Below are positions 1 through 64,000 of a stretch of DNA of 64,000 nucleotides, one piece after another. The notes under the pieces were generated by a model. The model saw only the letters and a list, made by a program, of their open reading frames with translations. It was not told the origin of the DNA and ran no database searches. The position numbers and the translations under genes were made by a program. Source of the stretch: Mobula hypostoma (lineage: Eukaryota); assembly GCF_963921235.1 (NCBI RefSeq), contig NC_086097.1, forward strand, positions 68,450,001 to 68,514,000, in the 5' to 3' direction. Numbering within the stretch: position 1 is the stretch's first letter; each line of letters opens with the position of its first letter.

Positions 1-2111
1 AAGTCACTCCTCAATAGCATTAAACAATTAGGCATACCCAACAGTATTTATGTAAATCGCCAAAAAGCCACAATACTAAACACTGCTAGAGTAGTCTGAA
101 AGTTCCTAGCAATTGAGAAATGACTGTGCTTAGCTCTGCCCGTACCTCAGGTTTTACAAAATTGAGCTGAGAAAAAATAAAAATATAATAGTAAACCAAA
201 TGGGTGATGTTTATATGGAATTATTACTCATTGCCTAAAACATTGGAAGAAACAAAAACATTATATTTCAAAGAGAGTATATGTCTCTCTTTCAGCCACT
301 ATCTTCAGGAAGTTTGAATGTGCGATTAGAGTGAATACTTTATGATGTGATAATCAAATTTAGGATAATAAACGGGTGCTGCATAAATGAGGTATTGCTG
401 ACAATAATTTCATGTGTTATCTTGGCCTGATCTCTCGGATTTCTAAAACTGGGATCTTTTTATCTCCCTTATTCTCATGAGGTCAAATTGTTTTGAAGGT
501 AATATTGGCTGGATGCAAGCATCATTTCAGTTTTATCAACTAAATTTTGCAAACATCACCTCTTCTTCCCTATTCTTACATACCTGTGCTGTTTGTCCTC
601 TGGTCATTCTCCCAATTATACTTCAGGAGAATACCACCAAATGGATTTATTTGGTAGAAATAGCAAAGTCGCCTTTAGATGGGACATTAAATCCAGAGTA
701 GATGTTCAGCTATCATTAAATCAGCATTAACCTGCCTTCTCTGCCCGTAGCTAATGATTTTCCCAGCAGGACTTCTGCCACAATTTTGCCATATCAGCTA
801 ACAACAGAAAGTAAGTGAGGACCAGATCTACACATCAAATCTCTGACAAACTATGTTGGACCAGAATATGTAATCTCTTTCCAACTCCATCTGAGAAAAG
901 GCAGACTTGAATTGTCCTGCATGATTTTTTCCACTGAGCTGCAATTCTCAGGTCTACTGTAAAGTTTCATTCACTCCACCTGGTGTTCTACCCCTCTACT
1001 ACCGCTAAACAGCAACCATAAAGTTGCACAAGTTCTTCCTCATTTTCAAAAGCAACATGTGTTCAGGAATCCTCTTCCTCACAAAGCACCAACTTCAGTT
1101 TTGAGATTTTAAAAAATGCCAAGTAATTTCATCCCTATGGATTGAAACAATCAATTTCAAAGACAACTTGCTCTGCCAAGTAAGTTAGTAAACAAGAGTT
1201 AAGATAAAGATTAGTACATTGGTACACACATTTGTCATAAATGTGTCATTTGCGTCAACAATCAACACAGCCTGAGGATGTGCTGAAGGCAGCCACAAGT
1301 GTCGCCATGCATCTAGTGCAAACACAGCATACCCACAGTTTACTAATCTGTATTGTCTTTGCAATGTGGCAGGAAAGCAGAGCGCCCGGAGGAGACCATA
1401 CAAACTGCTTACAGACACAGCATGAATTGAACCTCAAATACTTACACTGAAAAGCATTATGCTAACTGCTATACTATTGCACTGCCTGTACCCCTGTATA
1501 TAACAGGTGAAGTAACTAATTTGCAAGGTTATGGGAAAATGTTGGAATGTGGAGTTAAACTGAATAAGACCATTAAAAGTCGCAGGCACTGTGACCTACA
1601 GTATGTACTGTTCTTGCTCCTAGGTTATTTGTTAATAAGGAACAAAACAGCACTCAGCAGCCAATAAAAAATAACCCATTTTAACAAACACAAATATCTT
1701 GTGAGTGCTGGGTTGACAAAGGCAGTCATTCATTACTGATATTTTGATTGGAAAGACAAAATAAACACGATAATTATAGGAATTGAAAAGTATATTAGTG
1801 CAAGATTGTACTCTGAGTCTGATGCAGCACAATCTGAAACTCAGCAGCATGTCTGAGTCATACTTCAGGCTTCCTCAGAGAATGTAAACACACTTCAATA
1901 AGCTTGAATAAGTGCAGAGAGGCCCATTCATTCGCAAGCTATTTTCTACTCTAATGTTCACATCGGCAAGAATGGTCACTCTTTCACCATTAAAGACACT
2001 GAAAAACGTTAACACAGGAACAGTTTTGAAACTGGCTCAAGCTGCATGATAAAGACTGGTAATTTACTGAGACTGATTTCATTAATTTTGTCCTAGGGCA
2101 TACTAATCCGT

Positions 2112-2900
2112 TAGAGTCATAGAGTCATAGAACGCGACAGCACAGAAATAGGCCCTTTGGCCTATTTAGTCTGTGACAATCAATTAATCTGCCTAGTCAC
2201 ATTGTTTTGCACTCAGACCATGCCCCTCCCATCCACGTACATGTCCAAATTTCTCTTAATTTTTGGAATCTAAACTGCATCCTTCATTTCTGCTGGTAGC
2301 TTGTTCCACACTCTCACCACACTGAGTGAAGAAATTCCCCTTGATGTTCTCCTTAAACATTACACCTTTCACGCTTAACCCACGACCTCTAGTTATAATC
2401 TCACCCAACCTCATTGGAAAAAAGTTGCTTGCATGTACCTTACCTATACCTTTTATAACTGGGGAAGTCTCTACCCTCATTCTTCTGACACTCTAAGGAA
2501 TAAAATCCTAATCTATTCAACCTTTCCCAATAACTCAGGTTCTCAAGCCCTAGCAACATCCTGTAAATTTTCTCTACATTCTTTCAATCTTATTTACATC
2601 TTTCCTGTAGGAAGGTGACCAAAACTGCATATAATACTTCAAAGCAGGCCTCACCAACATCTTGTACAACTTCAGCATAACATCCCAACTCCTGTACTAA
2701 ATATTTATGAAGGTCAAAGTGCCGTAAGATTTTTTCTTAATAACCTGTAGTGCCACATTTAAGGAATCATGGATCTGTAGTCTCAGGTCCCTCTCTCCTC
2801 AGTAGCTTACCACTCACCATGTAAATTCTACCCTGGTTTGTCCTCCCAAAGTGTAACATCACACACTTGCCTGCATTAAATTCCATCTACCATTTTTTCA
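2112..2900 (-). mobile_element. CR1 LINE, 5'-truncated decayed 3' end
   Basis: Minus ORF 2256-2480 has CR1 ORF2 C-terminal motifs (TRG...GNFFTQ); WxMEFNAGKC-like stretch near 2860-2895; (TAGAGTCA)n tail at ~2112-2130. Confidence 0.85.
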
Positions 2901-3287
2901 ACTGGAAAAATATTTCAGGGAAAAGTATTAATCTGATGTAAAGCAGAGATCTGAGTGCATGACCTCATTAGTAACAGAGCAACTCAGATGGAGTTATTTA
3001 TTTATTAGAGTCCCACGCTGGTAGCCCTTTGTGCTCCTGCTTATCTCCCTCCAGCGGCTGTCTCAAATCTTCACACTCCCCTTCCCCTACCTGTCTTTTC
3101 ATATGTTTTTTCTCTGTTTGTCTGCCTCCATCTATCATTCACCGAACTCCAACACTGCCCTCCTCCATCACTCTCAGACCCCTCTTCAATCTACCAATCT
3201 CCTTGCACATCTTTCTCACCATTTATCTTCTCCTCTATATGTTGTCTATTTTGCCTCTCCACTCTCAGTCCTTATTTATTTATTCTT

Positions 3288-3559
3288 TTATTTATTGAGA
3301 TACAGTTCAGAATAGGCCCTTCCGATCCTTTGAGCCACACCACCCAGCTACACACAACTTAACCCTAGCCTAACCAGAGGACAATTTACAATGACCAACT
3401 AACCTATCAATTGGTGCGCCTTTGGACTATGGAAGGAAACCATAGCACCTAGAGGAAACCCTGCGGGGAGAATATATAAACTCCTCACAAATAGCAGTGG
3501 GAATTGAACCCGGGTCACTGGTACTGTAAAGCATGGTGTTAACCACTATGCTGCTGTGC
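3288..3559 (-). mobile_element. tRNA-derived V-SINE (HE1-like)
   Basis: Minus strand: A box (tagtggttaac), B box (gggttcaattccc), V-domain (ggtttcc..tagtccaaag..ggtcattgtaaattgtcc), AT-rich tail. Confidence 0.85.
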
Positions 3560-4791
3560 AGCCCTTTGTGTAGGATTTCAACCCAAAATGTTGACAATTC
3601 CTTTCCTCCTGCAGATCCGGCTTATTACTCCAGATTTCAGCATCTGCAGTTTCCTGAGTCTCAGATAGAATTCCATCCAGTTTTATTCCTCCAGATGGTG
3701 GATGATAGTTAGATTTTGGAAAAGTCCAGCAGTCCACGAGTTTAATTTCTAATTTTATGATCAAAAGGACCTAGAACTAGGGCCTACAAATTCCACTATG
3801 TAGTGCAACATTTTTGAGCATCACACAATAGAAGCCATTTGCACTTTTTGCAAGGCCTGTGAAGTCCGTAAATTTCTTGAAGCATTGTACATATTGCTAG
3901 ATAACACTCAGTGTGTCTAGACATTTGAAAATGGAATGGTGTCCAATGCACATCTGGTCTCCACTTACGATTTTCATTAATACCCTGCAGATGGTATGGG
4001 ACACTTACATAGAAGCAAAGCTACACAAGGCACATGTATCTTATTTAATGGGTATCACAGCTCTAATAACCCAAGATGAATCCTTCCAATGCTGTGAGGT
4101 ATGGGAGACTGAAAACCCACACTCAACGTTTTAGGAACAGCTTCTTCCCCTCTGCCATAAGGTTTCTAAACGGTCCTTGAGCCATAAACACTACGTGTTA
4201 TTACACACTTTTGCACTATATATTTATTCTGGTTATTTACGGTCTGTACTGCCGTTGCAAAATAACAGATTTCATGGCATATACTCAGTGGCCACTTTAT
4301 TAGGTACACCTGTACATCAGCTTTTTAATGCAAACACCTAATCAGCCAATCATGTGGCAACAGCTCAATGATTAAAGCATGCAGACATGGTCAAGAGGTT
4401 CAGTTTTTCAAACCAAACAACAGAATGAGGTAGAAATGTGATCTAAGTGACTTTGATGTTGGAATGATTGTTGGTGCCAGACAGCATGGTTGCAGTAGCT
4501 CAGAATTTATGAATCTCCTAGGATATGCACACTATCATTTAGAATTTACAGAAAAATGAAAATCATCCAGTAAGCATCAGTTCGGTGGGCGAAAACGCTT
4601 ATTGATGTGAAGGTCAGGGGAGAATGGCCAGATTAGGTCAAGCTGACAGAAAGGTGACAGTAACTCAAATAACCGCATGTTACAATAGTAGTGTGCAGAA
4701 GAGTACTTCTGGAAGCACAATGTCAATCTTTGAAGTGGATGGTGGGCCACAGGAACAGAAAACCACAAAGATATACTCAGTGTCCACTTTG

Positions 4792-7700
4792 TTATACAAG
4801 ATACACAAGATGGCACCAACGAACCACGTCGATGTGTTGTGGGTTCCATACAAAACTTCTAAATATACTCTTCTGAATTACTCTCACTGCAATCTACAGT
4901 CTGTAATTTCCTTTAAGCAATGTACTTTTGAACCATCTTAATGGACTAGCAAATTTCATGATCTGTTGAAGGACTCAATGGACTTAACTCTCAAGCATGC
5001 AGGGACAGCACCTTAAGCAGAAGAAGGCACATCACTGTGGCTGGCAGAAAGGGAGGAGCAGAGGACTCCAAGACAGGCTGAAATGCCAAGGAATGGAAGT
5101 TCCACTACTCAGCATCTTGTTAGTAAATGTACAGTCACTGGACAGCAAGCTTCAGGACCTAAGGGCAAGATTGCTGAATCAAAGGGAAATAAGAAATCGC
5201 TATGTACTGTGTTTCACAAAGACATGGCTCACTCCTGACACACCAGATATATTGGACTCGAAGGCTTGTCAATACACAGAATGGACTGGACTGCTGATTT
5301 GAAGAAGGCAAAAGATGGGGGTATGAGTTTCATGATAAGCTCTTTGTAGTGCTCAGACATAGCTAGCGGTCTTCTCGCACTATTGTTTCCCTGACTTGGA
5401 ACATCCAACAATTAAGTGCAGACCCTTCTGCTTACCAAGGGAGTTCTCCTACTTGATCCTGACCTCAGTTTACGTACTGCCAAAAGCTGACATTAATCAG
5501 ATACTTCAGTTATTGAATGCTGCCATCACCAAACATGAAACAGCCCACCCTGACACATTTCAAATCAGAGTCGGGGACTACAATCAAGCTTGCTTGAAGA
5601 AATCTCTGCCCAGTTATCATCAGCATATAACCTGCACACCAGGAGTTCAAACCATTGCCATATTATGAAAAGGAGTGCTATATTATGAAAAGGAGTGCTA
5701 TATTGTGCCATGCTTAGACTGCATTTCAGGAAATCCGATCACTTGGCTGTTCTTCTCCAACCTGCATACAGGCAGAAGCTAAAGAGCAAAGCTCAGAGAT
5801 TAGGACAACAAAGAGGTGGTTGCAGGAGTAGGAGGAGGAGCTATAGGATTGATTTGAGTCAATGGACCGGGCGGTATTCAAGGGCTTATACGAGGATCTG
5901 AATGAATACACCACAGATGACTTTATAAAAACTGTCATACGTGAGTGTATCCCCACAAAATCATTCAGTCTTCTTGAACCAGAAGCCCTGGATGAACCAT
6001 GAGATCCGCAATCTGCTGAGGGCCAGATCAGTAGCATTCAAGTCTGGCAACCGAGGTCCAGGTACAATCTCCAGAAAGCCATCTCACTTGCGAAATGGCA
6101 AATCCACATCAAACTTCAATCACTGAAGGGTGTTCAACAGCTGTGGCAGTGCTTGAATGATATTGCCCCCTACATAGTGAAGCCAAGTGACGTAGGTGAC
6201 AACAAGGTTTCGCTCCCAGATGAGCTCAGTACTTTCTATGCTCGCTTTGATTGTCAAAACCTGGAGGAACCTTCACGACCTCCCACAGCCTGTGATAACC
6301 CTGTTGACGTAAGAGCATCCTTCAGGAGGGCAAACCAACAGAAAGCATCTGGCCCAGATGGAATAACTGGCTGACCACTAAAGACCTGTCCTGATGAAAT
6401 GGCTGGAGTGTTCACTGATGTCTTTAACTTCTCTCTTTAGCAATCTAAGGTACCCACCTACGGTCAAGCAGGCTTCAATTATACCGGTGCCTATGAAGAA
6501 CGTGGAAACTTGCCTCAATGACTGTCATCCAACAGCACTTACATTCACAGTGATGAAGCGCTTTGAGAGGATGGTGATGAATCATATCAACCGCCTGAGA
6601 AGCAACTTCAATCTGCTCCAACTTGCTTACTGAAGCAACAGGTCCACACCAAATGCCTGTTCATTGGATCTTCACTCAACCCTAGAACATCTGAACAGCA
6701 AAAATCCATACATCAGGATGCTCTATCAACTACAGCTTTGCATTCAATACTATAAACCCCTACAAAATAATCGATGAGCTGCAGGGCATTGGCCTCAATA
6801 ATTCCTCGTGCAATTTGAGCTCCCTGATCTACTCACTTTACACTTACAACTGTGTGGCTAAGCACAGTTCCAAGGCCATATTTAAGGCTACGTCCACACT
6901 AGGCCGGATAAATCCATAACTGAAGCTTTTTCTCTTCGTTTTAACCCTCCATCCACACTAAAATGGAGTTTTCATCCCCTGAAAACAGAGATTTTCAGAA
7001 ACGGTCTCCAGAGTGAATAAATCTGAAAACGCCTAATATCCATTGTAGTGTGTATGGGGTAACCGGAGCTTTTTTAAAACCGCTGTCATAACGTGCCAGA
7101 ACAGATGGTGGCAGAGTGGCATTTCATTGTTTTCTTGAATGTACAACCTAACAATTTCAGAACAGACAGCAACGAGACTGAAGCCAGAAGAGTTAGAAAT
7201 GTACTCACCAAATACTTTGACCCATAGCTTACTGAATAAATAAGTTATACTCACTTTGCCCTGTTTTCTGTCCTTGCTTGTATGAAGGTGGTTTACCTAC
7301 TTATGCAAGTACTTCTCTGACAATAGATGTGTAACAGCCTGATGTAACATTGTATGAAAATACAAAATAACACTGATGCAGACATGTTTTATACATTTAA
7401 CAAGGTGCTTTATTAATGCAACAGAGTCAGTCAGTTTTTCAATGTTCGTCGTCGGCTGGGTCATACTGTCCATGAACTCCCTGTCGGTTGCCTCCATACG
7501 CTCCAGTATTTGTTTTTTTATAGTTTTAAGTCCTCCTGTGCGACAGCCAAGAGCAATTCCTTTTAAGTTTTCCTACTCTCTAACTGGACAAACGTGCACC
7601 AAGTATACCATTTCCTCTTAGGAGGAGATTCGCCCAAATATCCATTCTAATGTGGACGGGATATTTTGGAAAATGCTTGGTGTGGACGCCTATCGTTTTT

Positions 7701-7890
7701 ACGCAAAACTGGCGTTTTCAAAATTATCCGGTCTAGTGTGGACGTAGCCTAAGTTTGCTGACAACACTACTGTTGTTGGCCAGATCAAAGTTGGTGATGA
7801 ATCAGCATCTAGGAAGGAGATTGAAAATCTGGCTGAGTTTTGCCACAACAACAACCTCTCACTCAATGTCAGCAAAAAAGAGCAGCCTGA
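4792..7890 (+). mobile_element. Rex1/Babar LINE, decayed (APE endonuclease + RT)
   Basis: ORFs 4997, 5396, 5941, 6153 and 6394 give [62 protein letters not shown] is split by a Harbinger element. Confidence 0.9.
6886..7749 (-). mobile_element. PIF/Harbinger non-autonomous element with remnant of its Myb/SANT-type second ORF
   Basis: TIRs ggctacgtccacactag.ccggataa / ttatccggtctagtgtggacgtagcc; 3-bp TAA TSD (6883-6885, 7750-7752); minus-strand coiled-coil-like remnant LAVAQEDLKL..MEATDREFMDSMT (ORF 7297-7497). Confidence 0.9.
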
Positions 7891-8215
7891 TATATCACTG
7901 CTGTCCAGATGTTCCAGGGTGGAGTGAAGATCCAGTGAAATGGCATCTGCTGTAGATCTGTTGTGCCAGTAGGGAAACTGGAGTGGATCCAAGTCGCTTC
8001 TCAGGCAGGAGTTGATATGTTTCATCACCAACCTCTCAAAGCACTTCATCACTGTGGATGTAAGTGCTACTGGACGATAGTCATTGTGACAGAATATCAC
8101 AGTCTTCTTAGGTACTGATAAGATTGAGGCCAGTTTGAAGCAGGTTGCTGAAGCAAGAGGTTAAAGATATTGGTGAATGCTCTAGCCAGTTGATCAGAAC
8201 AGGTCATTAGTGCTT
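7890..8215 (-). mobile_element. Inverted Rex1/Babar RT fragment
   Basis: ORF 7699-8100: [34 protein letters not shown]. Confidence 0.85.
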
Positions 8216-8329
8216 GGCCATCTGGTTGTACTTATGATAATTAGTTTACTTTGTATTAGGTATAGGAGGTACCTAATAAAGTAGCTACTGAGTGTATGCC
8301 AGTGATAATAGAAATGATTCTGTTTCTTA

Positions 8330-8540
8330 CTGTGTGGTTTCCCTTTGGGTGCTTTGATTTCATTCCCCACACCATAGGCATGCAAGTTGGTACTGTAAAT
8401 TGTCCCTAGAGTGTAAGTGAGCGAAATGGTAATGGCCTGAGGAGATTTGATCAGAATGTAGTCCAGATGGGTGATTGACGTTCAGTAGAACTTTGGTGGG
8501 CCTTCGAGCCTTTTTCTTACAGTTTAAGTCTATGACTCTA
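8330..8540 (+). mobile_element. V-SINE 3' part
   Basis: gggtgct..tgtaaattgtcc V-domain remnant; CR1-like ctatgactcta tail. Confidence 0.6.
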
Positions 8541-8721
8541 AATGGGGCTCACCTGAGCAAATGCCAGCTTATTGAACACAATAGAAACCAGTTCTGACAA
8601 AAGGTGGGAGTGTGTGCCTGAAGCCAAGGATGTGGGTGAGTTTCAAAATAAATACTCTGCACTGGAATATTTACTAAGGAGAAAAGCATGGGGGATAGTA
8701 AGATCTGTGTAAAATACAAAC

Positions 8722-10213
8722 TCAATGTTCCAATGCTTTTGTGGCTGTTACTGGGGATTTTAATCATGTTTCTCTCGAGGCAACAATACGAACTTTTTAT
8801 CAATATGTCAGCTGCGCTACATGGGACAATAGAACACTGAATCTTCTGTATGCAAATGTAAAGGATGCATACAGTACCACTGCCCTTCCCCCACTTGGCC
8901 TATCAACCACAACCTACTCCTGCTTACACCCAAGTATATGCCTCTTGTCCAGTGGCAGCCTGTGTTAACGAGGATTGTAAGGATGTAGACTCAGGATATT
9001 AATGTGGCGCTGCAGAAATGCTTTGAGAGGACAAACTGGGATGTGTCATGTGAGCCACACAGGGAGGACATTAACAAATGACTGGTTCTATCATAGACTA
9101 TATCAAATTCTGTGAGAATACCATCTTGCCAGCGCGGACTGTGTGCTGCTTCCCCAACAATAGGCCATGGATTACGAATGACTTGAAAGAACTTTTGAAT
9201 AAGAAGAAGAAAGCCTTCAGGTCTGGAAGTGGACAAGTACAGAGGCGTGTACAGAGTGAACTGAGGGTAAGGCTGAGGGAGTGCAAAGACTCCTCCAAGA
9301 GAAAACTGGAGTACAATCTCCAGCAGAATAGCATAAGGGACGTGAGGTCGGGCATGAAGCAGATCATTGGCTTCACAGTTAAGGAAAGGAAGGTCGAGGG
9401 CTGCCTGGATAGGGCCAACGAATTGAACTTGTTTTTCAACAGATTAGGCACAGGACCTCCTGCTAACCCGTTCCTCACTTGCCCAAAGCACACACACTCC
9501 CTGATCCTGAAGCCTTCTCCCTCCACCCCTCCCTCCCCTCTGCTGAGTGTTTGTGTTCCGAACCCCCCAACTTTGCCTCCATGAGCATGACCACCCTCCC
9601 CTGTCCGACTGTGACTGCAGGTCAGATTAGGAGACAGCTGGAGAGACTACATCAAGGAAAGGCTGCTGGACCCGACGGTATCAGCCCAGGGTATGGAAGG
9701 CCTGAGCGACCAGCTGTCTGGTATTTTGCAACACCGCTACAATCTGAGGCTGAGTCTGGAAAATATAATACAGTGCTATGGAAGACTTCCTACTTGGTTT
9801 CCATATCCAAGAAGGTGACACCATCTGAACTTAATTACTACAGACCGATTGCCCTCACATCTCATGTGATGAAGGTGCTGCAGAGGCTGGTCCTGACTTA
9901 CCCTGGAATGCAGGAGAGATCTTCATTGGACCCTCTACAGTTTGCCCACCAACCGCATGTGGGAGTGGATGATGCCATCATCTCCCTGCTGCAGAGAGCT
10001 CACTCCCACTTGGATGATACTGGTGGCATTGTGAGAATCACATTTTTTGATTTCCCCAGTGCCTTCAATACAATCCAGCCACTTCTTCTGAGCAAGAAGT
10101 TGCAAAGAATGGGCATAGACAAACCCACTATCTCCTGGATTTCTGGTTACCTGACAAATAGATCCCCAGATGGTATGGCTGGGTAGTTCTCTGTCTAAGA
10201 TGGGTGGTGAGTG
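8722..10213 (+). mobile_element. Rex1/Babar LINE internal fragment (second subfamily)
   Basis: ORFs 8741, 9078 and 9479: TGDFNH, FPNNRPWIT, KAAGPDGI, YRPIALTSHVMK, FFDFPSAFNTIQP. Confidence 0.9.
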
Positions 10214-11985
10214 TCAGGTATGACGTTGTAGCCATCACTGAATTCTGACTGAAGGATGTTTGTAGTTGGGAGTTGAATGTCCAAGTTTACACATTGTATC
10301 AAAGGAATAGGAAAGTAGGCAGAGCGGGTGGTGTGGCTCTGCTGGTAAAGAATGGTAACAAATCATTAGAAAGATGTGACAGAGGATCAGAAGATGTTGA
10401 ATCCTTGTGAGTTGAGTTAAGAAACTGCAAGGGTAAAAGGACCCTGACGGCAGTTATATACAGGCCTCCAAGCAGTAGCTGGGATGTAGACTACAGAATA
10501 CAATGGGAAACAGAAAAGGTGTGTCAAAAGGGCAATGTCATGATAGTCATGGGAGATTTTTAACATGCAGGTCGATTGGGAAAATCAGGTTGGTAATAGA
10601 TCTCAAGAGAGTGAATTTGTTGAATGTCTACAAGATGGCTTTTTAGAGCAGCTTGTCATTGAGCCTACTAGGGGATTAGCTATACTGGATTGGGTGTTGT
10701 GTAATGAACCAAGGGCAATTAGGGAGTTTAAGGTAAAGGAACCAATAGGAGGCAGTGATCACAAGATGATTGAGTTCAACTTGAAATGTGATAAAGAGAA
10801 AGTGAAGTCTGACGTAGCAGTATTTCAGTGGAGTAAAGGAAATTACAGTGGTATGAGAGAGCAGTTGGCCAATGTAAATTGGAAGGAGATGTTGGCAGGG
10901 ATGATAGCAGAGCAGCAATGGCTTGAGTTTCTGGGAAAGATGAGGAAAGTACGGGATAGATGTAGTTCAAAAACAAAGAAATACTCAAATGGCAAAATAA
11001 TGCAACAGTGGCTGACAAGGGAAGTCAAAGCTAATGTAAAAGCAAAAGAGAGGGCATACAACAAAGCAAAAATTAGCAGGAAGATAGAGGATTGGGAAGC
11101 TTTTAAAAACCTACAGAAAGCAACTATAAGAATCATTTGGAGAGAAAAGATGAAATATGAAAGGAAGATTGCAAACAATATCAAGATGGATAGAAAAAGA
11201 TTCTTCAAGTATATAGAAATAAAAGAGAGATGAGAGTGGATATAGGACCACTAGAAATTGGGGCCAGAGAAATAATAACGGGGACAAGGAGATGGCAGAT
11301 GAACTAAATGAGTATTTTGCATCAGTCTTCTCTGTGGAAGATATGCCAGGTGTTGAAGGGTGTGAGGGAAGAGAAGTGAGTGCAGTTACTATTACAAGGG
11401 GGAAGGTGCTCAAAGAGTTGAAAGACCTAAAGGTACATAAGTCACCCAGACCAGATGAACTGCACCCTAGGGTACTGAAAGAGGTAGCAGTAGAGACTGG
11501 AGGCATTAGTAAGGATCTTTCAAGAATCATTTGAGTCTGGCAAGGTGCCAGAGGACTGGAAAATTGCAAATGTTACTCCACTCTTTAAGAAAGGAGGAAG
11601 GCAGCAGAAAGGAAATTATTGGCTGATTAGCCTGACCTCAGTGGTTGGGAATGTGTTGGAGTCAATTGTTAAGGATGAGATTATGGAGTACTTGGTGACA
11701 CAGGATAAGATAGGACAAAGATATCATGGTTTCCTTAAGGGAAAATTTTTTTAAGCAGAAGATAGTAAATCTATGGAATTCATTGCCACAGGTGGCTGTA
11801 GAGGCCAAGTCATTGGCTATATTTAGAGCAGAGGTTGACAGGTTCTTGATTAGTCAGAACATCAAAGGTTACAGCAGAAGGCAAGAGAATGGGGTGGATG
11901 GATAATAAATCAGCTATGATGGAATGGTAGTACAGACTTTGTGGGCCAAATGGCCTAATACTCCTCCTGTGTCTTATGGTCTTAA
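10214..11985 (+). mobile_element. CR1 LINE (endonuclease to early RT, internal deletion, 3' tail)
   Basis: ORFs 10565, 11292 and 11545: FLEQLV.EPTR, GSDH, LNEYFASVF, PDELHPRVLKE, PEDWKIANVTPLFKKG; jumps to the 3' end at ~11750; cttatggtctta tail. Confidence 0.9.
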
Positions 11986-12034
11986 TTATTAAGCCCCTCT
12001 ATCTCATTCTCCTGCCTTCTACCCATTAAAGGGA

Positions 12035-13935
12035 GACCTCCAGATGACACCTGCAAGAAGTACATCCATTGCAGCTTCTAACAGACCATGTTAGAGAACT
12101 GGAGCTGGAGCTGAATGAACTCTGAACCATTCAGCGGGCTGAGTGGTTTACTGGCAGACGATATAGGGAGTAGTTATGCCTAAGGTGCAGGATATACTGT
12201 AGGTAAACTGGATAGGCAGCTAGTGCAGGGCACCCCTGTGACTATTTCCCTCAATAACAGATATACCACTTTGCATACTGTTGGGGGAGGTGAGGGTGCA
12301 AATGACTTAGCAGAAGAAAACCACAGCGGTCAGATCTCTGGCACTAACTCTGATTCTGTGGCTGAAGGAAAAGAGGGAGAAGACGCGAGCTGTAGTGATA
12401 GGAGATTCAATGACTAGTTGAATAGACAGGGCGTTCTGTGGATGAGAATGAGATTCCCGGATGGTACGCTGCATTCACAGTACCAGGGTCAGGGACATCT
12501 CAGATCAAGTCCATAGCATTCTTAAGGAGGAGGGTGAGCAGCCAGAGGTCGTGGTTCACAATGGTAACAATGACATAGGCAGGAAGGGTGACAAGGTCCT
12601 GCAACATGAGTTCAGGGAGTTAGGTGATAAGTTAAAGGAATAGACAGCCAGGATTCTGATCTCAGGCTTGCTATCGGTAACCGTGTGTTAGTGAGGCCAG
12701 ATACAGAAAGATAATACAGTTTAACACGTGACTAAGGAGATGGTGTAGGAGGGAGTGCCTCATATTTTTGGATCACTTCCAGGGAAGGTGGGGAAGGTGG
12801 GATCTGTACAGACAGGATTGTTTTCACCTGAACTGGAGAAGGACTAATATCCTTGCAGGAAGATTTGCTAGTGCTACAGCTTGTGAGGCTGGGGTTAAAC
12901 TAGAGCTGCAGGGGGATGAGAACCAGTGTACCTATGCAGATAGTGGAATGATTGTGGGGAAAGATGTTGTTGAGCTTACATACAAAGACAGGAATTGAAA
13001 GTTTGAGCATGGTGGGAATAATGTTCTAGGTTGTGTCATTTTCAATGCAATAAGTATTTTAGGAAAGGTGAATAAGCTTAGATAGATAAGTATGGATCAG
13101 CATGAGGAATTATAACATTATAACCATTAGTAAGACTTAGTTGCAGAGGGGGTAGGAATGGCAGGACTGGCAGCTCAATGTTCTGGGATTCCGTTGTTTT
13201 GGACAAGATAGAGCGGGGCAGATTAAAGGGGGAAGAGTGGCATTACTTGTAAAGGAAAACATCACAGTAGTGCTCAGACAAGACAGACTGAAGAGCTTGT
13301 CCACTGAGGCTATATGGGTGGAACTGAAGAATATGAAAGAGATGACCATGTGGATAGAATTATATTGTGGACCATCACTCATCAGCAGGATTTAGAGGAG
13401 CAAATTTGTAGAGAGATTGCAAGCTGTTGCAAGCAATATAAAGTTGTTATAGTACGTGATTTTAACTTTCCATATTGACTGGGACTCCCATACTGTAAAA
13501 GGGCTGGATGGGATGATTTGTGAAATGTGTTCAGGAAAGTTTCCTTAATCTGTACATAGAAGTCCCAACTAGAGAGAGCGTGTTACTAGATCTCCTATTA
13601 TGGAATGAGACAGGGTAGGTGATAGATGTTTTGGGTAGGGGAACACTTTGGATCTAGTGGTCATAATCCTATTTCAAGATAATTATAGAGAAGGATAGGA
13701 CAGGCCTGGCTCTCAGGTTGAGATTCTGAATTGGTGAAAAGCCAATTTTGATGGTATTAGAAAGGATCTGGCAAGTGTGGATTGGGACAGTTTTTTCCCC
13801 CCCTGGCAAAGGTGTGCTTGTTAAGTGGGAGGCCTTCAAAAGTGAAATTTTGAGAGTACAGAATTTGTACGTCCCTGTCAGAATGAAGGGCAAGGCTAAA
13901 AGTTTTAGGGAACCTTAGTTTTCAAGAGATATTTA
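12035..13935 (+). mobile_element. CR1 LINE 5' portion: ORF1 (SGNH esterase-like) and ORF2 endonuclease, decayed
   Basis: VRELELEL coiled coil; LNNRY; IGDSM and EVVVH.G.NDIG SGNH blocks (ORF 12461); DCFHLN (12768); followed by endonuclease motifs. Confidence 0.85.
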
Positions 13936-14854
13936 AATATCTCAAGTTACCTTTTACTTGAGGTGACTTTCTCTCAAAGTGGTAGAATTCTAGGTACAAT
14001 TTGAGCACGAACACCTGGGCTCCATAATCAATATATTCAACATAAACTGAGTCAGTTGCAAAAACATGAAGCTGAAGTTAAAGTCACAGAGTTATCCAGC
14101 ATAAATATAAGCTCTTGAGCTCACCAGTTCTATGGCCAATCTCCCTGCTCATCTATAATTTTACATTTATCTGTATAAAGATCATATCCTTCCTGTATTG
14201 TCTATTTAAATATTTGTCTTATTGTTTCTCAAATGTAGTTATCATATCTGATTCCATGGCCTCCTCTGGCAGCATATTCCAGGCATCAACCCTTCCCTCG
14301 GCATGAAAGAACTTACCTCTCAGATCCATTTTAAAACTCCATCCTCTCCCTTTAAACTTATGTGTTCTCATTTGTGATACCCATCATGTTTAGAATGGCT
14401 TGGATAAATGAGCTAAGGGATAGATATGTAAATAATCTATTCAGGTAATTCTCAGTGGAATATTATTCCAATTAGAGAGAACTATTCCATAAAAAGTTGA
14501 AGCACATTAATGACCTAGAGGAGGAAGCTGAATGTAACATATTATGTTTGCCAATAATACAAAATTAGATGGGCAGATCCAGTTGTGATGAAAACATTTG
14601 GAATCCACAAGATATAATTAAATTAAGTGAAATCCTGACAAACAGAATTTAATGTAGGCAACTGCAAAGTCATGCACTTTAAGAGGAATCTATAACTTGA
14701 CTTTTAGCTTTATATTTATACTTTTTTGTAAATGGAGAATATTTTTAGATGAACAAAGCAGAGAGTGATCTGAATATTACGCATGAATTGTAGAAAGCTA
14801 GCAAGCAAGTGGCAATGAAGGTAAAGAGCATACTGGTCTTTATTACAAGAGGAG

Positions 14855-16213
14855 ACACTGAAGAGTGCAGTCGCTGGTACCTGGAGCAACACACCACACA
14901 AAAAGCTGGAGGAACTTGGCAGGTCAGGCAGCATCTATGAAGGGAAAGGGATATTTATATTTCAGATATCGATGCTCAAAACTGAAAGGTAAAGGGAATA
15001 TTGCCAGGACAAAAAGGTAAAAGTGCCTGGGGAGAGGGAGTGGACCAGGTATTTAAGGAGAGAGTGTAAAGTTCCCTGTGGAAAGTGGAAAGGGGAGGAG
15101 AGGAGAAGATGTGGCTGGTGCTGGGATTTTGCTGTAGCCGGCCGGAGGACTGAAAAATGATATGCTGGATGCAAAGACTGGTGGGGTGCTAGGTGAGGGC
15201 TAGAACTTTATTCCTGCTCTCTCAATGAGTGTGGGGTAAGTGCAGTAGTGTGAGAACTCTACCCACCCTCTCCATCTGTTCATTACCCACATTCTCTGAG
15301 CAATGGTTCCACTCCCACAGTCTTCCCTTTGCCCTCCGCACCTCACTCTCCTTATTCTGAACACCACCTTATCAGATTGCATCACCTTCAGCCCCTTGTC
15401 AGTTCCACCTATCATCTCAAACACGAGGAAATCTGCAGATGCTGGAATTTCAAGCAACACACATCAAAGTTGCTGGTGAATGCAGCAGGCCAAGCAGCAT
15501 CTCTAGGAAGAGGTACAGTCGACGTCTCGGGCCAAGACCCTTTGTCAGGACTAACTAAAAGAAGAGCTAGTAAGAGATTTGAAAGTGGGAGGGGGAGATC
15601 CGAGATGATAGGAGAAGACAGGAGGGGGAGGGATGGAGCCAAGAGCTGGACAGGTGATTGGCAAAAGGGATATGAGAGGATCATGGGACAGGAGGCCGAG
15701 GGAGAAAGAAAAGGGAGAGGGGGGAACCCAGAGGGTGGGCAAGGGGTATAGTCAGAGGGACAGAGGGAGAAAAAGGAGAGTGAGAGAAAGAATGTGTGTA
15801 TATAAATAAATAACGGATGGGGTACGAGAGGGAAGTGGGGCATAGTTAGTCCTGACAAAGGGTCTTGGCCCGAAATGTCGAATGTACCTCTTCCTAGAAA
15901 TGCTGCCTGGCCTGCTGCGTTCACCAGCAACTTCTATCTGTGTTGCCACCTATCATCTACCAGCTTCTGATGCAACTTCCACTCTCCCTTCCACCGTCTA
16001 CTTATCGCCCCTCTCCTCCCCCATCCCACCTCACCAGGAAATACTTATCATCTGTCAGCTCTTGCTTCACCCCTTCCTTCCACCATTTCAAACTGGCTAT
16101 CTGCCTTCTGTCTTACAGCCCAGATGAAGGGTCTCCACCCAAAACATTAATTGTCCATTTTCCTCCATAGATGTTGCCTGACTCACTGTGTTCCTCCAGT
16201 TTCTTTGTGTGTT
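14855..16213. mobile_element. Old Penelope-like element with inverted terminal repeats
   Basis: gctggaggaact..gcaggtcaggcagcatct at ~14905-14940 and its reverse complement at ~16165-16205; EHHLIRL remnant; degenerate hammerhead at ~16116-16155. Confidence 0.65.
15418..15945 (-). mobile_element. Young Penelope-like insertion with 5' inverted repeat
   Basis: 13-bp TSD ccacctatcatct (15405-15417, 15946-15958); ~100-bp inverted arms sharing the variant ctgacaaagggtcttggccc. Confidence 0.9.
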
Positions 16214-16763
16214 CACAGGAGGGTTAGAGTTTGGAATTAGGTAAGAATTATCACAATTATTTATGGTATTGGTCAGACCACTCCTGAAGTACTGTCCATA
16301 ATTCTGGTCTCACTACTTAAGATAAAAAAAAAGCACTGGAGGCAGCTCTAAGCTTAACTCAGGATGAGGGAGTAGTTCTATTCCAAACAGTTAAAAACCT
16401 CTCCTCAAAGGTGGCGGTGAACCTCTGATTCTGTATCTCACATTGTTGTGGAAGCTAGATCACTGGATTTATTCTGAGAGGTGGTAAATAGGCTTTCAAA
16501 GATCAAAGGACTATGAAGAATAGGTATAGAAGAAGAGATGAGGCTTGGGGCAGATCAGCCAAACTCATGTTAAATGCTTGAGAAGGCTTGAGGAGTTGAG
16601 CCTTCTCGTCATGCTTCTATTAATATATGCCCACAAATTCCCTGAGATAGTAGGACAGGGACATGTTGTGATTAAGAAAACATACAGATTATTTGCTTTC
16701 ATCAGGCAAGGCATAGATAATCATAGGCTAGGGAATCCAAGTTTCATTGGGGGTCTTGCATTT

Positions 16764-17238
16764 TAGAAACATAGAAACATAGAAAGCCTACAGCACAATA
16801 CAGGCCCTTCAGCCCACAAAGCTGTGCCGAACATGTCCTTACTTGAGAAATTACCTAGGGTTACCCACAGCCCTCTATTTTCTGACCTCCATGTACCTGT
16901 CCAGGAGTCCCTTAAAAGACCCTATCGTATCCGCCTCCACCACTGTCACCAGCAGCCACCACTCTCTGCATAAAAAACTTACCCCTGACATCTCCTCTGT
17001 ACCTACTTCCAAGCACCCTAAAACTGTGCCCCCTTGAGCCAGCCATTTCAGCCCTGGGAAAAAGCCTCTGACTATCCACATGATCAATGCCTCTCATTAT
17101 CTTATACACCTCTATCAGGTCACCTCTCATCTTCCATTGCTCCAAGGAAAAAAGGCCGAGTTCACTCAACCTATTCTCATAAGGCATGCTACCCAATCCA
17201 GGCAACGTCCTTGTAAATCTCCTCTGCACCCTTTCTAT
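16764..17238 (-). mobile_element. CR1 LINE 3' end
   Basis: ORF 16912-17229 QRRFTR.LPG..LGLFSLE..RGDLIEVYKI; (ATAGAAAC)n tail. Confidence 0.9.
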
Positions 17239-17599
17239 GGAGATTTTATCAAGAAAGCTTTGAAATCATCCTTGAATCTTTTCACCTTCCAATAACCCCC
17301 TCCCTGCGACTGTGTTCTGTGTAGGGCTTGTTTCACTGGTCTGGTGTTATACATGTGAACAATATAGCCTGCTTAGTAGAGCTGAATGAGCATAATCAGG
17401 GCCTCAGTACCAAGTTATTGGCTTGAAATAAAAACTTAACACGTTTTCAAGTCTTACCTGTGGATTTTATAGAGACAATGTTGGTGGTATCTATGAAGTA
17501 CCTGCTACAAATAGTCCAAGTCTCAGAAACTGATTAGAGTGCAGAGATCATTGCTGTTTACAGATTATGAATTTAGTGCCAATATAATGCTTTGATTTT

Positions 17600-18550
17600 C
17601 CTTAATAATCCAAAGACCATGCTGGCATCTTGATGATAGGGAATTTCACCATCAATGTCTGTCATTGACAAAAACTCAGGATGAGAGAAAAAAATCTTTT
17701 CTAGGATCTCATTATGTACTTTAATGGTCAGATTAGAGTATCATACAGCAGGTATGGATTGATAAAAGACCTTTGCTTTGCTGACATTGATTGTAAGGCC
17801 CATTTACTTGCATGCTTTCATAAACAAATCAATTATGACTTGGAGCTTAGCCTCTGAGTGTATTATTTTTGTACTGCATGATTACAAAGGTTGATGTGAC
17901 CTCAGCTAGTTTCCCATTGATCCTGCCAATCAGCTTCACTCCTGCAAAAATGGTGCAGCGCTGCTGTGAAACAGATATTTTAAAAAAGATAAGGCAATGG
18001 CATGGCTTGGTTGACATCAGCTTATTTCTATTGTGGACTCCTTGGTTAAGATCATGAAGCAAATATAACCTCAAAACAAATTTCTGTGAGCGAATAGGTT
18101 GCTTGACTTAAGTTCCTGGAGTAAACCAATTTTGTGAGGTCAATAAAGGTAGATGCTACTCCCTGCAGTCCTCTTGGATTGCATGCCGTTAGGTTCATGT
18201 CCACTGTGCTTCTAGATCTGGGGTTCCCAACCTGGAGTCCACAAGCCCCTCAGCTAATGATAAGGGTGCATGGCTTTAAAAAGGATGGGAACCCCTGCTG
18301 GATGGACAGAATCAACTTTGTAGTTTGGTGAGTATTTTTCTGGCCACGGGAAGGAGATGGTTAAGGAGAAACTGACAATGATTTTCCCCTGTGGCTAACA
18401 GCAGGGAGACCTCTCTGTTGTTACCTCAGTTAGATTCATCTCCTTTCTTGAAGAGAGTCATAATTACAACATCTTTGATGTTCCCTGATGTATCCACTTT
18501 CCTGATGCGCACGATGAGGTTGTGGATACTGGATTAAAGATCTTCCAAGT
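17600..18550 (-). mobile_element. Ancient RTE (BovB-like) RT fragment
   Basis: Minus strand: DVVIMTLFKKGDESN*GNNREVSLL (~18400-18475), decayed GVKQG-like motif (~18000-18020), AGVKLIGRINGKL (ORF 17847). Confidence 0.65.
18218..18297. mobile_element. 80-bp hAT/Charlie-type MITE
   Basis: Imperfect TIRs ctggggttcccaacct / aggatgggaacccctg; TSD unclear. Confidence 0.65.
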
Positions 18551-18983
18551 GCATAGAGTTTTAGATTCTACAGGACAGAAACAGGCCCTTCTGCTGACCA
18601 TAAACATGCTGCCTATTGCAGCGATCTACTCTCAACCTAATTTCACAAGTTTAAGAGCTTCGGCAAAGAAACAGTCTTTCCAAAATCATGATATTTTTTA
18701 ACATAAAGGTCTCATTTTAAAGGCCTTTTAAATATCTTGTCAGTTGGGAGTAGTTCAAGACAAGAGTGAGAAGGGTGCTGTAGAATGGAGTTCCCAGCCA
18801 TTTTTATGCCATGGACCACAAGTTGTGAACACCCTCAAAGACACAGTCACAGTTAAGGAAGTCTGCAAAATGTCTTTCCAAGGCATTGACTGCATCTCAG
18901 TCATTGACAAGTTATCACTGTTTCAGTCTCCCGTAAGTATTCACCCCCTTTAATATGGCACACTAAATCATCACTCATGCAGC

Positions 18984-19167
18984 TAGAAACAAGAGAAAAT
19001 CTGCAGATGCTGGAGATCTGCATGAGGGTCGATTAATATGAGATTTAGCTGGAGATGCTGGAAATCCAAGCAACACACACAAAATGCTGGAGGAACTCAG
19101 CAGGCCAAGCAGTACCTATGGAAAAGATCACAGTCGATGTTTTGGGTTGAGACCCTTCAGCAGGACT
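18984..19167 (-). mobile_element. Solo Penelope-like terminal repeat
   Basis: Standard repeat body; TSD-like actcatgcagc (18973-18983) / actcgtgcagc (19165-19175); degenerate hammerhead at ~19131-19167. Confidence 0.8.
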
Positions 19168-19242
19168 CGTGCAGCCAACTGGTTTTAGAAGACACTTAAT
19201 CAGTTAAATGGAAATCTGTTTCTGGAGACCTGTGTGCATTCA

Positions 19243-20256
19243 TAGAAACATAGAAACATAGAAAATAGGTGCAGAAGTAGGCCATTCGGCCCTTCGAGCC
19301 TGCACCGCCATTCAGTATGATCATGGCTGATCATCCAACTCAGAACCCTGCCCCAGCCTTCCCTCCATACCCCCTGATCCCTGTAGCCACAAGGGCCTTA
19401 TCTAACTCCCTCTTAAATATAGCCAATGAACTGGCCTCAACTGTTTCCTGTGGCAGAGAATTCCACAGATTCACCACTCTCTGCGTGAAGAAGTTTTTCC
19501 TAATCTCAGTCCTAAAAGGCTTCCCCTTTATCCTCAAACTGTGACCCCTCGTTCTGGACTTCCCCAACATCGGGAACAATCTTCCTGCATCTAGCCTGTC
19601 CAATCCCTTTAGGATTTTATACGTTTCAATCAGATCCCCCCTCAATCTTCTAAATTCCAACGAGTACAAGCCCAGTTCATCCAGTCTTTCTTCATATGAA
19701 AGTCCTGCCATCCCAGGAATCAATCTGGTGAACCTTCTTTGTACTCCCTCTATGGCAAGGATGTCTTTCCTCAGATTAGGGGACCAAAACTGCACACAAT
19801 ACTCCAGGTGTGGTCTCACCAAGGCCTTGTACAACTGCAGTAGTACCTCCCTGCTCCTGTACTCGAATCCTCTCGCTATAAATGCCAGCATGCCATTCGC
19901 CTTTTTCACCGCCTGCTGTACCTGCATGCCCACTTTCAATGACTGGTGTATAATGACACCCAGGTCTCGTTGCACCTCCCCTTTTCCTAATCGGCCACCA
20001 TTCAGATAATAATCTGTTTTCCTATTTTTGCCACCAAAGTGGATAACTTCACATTTATCCACATTAAATTGCATCTGCCATGAATTTGCCCACTCACCCA
20101 ACCTATCCAAGTCACCCTGCATCCTCTTAGCATCTTCCTCACAGCTAACACTGCCGCCCAGCTTTGTGTCATCCGCAAACTTGGAGATGCTGCATTTAAT
20201 TCCCTCATCCAAGTCATTAATATATATTGTAAACAACTGGGGTCCCAACACTGAGC
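19243..20256 (-). mobile_element. Very young 5'-truncated CR1 LINE with uninterrupted RT C-terminal ORF
   Basis: ORF 19340-20263 (307 aa, no stops): GSVLGP.LF.IYINDLD, KFADDTKL, RPHLEYCVQFWSP; 6-bp TSD cattca (19237-19242, 20257-20262); (ATAGAAAC)n tail. Confidence 0.95.
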
Positions 20257-21947
20257 CATTCAAGGTACTTCAACTGATTGTAGTAAAAATACACCTGTAT
20301 CTGGAAGGTCCAACTGCTGGTGAGTCAGTATCCTGGCAAAAAGTACACCATGAAGAGAAAAGAACACTCCAAGCAACTCTGTGAAAAGGTTAATGTAAAG
20401 CACATGTCAGGAGATGGAGACAAGAAAATTTCCAAGTCACTGATTATCACTAGGAGTACAGTTAAGTCAATCATCAAGAAATGGAAAGAATATGGCACAG
20501 CTGTAAGTTTGCCTAGAGCAGGCCGTCTTCAAAAATTGAGTGACCATGCAAGAAGGGGTCTAGTGAGGGAGGCCATCAAGAGACCTATAACAGCTTCAGT
20601 GGCTGAGGTGGGAGAGACTGCACATAAAACAACTGTTGCCCAGGTGCTTCACCAGTAGTAGCTTTATAGGAAAGTGGTGAAGACAAAGCCACTGATGAAA
20701 AAAACTCACATGAAATCTCAGTTAGAATTTGCCAGAAGGCATGTGGGAGACTCTGAAGTCAACTGGAAGATGGTTCTAGGGATTGATGAAACCAAGATTG
20801 AGCTTTCTGGCCATCCAACTAAATACTACCAGACATCATCAAAAACACAGCATCCCTACCGTGAAGCATGATGGTGGCTGCATCATGCTGTGGGGATGCT
20901 TCACTGCAGCAGACCCTGGAAGGCTTGTGAAGGTAGAGGATAAAATGAATGCAGCAAAATACAGGGAAATCCTAGAGGAAAACCTGATTCAGTCTGCAAG
21001 AGAACTGCAACTTGGGAGAAGGTTTATTTTCCAGCAAGACAATGACCCCAAGCATAAAGCTAAAGCTACACAGGAATGGCTTAAATCAACAAAGTTGATG
21101 TCCTAGAGTGCCCAAGTCGAGGACCAAACCTCAATCCAATTGAGAATTTGCAGTTGAACTTGAAAAGGGTTGTTAATTCACAATCCCCATGCAATCTGAC
21201 AGAGCTTGAGCAGTTTTATAAAGCAGAATGGGGAAAAATTGCAGTGCCCAGATGTGGAAAGCTGATAGAGAGCTATCCACACAGACTCAAGGCTGTAATT
21301 GCTGCCACAGGTGCATCTACTAAATACTGATTTGCAGGAGGGGAGTAATTATGCAATTATTTTGTGTTTAATAATTGTTATAAATTTAGACCAATTTGTA
21401 GAATTTGTTTTCACTTTGACACTACAGCGTCTTTTCTGTTGATTAGTGTCAAAAAAGTCAAATTAAATCTTCTGTGATTCAATATTATAAATTAATAGAA
21501 CATGAAAACTTCCAAGGGGAGTGATCATTTTTTATAGGCACTGTATACAGACAGCCACTGCATTCAATAGGAGTTCTGGTCCATAAAAACTGTCCATAGA
21601 CAGATTTTTCTGTTAAGTTAGAAACAAACACTTTAAATGAGGGTCGATTAATATGAGAATTTATTTATTGTCTTCTTCTATGGTGTTACAATGATACTGA
21701 ATCAAAAAGTCCCACATTCGGTGGTTGGTTTCATTATTTTTAAAGTATCAAATGTTGGTACATATTTGGAAAAGTATTTTACAAATGTCAACGGAAGACT
21801 ATTTATATATTATCGATAATATTTATTTAAGTTCACATTTATCCCATGCTTGCTATCTACAAATACTCTACATTACTATGTATGACTAATGTTGTGTATT
21901 TAATATTTCAGTACCATTTGAGTAACATTGTAAATATATTGTTTGAA

Positions 21948-22350
21948 ACCAGCATCCATTGTATCTAAGACATCTCAAAGAACGGTGCCTTAGGAAGGCG
22001 GCATCCATCATTAAGGATCCCCACCACCCAGAACATGCCCTCTTCTCATTATTACCATCAGAAAGAAGGTACAGAAGCCAGAAGGCACACACTCAGTGAT
22101 TCAGGAACAGCTTCTTTCCCTCTGCCATCCAATTTCTAAATGAACGTTGAACCCATGAACAGTATCTCATTACTTTTTTTATTTGTTACTTTGCACTAGC
22201 TATTTTAACTTAACTATTTGATAAACATACATATATACTTAATGTAACAGTTTTTTCTCTATATTTGTTTATCATGTATTTAATTTTACTGCTGCCATGA
22301 AGTTAACCAATTTTATAACATATGCCGCTGATATGAAATCTGATTCTGAT
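21948..22350 (+). mobile_element. Rex1/Babar 3' fragment inside the Gypsy 5' LTR
   Basis: KAASIIKDPHHP.HALFSLLPS..FRNSFFPSAI; tctgattctga tail. Confidence 0.85.
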
Positions 22351-22951
22351 TAAGCATTCGTTATTTGTTTAAACAATTCATTACGGATTATATGTAATAG
22401 TATGTGAATGGCATAAGTCATCACACCACTACAGCATACATATGTGCCTCACTGAAGTAGAAAAATGGAACTAATCTACATGAGTTATCCCAGCTCCATC
22501 TATTTCTTTTAATTAGTTTAATGTTTTGGAGTTACAAAACATAAGAATGGCAATGAGGAAGCTTTAAACTGCACTGCTCCCTGTTACTATTGGGAATGAG
22601 GAAGTGGATGTGCTGAGAACCTACAGGTACCTGGGGATGCACCTGGATGACAATCTTGAGTGGAACACCAACACAGAGGCTGTGTACAAGAAGGGCCACT
22701 GTCACCTCTGCCTCCTGAGGAAACTGAGATCCTTTGGGGTACATAGGTCTCTCCTTCACATGTTCTACCAGTCTGTTGTCTCCAGTACAATCTTCTATGC
22801 GGTGGTGTGCTGGGGCAATGGCATCAACACGGGTGATGCCAACAGACTCGATAACTGATTAGAAAGGCTGGCTCTGTTATAGGACTTAAACTGGACACTC
22901 TGGAGGCTATGGATTTGAAGGAAAATCCTGGAAATTCTGGACAATATTTCT

Positions 22952-23401
22952 AATTATGAACATTGACTTCTCTAACTTCCACTAATGTCCCACCTCCCCC
23001 TCGTACCCCATCTGTTATTTATATACACACATTCTTTCTCTCACTCTCCCTTTTCTCCCTCTGCCCTCTGACTATACACCTTGCCCTTCCTCTGGGTTTT
23101 CCCCCCCTCCCCCTTTTCCTTCTCCCTGGGCCTTCTGTCCCATGATCCTCTCATATCCCTTTTGCCAATCACCTGTCCAGCTCTTGGCTCCATCCCTCCC
23201 CCTCCTGTCTTCTCCTATCATTTTGGATCTCCCCCTCCCCCTCCCACTTTCAAATCTCTTACTCACTCTTCCTTCAGTTAGTCCTGACGAAGAGTCTCGG
23301 CCTGAAACGTCGACCGTACCTCTTCCTAGAGATGCTGCGTTCACCAGCAACTTGATGTGTGTTGCTTGAATTTCCAGCATCTGCAGAGTTCCTTGTGTTT
23401 G
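22952..23401 (+). mobile_element. Penelope-like 3' fragment
   Basis: Starts with MNIDFSNF (end of the GIY-YIG ORF); 9-bp TSD aatatttct (22943-22951, 23402-23410). Confidence 0.9.
23279..23316 (+). ncRNA. Minimal type I hammerhead ribozyme motif (core intact, stem mismatches)
   Basis: TAGTC-CTGACGA-AGAGTCTCGGCCT-GAAA-CGTC^GACCG. Confidence 0.7.
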
Positions 23402-25261
23402 AATATTTCTCACCCTCTGCGTGCCACCTTGGCTGAACAGAGAAGCACTTTTCGTAATAAACTAAGACAACTGAGCTGCTCCAAAGAGCATTATATTGGG
23501 TCATTCTTACCCTCGGCCAGTAGGCCCTATAATAAGTCAACCTATAGCCAAGGAAGTTATGATTCCCTCCTGTTAGACTGTTTGAGGTAACTTTTTTTTA
23601 TTCTTTCTTACTCCTCTTCTAATATTTGTATATTTGTATATTTGGATATCTGTGCACTTGTAGTGTGACTGTGACACTGTAATTTCCTTTGAGAATAATA
23701 AAGTATTGTCTATCTATCAATCTAAATGAACCCGCGATGTCTAACTACCAGTTGTAATGACATGTTCGAGTTTTTTTAAAAAAAACAGTGCGGCATGTGC
23801 TTCTCCACAAGGGAACAGAGGTGTGGTGTTTGTGGTGTTTAAAAAATAACAAAAAACTGACTAAATTCACAAGTTCATGAACAGTGAGTACAGGTGATAA
23901 TAATCATAAAGTTTTAAAAAAGCAGAAATGGCTGGCTGCATCAGAAAGACAGACAAGTTCAGTGGCTCAAGAGATAACTAGAGTATATATACTGAGTGAA
24001 TTGAGTAGTATTTTGAAGCAAATGGAATAGCCAATGATAAACAAGTACCAGTTTTGCTGAGTGCATTGAGTGGAACAGCATACAGTTTGCTTAGAAGCTT
24101 GACTGCTCCAACCAAACCAGCTGAAATGAACTTTGTTGATATTGTGGAAGTAATGCAGGAACAGTTGGAACCAAAACCATTGTTGATTGCAGAACAGTGG
24201 TTTCATAAGCAGTATCAAAAACAGAGGGAGTCCATTTCAGTGTACAAGCCTAAATTGAAGAGATTGTTTAATTTGGAGAACATTATATGTAAGCATTCAT
24301 AAACTATTCCTAACTGAAGCATAATTTGCATTTAAAAGAGCAATTGAAATTGCTGTATCAGTGGAAACAGCAGACAGGTATGCAGTTGAGTTGCAGTCAG
24401 GAATGAAAGTGAGTGTGAACATAATTGCAACACTTGAACAGAAACCGGCCTGGCGAAAAAATTGTGTTACCATTATGGTAGGAGCTCACATACACCAGAC
24501 CAATGCAAATTTAAAGGTGAAACTTGCAAAAAATGCCACAAAGTAGAACACATACATAGAGCACGTCAGGCAAACAAAAGTAACTGGACTACACAAGGAA
24601 GAGAAAAAAAAGTAAAGATACAGTTTCAAAAAGAGAACTCATCAGCATGCTGTTTAAGAAAAAACCTGATAATGATGAGAGTCACACAGGACTGAGTAGT
24701 CTTGAGATTTATAATGTGAAAACTAATAATAGACAAGCAGTTGGAAGTGAACGGCAAATTCAGTTAAATGGAATGGGACACTGGCTTGGCTGATTCAGTC
24801 ATTTCACAAAATGAGTTTGAACATCATTTCAAAGATATTGAACTGAAGTCTGCAGATGTCTAAGAACATACAGTATACTGGACGAAAAGATAATTCCTGT
24901 GGGAATGATATTTGTAACAGTGAAATACAACAACCAACAAGCCACACCGGACTTGTTTGTATGTGGTAAAAGCAGGAGGGCCAGCATTGTGAGGACATGA
25001 GTGGCTGAGACAACTAAAACTTGATTGGAGATCCATTCAAAATTTGCCACATCCCCTGTAATAGAATAAATTAAACGTGAATTAAGGAAGGTATTGGTTG
25101 ATGCCACAGCAGTGTTGAAGGATGGTATTGGAAAACTCAAACATAGGGTAATGTTAAATGAAAATGGTACACCCAAGCTTTATAAAGCTCATCCTTATAC
25201 CATCCATGATAAAGTAACCAGTGAGATACATCCCATGGAGGCTGAAGGAATTCTTTCCAAG

Positions 25262-25408
25262 CAACACAACATCAGTCCTGATGAAGAGTTTCCGCCCAAA
25301 ACATTGCCTGTTTACTCTTTTCTATAGACACTGCCTGGCCTGCTGAGTCCCTCCACCATCTTGTGTGTGTTGCTTAGATTTCCAGCATCTGCAGATTTTC
25401 TCATATTT
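25262..25408 (+). mobile_element. Solo Penelope-like terminal repeat inside Gypsy pol
   Basis: 14-bp TSD gaattctttccaag (25248-25261) / gaactctttccaag (25409-25422); degenerate hammerhead cagtc-ctgatga..aaaa-catt. Confidence 0.85.
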
Positions 25409-28112
25409 GAACTCTTTCCAAGGTTGAATGGAGCCAATGGGCAGCATCAGTGGTCCCTGTAGCCAAGAAGAATGGGTCTGTCAGGATCTGTGGTGATTTT
25501 AAGGTCACCATCAATCTAGTACTGAGACCAACACCATCTGTCCAGGATAGAAGATATTTTTACAAACCTTTGTGTAAGAAAACATTTCAGCAAAGTGGAT
25601 TTAGCTGAGGCATACCTACAGGTGGAGATGAAAGAAGAGTCCAAAGTTTTTCTCACCATCAACACTCTCAAAGGGCTTTATCACTATAACAGGCTTATTT
25701 CTGGATAAGCATCTGCACCCGCACTCTGGCAGAAAGCTATGGACCAGGTTTTGCAAGGCTGTCCAGGCACTCAGTGTTACCTGGATGACATCATTGTTAC
25801 CAGTAAGGATGACAAGGCACATCTCCAAGATCTCGAGATAGCGTTAAAAAGATTAGAAGATTATGAGCTCAGAGCCTGATACAACATGGAAATTCTAGCA
25901 GTGGTGCAGGCCAAAGAACATGTCACGATTACAGTCATTTTTAGGATTTGTCAGTTATTATAACAAGTTCTTACTACATCTGGCTACAGTGCTCCACTCC
26001 TTGAACTCATTACTACAGATCTGGAAGAAATGGCAGTGGACAAAGCAGTGTGAGGTGCCTTTCAAAAAAGTAAAGGAAATGGTAATGTCAGGCATTATAC
26101 TCATACATTTTGATTCACATTGTTCAGTGAAGCTTGTTTGTGACACCTTATGGTGTAAGTGCAGTAATGTCATATACAGTATTATGAGTTTGTAAAGTGA
26201 ATGCCTCATAGATTTTGAATTGTGTTTCTTATCACTGCAGAGAAAAAATATGCTCAGTTTGACAAAGAGACCCTGAGTCTGATTTGGGGTGTAAAACGTT
26301 TCAATCAGTACTCGTATGGGAGAGGATTACCCTCATTAATGATCATCAACCGCTGGTGTCCATTTTCAATCCACATAAGGGTGTTTCACTAACAGCAGCA
26401 CGAATGCAGGGATGGACTCTGTTTCTTGGAGGACACAACTATAAGATCAAATTCAAGAGGACAACCAATAATGGCAATGCTGATGGTTCGTCCCATTTAC
26501 CCTTGGAAAAGGAAATACCTGAAAAACTTACAAAAGAGGACACTCCTCTTGACATATTCTCCCTAATGCAAATCGAAAGTTTCCCTATTAAGGCAAAGAT
26601 GAGCTAAATGGAAACGAGAAAAGACCCTGCACTGTCTCAGGTCTACATGGCAACCCAAAATGGCGGGAATGTGCAGTAGAAGTACCAGCAACTCCATTTT
26701 TACCAGCACCAAAATGACCTTGCCCTTAACGGAGGTTGCTTTATGTGGGATTGAAACTTGCAGTACCATATAAACTGAGAGCTAAAGTGTTGGAAGAGCT
26801 GCATGCCAGTCAGATAGGCATGGTTAAAATGAAAGCATTAGCTCAAAGTTTTGTCTAGTGGCTTGGGACAGGTCAGCAAATCAAACAGGTTGCCATGCAC
26901 TGTTAGGGATGCCAACACATCCAGAAGCCGACAAGAGTAGCACCTTCGCATCCCTGGGAATGGCCTGCAGTGCCCTGGCAGGGGATTCATGTAGATTTTA
27001 CCGGACCGTTCATGGGCACAAATTTCTTGGTAGTTGTGGATGCAGCTACAAAGCGGCAAGACGTGTTCCCAATAGCCTCCAATACAGCCTCGCACACTGT
27101 TGATCTGTTAAGAAGCCTCTTCACAAGGACTGGTGTTCCAGAACATTTAGTCAGTGACAATGGACCACAGTTTGTTGAGGAACAGTTTCAGTCATTCCTG
27201 AAAATCAATGGAATAAGACATATTACATCTGCGCTGTAGCACCCAGCTACAAATAGTTTGACGGAATAAATGTCCAAAGTCTAAAGAACACAATGTCAGC
27301 AAAACATACTACACTAACACTGAATTAGATGCTGACCAATTTTCTCCTTGCATATTGCAATGCAGCACACTCCACAACCAACAACTCACCAGCTATGCTG
27401 TACCGGGGTCAGCCTTTGCATTCAGGCTTGGATCTCCTCAACCCCAATCTCAGAAGGAGTTTTGAGGACAAACATCTGAGACAAATTGAAGGCTCCTCGA
27501 ACAAGGAGGTTCGATATTTCACATCTGGATAAGCAGTTCTGGTGAGGGACGACAGAGATGATCAAAAGTGGCTACTTAAAGATTAACAACAGAACTAGAC
27601 CATTCTCCTACACAGTAGAAATTGCATCCAATATCATCTGGAGACAACACATCGATTAGTTGAGGAAAGCATTTACTATGCTGTGGATGACTATATTATA
27701 GTAGTTGTATTATATAGTATACTGTGTATATAGTTAAAAATGCATTCTATTTTGAGTCAGAGTTCATGGCTAAGCAGGGAGGAGTGTTGTGTATGTTATA
27801 TTTCAGTGATATTTGAGTAATATTGTAAATATATTGTTTTATTAAGTGTTCTTTGTTTGTTTAAATAATTAATTACAGGTTATATGTAATAGTACCTGAA
27901 TGGCATACATCATCATGCCACCAGGTCATATGTGCATGCCTCACTAAAGTAAAAACGGGCCTAACATACACAAGTTATCCCGGCTTTTTCTGTTGTTTTC
28001 TTTTAATTAGTTTTATGTTCTGGAGTTACAAAACATAACAATTAACAATATACATTTTTTGTCTCAACTGAAAGGATAAACCAGCATATACTGAATTCTG
28101 TGGAGCACACCA

Positions 28113-29020
28113 TCAGTGGTTTTCCAACCACTGATAAGACCATAAGACATAGGAGGAGAATTATGCTAGTCAGCCTATCGAATCTCCCCTGCCATTCCAT
28201 CATGGCTAATTTATTATTTCTCTCAACCCCATTCTACTGCCTTCCCCCTGTAACATTTGACATTCTGACCAATCAAGAACCTATCAACCTCTGCTTTAAA
28301 TATACCCAGTGACTTGGTCTCCATAGCTGTCTATGCCAATGAATTCTACATATTCATTACCCTCTGGATGAAGAAGTTCCTCCTGACCTCTACTCTAAAT
28401 GGATGTCCCTTGATTCTGAAGTTGTGCCCTCTGGTCTTAGACTCCCCCAATATACGAAACATCCTCTTCACATCCACTCTATCTAGGACTTTCAATATTC
28501 GATAGGTTTCAATGAGATCCCCCCCCCCCCAATTCTTCTAAACCCCAGTGAGTATAGGTCTAAAACCATCAAACACTGTTCATACGTTCACCCTTTCATT
28601 CCCAGAATAATTGTGGTGAACCTCCCCTGGACTCTCTCCAATGCCAGCACATATTTTCTTAGTTAATAAGCCCAAAACTGCTCACAATACTCCAAGTGTG
28701 GTATGACCAATGCCTTATAAAGCCTCAGCATAATATCCTTACTATTTTTTCTAGGCCTCTCGAAATTAATGCTAACACTGCATTTGCCTTCCTTACCACT
28801 GACTCAACCTGTAAGTTAACCTTTAGGGAAGGCTACGTAAGGACTCCCAAGCCCCTTTGCATCTTTGATTTTTAAATTTTCTCCTTGTTTAGGAAATAGT
28901 CCGTGTCTTTATTCCTTCTACCAAAGCCCATGATCATACACTTCCCTACACTATATTCCGACTGCCACTTCTTTGCCCATTTTCCAGCTAGAGACTACAT
29001 GTTTCCTCAACGCTACCACC
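28113..29020 (-). mobile_element. CR1 LINE 3' part
   Basis: KWAKKWQSEYSVGKCMIM and HLEYCEQFWAY-like motifs on minus; ataagaccataagac tail. Confidence 0.85.
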
Positions 29021-29384
29021 TATCTTGGTATCGTTCCCATTCTTGGCTACAAAGCCATCAGACTCATTTATATAATTATCTGATATGCAAAAGCTGTAGT
29101 TCTGGCAAATTTGTATCCTGTATATTTCCTAATATAGAATGACATTGATTAACTGTATGGATAATCAAGGGTAACCAGAGATATTTCCTAATCAGCAAGT
29201 TGTGCTTAACCAATTCAATTGAACTTCTCAGGAAAAGACAAAAGCCTGAATCTTAATAAGCAAATTACTTGAGATTGTTGAGATTTGGGAAGATCTGTAA
29301 TTCTTTGTAAAAAGTTGAAGTGTTTCAGACTCTTCTAATATCAGTCTTCATTATCATTTGGCAGAGACTTCTCAGTTGAGAGGT

Positions 29385-30148
29385 CTATGCAAATCAGTCC
29401 TCACCAGGGGATCAGAGGTGGACAGGGTCAGAAACTTTCAATTCCTCGATATTATCATTTCAGAGGATCTGTCAAGGGTCCCACACATAATTACAAAGAA
29501 AACATGATAGTGCCTCTACTTTCTAAGAAGTCTGCAATGATTTGGCATCTCATCTAAAACTGTGACAAATTTCTATAGATGTGTGGTGGAGAGTATATTG
29601 ACTGGTTGCATCAAGGCCTGGTATAGAAACACCAAAGACCTTGTACAGAAAAGCCTGCAAAAAGTAGTGGATATGGCCCAGTCCATCATGGGTAAAGCCC
29701 TCCCCACCATTGAGCACACCTACATAGCGCTGTCACAAGAAAGCAGCATCCATCATCAAGGAACTCCTCCATCCAGCCCAAGCTCTTTTCTTGCTGCTGC
29801 CATCAAAAAGGACCACAGCACCTGGTTCAGTAAAAGTTATTACCCTTCAATCATCAGGCTCTTGAACCAGAGGTGACAACTTCACTCACCCCTTCACTGA
29901 ACTGTTCCCTACGGACAAGGACTCTTCATCTCATATTCCCAATGTTTGTTTGTTTATTTGCTTGTTTGTTGTTCTCTTGTATTTGCACAGTTTGTTATCT
30001 TCTGCACATTGGTATTTTTCCGTCTTGTTGGGTGTGGTCTTTCATTGATTCTATTGTGTTTCTTTGTATTTACAGTGAATGCCTGCAAGAAACTGAATCT
30101 CAGGGTGATATGCATGTACTTTGATAATAAATTTACTTTGAACTTTTA
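29385..30148 (+). mobile_element. Rex1/Babar 3' fragment
   Basis: ORF 29562 TNFYRCVVESILTGCI.AWY..YYPSIIRLLN; aataaatttactttgaactt tail. Confidence 0.85.
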
Positions 30149-30269
30149 ATGTCATATTTCCAGGAAACATATATGTTGCAGTCATCCATGGGGAGACCAC
30201 ATTGTCAGTCATCTTCAGCAGTTAGAACTACCTGATGAAAAAGGGACAAATGCTCTCTTCTGCTTCCCT

Positions 30270-31110
30270 GGCCTCTGGCATAAATGTGCAATCGTTGCAC
30301 AGTACCTGACTCCCAATGCAACAAGAGCTAAACAGATAATGTGAGAAATTCAAATGTTCTTCAAAAGCAAGAATCCTTGGCTTCAGTCATCTTGGAGTGC
30401 CCCGCAATATATGCCAAAAACATCATCGTCACTGCTGCGTGCTACATGCTACACAATCTGCCAAATGGAAGCAACAGCTGCTGCCAACCTGCAGACCCAG
30501 AGCATGATGTCCATGATACAAACTTTGAAGAGCAGCAGGATGATGAATGTTAATGAGAATGTCCTTAGGGACAGCCTTCCTGAGCATCTATAGCCTCCTC
30601 TCCCATCTGCACAGAGAAGGCAGACACTGTCTGCGTAGAATGTAATTGTCATCCCGAAAGCAAAACAAGTGACCTGTCTCCACATTCCAAAGGTCATTAA
30701 CAACATAAAGCACCAATAATCAGGTGGAGGAACCCAGATGACACTTTTTAATTGTTCACATGCTGCTTTGTTGGTCCACCTTCAGAGGTTATAAGACATT
30801 AATTACTGATCTGGCTTACAGCAACTGTCTTCAGTGGTGAGCAGTTCACCCTGGCATATTTTCTGTGTGGATGAAATTTCTGCTATACGAAATGGAGATT
30901 TTTAGATCTAGAGAAGACAAATGTAATCACTTCTTATCAGACTTTTGCCAGATAGTTGCAAGTCATCCCAACCTCCTGGCAAGCAGGATTTCCAGTATGG
31001 TATTTATTTTGTTAATGAACTGTTCAGCTCTTCATCACTAAATCTAGAAGTTCTCTTACTCCCCCGCAGTCACTCTCTCTGCTTCATAGCCTTTGTTGAT
31101 CTTTGTATGA
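30270..31110. mobile_element. Ancient PIF/Harbinger remnant (transposase C-terminus on +, Myb/SANT-like N-terminus on -)
   Basis: ORF 30341 ..NIIVTAACYMLHNL followed by an acidic stretch (Harbinger ACC.LHN motif); minus strand ~31015-31065 SKRTSRFSDEEL. Confidence 0.55.
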
Positions 31111-32247
31111 CTTTCTCAGATTAGTGTGCAGCATATGTATGACTTTTGCATTCGGCTGAGTGTGATCCTGTTTTACTGCATGCATCTGAAAATAAATTAC
31201 CTTAACTGATTCTAATTACAAATCTGTCACTGGTCAATTTCACAATTTTTTGCAACGGATCTAAATCAATGTTAGCACTGAACAGAACAGCAGTTAAGCA
31301 TGCCAAAAATAAGCAAAACCCAATCTCTGAATAATATTTTCATTTCCGATGATTCTTCTCTTAACGTCATCACTTTAAGTTACGAAAGACCATGCAACAG
31401 ACACCAGGACATTAAGGAACAGATATGCAAGCTGATTAGGGAAAAGTGCAAAAACAACAGAGTCATCATGGTGGGTGACTTCAACTTATACTACTTCAAG
31501 AGGATTAAAAAGGGTAGAATTCATTAGGTTCATCAATAGAGTTACTTAAAACAGTATGTAGAGAGTTGAACTGTTGGAGGGACCATACTGGACCTTGAAT
31601 TGGGAAATAAGCCTGACTAGATGACTGATCTTTCAGTCATCTAGTCAGTTACCACAACAGTTACCACAACTCCTTAAGTCTTAAGATAACTGTGAATAAA
31701 CAAATGGGCCCTGTGAGAAAATATTAAATGCAGAGGACAATTTACAGGAGTATTAGGTAGCAGCTAGGGAGAGTTAATTGGGAAAAGCCATTTTTGGGTG
31801 CTCCATCTGATATATGAAACTTATTCAGAGACCAACTGCACAACATACAGGACTGCTATGTTACCATATGAAGGAAGAACATGGACGACAAGGTGAAGGA
31901 ACCTTGAATGACATGAGAGATTGTGAATTTAGTCAAAAAAGGAAGCAGATGCAAGGTTTAGTCAGCTTAAATCGAAGAGAGCACTTGAGGAATATTAGCA
32001 AATCAGAAGAGAACTCAAGAAGAGAATTAGTAGAGCCAGGAGGGGGGCATGAAAGGTCCTTGGTAAGTGGGATTAAAGAGAATCCTAAATTATTCTACCC
32101 GTACTTTAAAAGCAAAAGGATAACTAGGAGGAGGCTGATAACTCAAGGATAATAGAGGGAACATGTGCTTAGAGACAGAGGATATGGGTGAGATTCCAAC
32201 TGTATTTTGCATTGGCATTCACCAAGGAGAAGGATATGCAGACTACT

Positions 32248-32445
32248 AACACAAACACAAGAACATTTGCAGATGTTGGATATCCAAAGCAACACACACA
32301 AAATGCAGCAGAAATTTAGCAGATCAGGCACCATCTATGGAAAAGAATAAACCATGAACATTTTGGGCCAAGACCGTATCTAAGTCCAACATTTTCCGTA
32401 GATGCCGCCTGGTCTGTTGAGTTCCTCCAGCCTTTTGTGTGTGAT
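32248..32445. mobile_element. Short fold-back Penelope-like repeat
   Basis: gcagatgttgga..gcaacacacacaaaatg..aggcaccatctatggaaaa followed by its inverted copy ttttccgtagatgccgcctg..tgtgtgtg. Confidence 0.75.
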
Positions 32446-32494
32446 GTAGGATAGTGGTATCAGTACAGAGCATGCTAATTAGCTGGGGCATTTT

Positions 32495-33220
32495 CAATTT
32501 CATTCAAGTTTAGTTGTCATTCAACTATACAAGAATACTCATGAATACAGCCAAACAAGACAGTGTTACTCTAGGGTCAAGACGCAAAACGCAGTGCCAA
32601 CAGTCACACACAGCACGTATAAGATAGAAAGATACAGCCGCTCAATAAGAGTCAAAACTCAAACCATCGAAAGCCGCTGAAATCTGCAGATAATCACAAC
32701 AAAGCTTGCATTGTGCCGAGCGAACATCAGGTGGTGGTGGGGGGTGCACCACCAATACCAGTCTGGATACCGCACCACACTGCCCACAGTACAGCACACC
32801 GACTCCAATGCCTCTCCCTGGCAGCTGTAAACAGGAAACATCACGGCTTGAGGCCAAGTCCTCGCACATGCAGGATAGCAACACGGGGTTGGGTAGGGGG
32901 CAGGGACAGCACCAACTTCAGCCCAAATCCTCAATTACAATGTCCAAAAGGGACTTGCGATCACAAGAAAAGCAACCAAGAAGGTAACTTGCTATTAGAC
33001 TGTATGCCTCCTTCAACTCAGGCAGCAGGACGATATGCTGCTCCTTCATTTTCTCCGCCAGTAAGCGACTTGCTGATGGGGCAGACCTGCAGTAGTTTAA
33101 GTTCTTAATATTCAGCTGGATCTTGTGATCATTTAAAAATCTATTTAAACACAACAGTAACACCTTTAGTTGACCCCTTAGTAGCCGTTGCAACTAAACA
33201 CGCTGCCATCTCACCGGAAG
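32495..33220 (-). mobile_element. Putative non-autonomous LINE derivative (5' UTR-like head + Rex-type tail)
   Basis: Minus head ggtgagatggcagcg; non-coding body; tail gaatgacaactaaacttgaatgaaattgaa; interrupts the CR1 reading frame. Confidence 0.5.
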
Positions 33221-34239
33221 CTGGATTTTGGGATAAAGAAAGAGTTGGTACTGCATCTCTTAAAGGATGTTAAGGTGGAAGAATTCCCATGACCTGATGG
33301 GATACACCCTGGGTTACCGAGAGAGGTAAGAGATAAGATAGCTGGAGCCTTGACCAAGAGCTTTGTGTCTTTTATTGCCACAGGTGAAGAACTGGAGGAC
33401 TGGTGAGTAGCTAATATTGTTTCTTTGTTAAAAGTAGTAATAATGATAATTCAGTGACAGGGAAGTTATTGGAGAGGAATCTTAGGGATAGGATTTATGA
33501 ACATTTGGAAAACCATGGCCTAATTATGTACAGTCAATATGGCGTTGAGTGGGTCAGATTTTGAAGGTGATTGATGAAGACAGTGGGTGTTGTCTACTTG
33601 AATTTTTATAAGGCATTCAACAAGGACCCCATGGTGGGCTCACCAGAAGATTAAGATGCATGGGATCCATAGTGACTTGGCCATTTGGATTCAGAAATGG
33701 CTTGCCTATAGAAGACAGATGGTAGTGGTCAATGGGTCTTAGTGTGGCTGGAGATCCTTGACTAGTGGTGTTCTGCAGGGATCTTCATTGGAACCTCTGC
33801 TGTTTGTGATATATATGTGACCTGGATAAAAAACATGGACGGGCGGCTTAGTAATTTTTTACAGATCACACATAGATTGATAGCATTATGGTTAGTATAG
33901 AATATTGCCAGAGGATACAGCAGGATATAGGTCAGCTGCAGATATAGAGAGAAAAAAATGGCAGATGAAAGTTAATGTGGCCAGTGAGACGCTACACCTG
34001 GAGAGATCAAGTGTAATGGGCAAGAACACAATTAATGACAGGACTTTTAACAACACTGATGTACAGAAGGATCTTGAGGATCCAACTCCTTAGCTCCCTG
34101 AAAGTGACTACACTATTTGATAGGATGGTGAAACAGGCAAATGGCATTCTTGTCTCTAGTGGTTGAATGACTTAGTTCAAGAGTCAGGAAGTTATGGTTA
34201 GGCAGCATCTGACATTTTGCATTCAATCCTGGTCAGCTC

Positions 34240-34497
34240 AGGATATCAACGTTTGGAGTTCATTTCCAGCACCGTCTGTAAGGAGTCGTGGTACGTTGCC
34301 CTCGTGGAACACGTGGGTTTTCTCTGGGTGCTCCAGTTTCCTCCACAGTCCAAAGACATACTGGGTAGATTAATTGGTCATTGTAAATTGTTCTGGGAGT
34401 AGGTTAGGGTTAATCGGGGTTGTCAGGGGTTGCTGGGGCAGCATAGCTCATAGACCGGAAGGGCCTACCGCGTGCTGTATCGCTAAATAAATAAATT
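34240..34497 (+). mobile_element. V-SINE, 5'-truncated
   Basis: gggtgctccagtttcctccacagtccaaagac..ggtcattgtaaattg; (taaa)n tail. Confidence 0.85.
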
Positions 34498-35606
34498 TAT
34501 TATCAGAAGGAAGTCAAGGCAGAGAGAGTGCAGAAGAGGTTTACCAAGACGCTGCCTGGATTAAAGCACATGTTCTTTAAGGAGAGCTTGGTCAAATGTG
34601 TGTTGCATTTTTCTGCAGCGGCAGAAGTTAAGGGAAGGCTTGAGAGAAGTTTGTAGCGTTATAGATACAGTAGATAGCTGGTAATTTTTCTTCGGACTCA
34701 AAATGCCTGATACCAGATAGCATGTATTTAAAATGAAAGGGCATATGGTCAAAGGGGATGTGAAGGGCAAATTTTTGTACACAGAGTACAGTGGGTGCAT
34801 GGAATGTGTTGGCAGGGCTGGTGGTAGAGGCAGCACAATAGCAGCGTTTCGAGAGGCTCTTAGATAGTTTAATTAAGCATCATTACCTTAATTAGTTCAG
34901 CACAGCACTGTGCGCCAAAGAAATTGTTCCTGTGCTGCACTTCTATGTTCTATAACTGTGGGGGTCAAACTTTTAAAGCAGTTATTTAAGTTTACTGACT
35001 GGAAATTCATTAGTTTTATTTCTGGAGGGCTCAGCATTGCTCGGTATACCCAGGTTGATGCAGGCCTATAAATTACAGTTGTAATCTCGGCGAACTTCAA
35101 CCAACAAGCGGAAGGTACTCACCCAACAATGGCATCTGAGCTTCAGCCTTCAAGCCAGCAGCATAGTTGTCAGAGAATACGGAAAGAAAAGGGCAACTCC
35201 ATACATTGAACTTCTGAACATTTTATTTCAGTGAACAGTTACTAGGATGGAGGTACTTTCCACTTGTGGAGAGGGCCAAAAGCGTCTCAGGGCTATCCTT
35301 AGGAAAGATTGGCAGGAAACCATGGAATGTAAACTAAAAGACACAACTCTAAAGAGGAACAAAATAAAAAGGCCTTGGGATACCCATGTGTAATTCACTG
35401 AAAGTGACAAGACAGGTTCAGAAACTGGTCAAAAAAGCATTAGAAATCCTGGATTTTATAAATAATGGCCCAGAGTCCAAGAGCAAGGACATTGAAATAA
35501 GCCTTTGTAAAATACTTACTTGTCACCACTGGAGTATTGTGTCTACTTCTGGCAGACACTTCATGAAAGATGAAAATAATTTACTGAAATTATCCCAAGG
35601 ATGAGT

Positions 35607-36198
35607 AAACACAAAATAATCTGCAGATAACAACAGGAATTCTGCAGATGCTGGAAATTCAAGCAACACACATCAAAGTTGCTGGTGAATGCAGCAGGCC
35701 AGGCAGCATCTCTAGGAAGAGGTGCAGTCGACGTTTCAGGCCGAGGGTTCAGACGAAGGGTCTCGGCCTGAAACGTCGACTGCACCTCTTCCTAGAGATG
35801 TTGCCTGGCCTGCTGCGTTCACCAGCAACTTTGATAATCCGCAGATGCTGGGGTCAAAGCAACACTCACAACACGCTGGAGGAACTTAGCAGGTTGGGCA
35901 GCATCCATGGAAACGATCAGTCGACGTTTCGGGCCAGAACCCTTCATCAGGACTGTAGGGGGAAGGGGCAGAGGCCCTATGAAGAAGGTGGGGGGAGGGT
36001 GGGAAGGAGAAGGCTGGTAGGTTCCAGGTGAAAAACCAGCATTCATGGAAAAGATCGGTCGACGTTTTGGGCTGGAACCCTTCTTCCGGCCTGAAACGTC
36101 GACCGATCTTTTCCACGGATGCTGCCCGACCTGCTGAGTTCCTCCAGCGTGTTGTGAGTGTTGCTTTGACCCTAGCATCTGCAGATTATTTTGTGCTT
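35607..36198 (-). mobile_element. Fold-back Penelope-like element containing a second fold-back PLE (35629-35833)
   Basis: Outer inverted arms ~120 bp; inner insert with 13-bp TSD ataatctgcagat (35616-35628) / ataatccgcagat (35834-35846) and ~74-bp arms around a 16-nt spacer. Confidence 0.9.
35918..35955 (-). ncRNA. Minimal type I hammerhead ribozyme motif (intact)
   Basis: CAGTC-CTGATGA-A-GGGT(TCTG)GCCC-GAAA-CGTC^GACTG: perfect 5-bp helix I, 4-bp helix II, palindromic ACGT helix III. Confidence 0.85.
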
Positions 36199-36849
36199 AA
36201 TGGAGGAGAGCTAGTTGGGTCATTGCTCATAAAAGAAACTAAGCCCTTTCTGGTGTGCTCCTTGACACTTGTTTTTCTGGAACTTACAGTCTCCATCCCA
36301 GGAGGTAGACTTTCCACTGACATCTTAACCCACTGACTCTTACAACTAAGTTGACTATACCTTATTCACCCTCCCTACTGGTTTTCTTAATTTCTCTAAT
36401 TTCTGCTGCAGCTTTTCTCAAGATGAGGCTTTATACTTTTGGATTTCTGAAAAATCACCTTCTTTCAAAAACATGACTTTGACACTGCCATGGTTGATAT
36501 AGAACACTCATGCAAATCTCTGCCATTTCCTCTGTGTTGGTTAAACAAGCATGGACTTGGGGACTGCTTTATAGACCATCTGTATTCTATTTGCAATAGC
36601 CACCTTGAGCTTCAGTGGCATGTATTTTTAACTCTACCACCCACTCCCACATTATTCTATCCAAGGTCTTCTCCATTGCTACAGAGAAACCCACATCCAC
36701 TTGTTCTCCTCCCACACGTACTTACTCATTCACTTGGTTTTCTTCTTCTTCATCTCCAAATCCTCTGGTTCCATCAAGTCACTAACCCCTCCCCATCTAT
36801 CTCGTTACCCCTCCTGTTGCCATACACTGGAGATTTTTCCTCTTGCATC

Positions 36850-37410
36850 TCAGGTATAGTGCAGGTTCTTGACCCTAGATGTCAACTTACACCTTTTGCT
36901 GATTTGGAAAAGTCGGGTACGGGCCGGAACGTGGTAGCGGGATCCGGGCTCAGAGTGTATCAGTACAACGTGGCCCAGATGGATTGAAAAGGTGGTGTGC
37001 TGGGACTGGAGGTGAGGATCGGGCCAGTTCTGCTTGCTGCCCTGCAACATTTTGCACCGCTGTGTGATGAACTGAGGCTGAGGGCGTGGGTGTGTTCTGG
37101 CTGCTCAATAGACTCACGACCATTCTGAAAGCTGTCTGCTTTCTTTCATGGATTGTACAATTTGTTTCTCTCTCTCTCTCCCTCTCCCTCCCCCTTTCCC
37201 TCTCCCTTCTCCTCTCCCTCTCCCTTCTCCTCTCCCTCTCCCTCTCTCTCTCCTTCCCTCCCTCCCTCCCCCCACATTGGGTGTTTGTTGGATTTTTTTT
37301 AATGGACTTTTTTGGATTTCTTGTTTTGTGGCTACCTATAAAGAGATGAATCTTAAGGTTGTATAATGTATACGCACAGTACTTTGATAATAAATGTACA
37401 TTGAGCTTTG
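36850..37410 (+). mobile_element. Non-autonomous LINE-derived element with Rex-type tail and (CT)-rich microsatellite (37165-37272)
   Basis: Tail atgaatcttaaggttgtata..tactttgataataaatgtacattgagctttg matches the tails at ~30100 and ~39770. Confidence 0.55.
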
Positions 37411-38048
37411 CCTCCACACATAAAGCCTAACCCACTGTTTTTTTGTTCCAGATTTCAGCATCTGCAGGTTCATTTGTCTTCGCTCTTAGAAAGGCATGAA
37501 TAGCATGGCACAAGAATTTAAGAAGGCAAAGCATGTGTGGCAGAATGTTTCATAATGCAAAAAGTGATCAAAATTCAAAACATCCATTCGCATTGGCTTG
37601 GGAAAGCTGGATACTGTAACTCCTGTCAAGCAGTGTAATACAACAGGAAGAGAGATTATATATTAAAGACACCTAAGACTATTTTTTTTTAGATCTGTCA
37701 TGAGCCACACAGCAATCTCATAACTTTCCAAACTGAAGTCTTTCCCTCCTTTCTCTCTTCCAGCCATGGCATTGTACCTTTGTTCGTTTAAAAGTGCTGT
37801 ACCTCTCGGGAGAGTGTGCCTGCATTCCTGAGAGTTAAATCTACAGAGTCCATCAGATCATGAAATCGCTAGTTCATTTAGACAGTTCAAAAGTTCATTA
37901 CATAAAGGCAAATTACAGGAGGTAGACTGCAGTGATAGTAGTTCAGAAAATGTATATTTATAGGTTTTGTATGCTGCCATGTTTCACCAATGTTCTCAGG
38001 CAGGTGGTAAGCAATGGTCTCTTCTAAATCTATCTAAGGTATATCTAA

Positions 38049-38142
38049 GTGGTACCTGTAAATAGCTGAAATTCTTTAACTTATTTTAAATAGCTGTGGT
38101 ATCTGTAAACAGCTGAAATTCTTTAACTTATTTTAAACAGCT
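38049..38142. repeat. 47-bp tandem duplication
   Basis: 38049-38095 and 38096-38142 differ at 3 positions. Confidence 0.9.
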
Positions 38143-38899
38143 TGACAACTTAGAACAAGAGTATCACAACGTATTCTTGGAATGTTGTCTTCTTACAACT
38201 CGAACATGATTTCATTACCTTGCACCATAGAGCCATATGAGCAATTTGAGCTTATAAACAAAACTTACGTAAGTTATCAGAACCAAGCTACCCTCACTGA
38301 ATGGCACAAGAACAGCTCTCAGATATCATTTACATGCCTTCAATGTGCAGTCCGAGCCTGATATAAGGAATGTAGAATGGTAGAAAAATAGGATAAATTT
38401 ATAGGTCATGCTAATCCTGACCTTGCAATTGCTACCTGTGCTAAGCACGCTAAGAGTTTGCAGCTACTCAAATACCAAGCCAGCAACACAACTGTGACAT
38501 TTCCACAATCCACAGCGGAGCACCAGCGGCAACGTAGCAGCAAGCAGAGGGAACTTTGCCTCCATCACACTGACCACACTGATGGACAACTGGCAGCTTG
38601 AAGTGCCATCAGGCATTTTGCTGTTTTGAAATTTAGCTCACGATCGGCAATATTTAACATTTAACAATAAAATTTGATATAAATATGATAAATATATTGA
38701 AAACATTTGAGTCTGCTATTAAAACTTACCTACATTTACCCATTAAATGAAGGTCAGCAGCTACATATCTTGAGTGGCACAATGCCAGATGCAGCAGTTG
38801 CAGATGGCATAAAGCAGAAAAGTCAGGTACAGTATATCCAGTCCCTTGGATGAGCAGCCAACAGAATGGCCTCACACTCTGTAATGATCTCAAGGGCAG

Positions 38900-39824
38900 A
38901 CCGAGGGATCTCTCACCCACCAGTCTGACTGTATGCTGCCACAACAACAACCTCTAGCTCAATGTCAGCATAACCAAAAAGCTGATTATTGACTGCAGGA
39001 GCAGGAAATCAGAGATCCATGAGATAGTCCTCATCAGGGGATCGGGGGTGAAGAGGGTCAGAAATTTTAAATTCTTCAGCATTATTATTTCAGAGGACCT
39101 GTCCTGGGTCCAGCACGTAAGTGATATTCCCAAAAAAGCACAGCAGCACCTCTACTTTCTTAGTAGTTTGCAAAAATTCGGCACATCATCTAAAACTCTA
39201 ACAAACTTGTAAGCTGCACAGTGGAGACTATACTGTCTGGTTGCATCAAAGCCTGGTATGGAAATACTAACTCCTTAAATAGAAAAGCCTACAAAATGTA
39301 GTGGATACAATCCAGTCCATTGCGGGTAAAGCCTCCCCTCTATTGAGCACACCTACAAGCAGTGCTGTTGTAAGAAAGCAGCAGCGATCACCAAGGACCC
39401 CACCATCCAGGCTAAGCTCTCTTATCACTGCTGCTATCAGGAAGGAGGTACAGGAGCCATAAGACTCACGCCCGCAGGTTCAGGAACAGTTATTACCCCT
39501 CATCCATCAGGCTCTTGAACGGAGGGGATTACTCCACTCAACATCATTCACTCCAACACTGAACTGCTCCCATAATCTATGGGCTCACTTGCACAGACTC
39601 TCTATTTCATGTGTTTGATATTTATTGCATTTTTACAATTATTATTTTGTTTGCTCTTTTGTATTTGCCTTTCACACTTTGGCTGTTTCGTCTGCCTTGT
39701 GTATGGTTTTTCATTGATTTTATTGTTTCTTTGTAGTTACTGTGAATTACTGCAATAAAATGAATCTCAGGGTAGTAAATGGTAACATATATGTACTTTG
39801 ATAATAAATATACTTTGAACTTTG
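38900..39824 (+). mobile_element. Rex1/Babar 3' fragment
   Basis: CHNNNL.LNVS.TKKLIID, FKFFSIIISEDLSW, FRNSYYPSSIRLLN; actttgaactttga tail. Confidence 0.88.
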
Positions 39825-40555
39825 AGATATGCCTGCATCTGACTTCCAGAGTATTTCCAACTTGCACGCGGCAATGGGCAACTGCTAAAGCCCTGAATAC
39901 ATTGCCGTAATAACTGCAGCTACTAGCAGTTCTCTCCTGACCCGCTGCTAACTGTTAGCAAGGACCAGATACTGCTTTATCACCCTGCACTGATAACACC
40001 CAAGCATTTATTCTTAGATTCCTCTTTAGTCTAAAGTCTGAAGCCTGACAACATCATCACTGCTCTCTGGTATTGCAGAGATGTTAGTCATATGGGCTGC
40101 TTTATCCTAGATGCTGTTGTTTTTTTTCAAGCTGTTGGAGGGCACTAATCCAGTCAAGTGTTGTATCTTTCATCAGGGTCATGACTGAACCTCGTAGAGT
40201 GTTAAATTTTGTAATTCCAAAACATAAAAACAAATTAAAGGAAAAACATGGAGTAGGGAGATAACTTGGTGTACATTTAGGTTCACTTTGACTTTTAGCA
40301 AGACATGCATGTATAACATGCTGGCATGATCACATATGCCATTCACATACTTGGTACATATAACCATAACGAATTATTTAAACAAAGATTTCTTAATCAA
40401 ACTGTATATTTAAATATTACTCAAATATTCCTGAAATACTAAATACACAGCACTCTTCCCTGCTTAACTATAAATTCTAACACAATAAAGAATGCATCGC
40501 AACATTTATGTGTGTGTGTATATATAGATATATATATATATATTATTTTTTTTGT

Positions 40556-40880
40556 GTTGGCACGTGGCCAAGTGGTTAACGCGTTTATCTAGTAATCTGA
40601 AGGTTGCTAGTTCGAGCCTTGGCTGAGGCAGCGTGTTGTGTCCTTGAGCAAGGCACTTAACCACACATTGCTCTGCAATGACACTGGTGCCAACCTGTAT
40701 GGGTCCTAATGCCATACAAGTTGCCCTTCCCTTAGACAACATCGGTGGCGTGGAGAGGGGAGACTTGTAGCATGGGCAACTGCCGGTCTTCCATACAATC
40801 TTGCCCAGGCCTGCGCACTGGAAACCTTTCAAGGCGTAAATCCATGGTCTCACGAGACTAATGGATGTCTATTATTATTA
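40556..40880 (+). mobile_element. tRNA-derived CORE-like SINE with RTE-type tail
   Basis: A box tggccaagtgg, B box agttcgagcc, CORE-like gtgtccttgagcaaggcacttaacc; tail tccatggtctcacgagactaatggatgtc(tat)n. Confidence 0.8.
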
Positions 40881-42153
40881 AAATTCATATTTTTAAAAAT
40901 TGATTTATTGATATATAGTATACTATATAATACAACTACTATATAGATATCCACAGCATAGTACATTTTAAATTGTCCCTTTCAGGTCTAAAAATTTAAT
41001 TGCTGTGGAGGATTTCTTACCGTTGTGTGATAGCCTCTTTCCTGACGAGGGAGATCACTCTGCTTGGCAGGTGAGACTTGTGGCTGTGAAACAATCACAG
41101 GTTTTGGGGCTCCTCCATGGTGGTTGTAGGAGTTAACTCGGACACTGCAGGAATGGTTCTGACAGCTCTTGGATGTGTTGGCATCCCAAACAGTGCATGG
41201 CAATCTTCACTGGATGATGTGGATCACAATGTATGAATACAGTGTCTGCTGTCACCATTTCCTTCACCTTTTTGGAAAGCCACATCACATTGCTTTCTCC
41301 ATTGCTATCTCTTCCTGATTTGTAGTAATGAGTTCAAGGGGTGGAGCACAGTACCCAGCTTTGGCAGGAACCTGTTATACTAATTGACAAATCCTAAAAA
41401 GGACCGCAACTGTGACATGTTATTTGGCTTTGCAGCATCCACCGCTGCAAGAGTTTCTTCAGCATACTTGTGTAAAGCTTGTGCTTCAATACTGTGACCA
41501 AAGTAAATGATGCTTGGTTTAAAGAATTCACACTTGTTGCATCATAGTTTGAGCCTATAATCATATAATCTTTTTAACACTGTCTTGTTATTTTGGTGAT
41601 GTTCCTTGTCATCCTTATCAGTAACAATGACATCGCCCAGGTAGCACCGAGTGCCTGGACAGCCTTGTAGCACCAGGTCCATCACTTTCTGCCAGAGTGC
41701 AGGTGCAGATGTTACTCCAAAGATAAGCCTATTATAGCAACAAAGCCCTTTGTGAGTATTTATGGTGAGAAACACTTTGGACTATTCTTCCAACCACATC
41801 TGTAGTAGGCCTCAGCAAAGTCCACTTTACTGAAGTGTTTTCTGCCCAAGAGATTTGTAATTTATCCCCTACTCTGGGTAGACGGTACTGATCCACTTTC
41901 AGTACTGAGTTGATGGTGACCTTAAAATTATCACAGATCTTGTCATCCTTGAACACTGCTATGGCATCATCCAGTACCTTTCTTAATTCAATTTCAGTTG
42001 ACTCCATTGCAGGGGATGTAACATACAAATGGTGGATGGATCTCCCATCAAATTGTAGTTGTCTCAGCCACCCATGACCCACAATGCCAGCCCTCTTGTT
42101 TTTAACCACATACCAGCTCAACATGGCTTATTGATTGTTGTATTTCACTGTGA

Positions 42154-42225
42154 AATTTGCCCAGGCCTGCGCCCTGGAAACTTTCCAAGGCACAAATCCA
42201 TGATCTCATGAGACTAACGGACGCC
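42154..42225 (+). mobile_element. 72-bp 3' fragment of the same SINE/RTE tail
   Basis: 13-bp TSD tatttcactgtga (42141-42153, 42226-42238). Confidence 0.85.
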
Positions 42226-43784
42226 TATTTCACTGTGACGAATGTCATTCCAACAGGAGTTACTCTTTCCAGTATTAGTTCTTAATTGGATATCTGCAGG
42301 CTTCAGTTTGGTATCTCATAATGCTATTCAAACTTATTTTGCGGAATGGCGGAATCACCTGACCCATGTCCAATTCCATTTTAATTAAATCTCTGTTCAC
42401 TTCCAGTGTAAGCTATACTGCTTGATCATTGTTAGTTTTCACATTGTAAATCTAAAGGCTACCCTGTCCTACGTCATTTTCATTATAATCAGATTTTTCA
42501 TCAACAGCATGGAGATTAGTATTCTTTTTGAAACTGCAGCTTGACATTTTATCTTTTTTCTCTTCCCTGGGCAAACCATTTATTTTTGTCTGCCCAACAT
42601 GGTCTTTGTATATGTCCTACTTTGTGGCATTTTCTGCAAGTTTCATCTTTAAACCTGCATTGGTCTGGTGTATGTGAGTCTCTGCCACAACGGTAACACA
42701 ATTTGTATGGCCAACTTGGTTTCAAAACATTGCAATTCTGCTCACTTTCAGTCCTGACTGCAAATCAATTGCATCTCTTTCTGTTGTTTCCATTGATATA
42801 GCTATTTCAACTGCTCTTTTAACTGTAAGTTGTGCTTCAGTTAGGAGTCACTTTTGAATGCCTTCTTGTAAAATTCTACAAACTAAACGATACTCAAAGC
42901 ATCATTATGTCCATCACAAAACTCACAATGCTCAGACAACCTCTTCAATTCAGCCACACACACTGAAATGGACGCCCTTTCTTTTTTCTTCTGATTATGG
43001 AACTAAAAGTGTATTGCAATCACCAATGTTTTTGGTTCTAAATGTTTCTACATACTTTCATGATGTCACCAAAGCTCATGTTAGCTGGTTTGGTTGGAGC
43101 AGTCAAACTTCCAAGCAAACTTTATGCCTTTAAACCCAAACCACTTAGCAAAACTAGCATTCCCTTCTCATTGCCAATTTCACTTGCATCAAAATACTGC
43201 TCAATTTGTTCAGTATAAATGAGCCAGTTATCGCTTGTGCAATCAAACGTGTCTATCTTTCTGATTAGCCAGCCATTTCTGCTATTTTTATTTATGATTA
43301 TTATCACCCAGTACTCACTGTTTATGAACCCATGAATTCATCCATTTCCTGCCTTTTTTCTACTCAACAGTCTTCTTTCTCTCTCTTCCAAAGAGACACA
43401 TACTGTGCTGCTTCCTTATTAATTTGAACATCTCACTGCACTTTTTTTTAAAACTTGAACGTCTTGCTGCACTTAAACAGGCAGATATTCATCTTGGGTT
43501 CATTTAAAACTTCCTCGTCACCACTATTATGCCTTGTAACTCCAAAACATAAAAACTAATTAAAAGAAAAACATGGAGCCAAGAGATAACGTGTATGTTT
43601 AATTTTATTTTACTTATAGCAAAACGCATGCATGTATAACACCGTGGCTTGATGACGTATGCCATACACGTACATCGTACATATAACCAATATAAATTAT
43701 TTAAACAAACAAAGAATGCTTAATCAAACAATATATTTACAATACTACTCAAATACTATTGAAATATTAAATATATAACAGAAA

Positions 43785-44320
43785 GGTCTTGGGGTGTCAA
43801 GTGATGAGTCACTCACCCAGCCTTTGTCCTGGTCTGTACCCACAGAATTTATGAGACTGGTCCAGTTAAATTTGTGGTGAATGGTGACTCTCAGAATGCT
43901 GATGATGGAGGAGAGGGTTTTGGGTGAGGGAAGAGTGAAATCCACATAAGAGAATGAGGATGGCTTAGTAATGTTAGTGCCATTGAATATCAAGGGCAGT
44001 TGGCTGGACTCTCCCCTTGGAGGTGCTCTTTGCCTAGCCTTTTATGCATGAAAATTGTCAATTTCTTGCCGCATGCAGGTATGTACTGCCTCATTTGCTG
44101 TGTTGAAAGTGAAATTGACTGTTGTGTAATCATTAGCGAACATTTCTACTTCCAACTTTATGACAGGAGGTAAGCCATTAAAGAGAGCAACTGAAGAAAG
44201 TTGGACCTACAACACTGCCATGAGAAACTACTACTGTGACCTGTTGTAGCTAGGATGGTTGACTCCAGCAATCACCGTCCTTCGTCTGAGATATGAATCT
44301 TAATGATTAAAGTTTATCCT
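43785..44320 (-). mobile_element. Old non-LTR retrotransposon RT fragment (clade uncertain)
   Basis: PLIFNGTNIT..ISILRVTIHHKFNWTS.IN (ORF 43745); GSVVGPTFFSC and MFANDYT on minus. Confidence 0.6.
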
Positions 44321-45234
44321 CCTGGTGCAAACATTTGGGACTGCCCAATAAAATCAGGCCCATGGGAAGAAAATACAAGTAGAAGAGCATAAACAATGAT
44401 CGCAAAGGATTTCATCAGTCAAACAGTTTGAAAAAGTATGCTAAATTATGCAGAGGAAATTAGGTCAATTTTAAAGTGGTCAAAATTTTAATCAATGTTA
44501 ATAGTTAAACTAGCTAAGAACAGTGTTAATTTTGGAGTTAAAGTATTAACAGCGTTAATACTTTAAGACAAGGAATACTGTGATTAGTTTCTAAACATTA
44601 TTCTGGGATATCTACTTCTACTCTCATGTAACAAATAATGCCTGGGATCTCAGATTAAATAAAGGAGAAATTACACAAATTGGAGAACATTCCCTTGAAT
44701 TTAGAAAATTGAGAAGTAACTTGATTGAAGTTTGAAAGAAGAACCAGTAGGGCAGGTAGTGAGAAACTGTTTCCTTTTATTGCATGAAAAGAACTACCAG
44801 CATAGACTACTAATTAGAGTTAGTGAAGTTACGAAATATTTCTACTCATAAAGGTCGAATGAAGTTTGGAACTCTTTTCAGGCTACAGCAAGTTGTGCAA
44901 TCAATAATTTTACACCTTTGACTAATATTTTTTGTCTTAATAGTTAAACATATAAGAAATAGAATCAGGAATGAATATGCAGTCCCGACAATCTGCTCAG
45001 CCATTCAATGAGATTGTTGCTGATCCAGTACACATGTGCTCTTTGTGGCCAAGTCCCCCTATCCTCTGATTTGCCTGATGGCCAAAAACTTATTGACCTA
45101 TAGCTATGAATCTATAGCTATTAAAGAGTTTCAAAGTGAACCACATCACAGCTTCATGGACAAATATCAGAATAAAAATGACAAAATAAAACTGAAGGCA
45201 ATTCAAACTCAGTCCAAAAGTACAATAAGTGAGA

Positions 45235-46055
45235 TCCTCTCTCTACTGAAGTCCAGGACTGTGTTGACTCTGACCTATATAAGCAATTGAGATACAAGCT
45301 TTCAGAAACATCAAGAGAAAATACTATTCCAAATTTGAATCCCAAACCAGCCATCAGTTGTGGCAAGACTTTGCAATAGGCTATAAGATGAACTCAGGCA
45401 GCATTGCTGACAATGCATCTCCTCCTGATGAACAAAATGGAGCATATAATGTTCCGAAAAGAAGAGGATTGGAATGTCACCACTCGCCCATCCTGACAGC
45501 CTCCAATGCACCTGAACCCACATTCACCATTGCAGACATAAGATCAGTCTTCTGGAGAGTGAACCTTCAGAAAGCATCCGGCCCAGATGGCCTCCCTGGC
45601 CATGTCTTTTGATCCCACACAGATCAGTTGGCAGTTGGATTTGCAGACATGTTTTACTTCTGCTCGCTTCAGTGGGAGGTTCCCATCTGCTTTATGACCA
45701 CTATTGTCCTGGTACCTAAGAAAAACAAGCTAATGTTCCTTAATGACTGCATTCTGGTGTCTCTGATACCTATCATCATGAAGTGCTTTGAGAGACTGGT
45801 CATGGCACATTTCAGCTCCAACCTTCCAGACAAACTCAACCCACTTCAATTCTCCAACCGAAACTGGTCTATAGCAAGTCCCATCACCGTGGCCTTAAAC
45901 TCATCTTTGGGGCATCTGGACTGTAAAAACACTTATGTTAGACTATTGTTTATTGAAAATAACTACACTTTCAATTCTATAATTCCAAACAGTCATCTCT
46001 GAAGTCCTTGACCTGGGACTTAACCCTTTGCAATTCGATCCTAGACTTCCTGACA
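45235..46055 (+). mobile_element. Rex1/Babar RT fragment
   Basis: ORFs 45358 and 45628: [25 protein letters not shown]. Confidence 0.85.
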
Positions 46056-46530
46056 ATTAGACTGATTTTTCCAACAATTTCCCTACTTCTGTTGAAATGC
46101 TCATTGGGCTATAGTTCCCTAGTTTGCCCCTATTGTTCTTTTTGAATAATGGAAGAACGTTTTGTATCCTCCAGTCTTTGACCCCCTCACCCAAGGCTGA
46201 TGAAGACGTGAAAGTCTCTGTTAGAACCTCAACAATCTCTCCTTTCTTCTCCATAGCATCCTAGGATAGATACCATCAGGGCCTGAAGATCCATCTACCC
46301 TAATGTGTGAAAATATCTTTAATATTTCCTCCTTCTTGATAAAAACATGTCCCAGAATATCAGTGTTATCTCTCGATCCTACACAATCTTTTTTCTGTTG
46401 AATACTATTAAGAAGTTTTCTTTTGGATCCCACTCATTTCCCTTGGATCCACACATAGATTTGCCTATTCATCCCTGAGGGGACATAGCCTTTCTCTAAC
46501 TACACTCTTGCTTCTAATACACTTAGAGCA
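46056..46530 (-). mobile_element. CR1 internal fragment
   Basis: ORFs 46221 and 46057: SSGPDGIYPRML, DWRIQNVLPLFKK. Confidence 0.8.
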
Positions 46531-46999
46531 GATAATAACAGGAAATAACCAATTTTATTCTTTAAGTACTGAAGAAGACTGCCACAAAGTTCTTGGCGCA
46601 TTGGCACAACAGCCTAAAATTTGATCCATATTATTAAAAATTATACTAAGTTCATTCCGTGGCAGCATCAATGACAATTTCAGTCAGTCAGTCACAACAG
46701 TCAGAAGTCTGACGTTTAGTTAGTTAGTTAGTAAGTGATACAATGGAGAACAGGCTCTTCCAGCCCTCTGAACCATGTCACCTCAGCAACCCTGACAAAC
46801 CCGATTAACGTGGGCCAATATTGTCAATGGCCTGAGATGAAAACCTTTGTGGATGGGAGAGGAGGGAAGTCAGAAAATAAGGCCAGGTGGCTGGAGATGA
46901 GTGGACTCAAAGACTTCAGTATGCCCAACGATCATGGTCAGGCGGTGGATTTAGCAGGCAGTGAACAATGTCGAATAGCAAGCTTAACATTTCAGTTTA

Positions 47000-47280
47000 T
47001 ATTTTATTTTTATTTAGTGATAAAGTGTGGAACAGGCCCTTCCAGCCCTTCGAGCCGCGCCACCCAACAACTTACCTGCTGAACCCTGTCCTAATCACAA
47101 GACAATATACAAAGACCAGTTAACCTAATACAGTACGTCTTTGTACTGTAGAGAGAAACCGGAGCATCGGCAGAAACCCGCATGCACTTGGGAAGGAATG
47201 TACAAACAGAGGACGCCAGAATTGAACTCCAAACTCTGGCACCCGAGCTGTAATGGCATTGCCCTAACCCTTATGCTACC
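47000..47280 (-). mobile_element. V-SINE (a further 3' fragment at ~46725-46815)
   Basis: Head ggtagcataagggttag..ggagttcaattc; V-domain tgctccggtttctctc..ggttaactggtc. Confidence 0.8.
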
Positions 47281-47967
47281 TTTAAGGGTGTAAATGCTCA
47301 GGGACTGAAGCCTAGGGAGGAGGGAATGCACAGAGATTACAACCATACTGAATTATGGGTATGGAATCAAGGCTTGCATGTGAAGATTGAGATCAGAGGA
47401 CCATGGCACAAGGAAATTTTGTGCACAACTAACATGAGAATTGCATCAGGCACACTGATATGAATAGCATGGAAATGTCTTGTTGAAAAACAGAATGGCA
47501 TTGTTTCTGATTTTCTGGACCAATGAGTTTCCAAGGGATTTTTTATATTATGCCCTTCTGAATGTTAAATGAAATTAAATAAACTTTACAATACATAGCA
47601 TGGAAACAAACCTTTCAGTATATTTTTCATGGTAACATTTATTTCAACAAAAGCAGTTTCAATATCCCATTTAGGCTAGACAAAGACCTTTGTCAATCTT
47701 CCTGTACATGCAGAGAATTTATTTATGTATGACAAGGCTTAAGAAAAAATATAATGCCTAATTATTACAGAAAAGAATTTAAAATTAAATCTGTTAAATA
47801 TTTAATAATTTTTCAGTTGCTTTTGTATTTTAATAATTTACAATCTGATTTATCTTAGCATTGTTACTTTATAAATTACAAGGTGAATTGTTTATAAATT
47901 ATATGACCTGTATGTTTTAATCTAAAATATATCAAATAGCTGGTGTCAAAATGGATGTTGTGATGCA

Positions 47968-48053
47968 TCTAGCGTGGTAATGGAGTGAGTAGTGCTTGTC
48001 GCTCTCACTTTCAGCTTTGACCGCTGGCTAGTAGTCTCGCTAAAAAGAGCACT
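47968..48053 (+). ncRNA. Candidate HDV-like ribozyme fold (degenerate)
   Basis: P1 ctagcg/cgctgg, P2 agtgctt/gagcact, P3 gtc/gac in HDV order; CTAA before P2'; L3 and J4/2 longer than canonical. Confidence 0.35.
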
Positions 48054-48560
48054 GAATGTTTAAGTCTCTCCCTGCCAGTACATAACCTCTCCAACAGCAA
48101 GCCTCATGTAGTGCTTCTTCACTGGCAACACAAGGAAAGCTTAACTCTTTTTGAACGCAGGCTGAACTACAGAGGAAGGGATGGAGGTCTGGTCTCTGCA
48201 CACGTAGCATGCAGGCCAACCGGTGTGTGGACACGCCCTGGTGCTCATGAACCGGATCCCTAGCTATCGGTAAATAGCCCCATGGCCTTGTGGACAGCTT
48301 CGGGAGAGATGAAGGCTCTGGGAGTAACCCCAGGCAGCAAATCCAAAGAGGCAGGAAGTCATTGAACATCCTTTCAGCAGCTCCTGCAGCCAAGCTGGTG
48401 CCAAACGTATTGTTTCATAAGCTTTCCTTTGGACTACACTGGGTGAGGCCGAGAGGGGGATCTTGATGACTGAGCATCGCAGGAGCTCCATACTTTCTGC
48501 CCAAGCTTATCAGGATGATGCTCATCACCCATTGTCCTTCAAGACAGACAGATGCCAAAC
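47968..48560 (+). mobile_element. Non-coding RTE-type non-autonomous element
   Basis: GC-richer block without a TE ORF; 3' end tgcccaagc..cccattgtccttcaagacagacagatgcc resembles the tails at ~40800-40870 and 42154-42225. Confidence 0.55.
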
Positions 48561-49771
48561 ACCATATTGAATAGCAGATTGTTCTTTATAAAAGACATCT
48601 TTTACTCCAAGGTAAAAACTGCATTGTGGCCATATGATGACCAATCAACATTCATGAAATTTCATCCTCTTAAAAAAATAATACTTATCTATTTTGAAAG
48701 TTCAGTTTCAACTTTTGAAAGCCTACTTCAATCAAAGCTGGAAATTTCTGTATACCTTTGAAAATTAATTCATTTACTCAGGAATGATTGGAGTGGGTGG
48801 CTTTATAAAAACAAGGTCAATCAGATGGACCAAAGCTTTATACTAGGTGTTGCACTTGAACTACTGTTCACTAATTTCCAAAATATGCAGTCTTCTAATA
48901 CTCCTACAAAGTTAAAGATTTCTACTGCTATTGGTGCCTCTAATTACTCCTGTGGATGTGAGCACTCCAATCATTAATGCTCTCTTCTACAGAAAGATGG
49001 GCATTGATGAAGCACTTGAATATAGTTGGGTTGCCCCTGTCGTGATGACCTGGGACTGGGCTGACGGATTTCCAACCTTGCCGTACAGTAGTACCTGCTT
49101 AGAGACCACGTTTCCTCACTCCGTTAATGAGTATTAACTAGCAGGATTGCATATTTGTTGCCTTCCGCAAATAAAATGTACCTGGGTATATTTTCACATT
49201 ATCAGATAGATGTCCATGTAGTAATCATACTGGAAGAACTTCACTAGAGGCTCACCTAGTTTTGGGATGTTGTCTGGAGTGAATCAATGCAGCTGAAAAC
49301 TAATTATCATAGCCTATTTATAGAACACTTCACATACAGATTTGCAAATCAAAGTGCTTTACAATGGGAAAATGAGCAAACGTGAAAATAAACATGAAAA
49401 TAAGAGATAATACAATGTTAGTTGAAAGCAATATCAATATGTAGGTACTGAGCTTATGTTTAAAAGAGTCAACTGAGTCTGCATCTTTTATAGTTTTAGG
49501 CACTGAATTCTACAGTTTAGGAGCATAGTTCAAAAAAACTGACCAGCCAATTATCTTTCAAGAGAGATTGTTTAAATTTAAGAAACTGGTGGAAGAAGAC
49601 CTGAGAGCTTGAGCAGGATCATAAAACAAAAGTGATACTATGATGTACCATCAAGAGCATTAAAAACAAGTACGAGAACTTCAAGATCAATTCTAAAAGA
49701 CATAGAAAGCCAATGCAAAGTAGCTAAGACGGGAGGACAGGATGAGGTAGCTAGAAGCTCATTCTCATTTT

Positions 49772-50379
49772 CAGACATCCCACCCTTCAAAAACTCATTT
49801 CAGTGAGGTAGCACCATCAATTTGCGGGAGACTTCCGGGAGAGGTGGGATGTCTGCAATAGAGTAGCTCCTTAGCAGCTAGCCAGCTAGTTTAAATAATG
49901 TTAGCTATGCTAATGAACAAATGACACCTGTTAAACTCACCTCAACATGTCTTCTACAGTCTTAACCCACCATGGGCAATAGAAAAGTCACTGTTGCAAA
50001 CAGTGCAGCGAGCAACACTGTCAGTATTTTTGACCCCTATTAGGCAGGGGTACACTTTAGTGTAGTCTGGGGCGATGTACGTTTTATATTTTTTTGGAAC
50101 TCTCTGCCATGGTGCGCTCACGCTCTCGCTTGCTTGCTCTTGCGTTCTCTCTCTCGGTTGCTTTCTCTCTTGTTCTCTCACGCTCTCTCTCTCGCTTGCT
50201 TTCTTTCTCTCTCGCTCTCGCTTGCTTTCTCTCTCTCTCGCGCTCTCTCTTGCTTTCTCTCGCTCGCTCGCTCTCAAAAAATTTGATTTCCATGATATTG
50301 CATATAATTTGCGGGCATCAGGGAGCCACTATTCATATGCGGGAGACTCCCAGAACTTCCGGGAGAGGTGGGATGTCTG
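49772..50379 (-). mobile_element. hAT-type non-autonomous element with 6-bp TSD and BED-like zinc-finger remnant
   Basis: TIR cagacatcccacc / ggtgggatgtctg; TSD catttt (49766-49771, 50380-50385); YPCL..ARCTVCNSDFSIAHGG (ORF 49954); internal copy of one terminus at ~49825-49855. Confidence 0.8.
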
Positions 50380-50870
50380 CATTTTAGTTAAAAGTCTGGA
50401 GTTGAAATATGTCAATATATTGCTTTGAAAGGCCAGTAGAAAGTGCATTGCAGTAATTTAGTCTGTTCGATATAAAGGTATGAATTCTTTAGCATCAATA
50501 CGTGATAGAAACATATGTAACTTTGCAATATTTCTTAAATGTAGAAATGCTGCTCTGGTCGCTTTCTTTATGTGGAATGTAAAATTCAAATCTGAGTCAA
50601 GGATAACAACCAGATTTGTTATTTCCCAAATTTATTAAGAAGCTTATCTCTTTTGGCTTTGAGACCAACCAAAAGCATTTCAGTTTTATCTTCATTTTGT
50701 TTTAGTAAATTATTGCTCATCCATTTCTTTATTACAGTCATGCCAGAAGTTAGAGAAGATAGGGTGTTATCATCATCAAGCTCAGCAGAAACATACACTT
50801 GTGTGCCATCTGCATAACTACGGAAATCAAGTTTATGCTCTTTAATGATGTCTCATACGGGAAGCATGTA

Positions 50871-52005
50871 CAGTGCCTTGAAACAGTATTCAGCCACCAC
50901 AACTATTTTTCACATTTTACGCTCTCACTTTCTAAATTTGAAATATATTGTAGGATTTTTGAACTAATCTATAAAACATCATGAAGCATGTCAAATCAAA
51001 AGAAAAATTACAAAATCTGTCAACAATTTACTAAAAATTAAAAACAAACATTGTGAGGCTGAAAAAGTATTCATCCCCTTTGCAATTACTATGCTAACTT
51101 TCCTCAGGTGCAATACTCAATATTACCTTAACAACTCACCCAATTTGTTGATGTAGAAAATTGGAGTATCACCTGAGTAAATACCCATTCTCTCTGTAAG
51201 GTCCAACAGCGTGGTAGATTTTCAATAGACCAAATCAAAATGAAGACAAAAGAGAATTCAAGGAAAGTAAGGGATATGATGATAGAGAATCATAAATCAG
51301 GGGAACAGTATAAGACCACTTCAAAGGCATAACAACATAACTTAGATCTCAGAGCAGTCCGTCGTAAAATAGTGGAAAAAATATGAAACTACAGCTGTGC
51401 TGCCTAGTTCAGGCCGACCCTCTAAGCTTTTGACATAGAAGAATGCCACATGTAAGAGAGGCTACTGTAATGCCAACAGTCACTTTAAGTGATCTGCTGA
51501 AGTCAATGGCTACAATTGGAGTTGAAGTTCATGGCTCCACAATCTCTGAGGTCCTGCATAAAAAAGTTATTTATGGAAGAGTGGCAAGGAAGAAGCCCTG
51601 GCTAAGAAAAAGTATATCCTCTGGCAATACCTTAAGATTGCTGCCCACCACTGCTCCCCAACTAACCTGGCCCACTTTGAGCAATTTTTCTAAGGGAATG
51701 GACAAATTCTGCTCCATCGCATTGTGCAAAGTTAATAGAGGCAGATTCAAAAAGACTACTGGCTGTAATAGCTGTGAGAGATGGTTCAACAAAGTACTGA
51801 GCAAAGGGAGATGAATACTTTTGAAATGCTGACATGCCAGTTTTTGAATTTTGTGCTTTTCGTGTTTTACAATTTTCATTGTTTTGGGGCTCTACTGTGA
51901 AAAAGAAGTATGTGATTCACAAATAAAAATTCTTATTTAAATTGATCAAACTCTCTGGTTGTAATGCTCAAAGGGTTGGGGGCTGAATACTTTTACAAGG
52001 CACTG
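50871..52005 (+). mobile_element. Tc1 (IR/DR-type) internally deleted transposon
   Basis: TA|cagtgccttg...caaggcactg|TA; long imperfect TIRs; MKTKE.S, STISEVLHK..YGRVARKKPWL; DDE domain deleted. Confidence 0.92.
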
Positions 52006-52502
52006 TATAAGGAGAAGAGTAGGGGACCAAAACAGCTTCCTTGAGCAACACCAAAAAATACATTGTATCTCTGAGAAAATTGGTCTCCAAAATGGACAAA
52101 ATATTTTCTCTCCAAGGTGGATGAGCAAAAACAATTAAGAGCACTAACAGAGAGGCCAACACAATTGTCAGGAATATCTAGGAGAGTGTTGTGGTCAATT
52201 GTGTTGAAGGCAGCATTTAGATCTAGAAAAATTAGAATCGAGAATCTGTTGGCATCAGGGTTGAGCCTAAGATTGCTGACAATTTTGTTAAGGACTGTCT
52301 CTGTTCTGTTAGACAGCTGCAATTTTGAAGGCATCTGAAAAAACTCCAGTTTCAAGGGATGGTTAATAATTTTCCTAACAGAACTGAGAACACTTAAAAG
52401 AATCCTTAAAAAGTGTGGTAGCAATCGGGTTGAGACAGCAAATAAATGGTTTACTCTTCATTACAATTTTATAGCGTTCTGAATCAGAAATACTTGTAAA
52501 GT

Positions 52503-52876
52503 GGATACTCTGCATCTAGAGAGGATAAGATACATTATCAAGGACAGACTCAAGGAATTTGAAAAAATCTGGCAACCATTACTGTTGTATTTCGAAGAGA
52601 CCGACAGCTGAACTAAGTGTCGGGGGGGGGGGTGGGTAGGACCTAAACAACACATACGGGAGAGCTGAGGGGAGGGTAGGGCTGGGAAGGGGGAAGGAGA
52701 CAGGGTGGTAGGGTTTCCTTTGCTGTTTGCTTGTTTACTATACATGCATTCATTTGACTTTTATTATGTTGTTATAAGAAAAGAAAAAGGAAGCATTGAA
52801 CTTTAGGATATTGTCGGTTGTGGTTAAGCTGTTGTTGCTTCACAATAAAAACATTTGAAAAAACAAAAAAAAAGCA
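52503..52876 (+). mobile_element. L1 LINE 3' end, 5'-truncated
   Basis: LHLERIRYIIKDRLKEFEKIWQPLLLYF C-terminus; G-rich UTR, AATAAA, A-tail; 17-bp TSD agaaatacttgtaaagt (52486-52502, 52877-52893). Confidence 0.88.
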
Positions 52877-53535
52877 AGAAATACTTGTAAAGTTTGACAT
52901 GGTTGCCGATCTTTTTATGAGGTCGCCTATGGAGGTTACCAGTATCATTAGCTATACTCTCCCTAATAGAAGTAATTTTGTTGATAAAAATATTGTGTAC
53001 TCCTCACATATTGTGGCAGATGCTTGACTGAGGACATTATAGGTTGGGGCAGGGTTCAACTGTTGGTTTATAGTTGAGAATAATATTCTTGAATTGTTGC
53101 TATTCTCTATAATAATCTTGGAAAAATAGCCTTTTCTTGCACAGCGTATCGTAGCATTAAAGGAGGCTAGTTTTTACTTGAAAATGTTACAGTGGACTTC
53201 AAGCCCAGTTTTCCTCCATTTTCTCTCTGCTATTCTGTATGATCTCTTGAGTTTGGAGACATAATTGTTTAACCATGACAATGTTTTACTTTTCAACCCT
53301 AAGTGGGACACTGTGTTTAATATATTTGTTGAAAGAATCAACCATTTCATTTACTGAGCAGCTTAGGTCACATGAGACAGATAAACAAGCAAACTCAGAG
53401 AAGTTAACTTCTGTTGCCTCATCGAGAAACCAATTTTTCACTGTAATTCCATGGTCTTGTTTACAAGCAGGAGGTTATCAAAATTTACGCAAAAATTATC
53501 GAAAATAGTGATATCAGATAGAGAGTCATTAATAA

Positions 53536-54250
53536 CTTTGTTTGTAGGGTTGTTTGCCGAGCCTGGAAGTTAGGTTGCAAATGTTTCATCATCAATCGAG
53601 GTGATATCATCAGTGCACATTTGAGTTTCTACTGAGTGCTCATGTTTATATTGGTCCGACTTATTCTGATTGGTTGGCTGTTGCCCTGGCCACTAGTCTC
53701 GGCTGATCGCAGCCAACCAGATAGCTGAGTGATCTCTGCTGGCCCGTATCCCTGGTTTTCGGTCGTAGTGAGTGTTGGTTCCTCAGATGTCTGCAGCTCA
53801 CCCCTCAGCCCCAATCCCACAGTCACACAGGGTCATAAATTGCATCCAGTTCGACATATGTACAGTATTACTAGAATCTTCCATTGAGAATCCAGCTTCT
53901 AAGAATTTCCGTGATCTTTTTGTTTTGTACTTCTGCCAAGACCTCTGTAGGTTCCCGGACGAACTTGTGTCCTTCTTGGTCTTCATGTACTGAGACGACT
54001 GACAGAGGATCGTGTTTTCTAATGACAAGCTGATGTTCATGCAGTCTCAAGGATAGTTTTCTCCCAATTGTCTCGGATCCAGTGGACACTTAGCGGCCAT
54101 AAGGACGAGTTCGACCAATATAAACATGAGCACTCAGCAGAAACAACACTCAGTTGTGTACTGATTATTTCACCTCAACAGGTGATGAAACGTTTGCTAC
54201 CTAACATCCAGACTTGATAAACAATCCTATAAACAAGCAGCCAACATTTC
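53536..54250 (-). mobile_element. Penelope-like element of a second family (GIY-YIG remnant, inverted termini)
   Basis: ORFs 53871 and 53798: GRKLSLRLHEHQL..HDPLSVVSVH..GHKF, RKFLEA; ~130-bp inverted ends; TSD agtcattaataa (53524-53535) / agacattaataa (54251-54262). Confidence 0.85.
53576..53617 (-). ncRNA. Hammerhead ribozyme motif, second family (partly decayed); inverted sister copy at 54157-54198 (+)
   Basis: TGCA-CTGATGA-TATCACCTCGATTGATGAT-GAAA-CATT^TGCA; sister TGTA-CTGATTA-TTTCACCT(CAAC)AGGTGAT-GAAA-CGTT^TGCT. Confidence 0.65.
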
Positions 54251-55059
54251 AGACATTAATAATGTTTAACCCTTTTGTCACTACAAAGTCAAGTGGATTT
54301 ATTAGTCAATGGGTGGGCTCAATGACATGCTGGGTAAGAGCTAGATTGTCTAGTAAGTTCATGAATTCAGTTGCGATTGAGTTCACATTTGAGAGAACCT
54401 TAATATGAATATTGAAATTACCGGCAATGACAATCCTGTCATAGTTCAATATATTGAAGGATAAGAATTCTGAGAGAAAGCAGGCATTGGGTTTAGGAAC
54501 GTGATAAAAGATAACATAGAGGACAGGATCTGTACCACACATTTTAAACAAACTTGAAAGGTTGTTTACAGGCAGTGGATTGCACCTAAAATCCTTCTAT
54601 GATAGAGGGAACTCAGGAAGAGATACCTTCCTGAGATCCCCACTCTTAGAGAAGCATAAGATTTCCAACTACACATGGTTATAAATGTTTCAGTCTTGTC
54701 TTTAGCATTTAGATGTTGGACCCCTCCATTGCTGAGAACTGACATATTCTTAGAGCCTCCTCTGGTTTGATGTCTAGTTATCCACTACTATTCACACTTG
54801 ATGCTCTAGAGCTGCTGAAATAGATTCTGGTCCATCAGTTTTGAGATCATTTAAAACTACCTACTACATCCTGTTTCACTTCCCTCTTAGCCTTGTCAGC
54901 ACTTCAGTCAGGTTAGCAAATCATTATGTATAGGAGGCTGGTGCTGCCCAGCCTTCCCTTTGGCACTTATTCCTGATTTTTTTTGTAACTTTGGCCAGAG
55001 TTATGAATTTGAAACGTTACAGCATACTTTACTTCCTAAGTATGGTCAGAATAATTCAG

Positions 55060-55920
55060 CCAACTGGAAAAACAAGAGGTATAGAAGCTTTAGGTCATAC
55101 ATCACTATGTTCAAGAACATAAATTACCCTTCAACTATCAGACTCCCGAACCACTGTGGATAACTTCATTCACCACTAGTCTGGGCTGATTCTACAACCT
55201 ACAAACTCACTTCCAAGGACTCTTTTATAACTTATGTTCTCAGTATTCTTTTTATTTGCACAGTTTGCTTTCTCTTGCACATTGGTTGTTTGTCAGTCTC
55301 TGATTATATATAGTTTTTCATAAAATTCTATTATATTTCTTTTTTTTCTGTAAATTCCTGCAAGGCAATGAATCTCAAGGTAGTATATGGTAACATATAT
55401 GTACAGTAGTTGATAATAAATTTACTTTGAACTTTGATGTTTGCTGTTGTGTGCTGGGGCAGCAGGCTGAGGGTAGCAGACACCAACAGAATCAACAAAC
55501 TCATTCGTAAGGCCAGTGATGTTCTGGGGATGGAACTGGACTCTCTCACTGTGGTGTCTGAAAAGAGGATGCTGTCCAAGTTGCATGCCATCTTGGACAA
55601 TGTCTCCCATCCACTACATAATGTACTGGGTGGGCACAGGAGTACATTGAGCCAGAGACTCATTCCACCGAGATGCAACACAGAGCGTCATAGGAAGTCA
55701 TTCCTGCCTGTGGCCATCAAACTTTACAAACTCCTCCCTTGGAGAGTCAGACACCCTGAGCCAATAGGCTGGTCCTGGACTTATTTCCTGGCATAATTTA
55801 CATAGTAAACAAGTAATAAATAATAAATAATTTCTATTACTATTTAATTATTTATGGTGCAACTGTAACAAAAACCAATTTCCCCCGGGATCAATAAAGT
55901 ATGACTGTGACTATGACTAT
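55060..55920 (+). mobile_element. Two adjacent Rex1/Babar 3' fragments (~55060-55436 and ~55437-55920)
   Basis: FKNINYPSTIRL plus actttgaactttga tail; ORF 55434 FAVVCWGS..HPLH..RHRKSFLPVAIKLY plus (gactat)n tail. Confidence 0.88.
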
Positions 55921-56574
55921 TAACTATTGAACTCAGGTGGTACTTGCTGAATTAATTTTTTTAATATTACTTGATTAAAGATAAAGACCAGATTCAAAAA
56001 GTATTAGGAAAGTACAATTTATGCTTTTATTTAAACAGAAAATAAGTGGAAGTATATTCTGTTTACAATATAAATCAGACAAATTCTATTAAAAAATAGC
56101 TAGGAGGCACCTAATCTCATTGCCCAGATTTGGAGGAGAGTGGTTGGAGATGGAGTAGGATGATACCTAACATGTTGAATGATGGCAATGAAAAGTCAAA
56201 GCTGGACAAGATATTTGAGGATGGAGTAAAAGATACTGTAGATTAAGATGGTAGGGAGGCCTCATCATTGTTACTGATTCACAGGTGATGGGGGACATGA
56301 AAAGGATGTAAAATATCGGATTGTAGATGCTGGTAAGTTCCAGAAGTTCATGCAATTTCAGCATAGCCATACATTTTTCAGAAACAAATCTCTAATAATC
56401 TTTAACAATTAATCGATATTCTTCTCTGATAAATTCTAACTTCACTTCCATTTTGTTTGTAAAAACTGAACCAGCTATCAAACTAATATTTTTTCTCAAT
56501 ACTCCACAGTTAGACTCCTCTCTCAATGGTATGGTGATGTGAATCACTCACACATATCTAAAATCCGTTTATTA

Positions 56575-58980
56575 TTAAGACCATAAGATATAGGAGCAGA
56601 AGTAGGCCATTTGGCCCACCGAGTCTGCTTTGCCATTCAGTCATGGGCTATGCCAATTCTTCCAGTCATCCCCACTCGCCTGCCTTCTCCCATACCTTTT
56701 GATGCCCTGGCTAATCAAGAACCCATCCATCTCTGCCTTAAATACACCCAATGACTTGGCCTCCACAGCTGCTTGTGGCAACGAATTCCACAGATTAACC
56801 ACCATCTGACTAAAGTAATTTCTCAACATCTCTGTTCTAAATGGACATCCTTCAATCCTGAAGACATGTCCTCTTGTCCTGGACTCCCCTACCACGGGGA
56901 ATCACTTTGCAACATCTAATCTGTTCAGGCCATTTAACATTTGGAATGTTTCTAATGAGATCCCCTTCATTCTCCTGAACTCCAAGGAATACAGCCCAAG
57001 AGCTGCCAGATGTTTCTCATACGGTAACCCTTTCATTCCTCGAATCATTCTCGTGAATCTTCTCTGAACCCTCTCCAATGTCAGTATATCCTTTCTAAAA
57101 TAAGGAGCCCAAAACTGCACACAATACTCCAAGTGTGGTCTCATGAGTGCTTTATACAGCCTCAATGTCACATCCCTGCTCTAATATTTTATACCTCTAG
57201 AAATGAATGCCAACATTGCATTCACCTTCTGCACCACCAACTCAACCTGGAAGTTAACCTTCAGGGTATCCTGCACAAGGATTCCCAAGTCCCTTTGCAT
57301 CTCTGCATTTGGAATTCTCTCCACATCTAAATAATAGTCTTCCCATTTATTTCTTCCACCAAAGTGCACGATCATACACTTTCCAATATTGTATTTCATT
57401 TGCCACTTCTTTGCCCATTCCCCTAAACTATCTAGGTCTCTCTGCAGGCTCTCTGTTTCCACAACACTACCTGCTCCTCCACCTATCTTTGTATTATCGG
57501 CAAATTTAGCCACAAATCCATTAATCCCACAGTCTAAATTATTGGCATACATCGTAAAAAGCAGTGGTCCCAACACTAAACCCTCTAGAACTCCACTGGT
57601 AACCAGCAGCCAGCCAGAATAGGATCCCTTTATTCCTACTCTCTGTTTTCTACCAATCAGCCAGTGCTCCACCCATGCTAGTAACTTCCCTGTAATTCCA
57701 TGGGCTTTTATCTTGCTAAGCAGCCTCATGTGCGGCACCTTGTCAAAGGTCTTCTGAAAATCCAAGTACACCACATCTACTGCATCTCCTTTGTCTACCC
57801 TACCTGTAATTTCCTCAAAAAAATTGCAGTAGGTTTGTCAGGTTGGATTTTCCTTTCAGAACACCATGCTGGCTTTGGCCTATCTTGTCATGTTCTTCCA
57901 AGTATTCTGTAATCTCATCCCTAACAATCGATTCCAACAACCTCCCAACTACTGATGTCGAGCTAACAGGTCTACAGTTTCCTTTCTGCTACCTCCCACC
58001 CTTCTTAAATAGTGGAGTAACATTTACAATTTTCCAGTTATCCAGTACAATGCCAGAATCTATCGATTCTTGAAAGATCATTGTTAATGCTTCCACAATC
58101 TCTCCAGCTACTTCCTTCAGAACTCGAGAGTGCATTCCATCAGGTCCAGAAGATTTATCCACCCTCAGACCATAAAGCTTCCTGCGCACCTTCTCAGTCC
58201 TAATTTTCACTGCACATATTTCACTTCCCTGGCACTCTTGAATGTCCGGTATACTGCAGATGTCTTTCACTGTCAAGACTGATACAAAATACTCATTCAG
58301 TTTCAATGCTATCTCTGCATCTCTCATTACAATATCTCCAGCGTCATTTTCTATTGGTCCTATATCTACCCTCAACTCTCTTTTACTCTCTATATACTTA
58401 AAAAGGCTTTTAGTATCTTTGATACTAGTCACCAGCTTCCTTTAGTAATTCATCTTTTCTTTCCTAATGACCTTCTTAGTTTCCTTCTGCAAGTTTTTAA
58501 AAGCTTTCCAATCCTCTAGCTTCCCACCAGCTTTGACTTCCTTGTATGTCCTCTCTTTTGCTTTCACTTTGGCTCTAACTTCACTTGTCATCCACAGTAG
58601 TGTCCTTTCTCCATTCGAAAATTTCTTCTTATTTGGAATATATCTGTCTGGCATTTCTCTCATTTTTCACAGAAACTCCAGCCTTTGCTGCTCTGCTGTC
58701 CTTCCTACTAGGGTTTCCTTCCAGTCAATTTTGGCAGATTCCTCTCTCATGCCATTGTAGTTTCCTTTATTCCACTGAAATACTGACACATTGGAATTTA
58801 GTTAATCTTTCTCAAATTTCAAAGTGCACTCGATCATATTGTGATCATTGTTCCCTAAGAGTTGCTTCAGCTCTCTTATCACCTCTGGATAATTGCACAA
58901 CACCCAATCCAGCACAGCCGATCCCCTAGTGGGCTCAACAACAAGCTATTCTAAAAAGCCATCCCTTAGACATTCTACAA
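56575..58980 (-). mobile_element. CR1 LINE, 2.4-kb 5'-truncated copy
   Basis: ORFs 58946, 58442, 57989, 57181, 56902 and 56641 tile ORF2 (YLDFQKTFDKVPH, KFADNTKIGG, RPHLEYCVQFWAP); taagaccataaga tail. Confidence 0.93.
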
Positions 58981-59377
58981 TTTCTTTATTATTTCTTTTC
59001 AAAATCTTTTCATATTTATTTTTATGTATTCTACTCAAGAGGATACAGATAAGAAAGCAGGCAGGGGAATAGGCACTTTCAATAATCATCTTTAAGATTA
59101 AAAAAAAGTCCAGGTCACTGATGCATGTATACATTCACTTGAAAACATTAACAACAAATGTCTCTGCTCCTCCCAAAGTATACAGTATATTTTTTAAATT
59201 ACTCATAATATATGTATCATGGCAGCTTACTTATGCAAAGACGGCTTTCACAAAATGCAATATGATAATAATCATATAATCAAGTTTCAGCCAAGTTAAT
59301 TGAGAGATGAATATTGTCCAGGACAATGCAGATAAAGCCCCTGCTGTTTGAAATAACACACATTACCTCCCCTTTTG

Positions 59378-60113
59378 GAGGAACTCAGAAGGCCAGGCAA
59401 CATCTATGGAAAAAAGTACAGTCAACATTTCAGGCCAAGACCCTACAGCAGGGCTGGCGAAGAAAAGATGAGGAGTCAGAATTGGAAGGTGAGGGGAGGG
59501 GAAGAAGAAACTGGGAGGGGTGAAGTAAAGAGGTGGGAAGTTGATTAGTGAAGGAGATACAGGACTGGAGAAGGGGGAATCTGATAAGGGAGGATAAAAG
59601 ACCGTGGAAGAAAGAAAAGAGGGGAGGAGCACTACAGGGGAGGTGATGGGTAAGAAGCTAAGATGAGAGAGGAAAATGCAAATGGGGAATGGTGAAAGAG
59701 AGGGGGGAGGCATTATCAGAAGTTCAAGAAATCAATGTTCATACCATCAGTCTGAAGGCTACCCAGAAGGAATATAAAGTGTTGCTCTTCCAACCTGAGT
59801 GTGGCCTTATCATGACAGTAGGGGAGGCCATGGACTGACATGTCAGAATGGGAATGGGAAGTGGAATTAAAATGGGTAGCCACTGGGAGATCCCAATTTC
59901 TCTGGCAGACGGAGCATAGGTGCTCGGTGAAGCAGTCTCCCAACCTATGTTGTGTCTCACCAATATACAGGAGGCATCTATGGAAAAGAGCAAACAGTTG
60001 ACGTTTCGGCCTGAGTTTTGATGAAGGGTTTCGGCCTGAAACATCGACTGTTTACTCTTTTCCATAGAGGCTGCCTGGCCTGCTGAGTTCCTCCAGCATT
60101 CCGTGTGTGTTGC
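59378..60113 (-). mobile_element. Penelope-like element with GIY-YIG remnant and 5' inversion
   Basis: LLYIGETQHRLGDCFTEHL..PVATHFN..LEEQHFIF..GMNIDF (ORF 59716); inverted repeat 60018-60113. Confidence 0.9.
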
Positions 60114-60709
60114 TACTATCTATTTTGAATGCCACCAGGCTGGAATTCACTTGACTCAAATTTAAATCCACATCCACCTCCACAGTGCAAAGATATGTGG
60201 CAGTATTGCCAGGAGAAACTAAAAGTCTCGCAGCTTTCTAGCACAAATGACATTTAATGTCACTTATTTTTGTTGCAATTACTATGTAAAAACACAGAAA
60301 GTATAAAACCAGACTTCGACTCTCAAAAAGTCTAGTACAGTAACTAATTTCAAACATACCAAAATCAATCTCAGGCAAATCAACTTTTAAAATTTATCAA
60401 CACATATATCTGGAGACTGGTGTCTATATCGGAACAACTGTCCACCCATCTAGCACTATCACAGCATGTTCACAGAACTATTCTTACAGGCAAAATGCGT
60501 TTTTCTTCCCTCACAGTCTCTGGGTATGACCTTGAACACTGACAGAAGAGATCAAATGCTGAGGCATACGGGTTGGGGGAAAAAGCCTTACAAGTTTTCA
60601 ATATTGACCATGCATCCAATGACATTTTATTGCCTAAGGTCTAACATCAGCAAGGACAGCTGCAATCTTTGACCTCCCTTAACCAAAAAAATTGCACACT
60701 TTTTCATCA

Positions 60710-61190
60710 CAGAAGGAGGCCATTTGACCTAATCGAACAAGAACTACCCCAAAATCATCACTTGATCCACAAGCATTAGTGATTCATAGGTTTTATGAGG
60801 CAGATCTAAGTACTGTGTTGAGGGTTTCTGTCTCTATTACTCTTTTACACTGTCAATTCAATGCCTTGTAGTTAAAAGATTACTTTCATACTTCCTCTCT
60901 GATATTTCTACAAATTAATTTAAATCCATGCCTCCTAGTTTCTTTGAAGGGAAGTTGGTCCTTTTGAGTCTATCATAATTTTTGACACCAAAATTAAATC
61001 TCTCTCAGCTTCTCAGCTCCAAAAGAAAACAATCCTAGTCCATCCAATCTTTTCCCACAATCACAATTTTCCATCATGGCGATACCTTTGTAAATCCCCT
61101 CTGCAACCTCTCCAGAGTATACGCATCATTCCCATAATATGGTAACCAGAACTGTGGCTAAACTAGCATTCTGTATTTCTTTTTAAGCTT
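60710..61190 (-). mobile_element. Old CR1 3' fragment
   Basis: Decayed QFWLPYYGNDAYTLERLQRGFTK and TRRHGFKL motifs on minus. Confidence 0.6.
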
Positions 61191-61832
61191 TTAACTGGTT
61201 TCTTCTGCTAACTTAAAAAGGCCATTCTCTCTCTGATCCTCTACGTTATTCAATACCTGATGAGTCAGTGCCCTTTATGTTGAACACTTGAAAGGTGATC
61301 TGTAAGTTGCAATACTTGTATTGAACATGTATTGTACCTTTGTGAACAACGTATTAATGACTGTGTCATAATTCCCAGGCTCCTCAACAGCTTAATGTTG
61401 GGTCAAAAGAAAAATCTGTCCTTCACATTAAATGCAACCACGCTAGAAGTACAGTAAATAATTAAATCAATGTTCCATACTAAATCCTCTACAAAACCAT
61501 CACTCTTACCTTCCCAATCCTATCACTTTCACTTTTTCAATACTCTTTCTTTACAAGAAAATTTAAGATAGTTCTCAGCCCAGCGCCAACAATAGTAATT
61601 GATATTTTCATACAAAACTTAACACTAAATGAAAATAAAAAGAAACTACAAATGCTGGGATTCTGAAATAAAAATAAAAGATGTTTTTTTAAATTTAATA
61701 CACATATTTAATGTACAAGAAGAGACTAGAGTACAGAGTCATAGAGAAATAATACATGGAAACATGTCCTTCAACCCAGTGAGTCCTCCATGACCATCAA
61801 TCACCTATTTACACTAATTCTACATTAACCTC

Positions 61833-62708
61833 GCAAACACGAGGAAACCTGCAGATGCTGGAAATTCAAGCAACACACATCAAAGTTGCTGGTGAACGCA
61901 GCAGGCCAGGCAGCATCTCTAGGAGGAGGTACAGTCGACGTTTCAGGCCGAGACCCTTCGTCAGGACTAACTGAAGGAAGAGTTAGTAAGAGATATGAAA
62001 ATGGGAGGGGGAGGGGGAGATACAAAATGATAGGAGAAGACAGGAGGGGGAGGAATGGAGCCAAGAGCTGGACAGGTGATTGGCAAAAGGGATATGAGAG
62101 GATCATGGGACAGGAGGCCTAGGGAGAAAGAAAGGGGGGGGAAGCCCAGAGGATGGGCAAGGGGTATAGTGAGGGGCGCAGAGGGAGAAAAAAGAGAGAG
62201 AGAAAAAGAATGTGTGTATATAAATAAATAAATAATGGATGGGGTACGAGGGGGAGGAGGGGCATTAGCAGAAGTTAGAGAAGTCAATGTTCATGCCATC
62301 AGTTTGGAGGCTACCCAGACAGAATATAAGGTGTTGTTCCTCCAACCTGAGTGTGGCTTCATCTTGACAGTAGAGGAGGCCTTGGATAGACACATCAGAA
62401 TGGGAATGGGACGTGGAATTAAAATGTGTGGCCACTGGGAGATCCTGCTTTGTCTGGCGGACAGAGCGTAGGTGTTCAGCGAATCGGTCTCCCAGTCTGC
62501 GTTGGGTCTCGCCAATATATAGAAGGCCGCATCGGGAGCGCCGGGAGTCTCCTATCATTTCGGATTTCCCCCTCCCACTTTTAAATCTCTTACTAGTTCT
62601 TCTTTCAGTTAATCCTGACGAAGGGTCTCAGCCTGAAACATCGACTGTACCTCTTTCTAGAGATGCGGCCTGGCCTGCTGTGTTCACCAGCAACTTTTAT
62701 GTGTGTTG
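61833..62708 (-). mobile_element. Young Penelope-like element: GIY-YIG C-terminal ORF, 3' repeat and 5' inverted repeat
   Basis: ORF 62265-62558 RCGLLYIGETQRRLGDRFAEHL..GMNIDFSNF; 13-bp TSD ctacattaacctc (61820-61832, 62709-62721). Confidence 0.95.
61932..61969 (-). ncRNA. Minimal type I hammerhead ribozyme motif (intact); mutated inverted copy at 62610-62647 (+)
   Basis: TAGTC-CTGACGA-AGGGTCTCGGCCT-GAAA-CGTC^GACTG. Confidence 0.85.
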
Positions 62709-64000
62709 CTACATTAACCTCACTTTTTTTGTTCTCCACACATTTGCATTAACGCCTCCCAGATTCTTCCAATCACTTACACACTCGGGGCAATTTACAG
62801 TGGCCAATTAACCTAGCATTCTGCACACCCTTTTGCTATAAGAACTCTATGTGACTACACGCAAAACATGCAAACTTCATACAGACAGAACCAGAGGTCA
62901 GAATTGAATTTTGAGTCTCTGATGCTATGAGGCAGTGCTCAACTTGCTGTGTCGCAATGCCATTGTTATACTTACATAAGGGCCATATACTTACAAGGAT
63001 ATATTTACAAGAAACAGTTAATACCTATGGAAGTTAACACATTCAGCTGACAAGCTTTTACCGACTCTAAGTGATATTGCAAGTACTTGAAACATATTGG
63101 TTGGCAGAGAATCATGGTTCTTATTACATCTTCCAAGAGATTTATAGATATTAAGGAGAGTAATGCATGAACTTCTAAGAGGGCAACACTGGAAACGTCC
63201 TCCAAACCTAGTATGAGCCTACATGTAAAAACTTTAGATCCCAAAGCAGAATAATAAGAAAGCATGTAACATACGGTCCTAATATTCCTTTATCCATTTT
63301 GCAATAGGCATTCATTCAAAAGTTTTTAAAAAATTTCTGCAATAGTTTTCCATTACAGCAAGCTAGTGAAATTTTTGTTTTACAATGTTATTATTCCCAT
63401 AACATAAAAATCATAGCTTTCACTTTCAAAATTCTTTGGATGCCCTTTAAATTGTATCTCCCAATCCTTGAATGCTAAAGTTGATTATTTTTGATTCCTT
63501 TGTGCTATTAATTATCACCCTCCTAGTTAGGAATGAGAAAGAATAGCAAATGAAAAGCATAATTTTCATTGATTCTAGTAGTATTTAAACATTTTTTCAA
63601 AACAACTGCCATGTAATATTTAATAAATATAATGAAAAAATTGATCCACATTGTAAAATCATAGCTCTCATCTCAATATTTATGATAGATTTTGTTCACT
63701 TGCTGCATTGAATTCCATTATTCTATGTAGATAGTCTAAAAAGAAGATGTTAATCTGGAATAGAAGTTCTAGATCCTCTTTAGAAATAAGTATAATAATA
63801 TTAGTCAAATGCAGCTAGAACATTTCTGTTTCTTCCTCAAGCAGATCATAGATACGATTTAATTTAGACCCTATGTTTACTTCAATCTTTATGTACAATG
63901 TACCAGATGGTTTCAGAAGCCCAGTTATCTTTCTTTATTGATTAGGCTTTTATGCCCAGTTAAGCCTTAGTTCAAGATCCTCATTGTAGTTACACTGTTT

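Follow-up and report, generated by a model that had tools for sequence, protein, structure and literature searches.

Minimal hammerhead motifs in the truncated ends of a probably Neptune-type Penelope-like element family of a ray

The recurring 38-nt motif in this 64-kb stretch of Mobula hypostoma DNA (the window, meaning the whole stretch that was analysed) is best explained, with a probability that we put at about 0.88, as a minimal type I hammerhead in the pseudo-LTR of an endonuclease-bearing, probably Neptune-type, Penelope-like element (PLE). The copies in the window are then 5'-truncated element ends that are likely no longer ribozymes. Motifs of this kind have been known since 2014, when minimal hammerheads were described in PLE pseudo-LTRs as thousands of dispersed vertebrate copies (PMC4209133). 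What the window adds is a cartilaginous-fish family at high density, with 11 insertions in 64 kb.

Read 5' to 3' on the minus strand, positions 35918-35955 consist of a helix I arm, CUGAUGA, a bulged A, a 4-bp helix II, GAAA, CGUC and the other helix I arm. C17 falls at 35923 and G1.1 at 35922, so that the cut predicted from the sequence lies between them, exactly where the original prediction had placed it. A second hammerhead at 61932-61969(-) also has five of five helix I pairs and four of four helix II pairs; the pair at 10.1-11.1 is G-C at 35918 and a G-U wobble at 61932. Both copies had been called intact, and the reading of the structure and a structural descriptor (core plus helices) agree on this: the descriptor passed 35918, 61932 and an unrelated, non-palindromic site at 53613, against a mean of 0.02 per window in 50 null sequences. 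The earlier assignment to the minimal type I hammerheads of PLEs, in which an ACGU palindrome replaces helix III, fits the core, the helices and the linkage to an open reading frame (ORF).

An ungapped window scan returned 13 matches to the 61932 copy with at most 12 mismatches of 38, compared with none in 20 Markov-1 null sequences. The dispersed family that had been proposed is thus confirmed, while some of its coordinates move, from 15848-15885 to 15847-15884, from ~60018 to 60013-60050 and from ~35750 to 35745-35782. Further copies or half copies lie at 36056-36093(-), 36084(+), 35725-35745(-), 59976-60011(-), ~32350(-) and 36851(+). The bare pattern CTGANGA-N8-30-GAAA is weakly enriched (13 occurrences vs. 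a mean of 5.9, with 2 of 100 shuffles reaching 13). Among 14 scored copies, two (35918 and 61932) are intact and two (23279 and 62610) keep the core with helix I/II or the palindrome broken, giving four with a complete CUGANGA, GAAA and NUH core; the other ten carry at least one core change, many at CpG sites. The copy at 23279-23316(+) does have the intact core first ascribed to it, though with imperfect helices (Table 1), and the one at 62610, listed as mutated, has lost its palindrome yet kept its core. An unpaired A between positions 9 and 10.1 is present in all 14 copies. The ACGT palindrome (15.2-16.2) is found in seven, with CpG-type changes in the other seven.

Table 1. PLE-derived features of the window. 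Offsets are counted from C17 (0) of the hammerhead; strand is left empty where none is assigned.
Position	Strand	Feature	Details
14884-16217		Old PLE remnant hosting the 15419 insertion	Tail 14885-14939(-); RT-EN linker coding remnant 14994-15299(-); 3' UTR; damaged hammerhead 16116-16153(+)
15419-15946	-	Young insertion, starts at ORF stop codon (-328 to +101)	Inverted arm 15844-15946(+) (-35 to +67); hammerheads 15516-15553(-) and 15847-15884(+), both G8A; exact 13-bp target duplication
18984-19164	-	Solo hammerhead-plus-tail unit, start about -28 to -31	Core broken; tail end partly duplicated; 11-bp target duplication, 1 mismatch
22954-23401	+	Young insertion, -357 to +101, with last ~10 ORF codons	Hammerhead 23279-23316: core intact, helix I 4/5, helix II 3/4; 11-bp target duplication, 1 mismatch
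25262-25408	+	Solo hammerhead-plus-tail unit, start -32	11-17 nt inverted tail scrap before the unit; G12A; 14-bp target duplication, 1 mismatch (read by eye, missed by script)
32253-32448		Old fold-back remnant	Arms about -21 to +101 (minus) and +10 to +63 (plus); half hammerhead only
35605-36195	-	Older PLE insertion	Inverted arm 36084-36187(+) from -16; ~113 nt of 3' UTR; intact hammerhead; tail; short tandem piece 36037-36092 (about -31 to +24), core broken; no target duplication found
35629-35835		Young fold-back insertion nested in tail of the older 35605-36195 element	Arms -15 to +101 (minus) and -25 to +58 (plus); damaged hammerhead 35745-35782(+); 13-bp target duplication, 1 mismatch
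35918-35955	-	Minimal type I hammerhead, intact, older subfamily	Core complete; helix I 5/5; helix II 4/4; ACGU palindrome
36265-37470	+	Very old, internally deleted PLE remnant	RT-region coding match 36265-36436 (E 7e-4, weak); degenerate hammerhead 36851-36888, 6 core changes; tail scrap 37453-37470
59374-60114	-	Older insertion	Hammerhead 59419-59456 (core broken); 3' UTR; GIY-YIG end 59719-59979; short tandem piece 59976-60011 (-12 to +22); inverted arm 60019-60114(+) (-26 to +68)
61836-62710	-	Best-preserved insertion	GIY-YIG ORF end 62265-62543; ~295-nt pyrimidine-rich 3' UTR; hammerhead 61932-61969; long tail to +101; inverted arm 62548-62710(+) (-100 to +68) with hammerhead 62610-62647, palindrome broken; exact 13-bp target duplication
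62265-62543	-	PLE GIY-YIG endonuclease, C-terminal ~92 codons	Open to stop; 87-89% identity to Hypanus sabinus and Mobula hypostoma RT-EN proteins, E 7e-43

On the best copy the element runs from the ORF stop (-328) through a pyrimidine-rich 3' UTR to the hammerhead (-32 to +5) and a tail. The hammerhead lies about 295-300 nt downstream of the GIY-YIG stop at 62265, and the same order is seen at 59419 and 23279. Placed on one reference, the 11 insertions have 5' ends that span -606 to +55 and two alternative 3' ends, at +96 to +101 for long arms and +65 to +68 for partner arms, which corresponds to an optional extension of ~34 nt. An inverted partner, as an arm or a scrap, accompanies seven of the 11, and in two a short tandem piece separates the arms. 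Hammerhead pairs are mostly on opposite strands and therefore cannot form cis dimers. Target duplications of 11-14 bp flank six of nine insertions examined (five by script, one by eye) and three are without one; only 3 of 500 random position pairs reach at least 11 bp. Two young copies are nested within older ones. The same architecture is published for PLE insertions, which are 5'-truncated, can include partial tandems, have an inverted copy next to them and end on one side in a tail of 30-40 bp (PMC8557442).

The tandem pieces at 59976-60011(-) and 36037-36092(-) end at +22 to +24, directly past a conserved AG-ATG of the tail, which in these two cases may mark a preferred template-jump point. 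After the hammerhead, the tail (61900-61969(-) and other copies) contains a pyrimidine run and YAG resembling a splice acceptor, and the core CTGAY resembles a branch point ~40 nt upstream. An eight-pair stem predicted in the tail shows almost no two-sided change across copies and is not established. We rejected an ORF that would begin at the ATG following the hammerhead, as its frame differs between the two subfamilies and the tail has no shared reading frame.

The link to coding sequence comes from the endonuclease fragment in the best-preserved insertion, whose relatives were 27 hits among 100 candidates. The Pfam GIY-YIG model gave an E of 0.06 for the fragment and 5e-4 to 2e-3 for four ray relatives, with scores below the curated cut-off. 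Of the CCHH motif, the fragment retains the second C and both H, together with the YIG motif, and the whole motif is present in the relatives at 87-89% identity. In ray relatives the order is reverse transcriptase (RT), a C-x4-CxxC linker and GIY-YIG with CCHH; RT lies upstream in the same ORF in P0003, P0006 and P0018, whereas the window holds only weak RT-region remnants. The linker is found in P0002-P0004 and P0006, and no window copy has it intact. A zinc-finger-like C-x2-5-CxxC linker between RT and endonuclease (EN) marks the Neptune and Nematis clades (PMC8557442). The family is thus probably Neptune-type, an assignment that rests on the linker motif in the relatives, which marks both clades, rather than on an RT tree.

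By tblastn, coding remnants are present in five of the 11 insertions: 14994-15299 (E 1e-8 to 8e-10), the last codons at 22956, 36265-36436, 59719-59979 (82% identity to P0003, E 4e-40) and 62268-62543. One further insertion starts at the ORF stop codon. Neither a full-length element nor an RT core of this PLE family was found in the 64-kb window. Several ray relatives of the endonuclease fragment bear the names of host genes joined to PLE coding sequence, perhaps through exonisation or as an annotation artefact. In the Atlas, GIY-YIG-labelled clusters scored 0.93-0.94 but contained the family in just 15-31% of members, so they serve only as a lead. The protein query found three weak loci in viral contigs; the single viral-contig locus returned by the tail motif was rejected as an unrelated chance match in phage-like DNA.

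For comparison between lineages we used 77 PLE-coding loci from metagenomes, in which one family dominates and about three are independent. A core-only pattern, asking for no helix, gave 53 matches in 44 of the 77 loci, and of these matches 43 had at least four of five helix I pairs, 42 had all four helix II pairs and 39 had ACGT. The full descriptor found a palindromic coding-strand match in 22 of the 77 loci and in none of 10 null sets. Between families the helix I arms are wholly different in sequence and still paired, and two-sided changes occur at all five helix I pairs in a 10-row alignment whose rows had been selected with a descriptor requiring helix I. L008 is the nearest relative to combine the linker with a hammerhead. 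As in the window, four other loci (L031, L036, L050 and L075) carry one hammerhead downstream of their ORF and a second, inverted hammerhead upstream, but with helix sequences unrelated to those of the window. Core conservation and stem covariation had been set as part of the test of the original prediction, and a compensated helix I with a kept core is what distant PLE relatives, in about three families, display.

Within the window, the majority letter differs between the two subfamilies at 5 of 38 hammerhead sites, compared with 21 of 40 upstream sites (p 0.0003), where the alignment is of low complexity, and 19 of 66 tail sites (p 0.09). Non-CpG changes in individual copies do not differ between core and tail (2/58 vs. 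23/430 in the young subfamily and 12/89 vs. 71/516 in the older), the numbers being small. In the older subfamily, five of the 12 core changes are G12A, at a CpG that the script left unclassed; excluding them gives 7/80 vs. 71/516 (p 0.28). The motif is therefore conserved as a hammerhead between lineages, and after insertion the core decays like its flanks.

The PLE family is very abundant. In four of four public runs, 8,802, 10,922, 80,232 and 61,335 contigs aligned on a 711-nt stretch, although contig depth is not copy number and related species are possibly included; two bins over a skipped repeat were without cover. None of 24 runs listed for the family is recorded as RNA, which does not bear on expression. 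Among the best-supported end points listed, contigs stop matching at 61968, one helix I edge (58, 72, 460 and 459 contigs), and at 61931, the other helix I edge (70, 379 and 376 contigs in three runs). The form with G10.1-C11.1 makes up 34, 24, 66 and 82% of depth in the four runs. Two intact motifs per 64 kb would correspond to ~30 per Mb if the window is typical, or roughly 4-110 by a Poisson estimate.

The original prediction regarded most copies as short non-coding units behaving like non-autonomous retroelements. Such a retrozyme- or SINE-like family, independent of the coding element and mobilised in trans by a PLE via circular or self-cleaved RNA, is an unlikely account of what we find. 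Six of the 11 insertions are without coding sequence, two solo units share both their start (-28 to -32) and the long-tail end, and animal retrozymes derived from PLE pseudo-LTRs are reported in one chondrichthyan (preprint, bioRxiv 10.64898/2026.07.22.740005). However, the 5' ends form a series on one reference rather than a fixed start, no arm begins at the cut site, and the GIY-YIG end and the hammerhead have similar contig depth in four of four runs (again depth, not copy number). The motif occurs in none of 12 Tandem Repeats Finder rows, and there are no head-to-tail tandem units that each hold a complete hammerhead, the only close same-strand pair having a broken upstream core. Because the units are not tandem and the truncation series is continuous with the coding copies, they do not qualify as retrozymes. 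Given also the five insertions with coding remnants and the one that begins at the stop codon, the units are better described as 5'-truncated ends of coding elements.

Whether these ends still cut is a separate matter. A very large pool of self-cleaving RNA had been proposed, and the abundance of the family agrees with that; a working pool, kept or co-opted by the host, nevertheless seems very improbable. The isolated 38-mers of both intact copies fold helices I and II with a probability of 0.87-0.98, but once at least 30 nt of native flank are included the values drop to 0.00 for helix I and at most 0.11 for helix II in both, by nearest-neighbour predictions that hold no tertiary or magnesium terms. 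For the 35918 copy, a long hairpin with the upstream inverted arm is predicted to sequester its GAAA-CGUC half. Dimer cleavage of minimal hammerheads through ACGU pairing is published (PMC4209133; PMC6765202), but in the same kind of model double-hammerhead dimers (-19.9 and -11.5 kcal/mol) are less stable than the dimer minimum (-30.3 kcal/mol). The damage to 12 of 14 copies, the decay of cores at the tail rate, the mostly inverted pairing and the lack of an intact same-strand tandem in the window also speak against such a pool, as do published minimal hammerheads, which cut weakly (PMC4209133), one of them requiring its protein (PMC11167929). The motif might also be merely hammerhead-like, a conserved protein-binding or promoter element that does not catalyse. 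This would agree with the result from Rfam (0 covariance-model hits at E<=1 across 4227 families), with the modest folding z-scores of the intact 38-mers (-1.8 and -1.2), and with the anole PLE, whose hammerhead mutants still insert in vitro and for which no RNA reads end at the cut site (PMC11167929). We likewise give it very little weight, since the full core and GUC triplet are kept across families that share no helix-arm sequence, and related motifs cleave in vitro (PMC4209133; PMC11167929).

The only close same-strand pair, 36056 with 35918, was rejected as a cis dimer: its upstream core is broken and its predicted cross-pair probability is 0.000. In the minimum-energy fold predicted for the 61932-61969(-) monomer, G5-A6-Y7-G8 pairs with the cut-site CGUC, which lengthens helix I and hides the core. 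Intact and near-intact window copies have C or U at position 7, permitting this pairing, and several distant relatives have A.

Under the preferred reading, that of truncated ends of a coding PLE, an active master element would be transcribed through tandem copies. By analogy with the PLE literature, the GIY-YIG endonuclease would nick the target, with staggered nicks giving the target duplication; reverse transcription would start at two internal tail sites and usually stop early, giving 5' truncation; and a second event on the opposite strand would produce the inverted arm. The inserted cDNAs were likely copied from RNA uncut at C17, because every long arm reads through the cut site, in line with in vitro findings on the anole element (PMC11167929). 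Selection on the ribozyme would probably act only in active master elements, where it may cut the tandem precursor RNA weakly, either as an ACGU dimer or with the element's protein.

The positions of the 5' ends hint at a further role. By a hand tally, 10 of 21 arms begin at -35 to -12 from C17, in the 5' half of the ribozyme, and none begins at +1. At the level of insertions, seven of 11 have a break in this interval (binomial p 2e-6 to 1e-3 under three simple models), with the interval chosen post hoc, paired arms not independent and one of the ten arms (32378) old and weakly aligned. Three of four strand-switch joints in public contigs, from the 15 of 184 joints listed, have one side in the hammerhead. 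We tentatively suggest that reverse transcription in this element ends preferentially in the 5' half of the hammerhead rather than at the cut site, a proposal that we consider possible but doubtful. The transcript might start at the 5' edge of the hammerhead, with priming in the upstream pseudo-LTR yielding the short units as run-off copies; alternatively, the hammerhead fold might make the RT stop and switch template. If so, the PLE hammerhead would act as a structure in the formation of pseudo-LTRs and inverted arms, and its conservation despite barely cutting would be accounted for; the ray family, with two intact motifs per 64 kb, would provide very extensive natural data on which to test this. 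More generally, young insertions bounded by target duplications record where reverse transcription starts and ends relative to the ribozyme, offering a genome-scale test of cleavage versus fold in mobilisation.

The window motif shares with metazoan PLE minimal hammerheads the type I topology, the 5-bp helix I, the unpaired base before 10.1, the palindromic 15.2-16.2, the lack of a helix III stem and the pseudo-LTR location, as well as thousands of single copies that are dispersed and linked to truncated PLEs, and opposite-strand pairs 100-700 bp apart (PMC4209133). It differs in having a helix II of 4 bp, compared with 7-8 bp in the Schistosoma families, and in the G10.1-U11.1 of the young subfamily, where PLE minimal hammerheads usually have G-C (PMC4209133). 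A Neptune hammerhead is listed in the 2014 supplement, and the files of it that were searched yielded no shark, skate or Callorhinchus entry (PMC4209133). Unlike the endonuclease-bearing Neptune and Nematis elements described earlier (PMC8557442), the family has no full-length copy in the window and its targets are not microsatellites. PAc, a Poseidon element of Anolis carolinensis, also has two 3' ends ~34 nt apart downstream of its hammerhead; its tail corresponds to two internal RT start sites, and its cDNAs read through the cut site, as expected from internal starts on uncleaved RNA (PMC11167929). PAc nevertheless belongs to a different clade, and its ORF starts within the hammerhead, whereas the ray tail has no shared frame. 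Animal non-LTR retrozymes are likewise short type I hammerhead repeats related to PLE pseudo-LTRs, but they form head-to-tail units of 150-450 bp with a hammerhead in each, and the ray copies are dispersed, inverted or single, and linked to coding sequence (PMC7229834; bioRxiv 10.64898/2026.07.22.740005). PLE expansion in shark introns is known (10.1101/443036), and we found no prior description of a cartilaginous-fish hammerhead PLE family in the literature searched, which was mostly that available without subscription, with repeat databases outside its scope.

No host exon was recognised by Pfam in 68 of 69 frames of at least 100 aa and 150 of 189 frames of 66-99 aa, where the matches were to transposon-type domains, two ALKBH8_N and one weak DUF3915. 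The ALKBH8_N matches lie at 22568-22855(+), with the PLE at 22954 inserted directly downstream, and at 38958-39209(+). This model often matches the C-terminal part of fish LINE RTs, so that both are presumably repeat-derived. RNase H-like and integrase core matches at 26263-27236(+) mark an LTR-retrotransposon-type remnant with an inverted older copy near 41268-43780; long inverted matches (77-83%) join 23940-26070 and 41268-43265, with an RT match at 41545-41781. RT fragments at 7702-8160(-), 9467-10183(+), 19343-20269(-), 51996-52457(-) and 57184-57837(-), within repeat families D2, D4 and D7, probably derive from CR1-type or related LINEs. Tc1/mariner-type transposase remnants (Sleeping Beauty HTH, DDE_3 and Tc3 HTH) occur at 20287-21103(+) and 51434-51811(+). 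Finally, 6464-6700 and 7899-8138 form an 80% inverted repeat of ~240 nt, its copies 1.2-1.4 kb apart, that overlaps an RT fragment.
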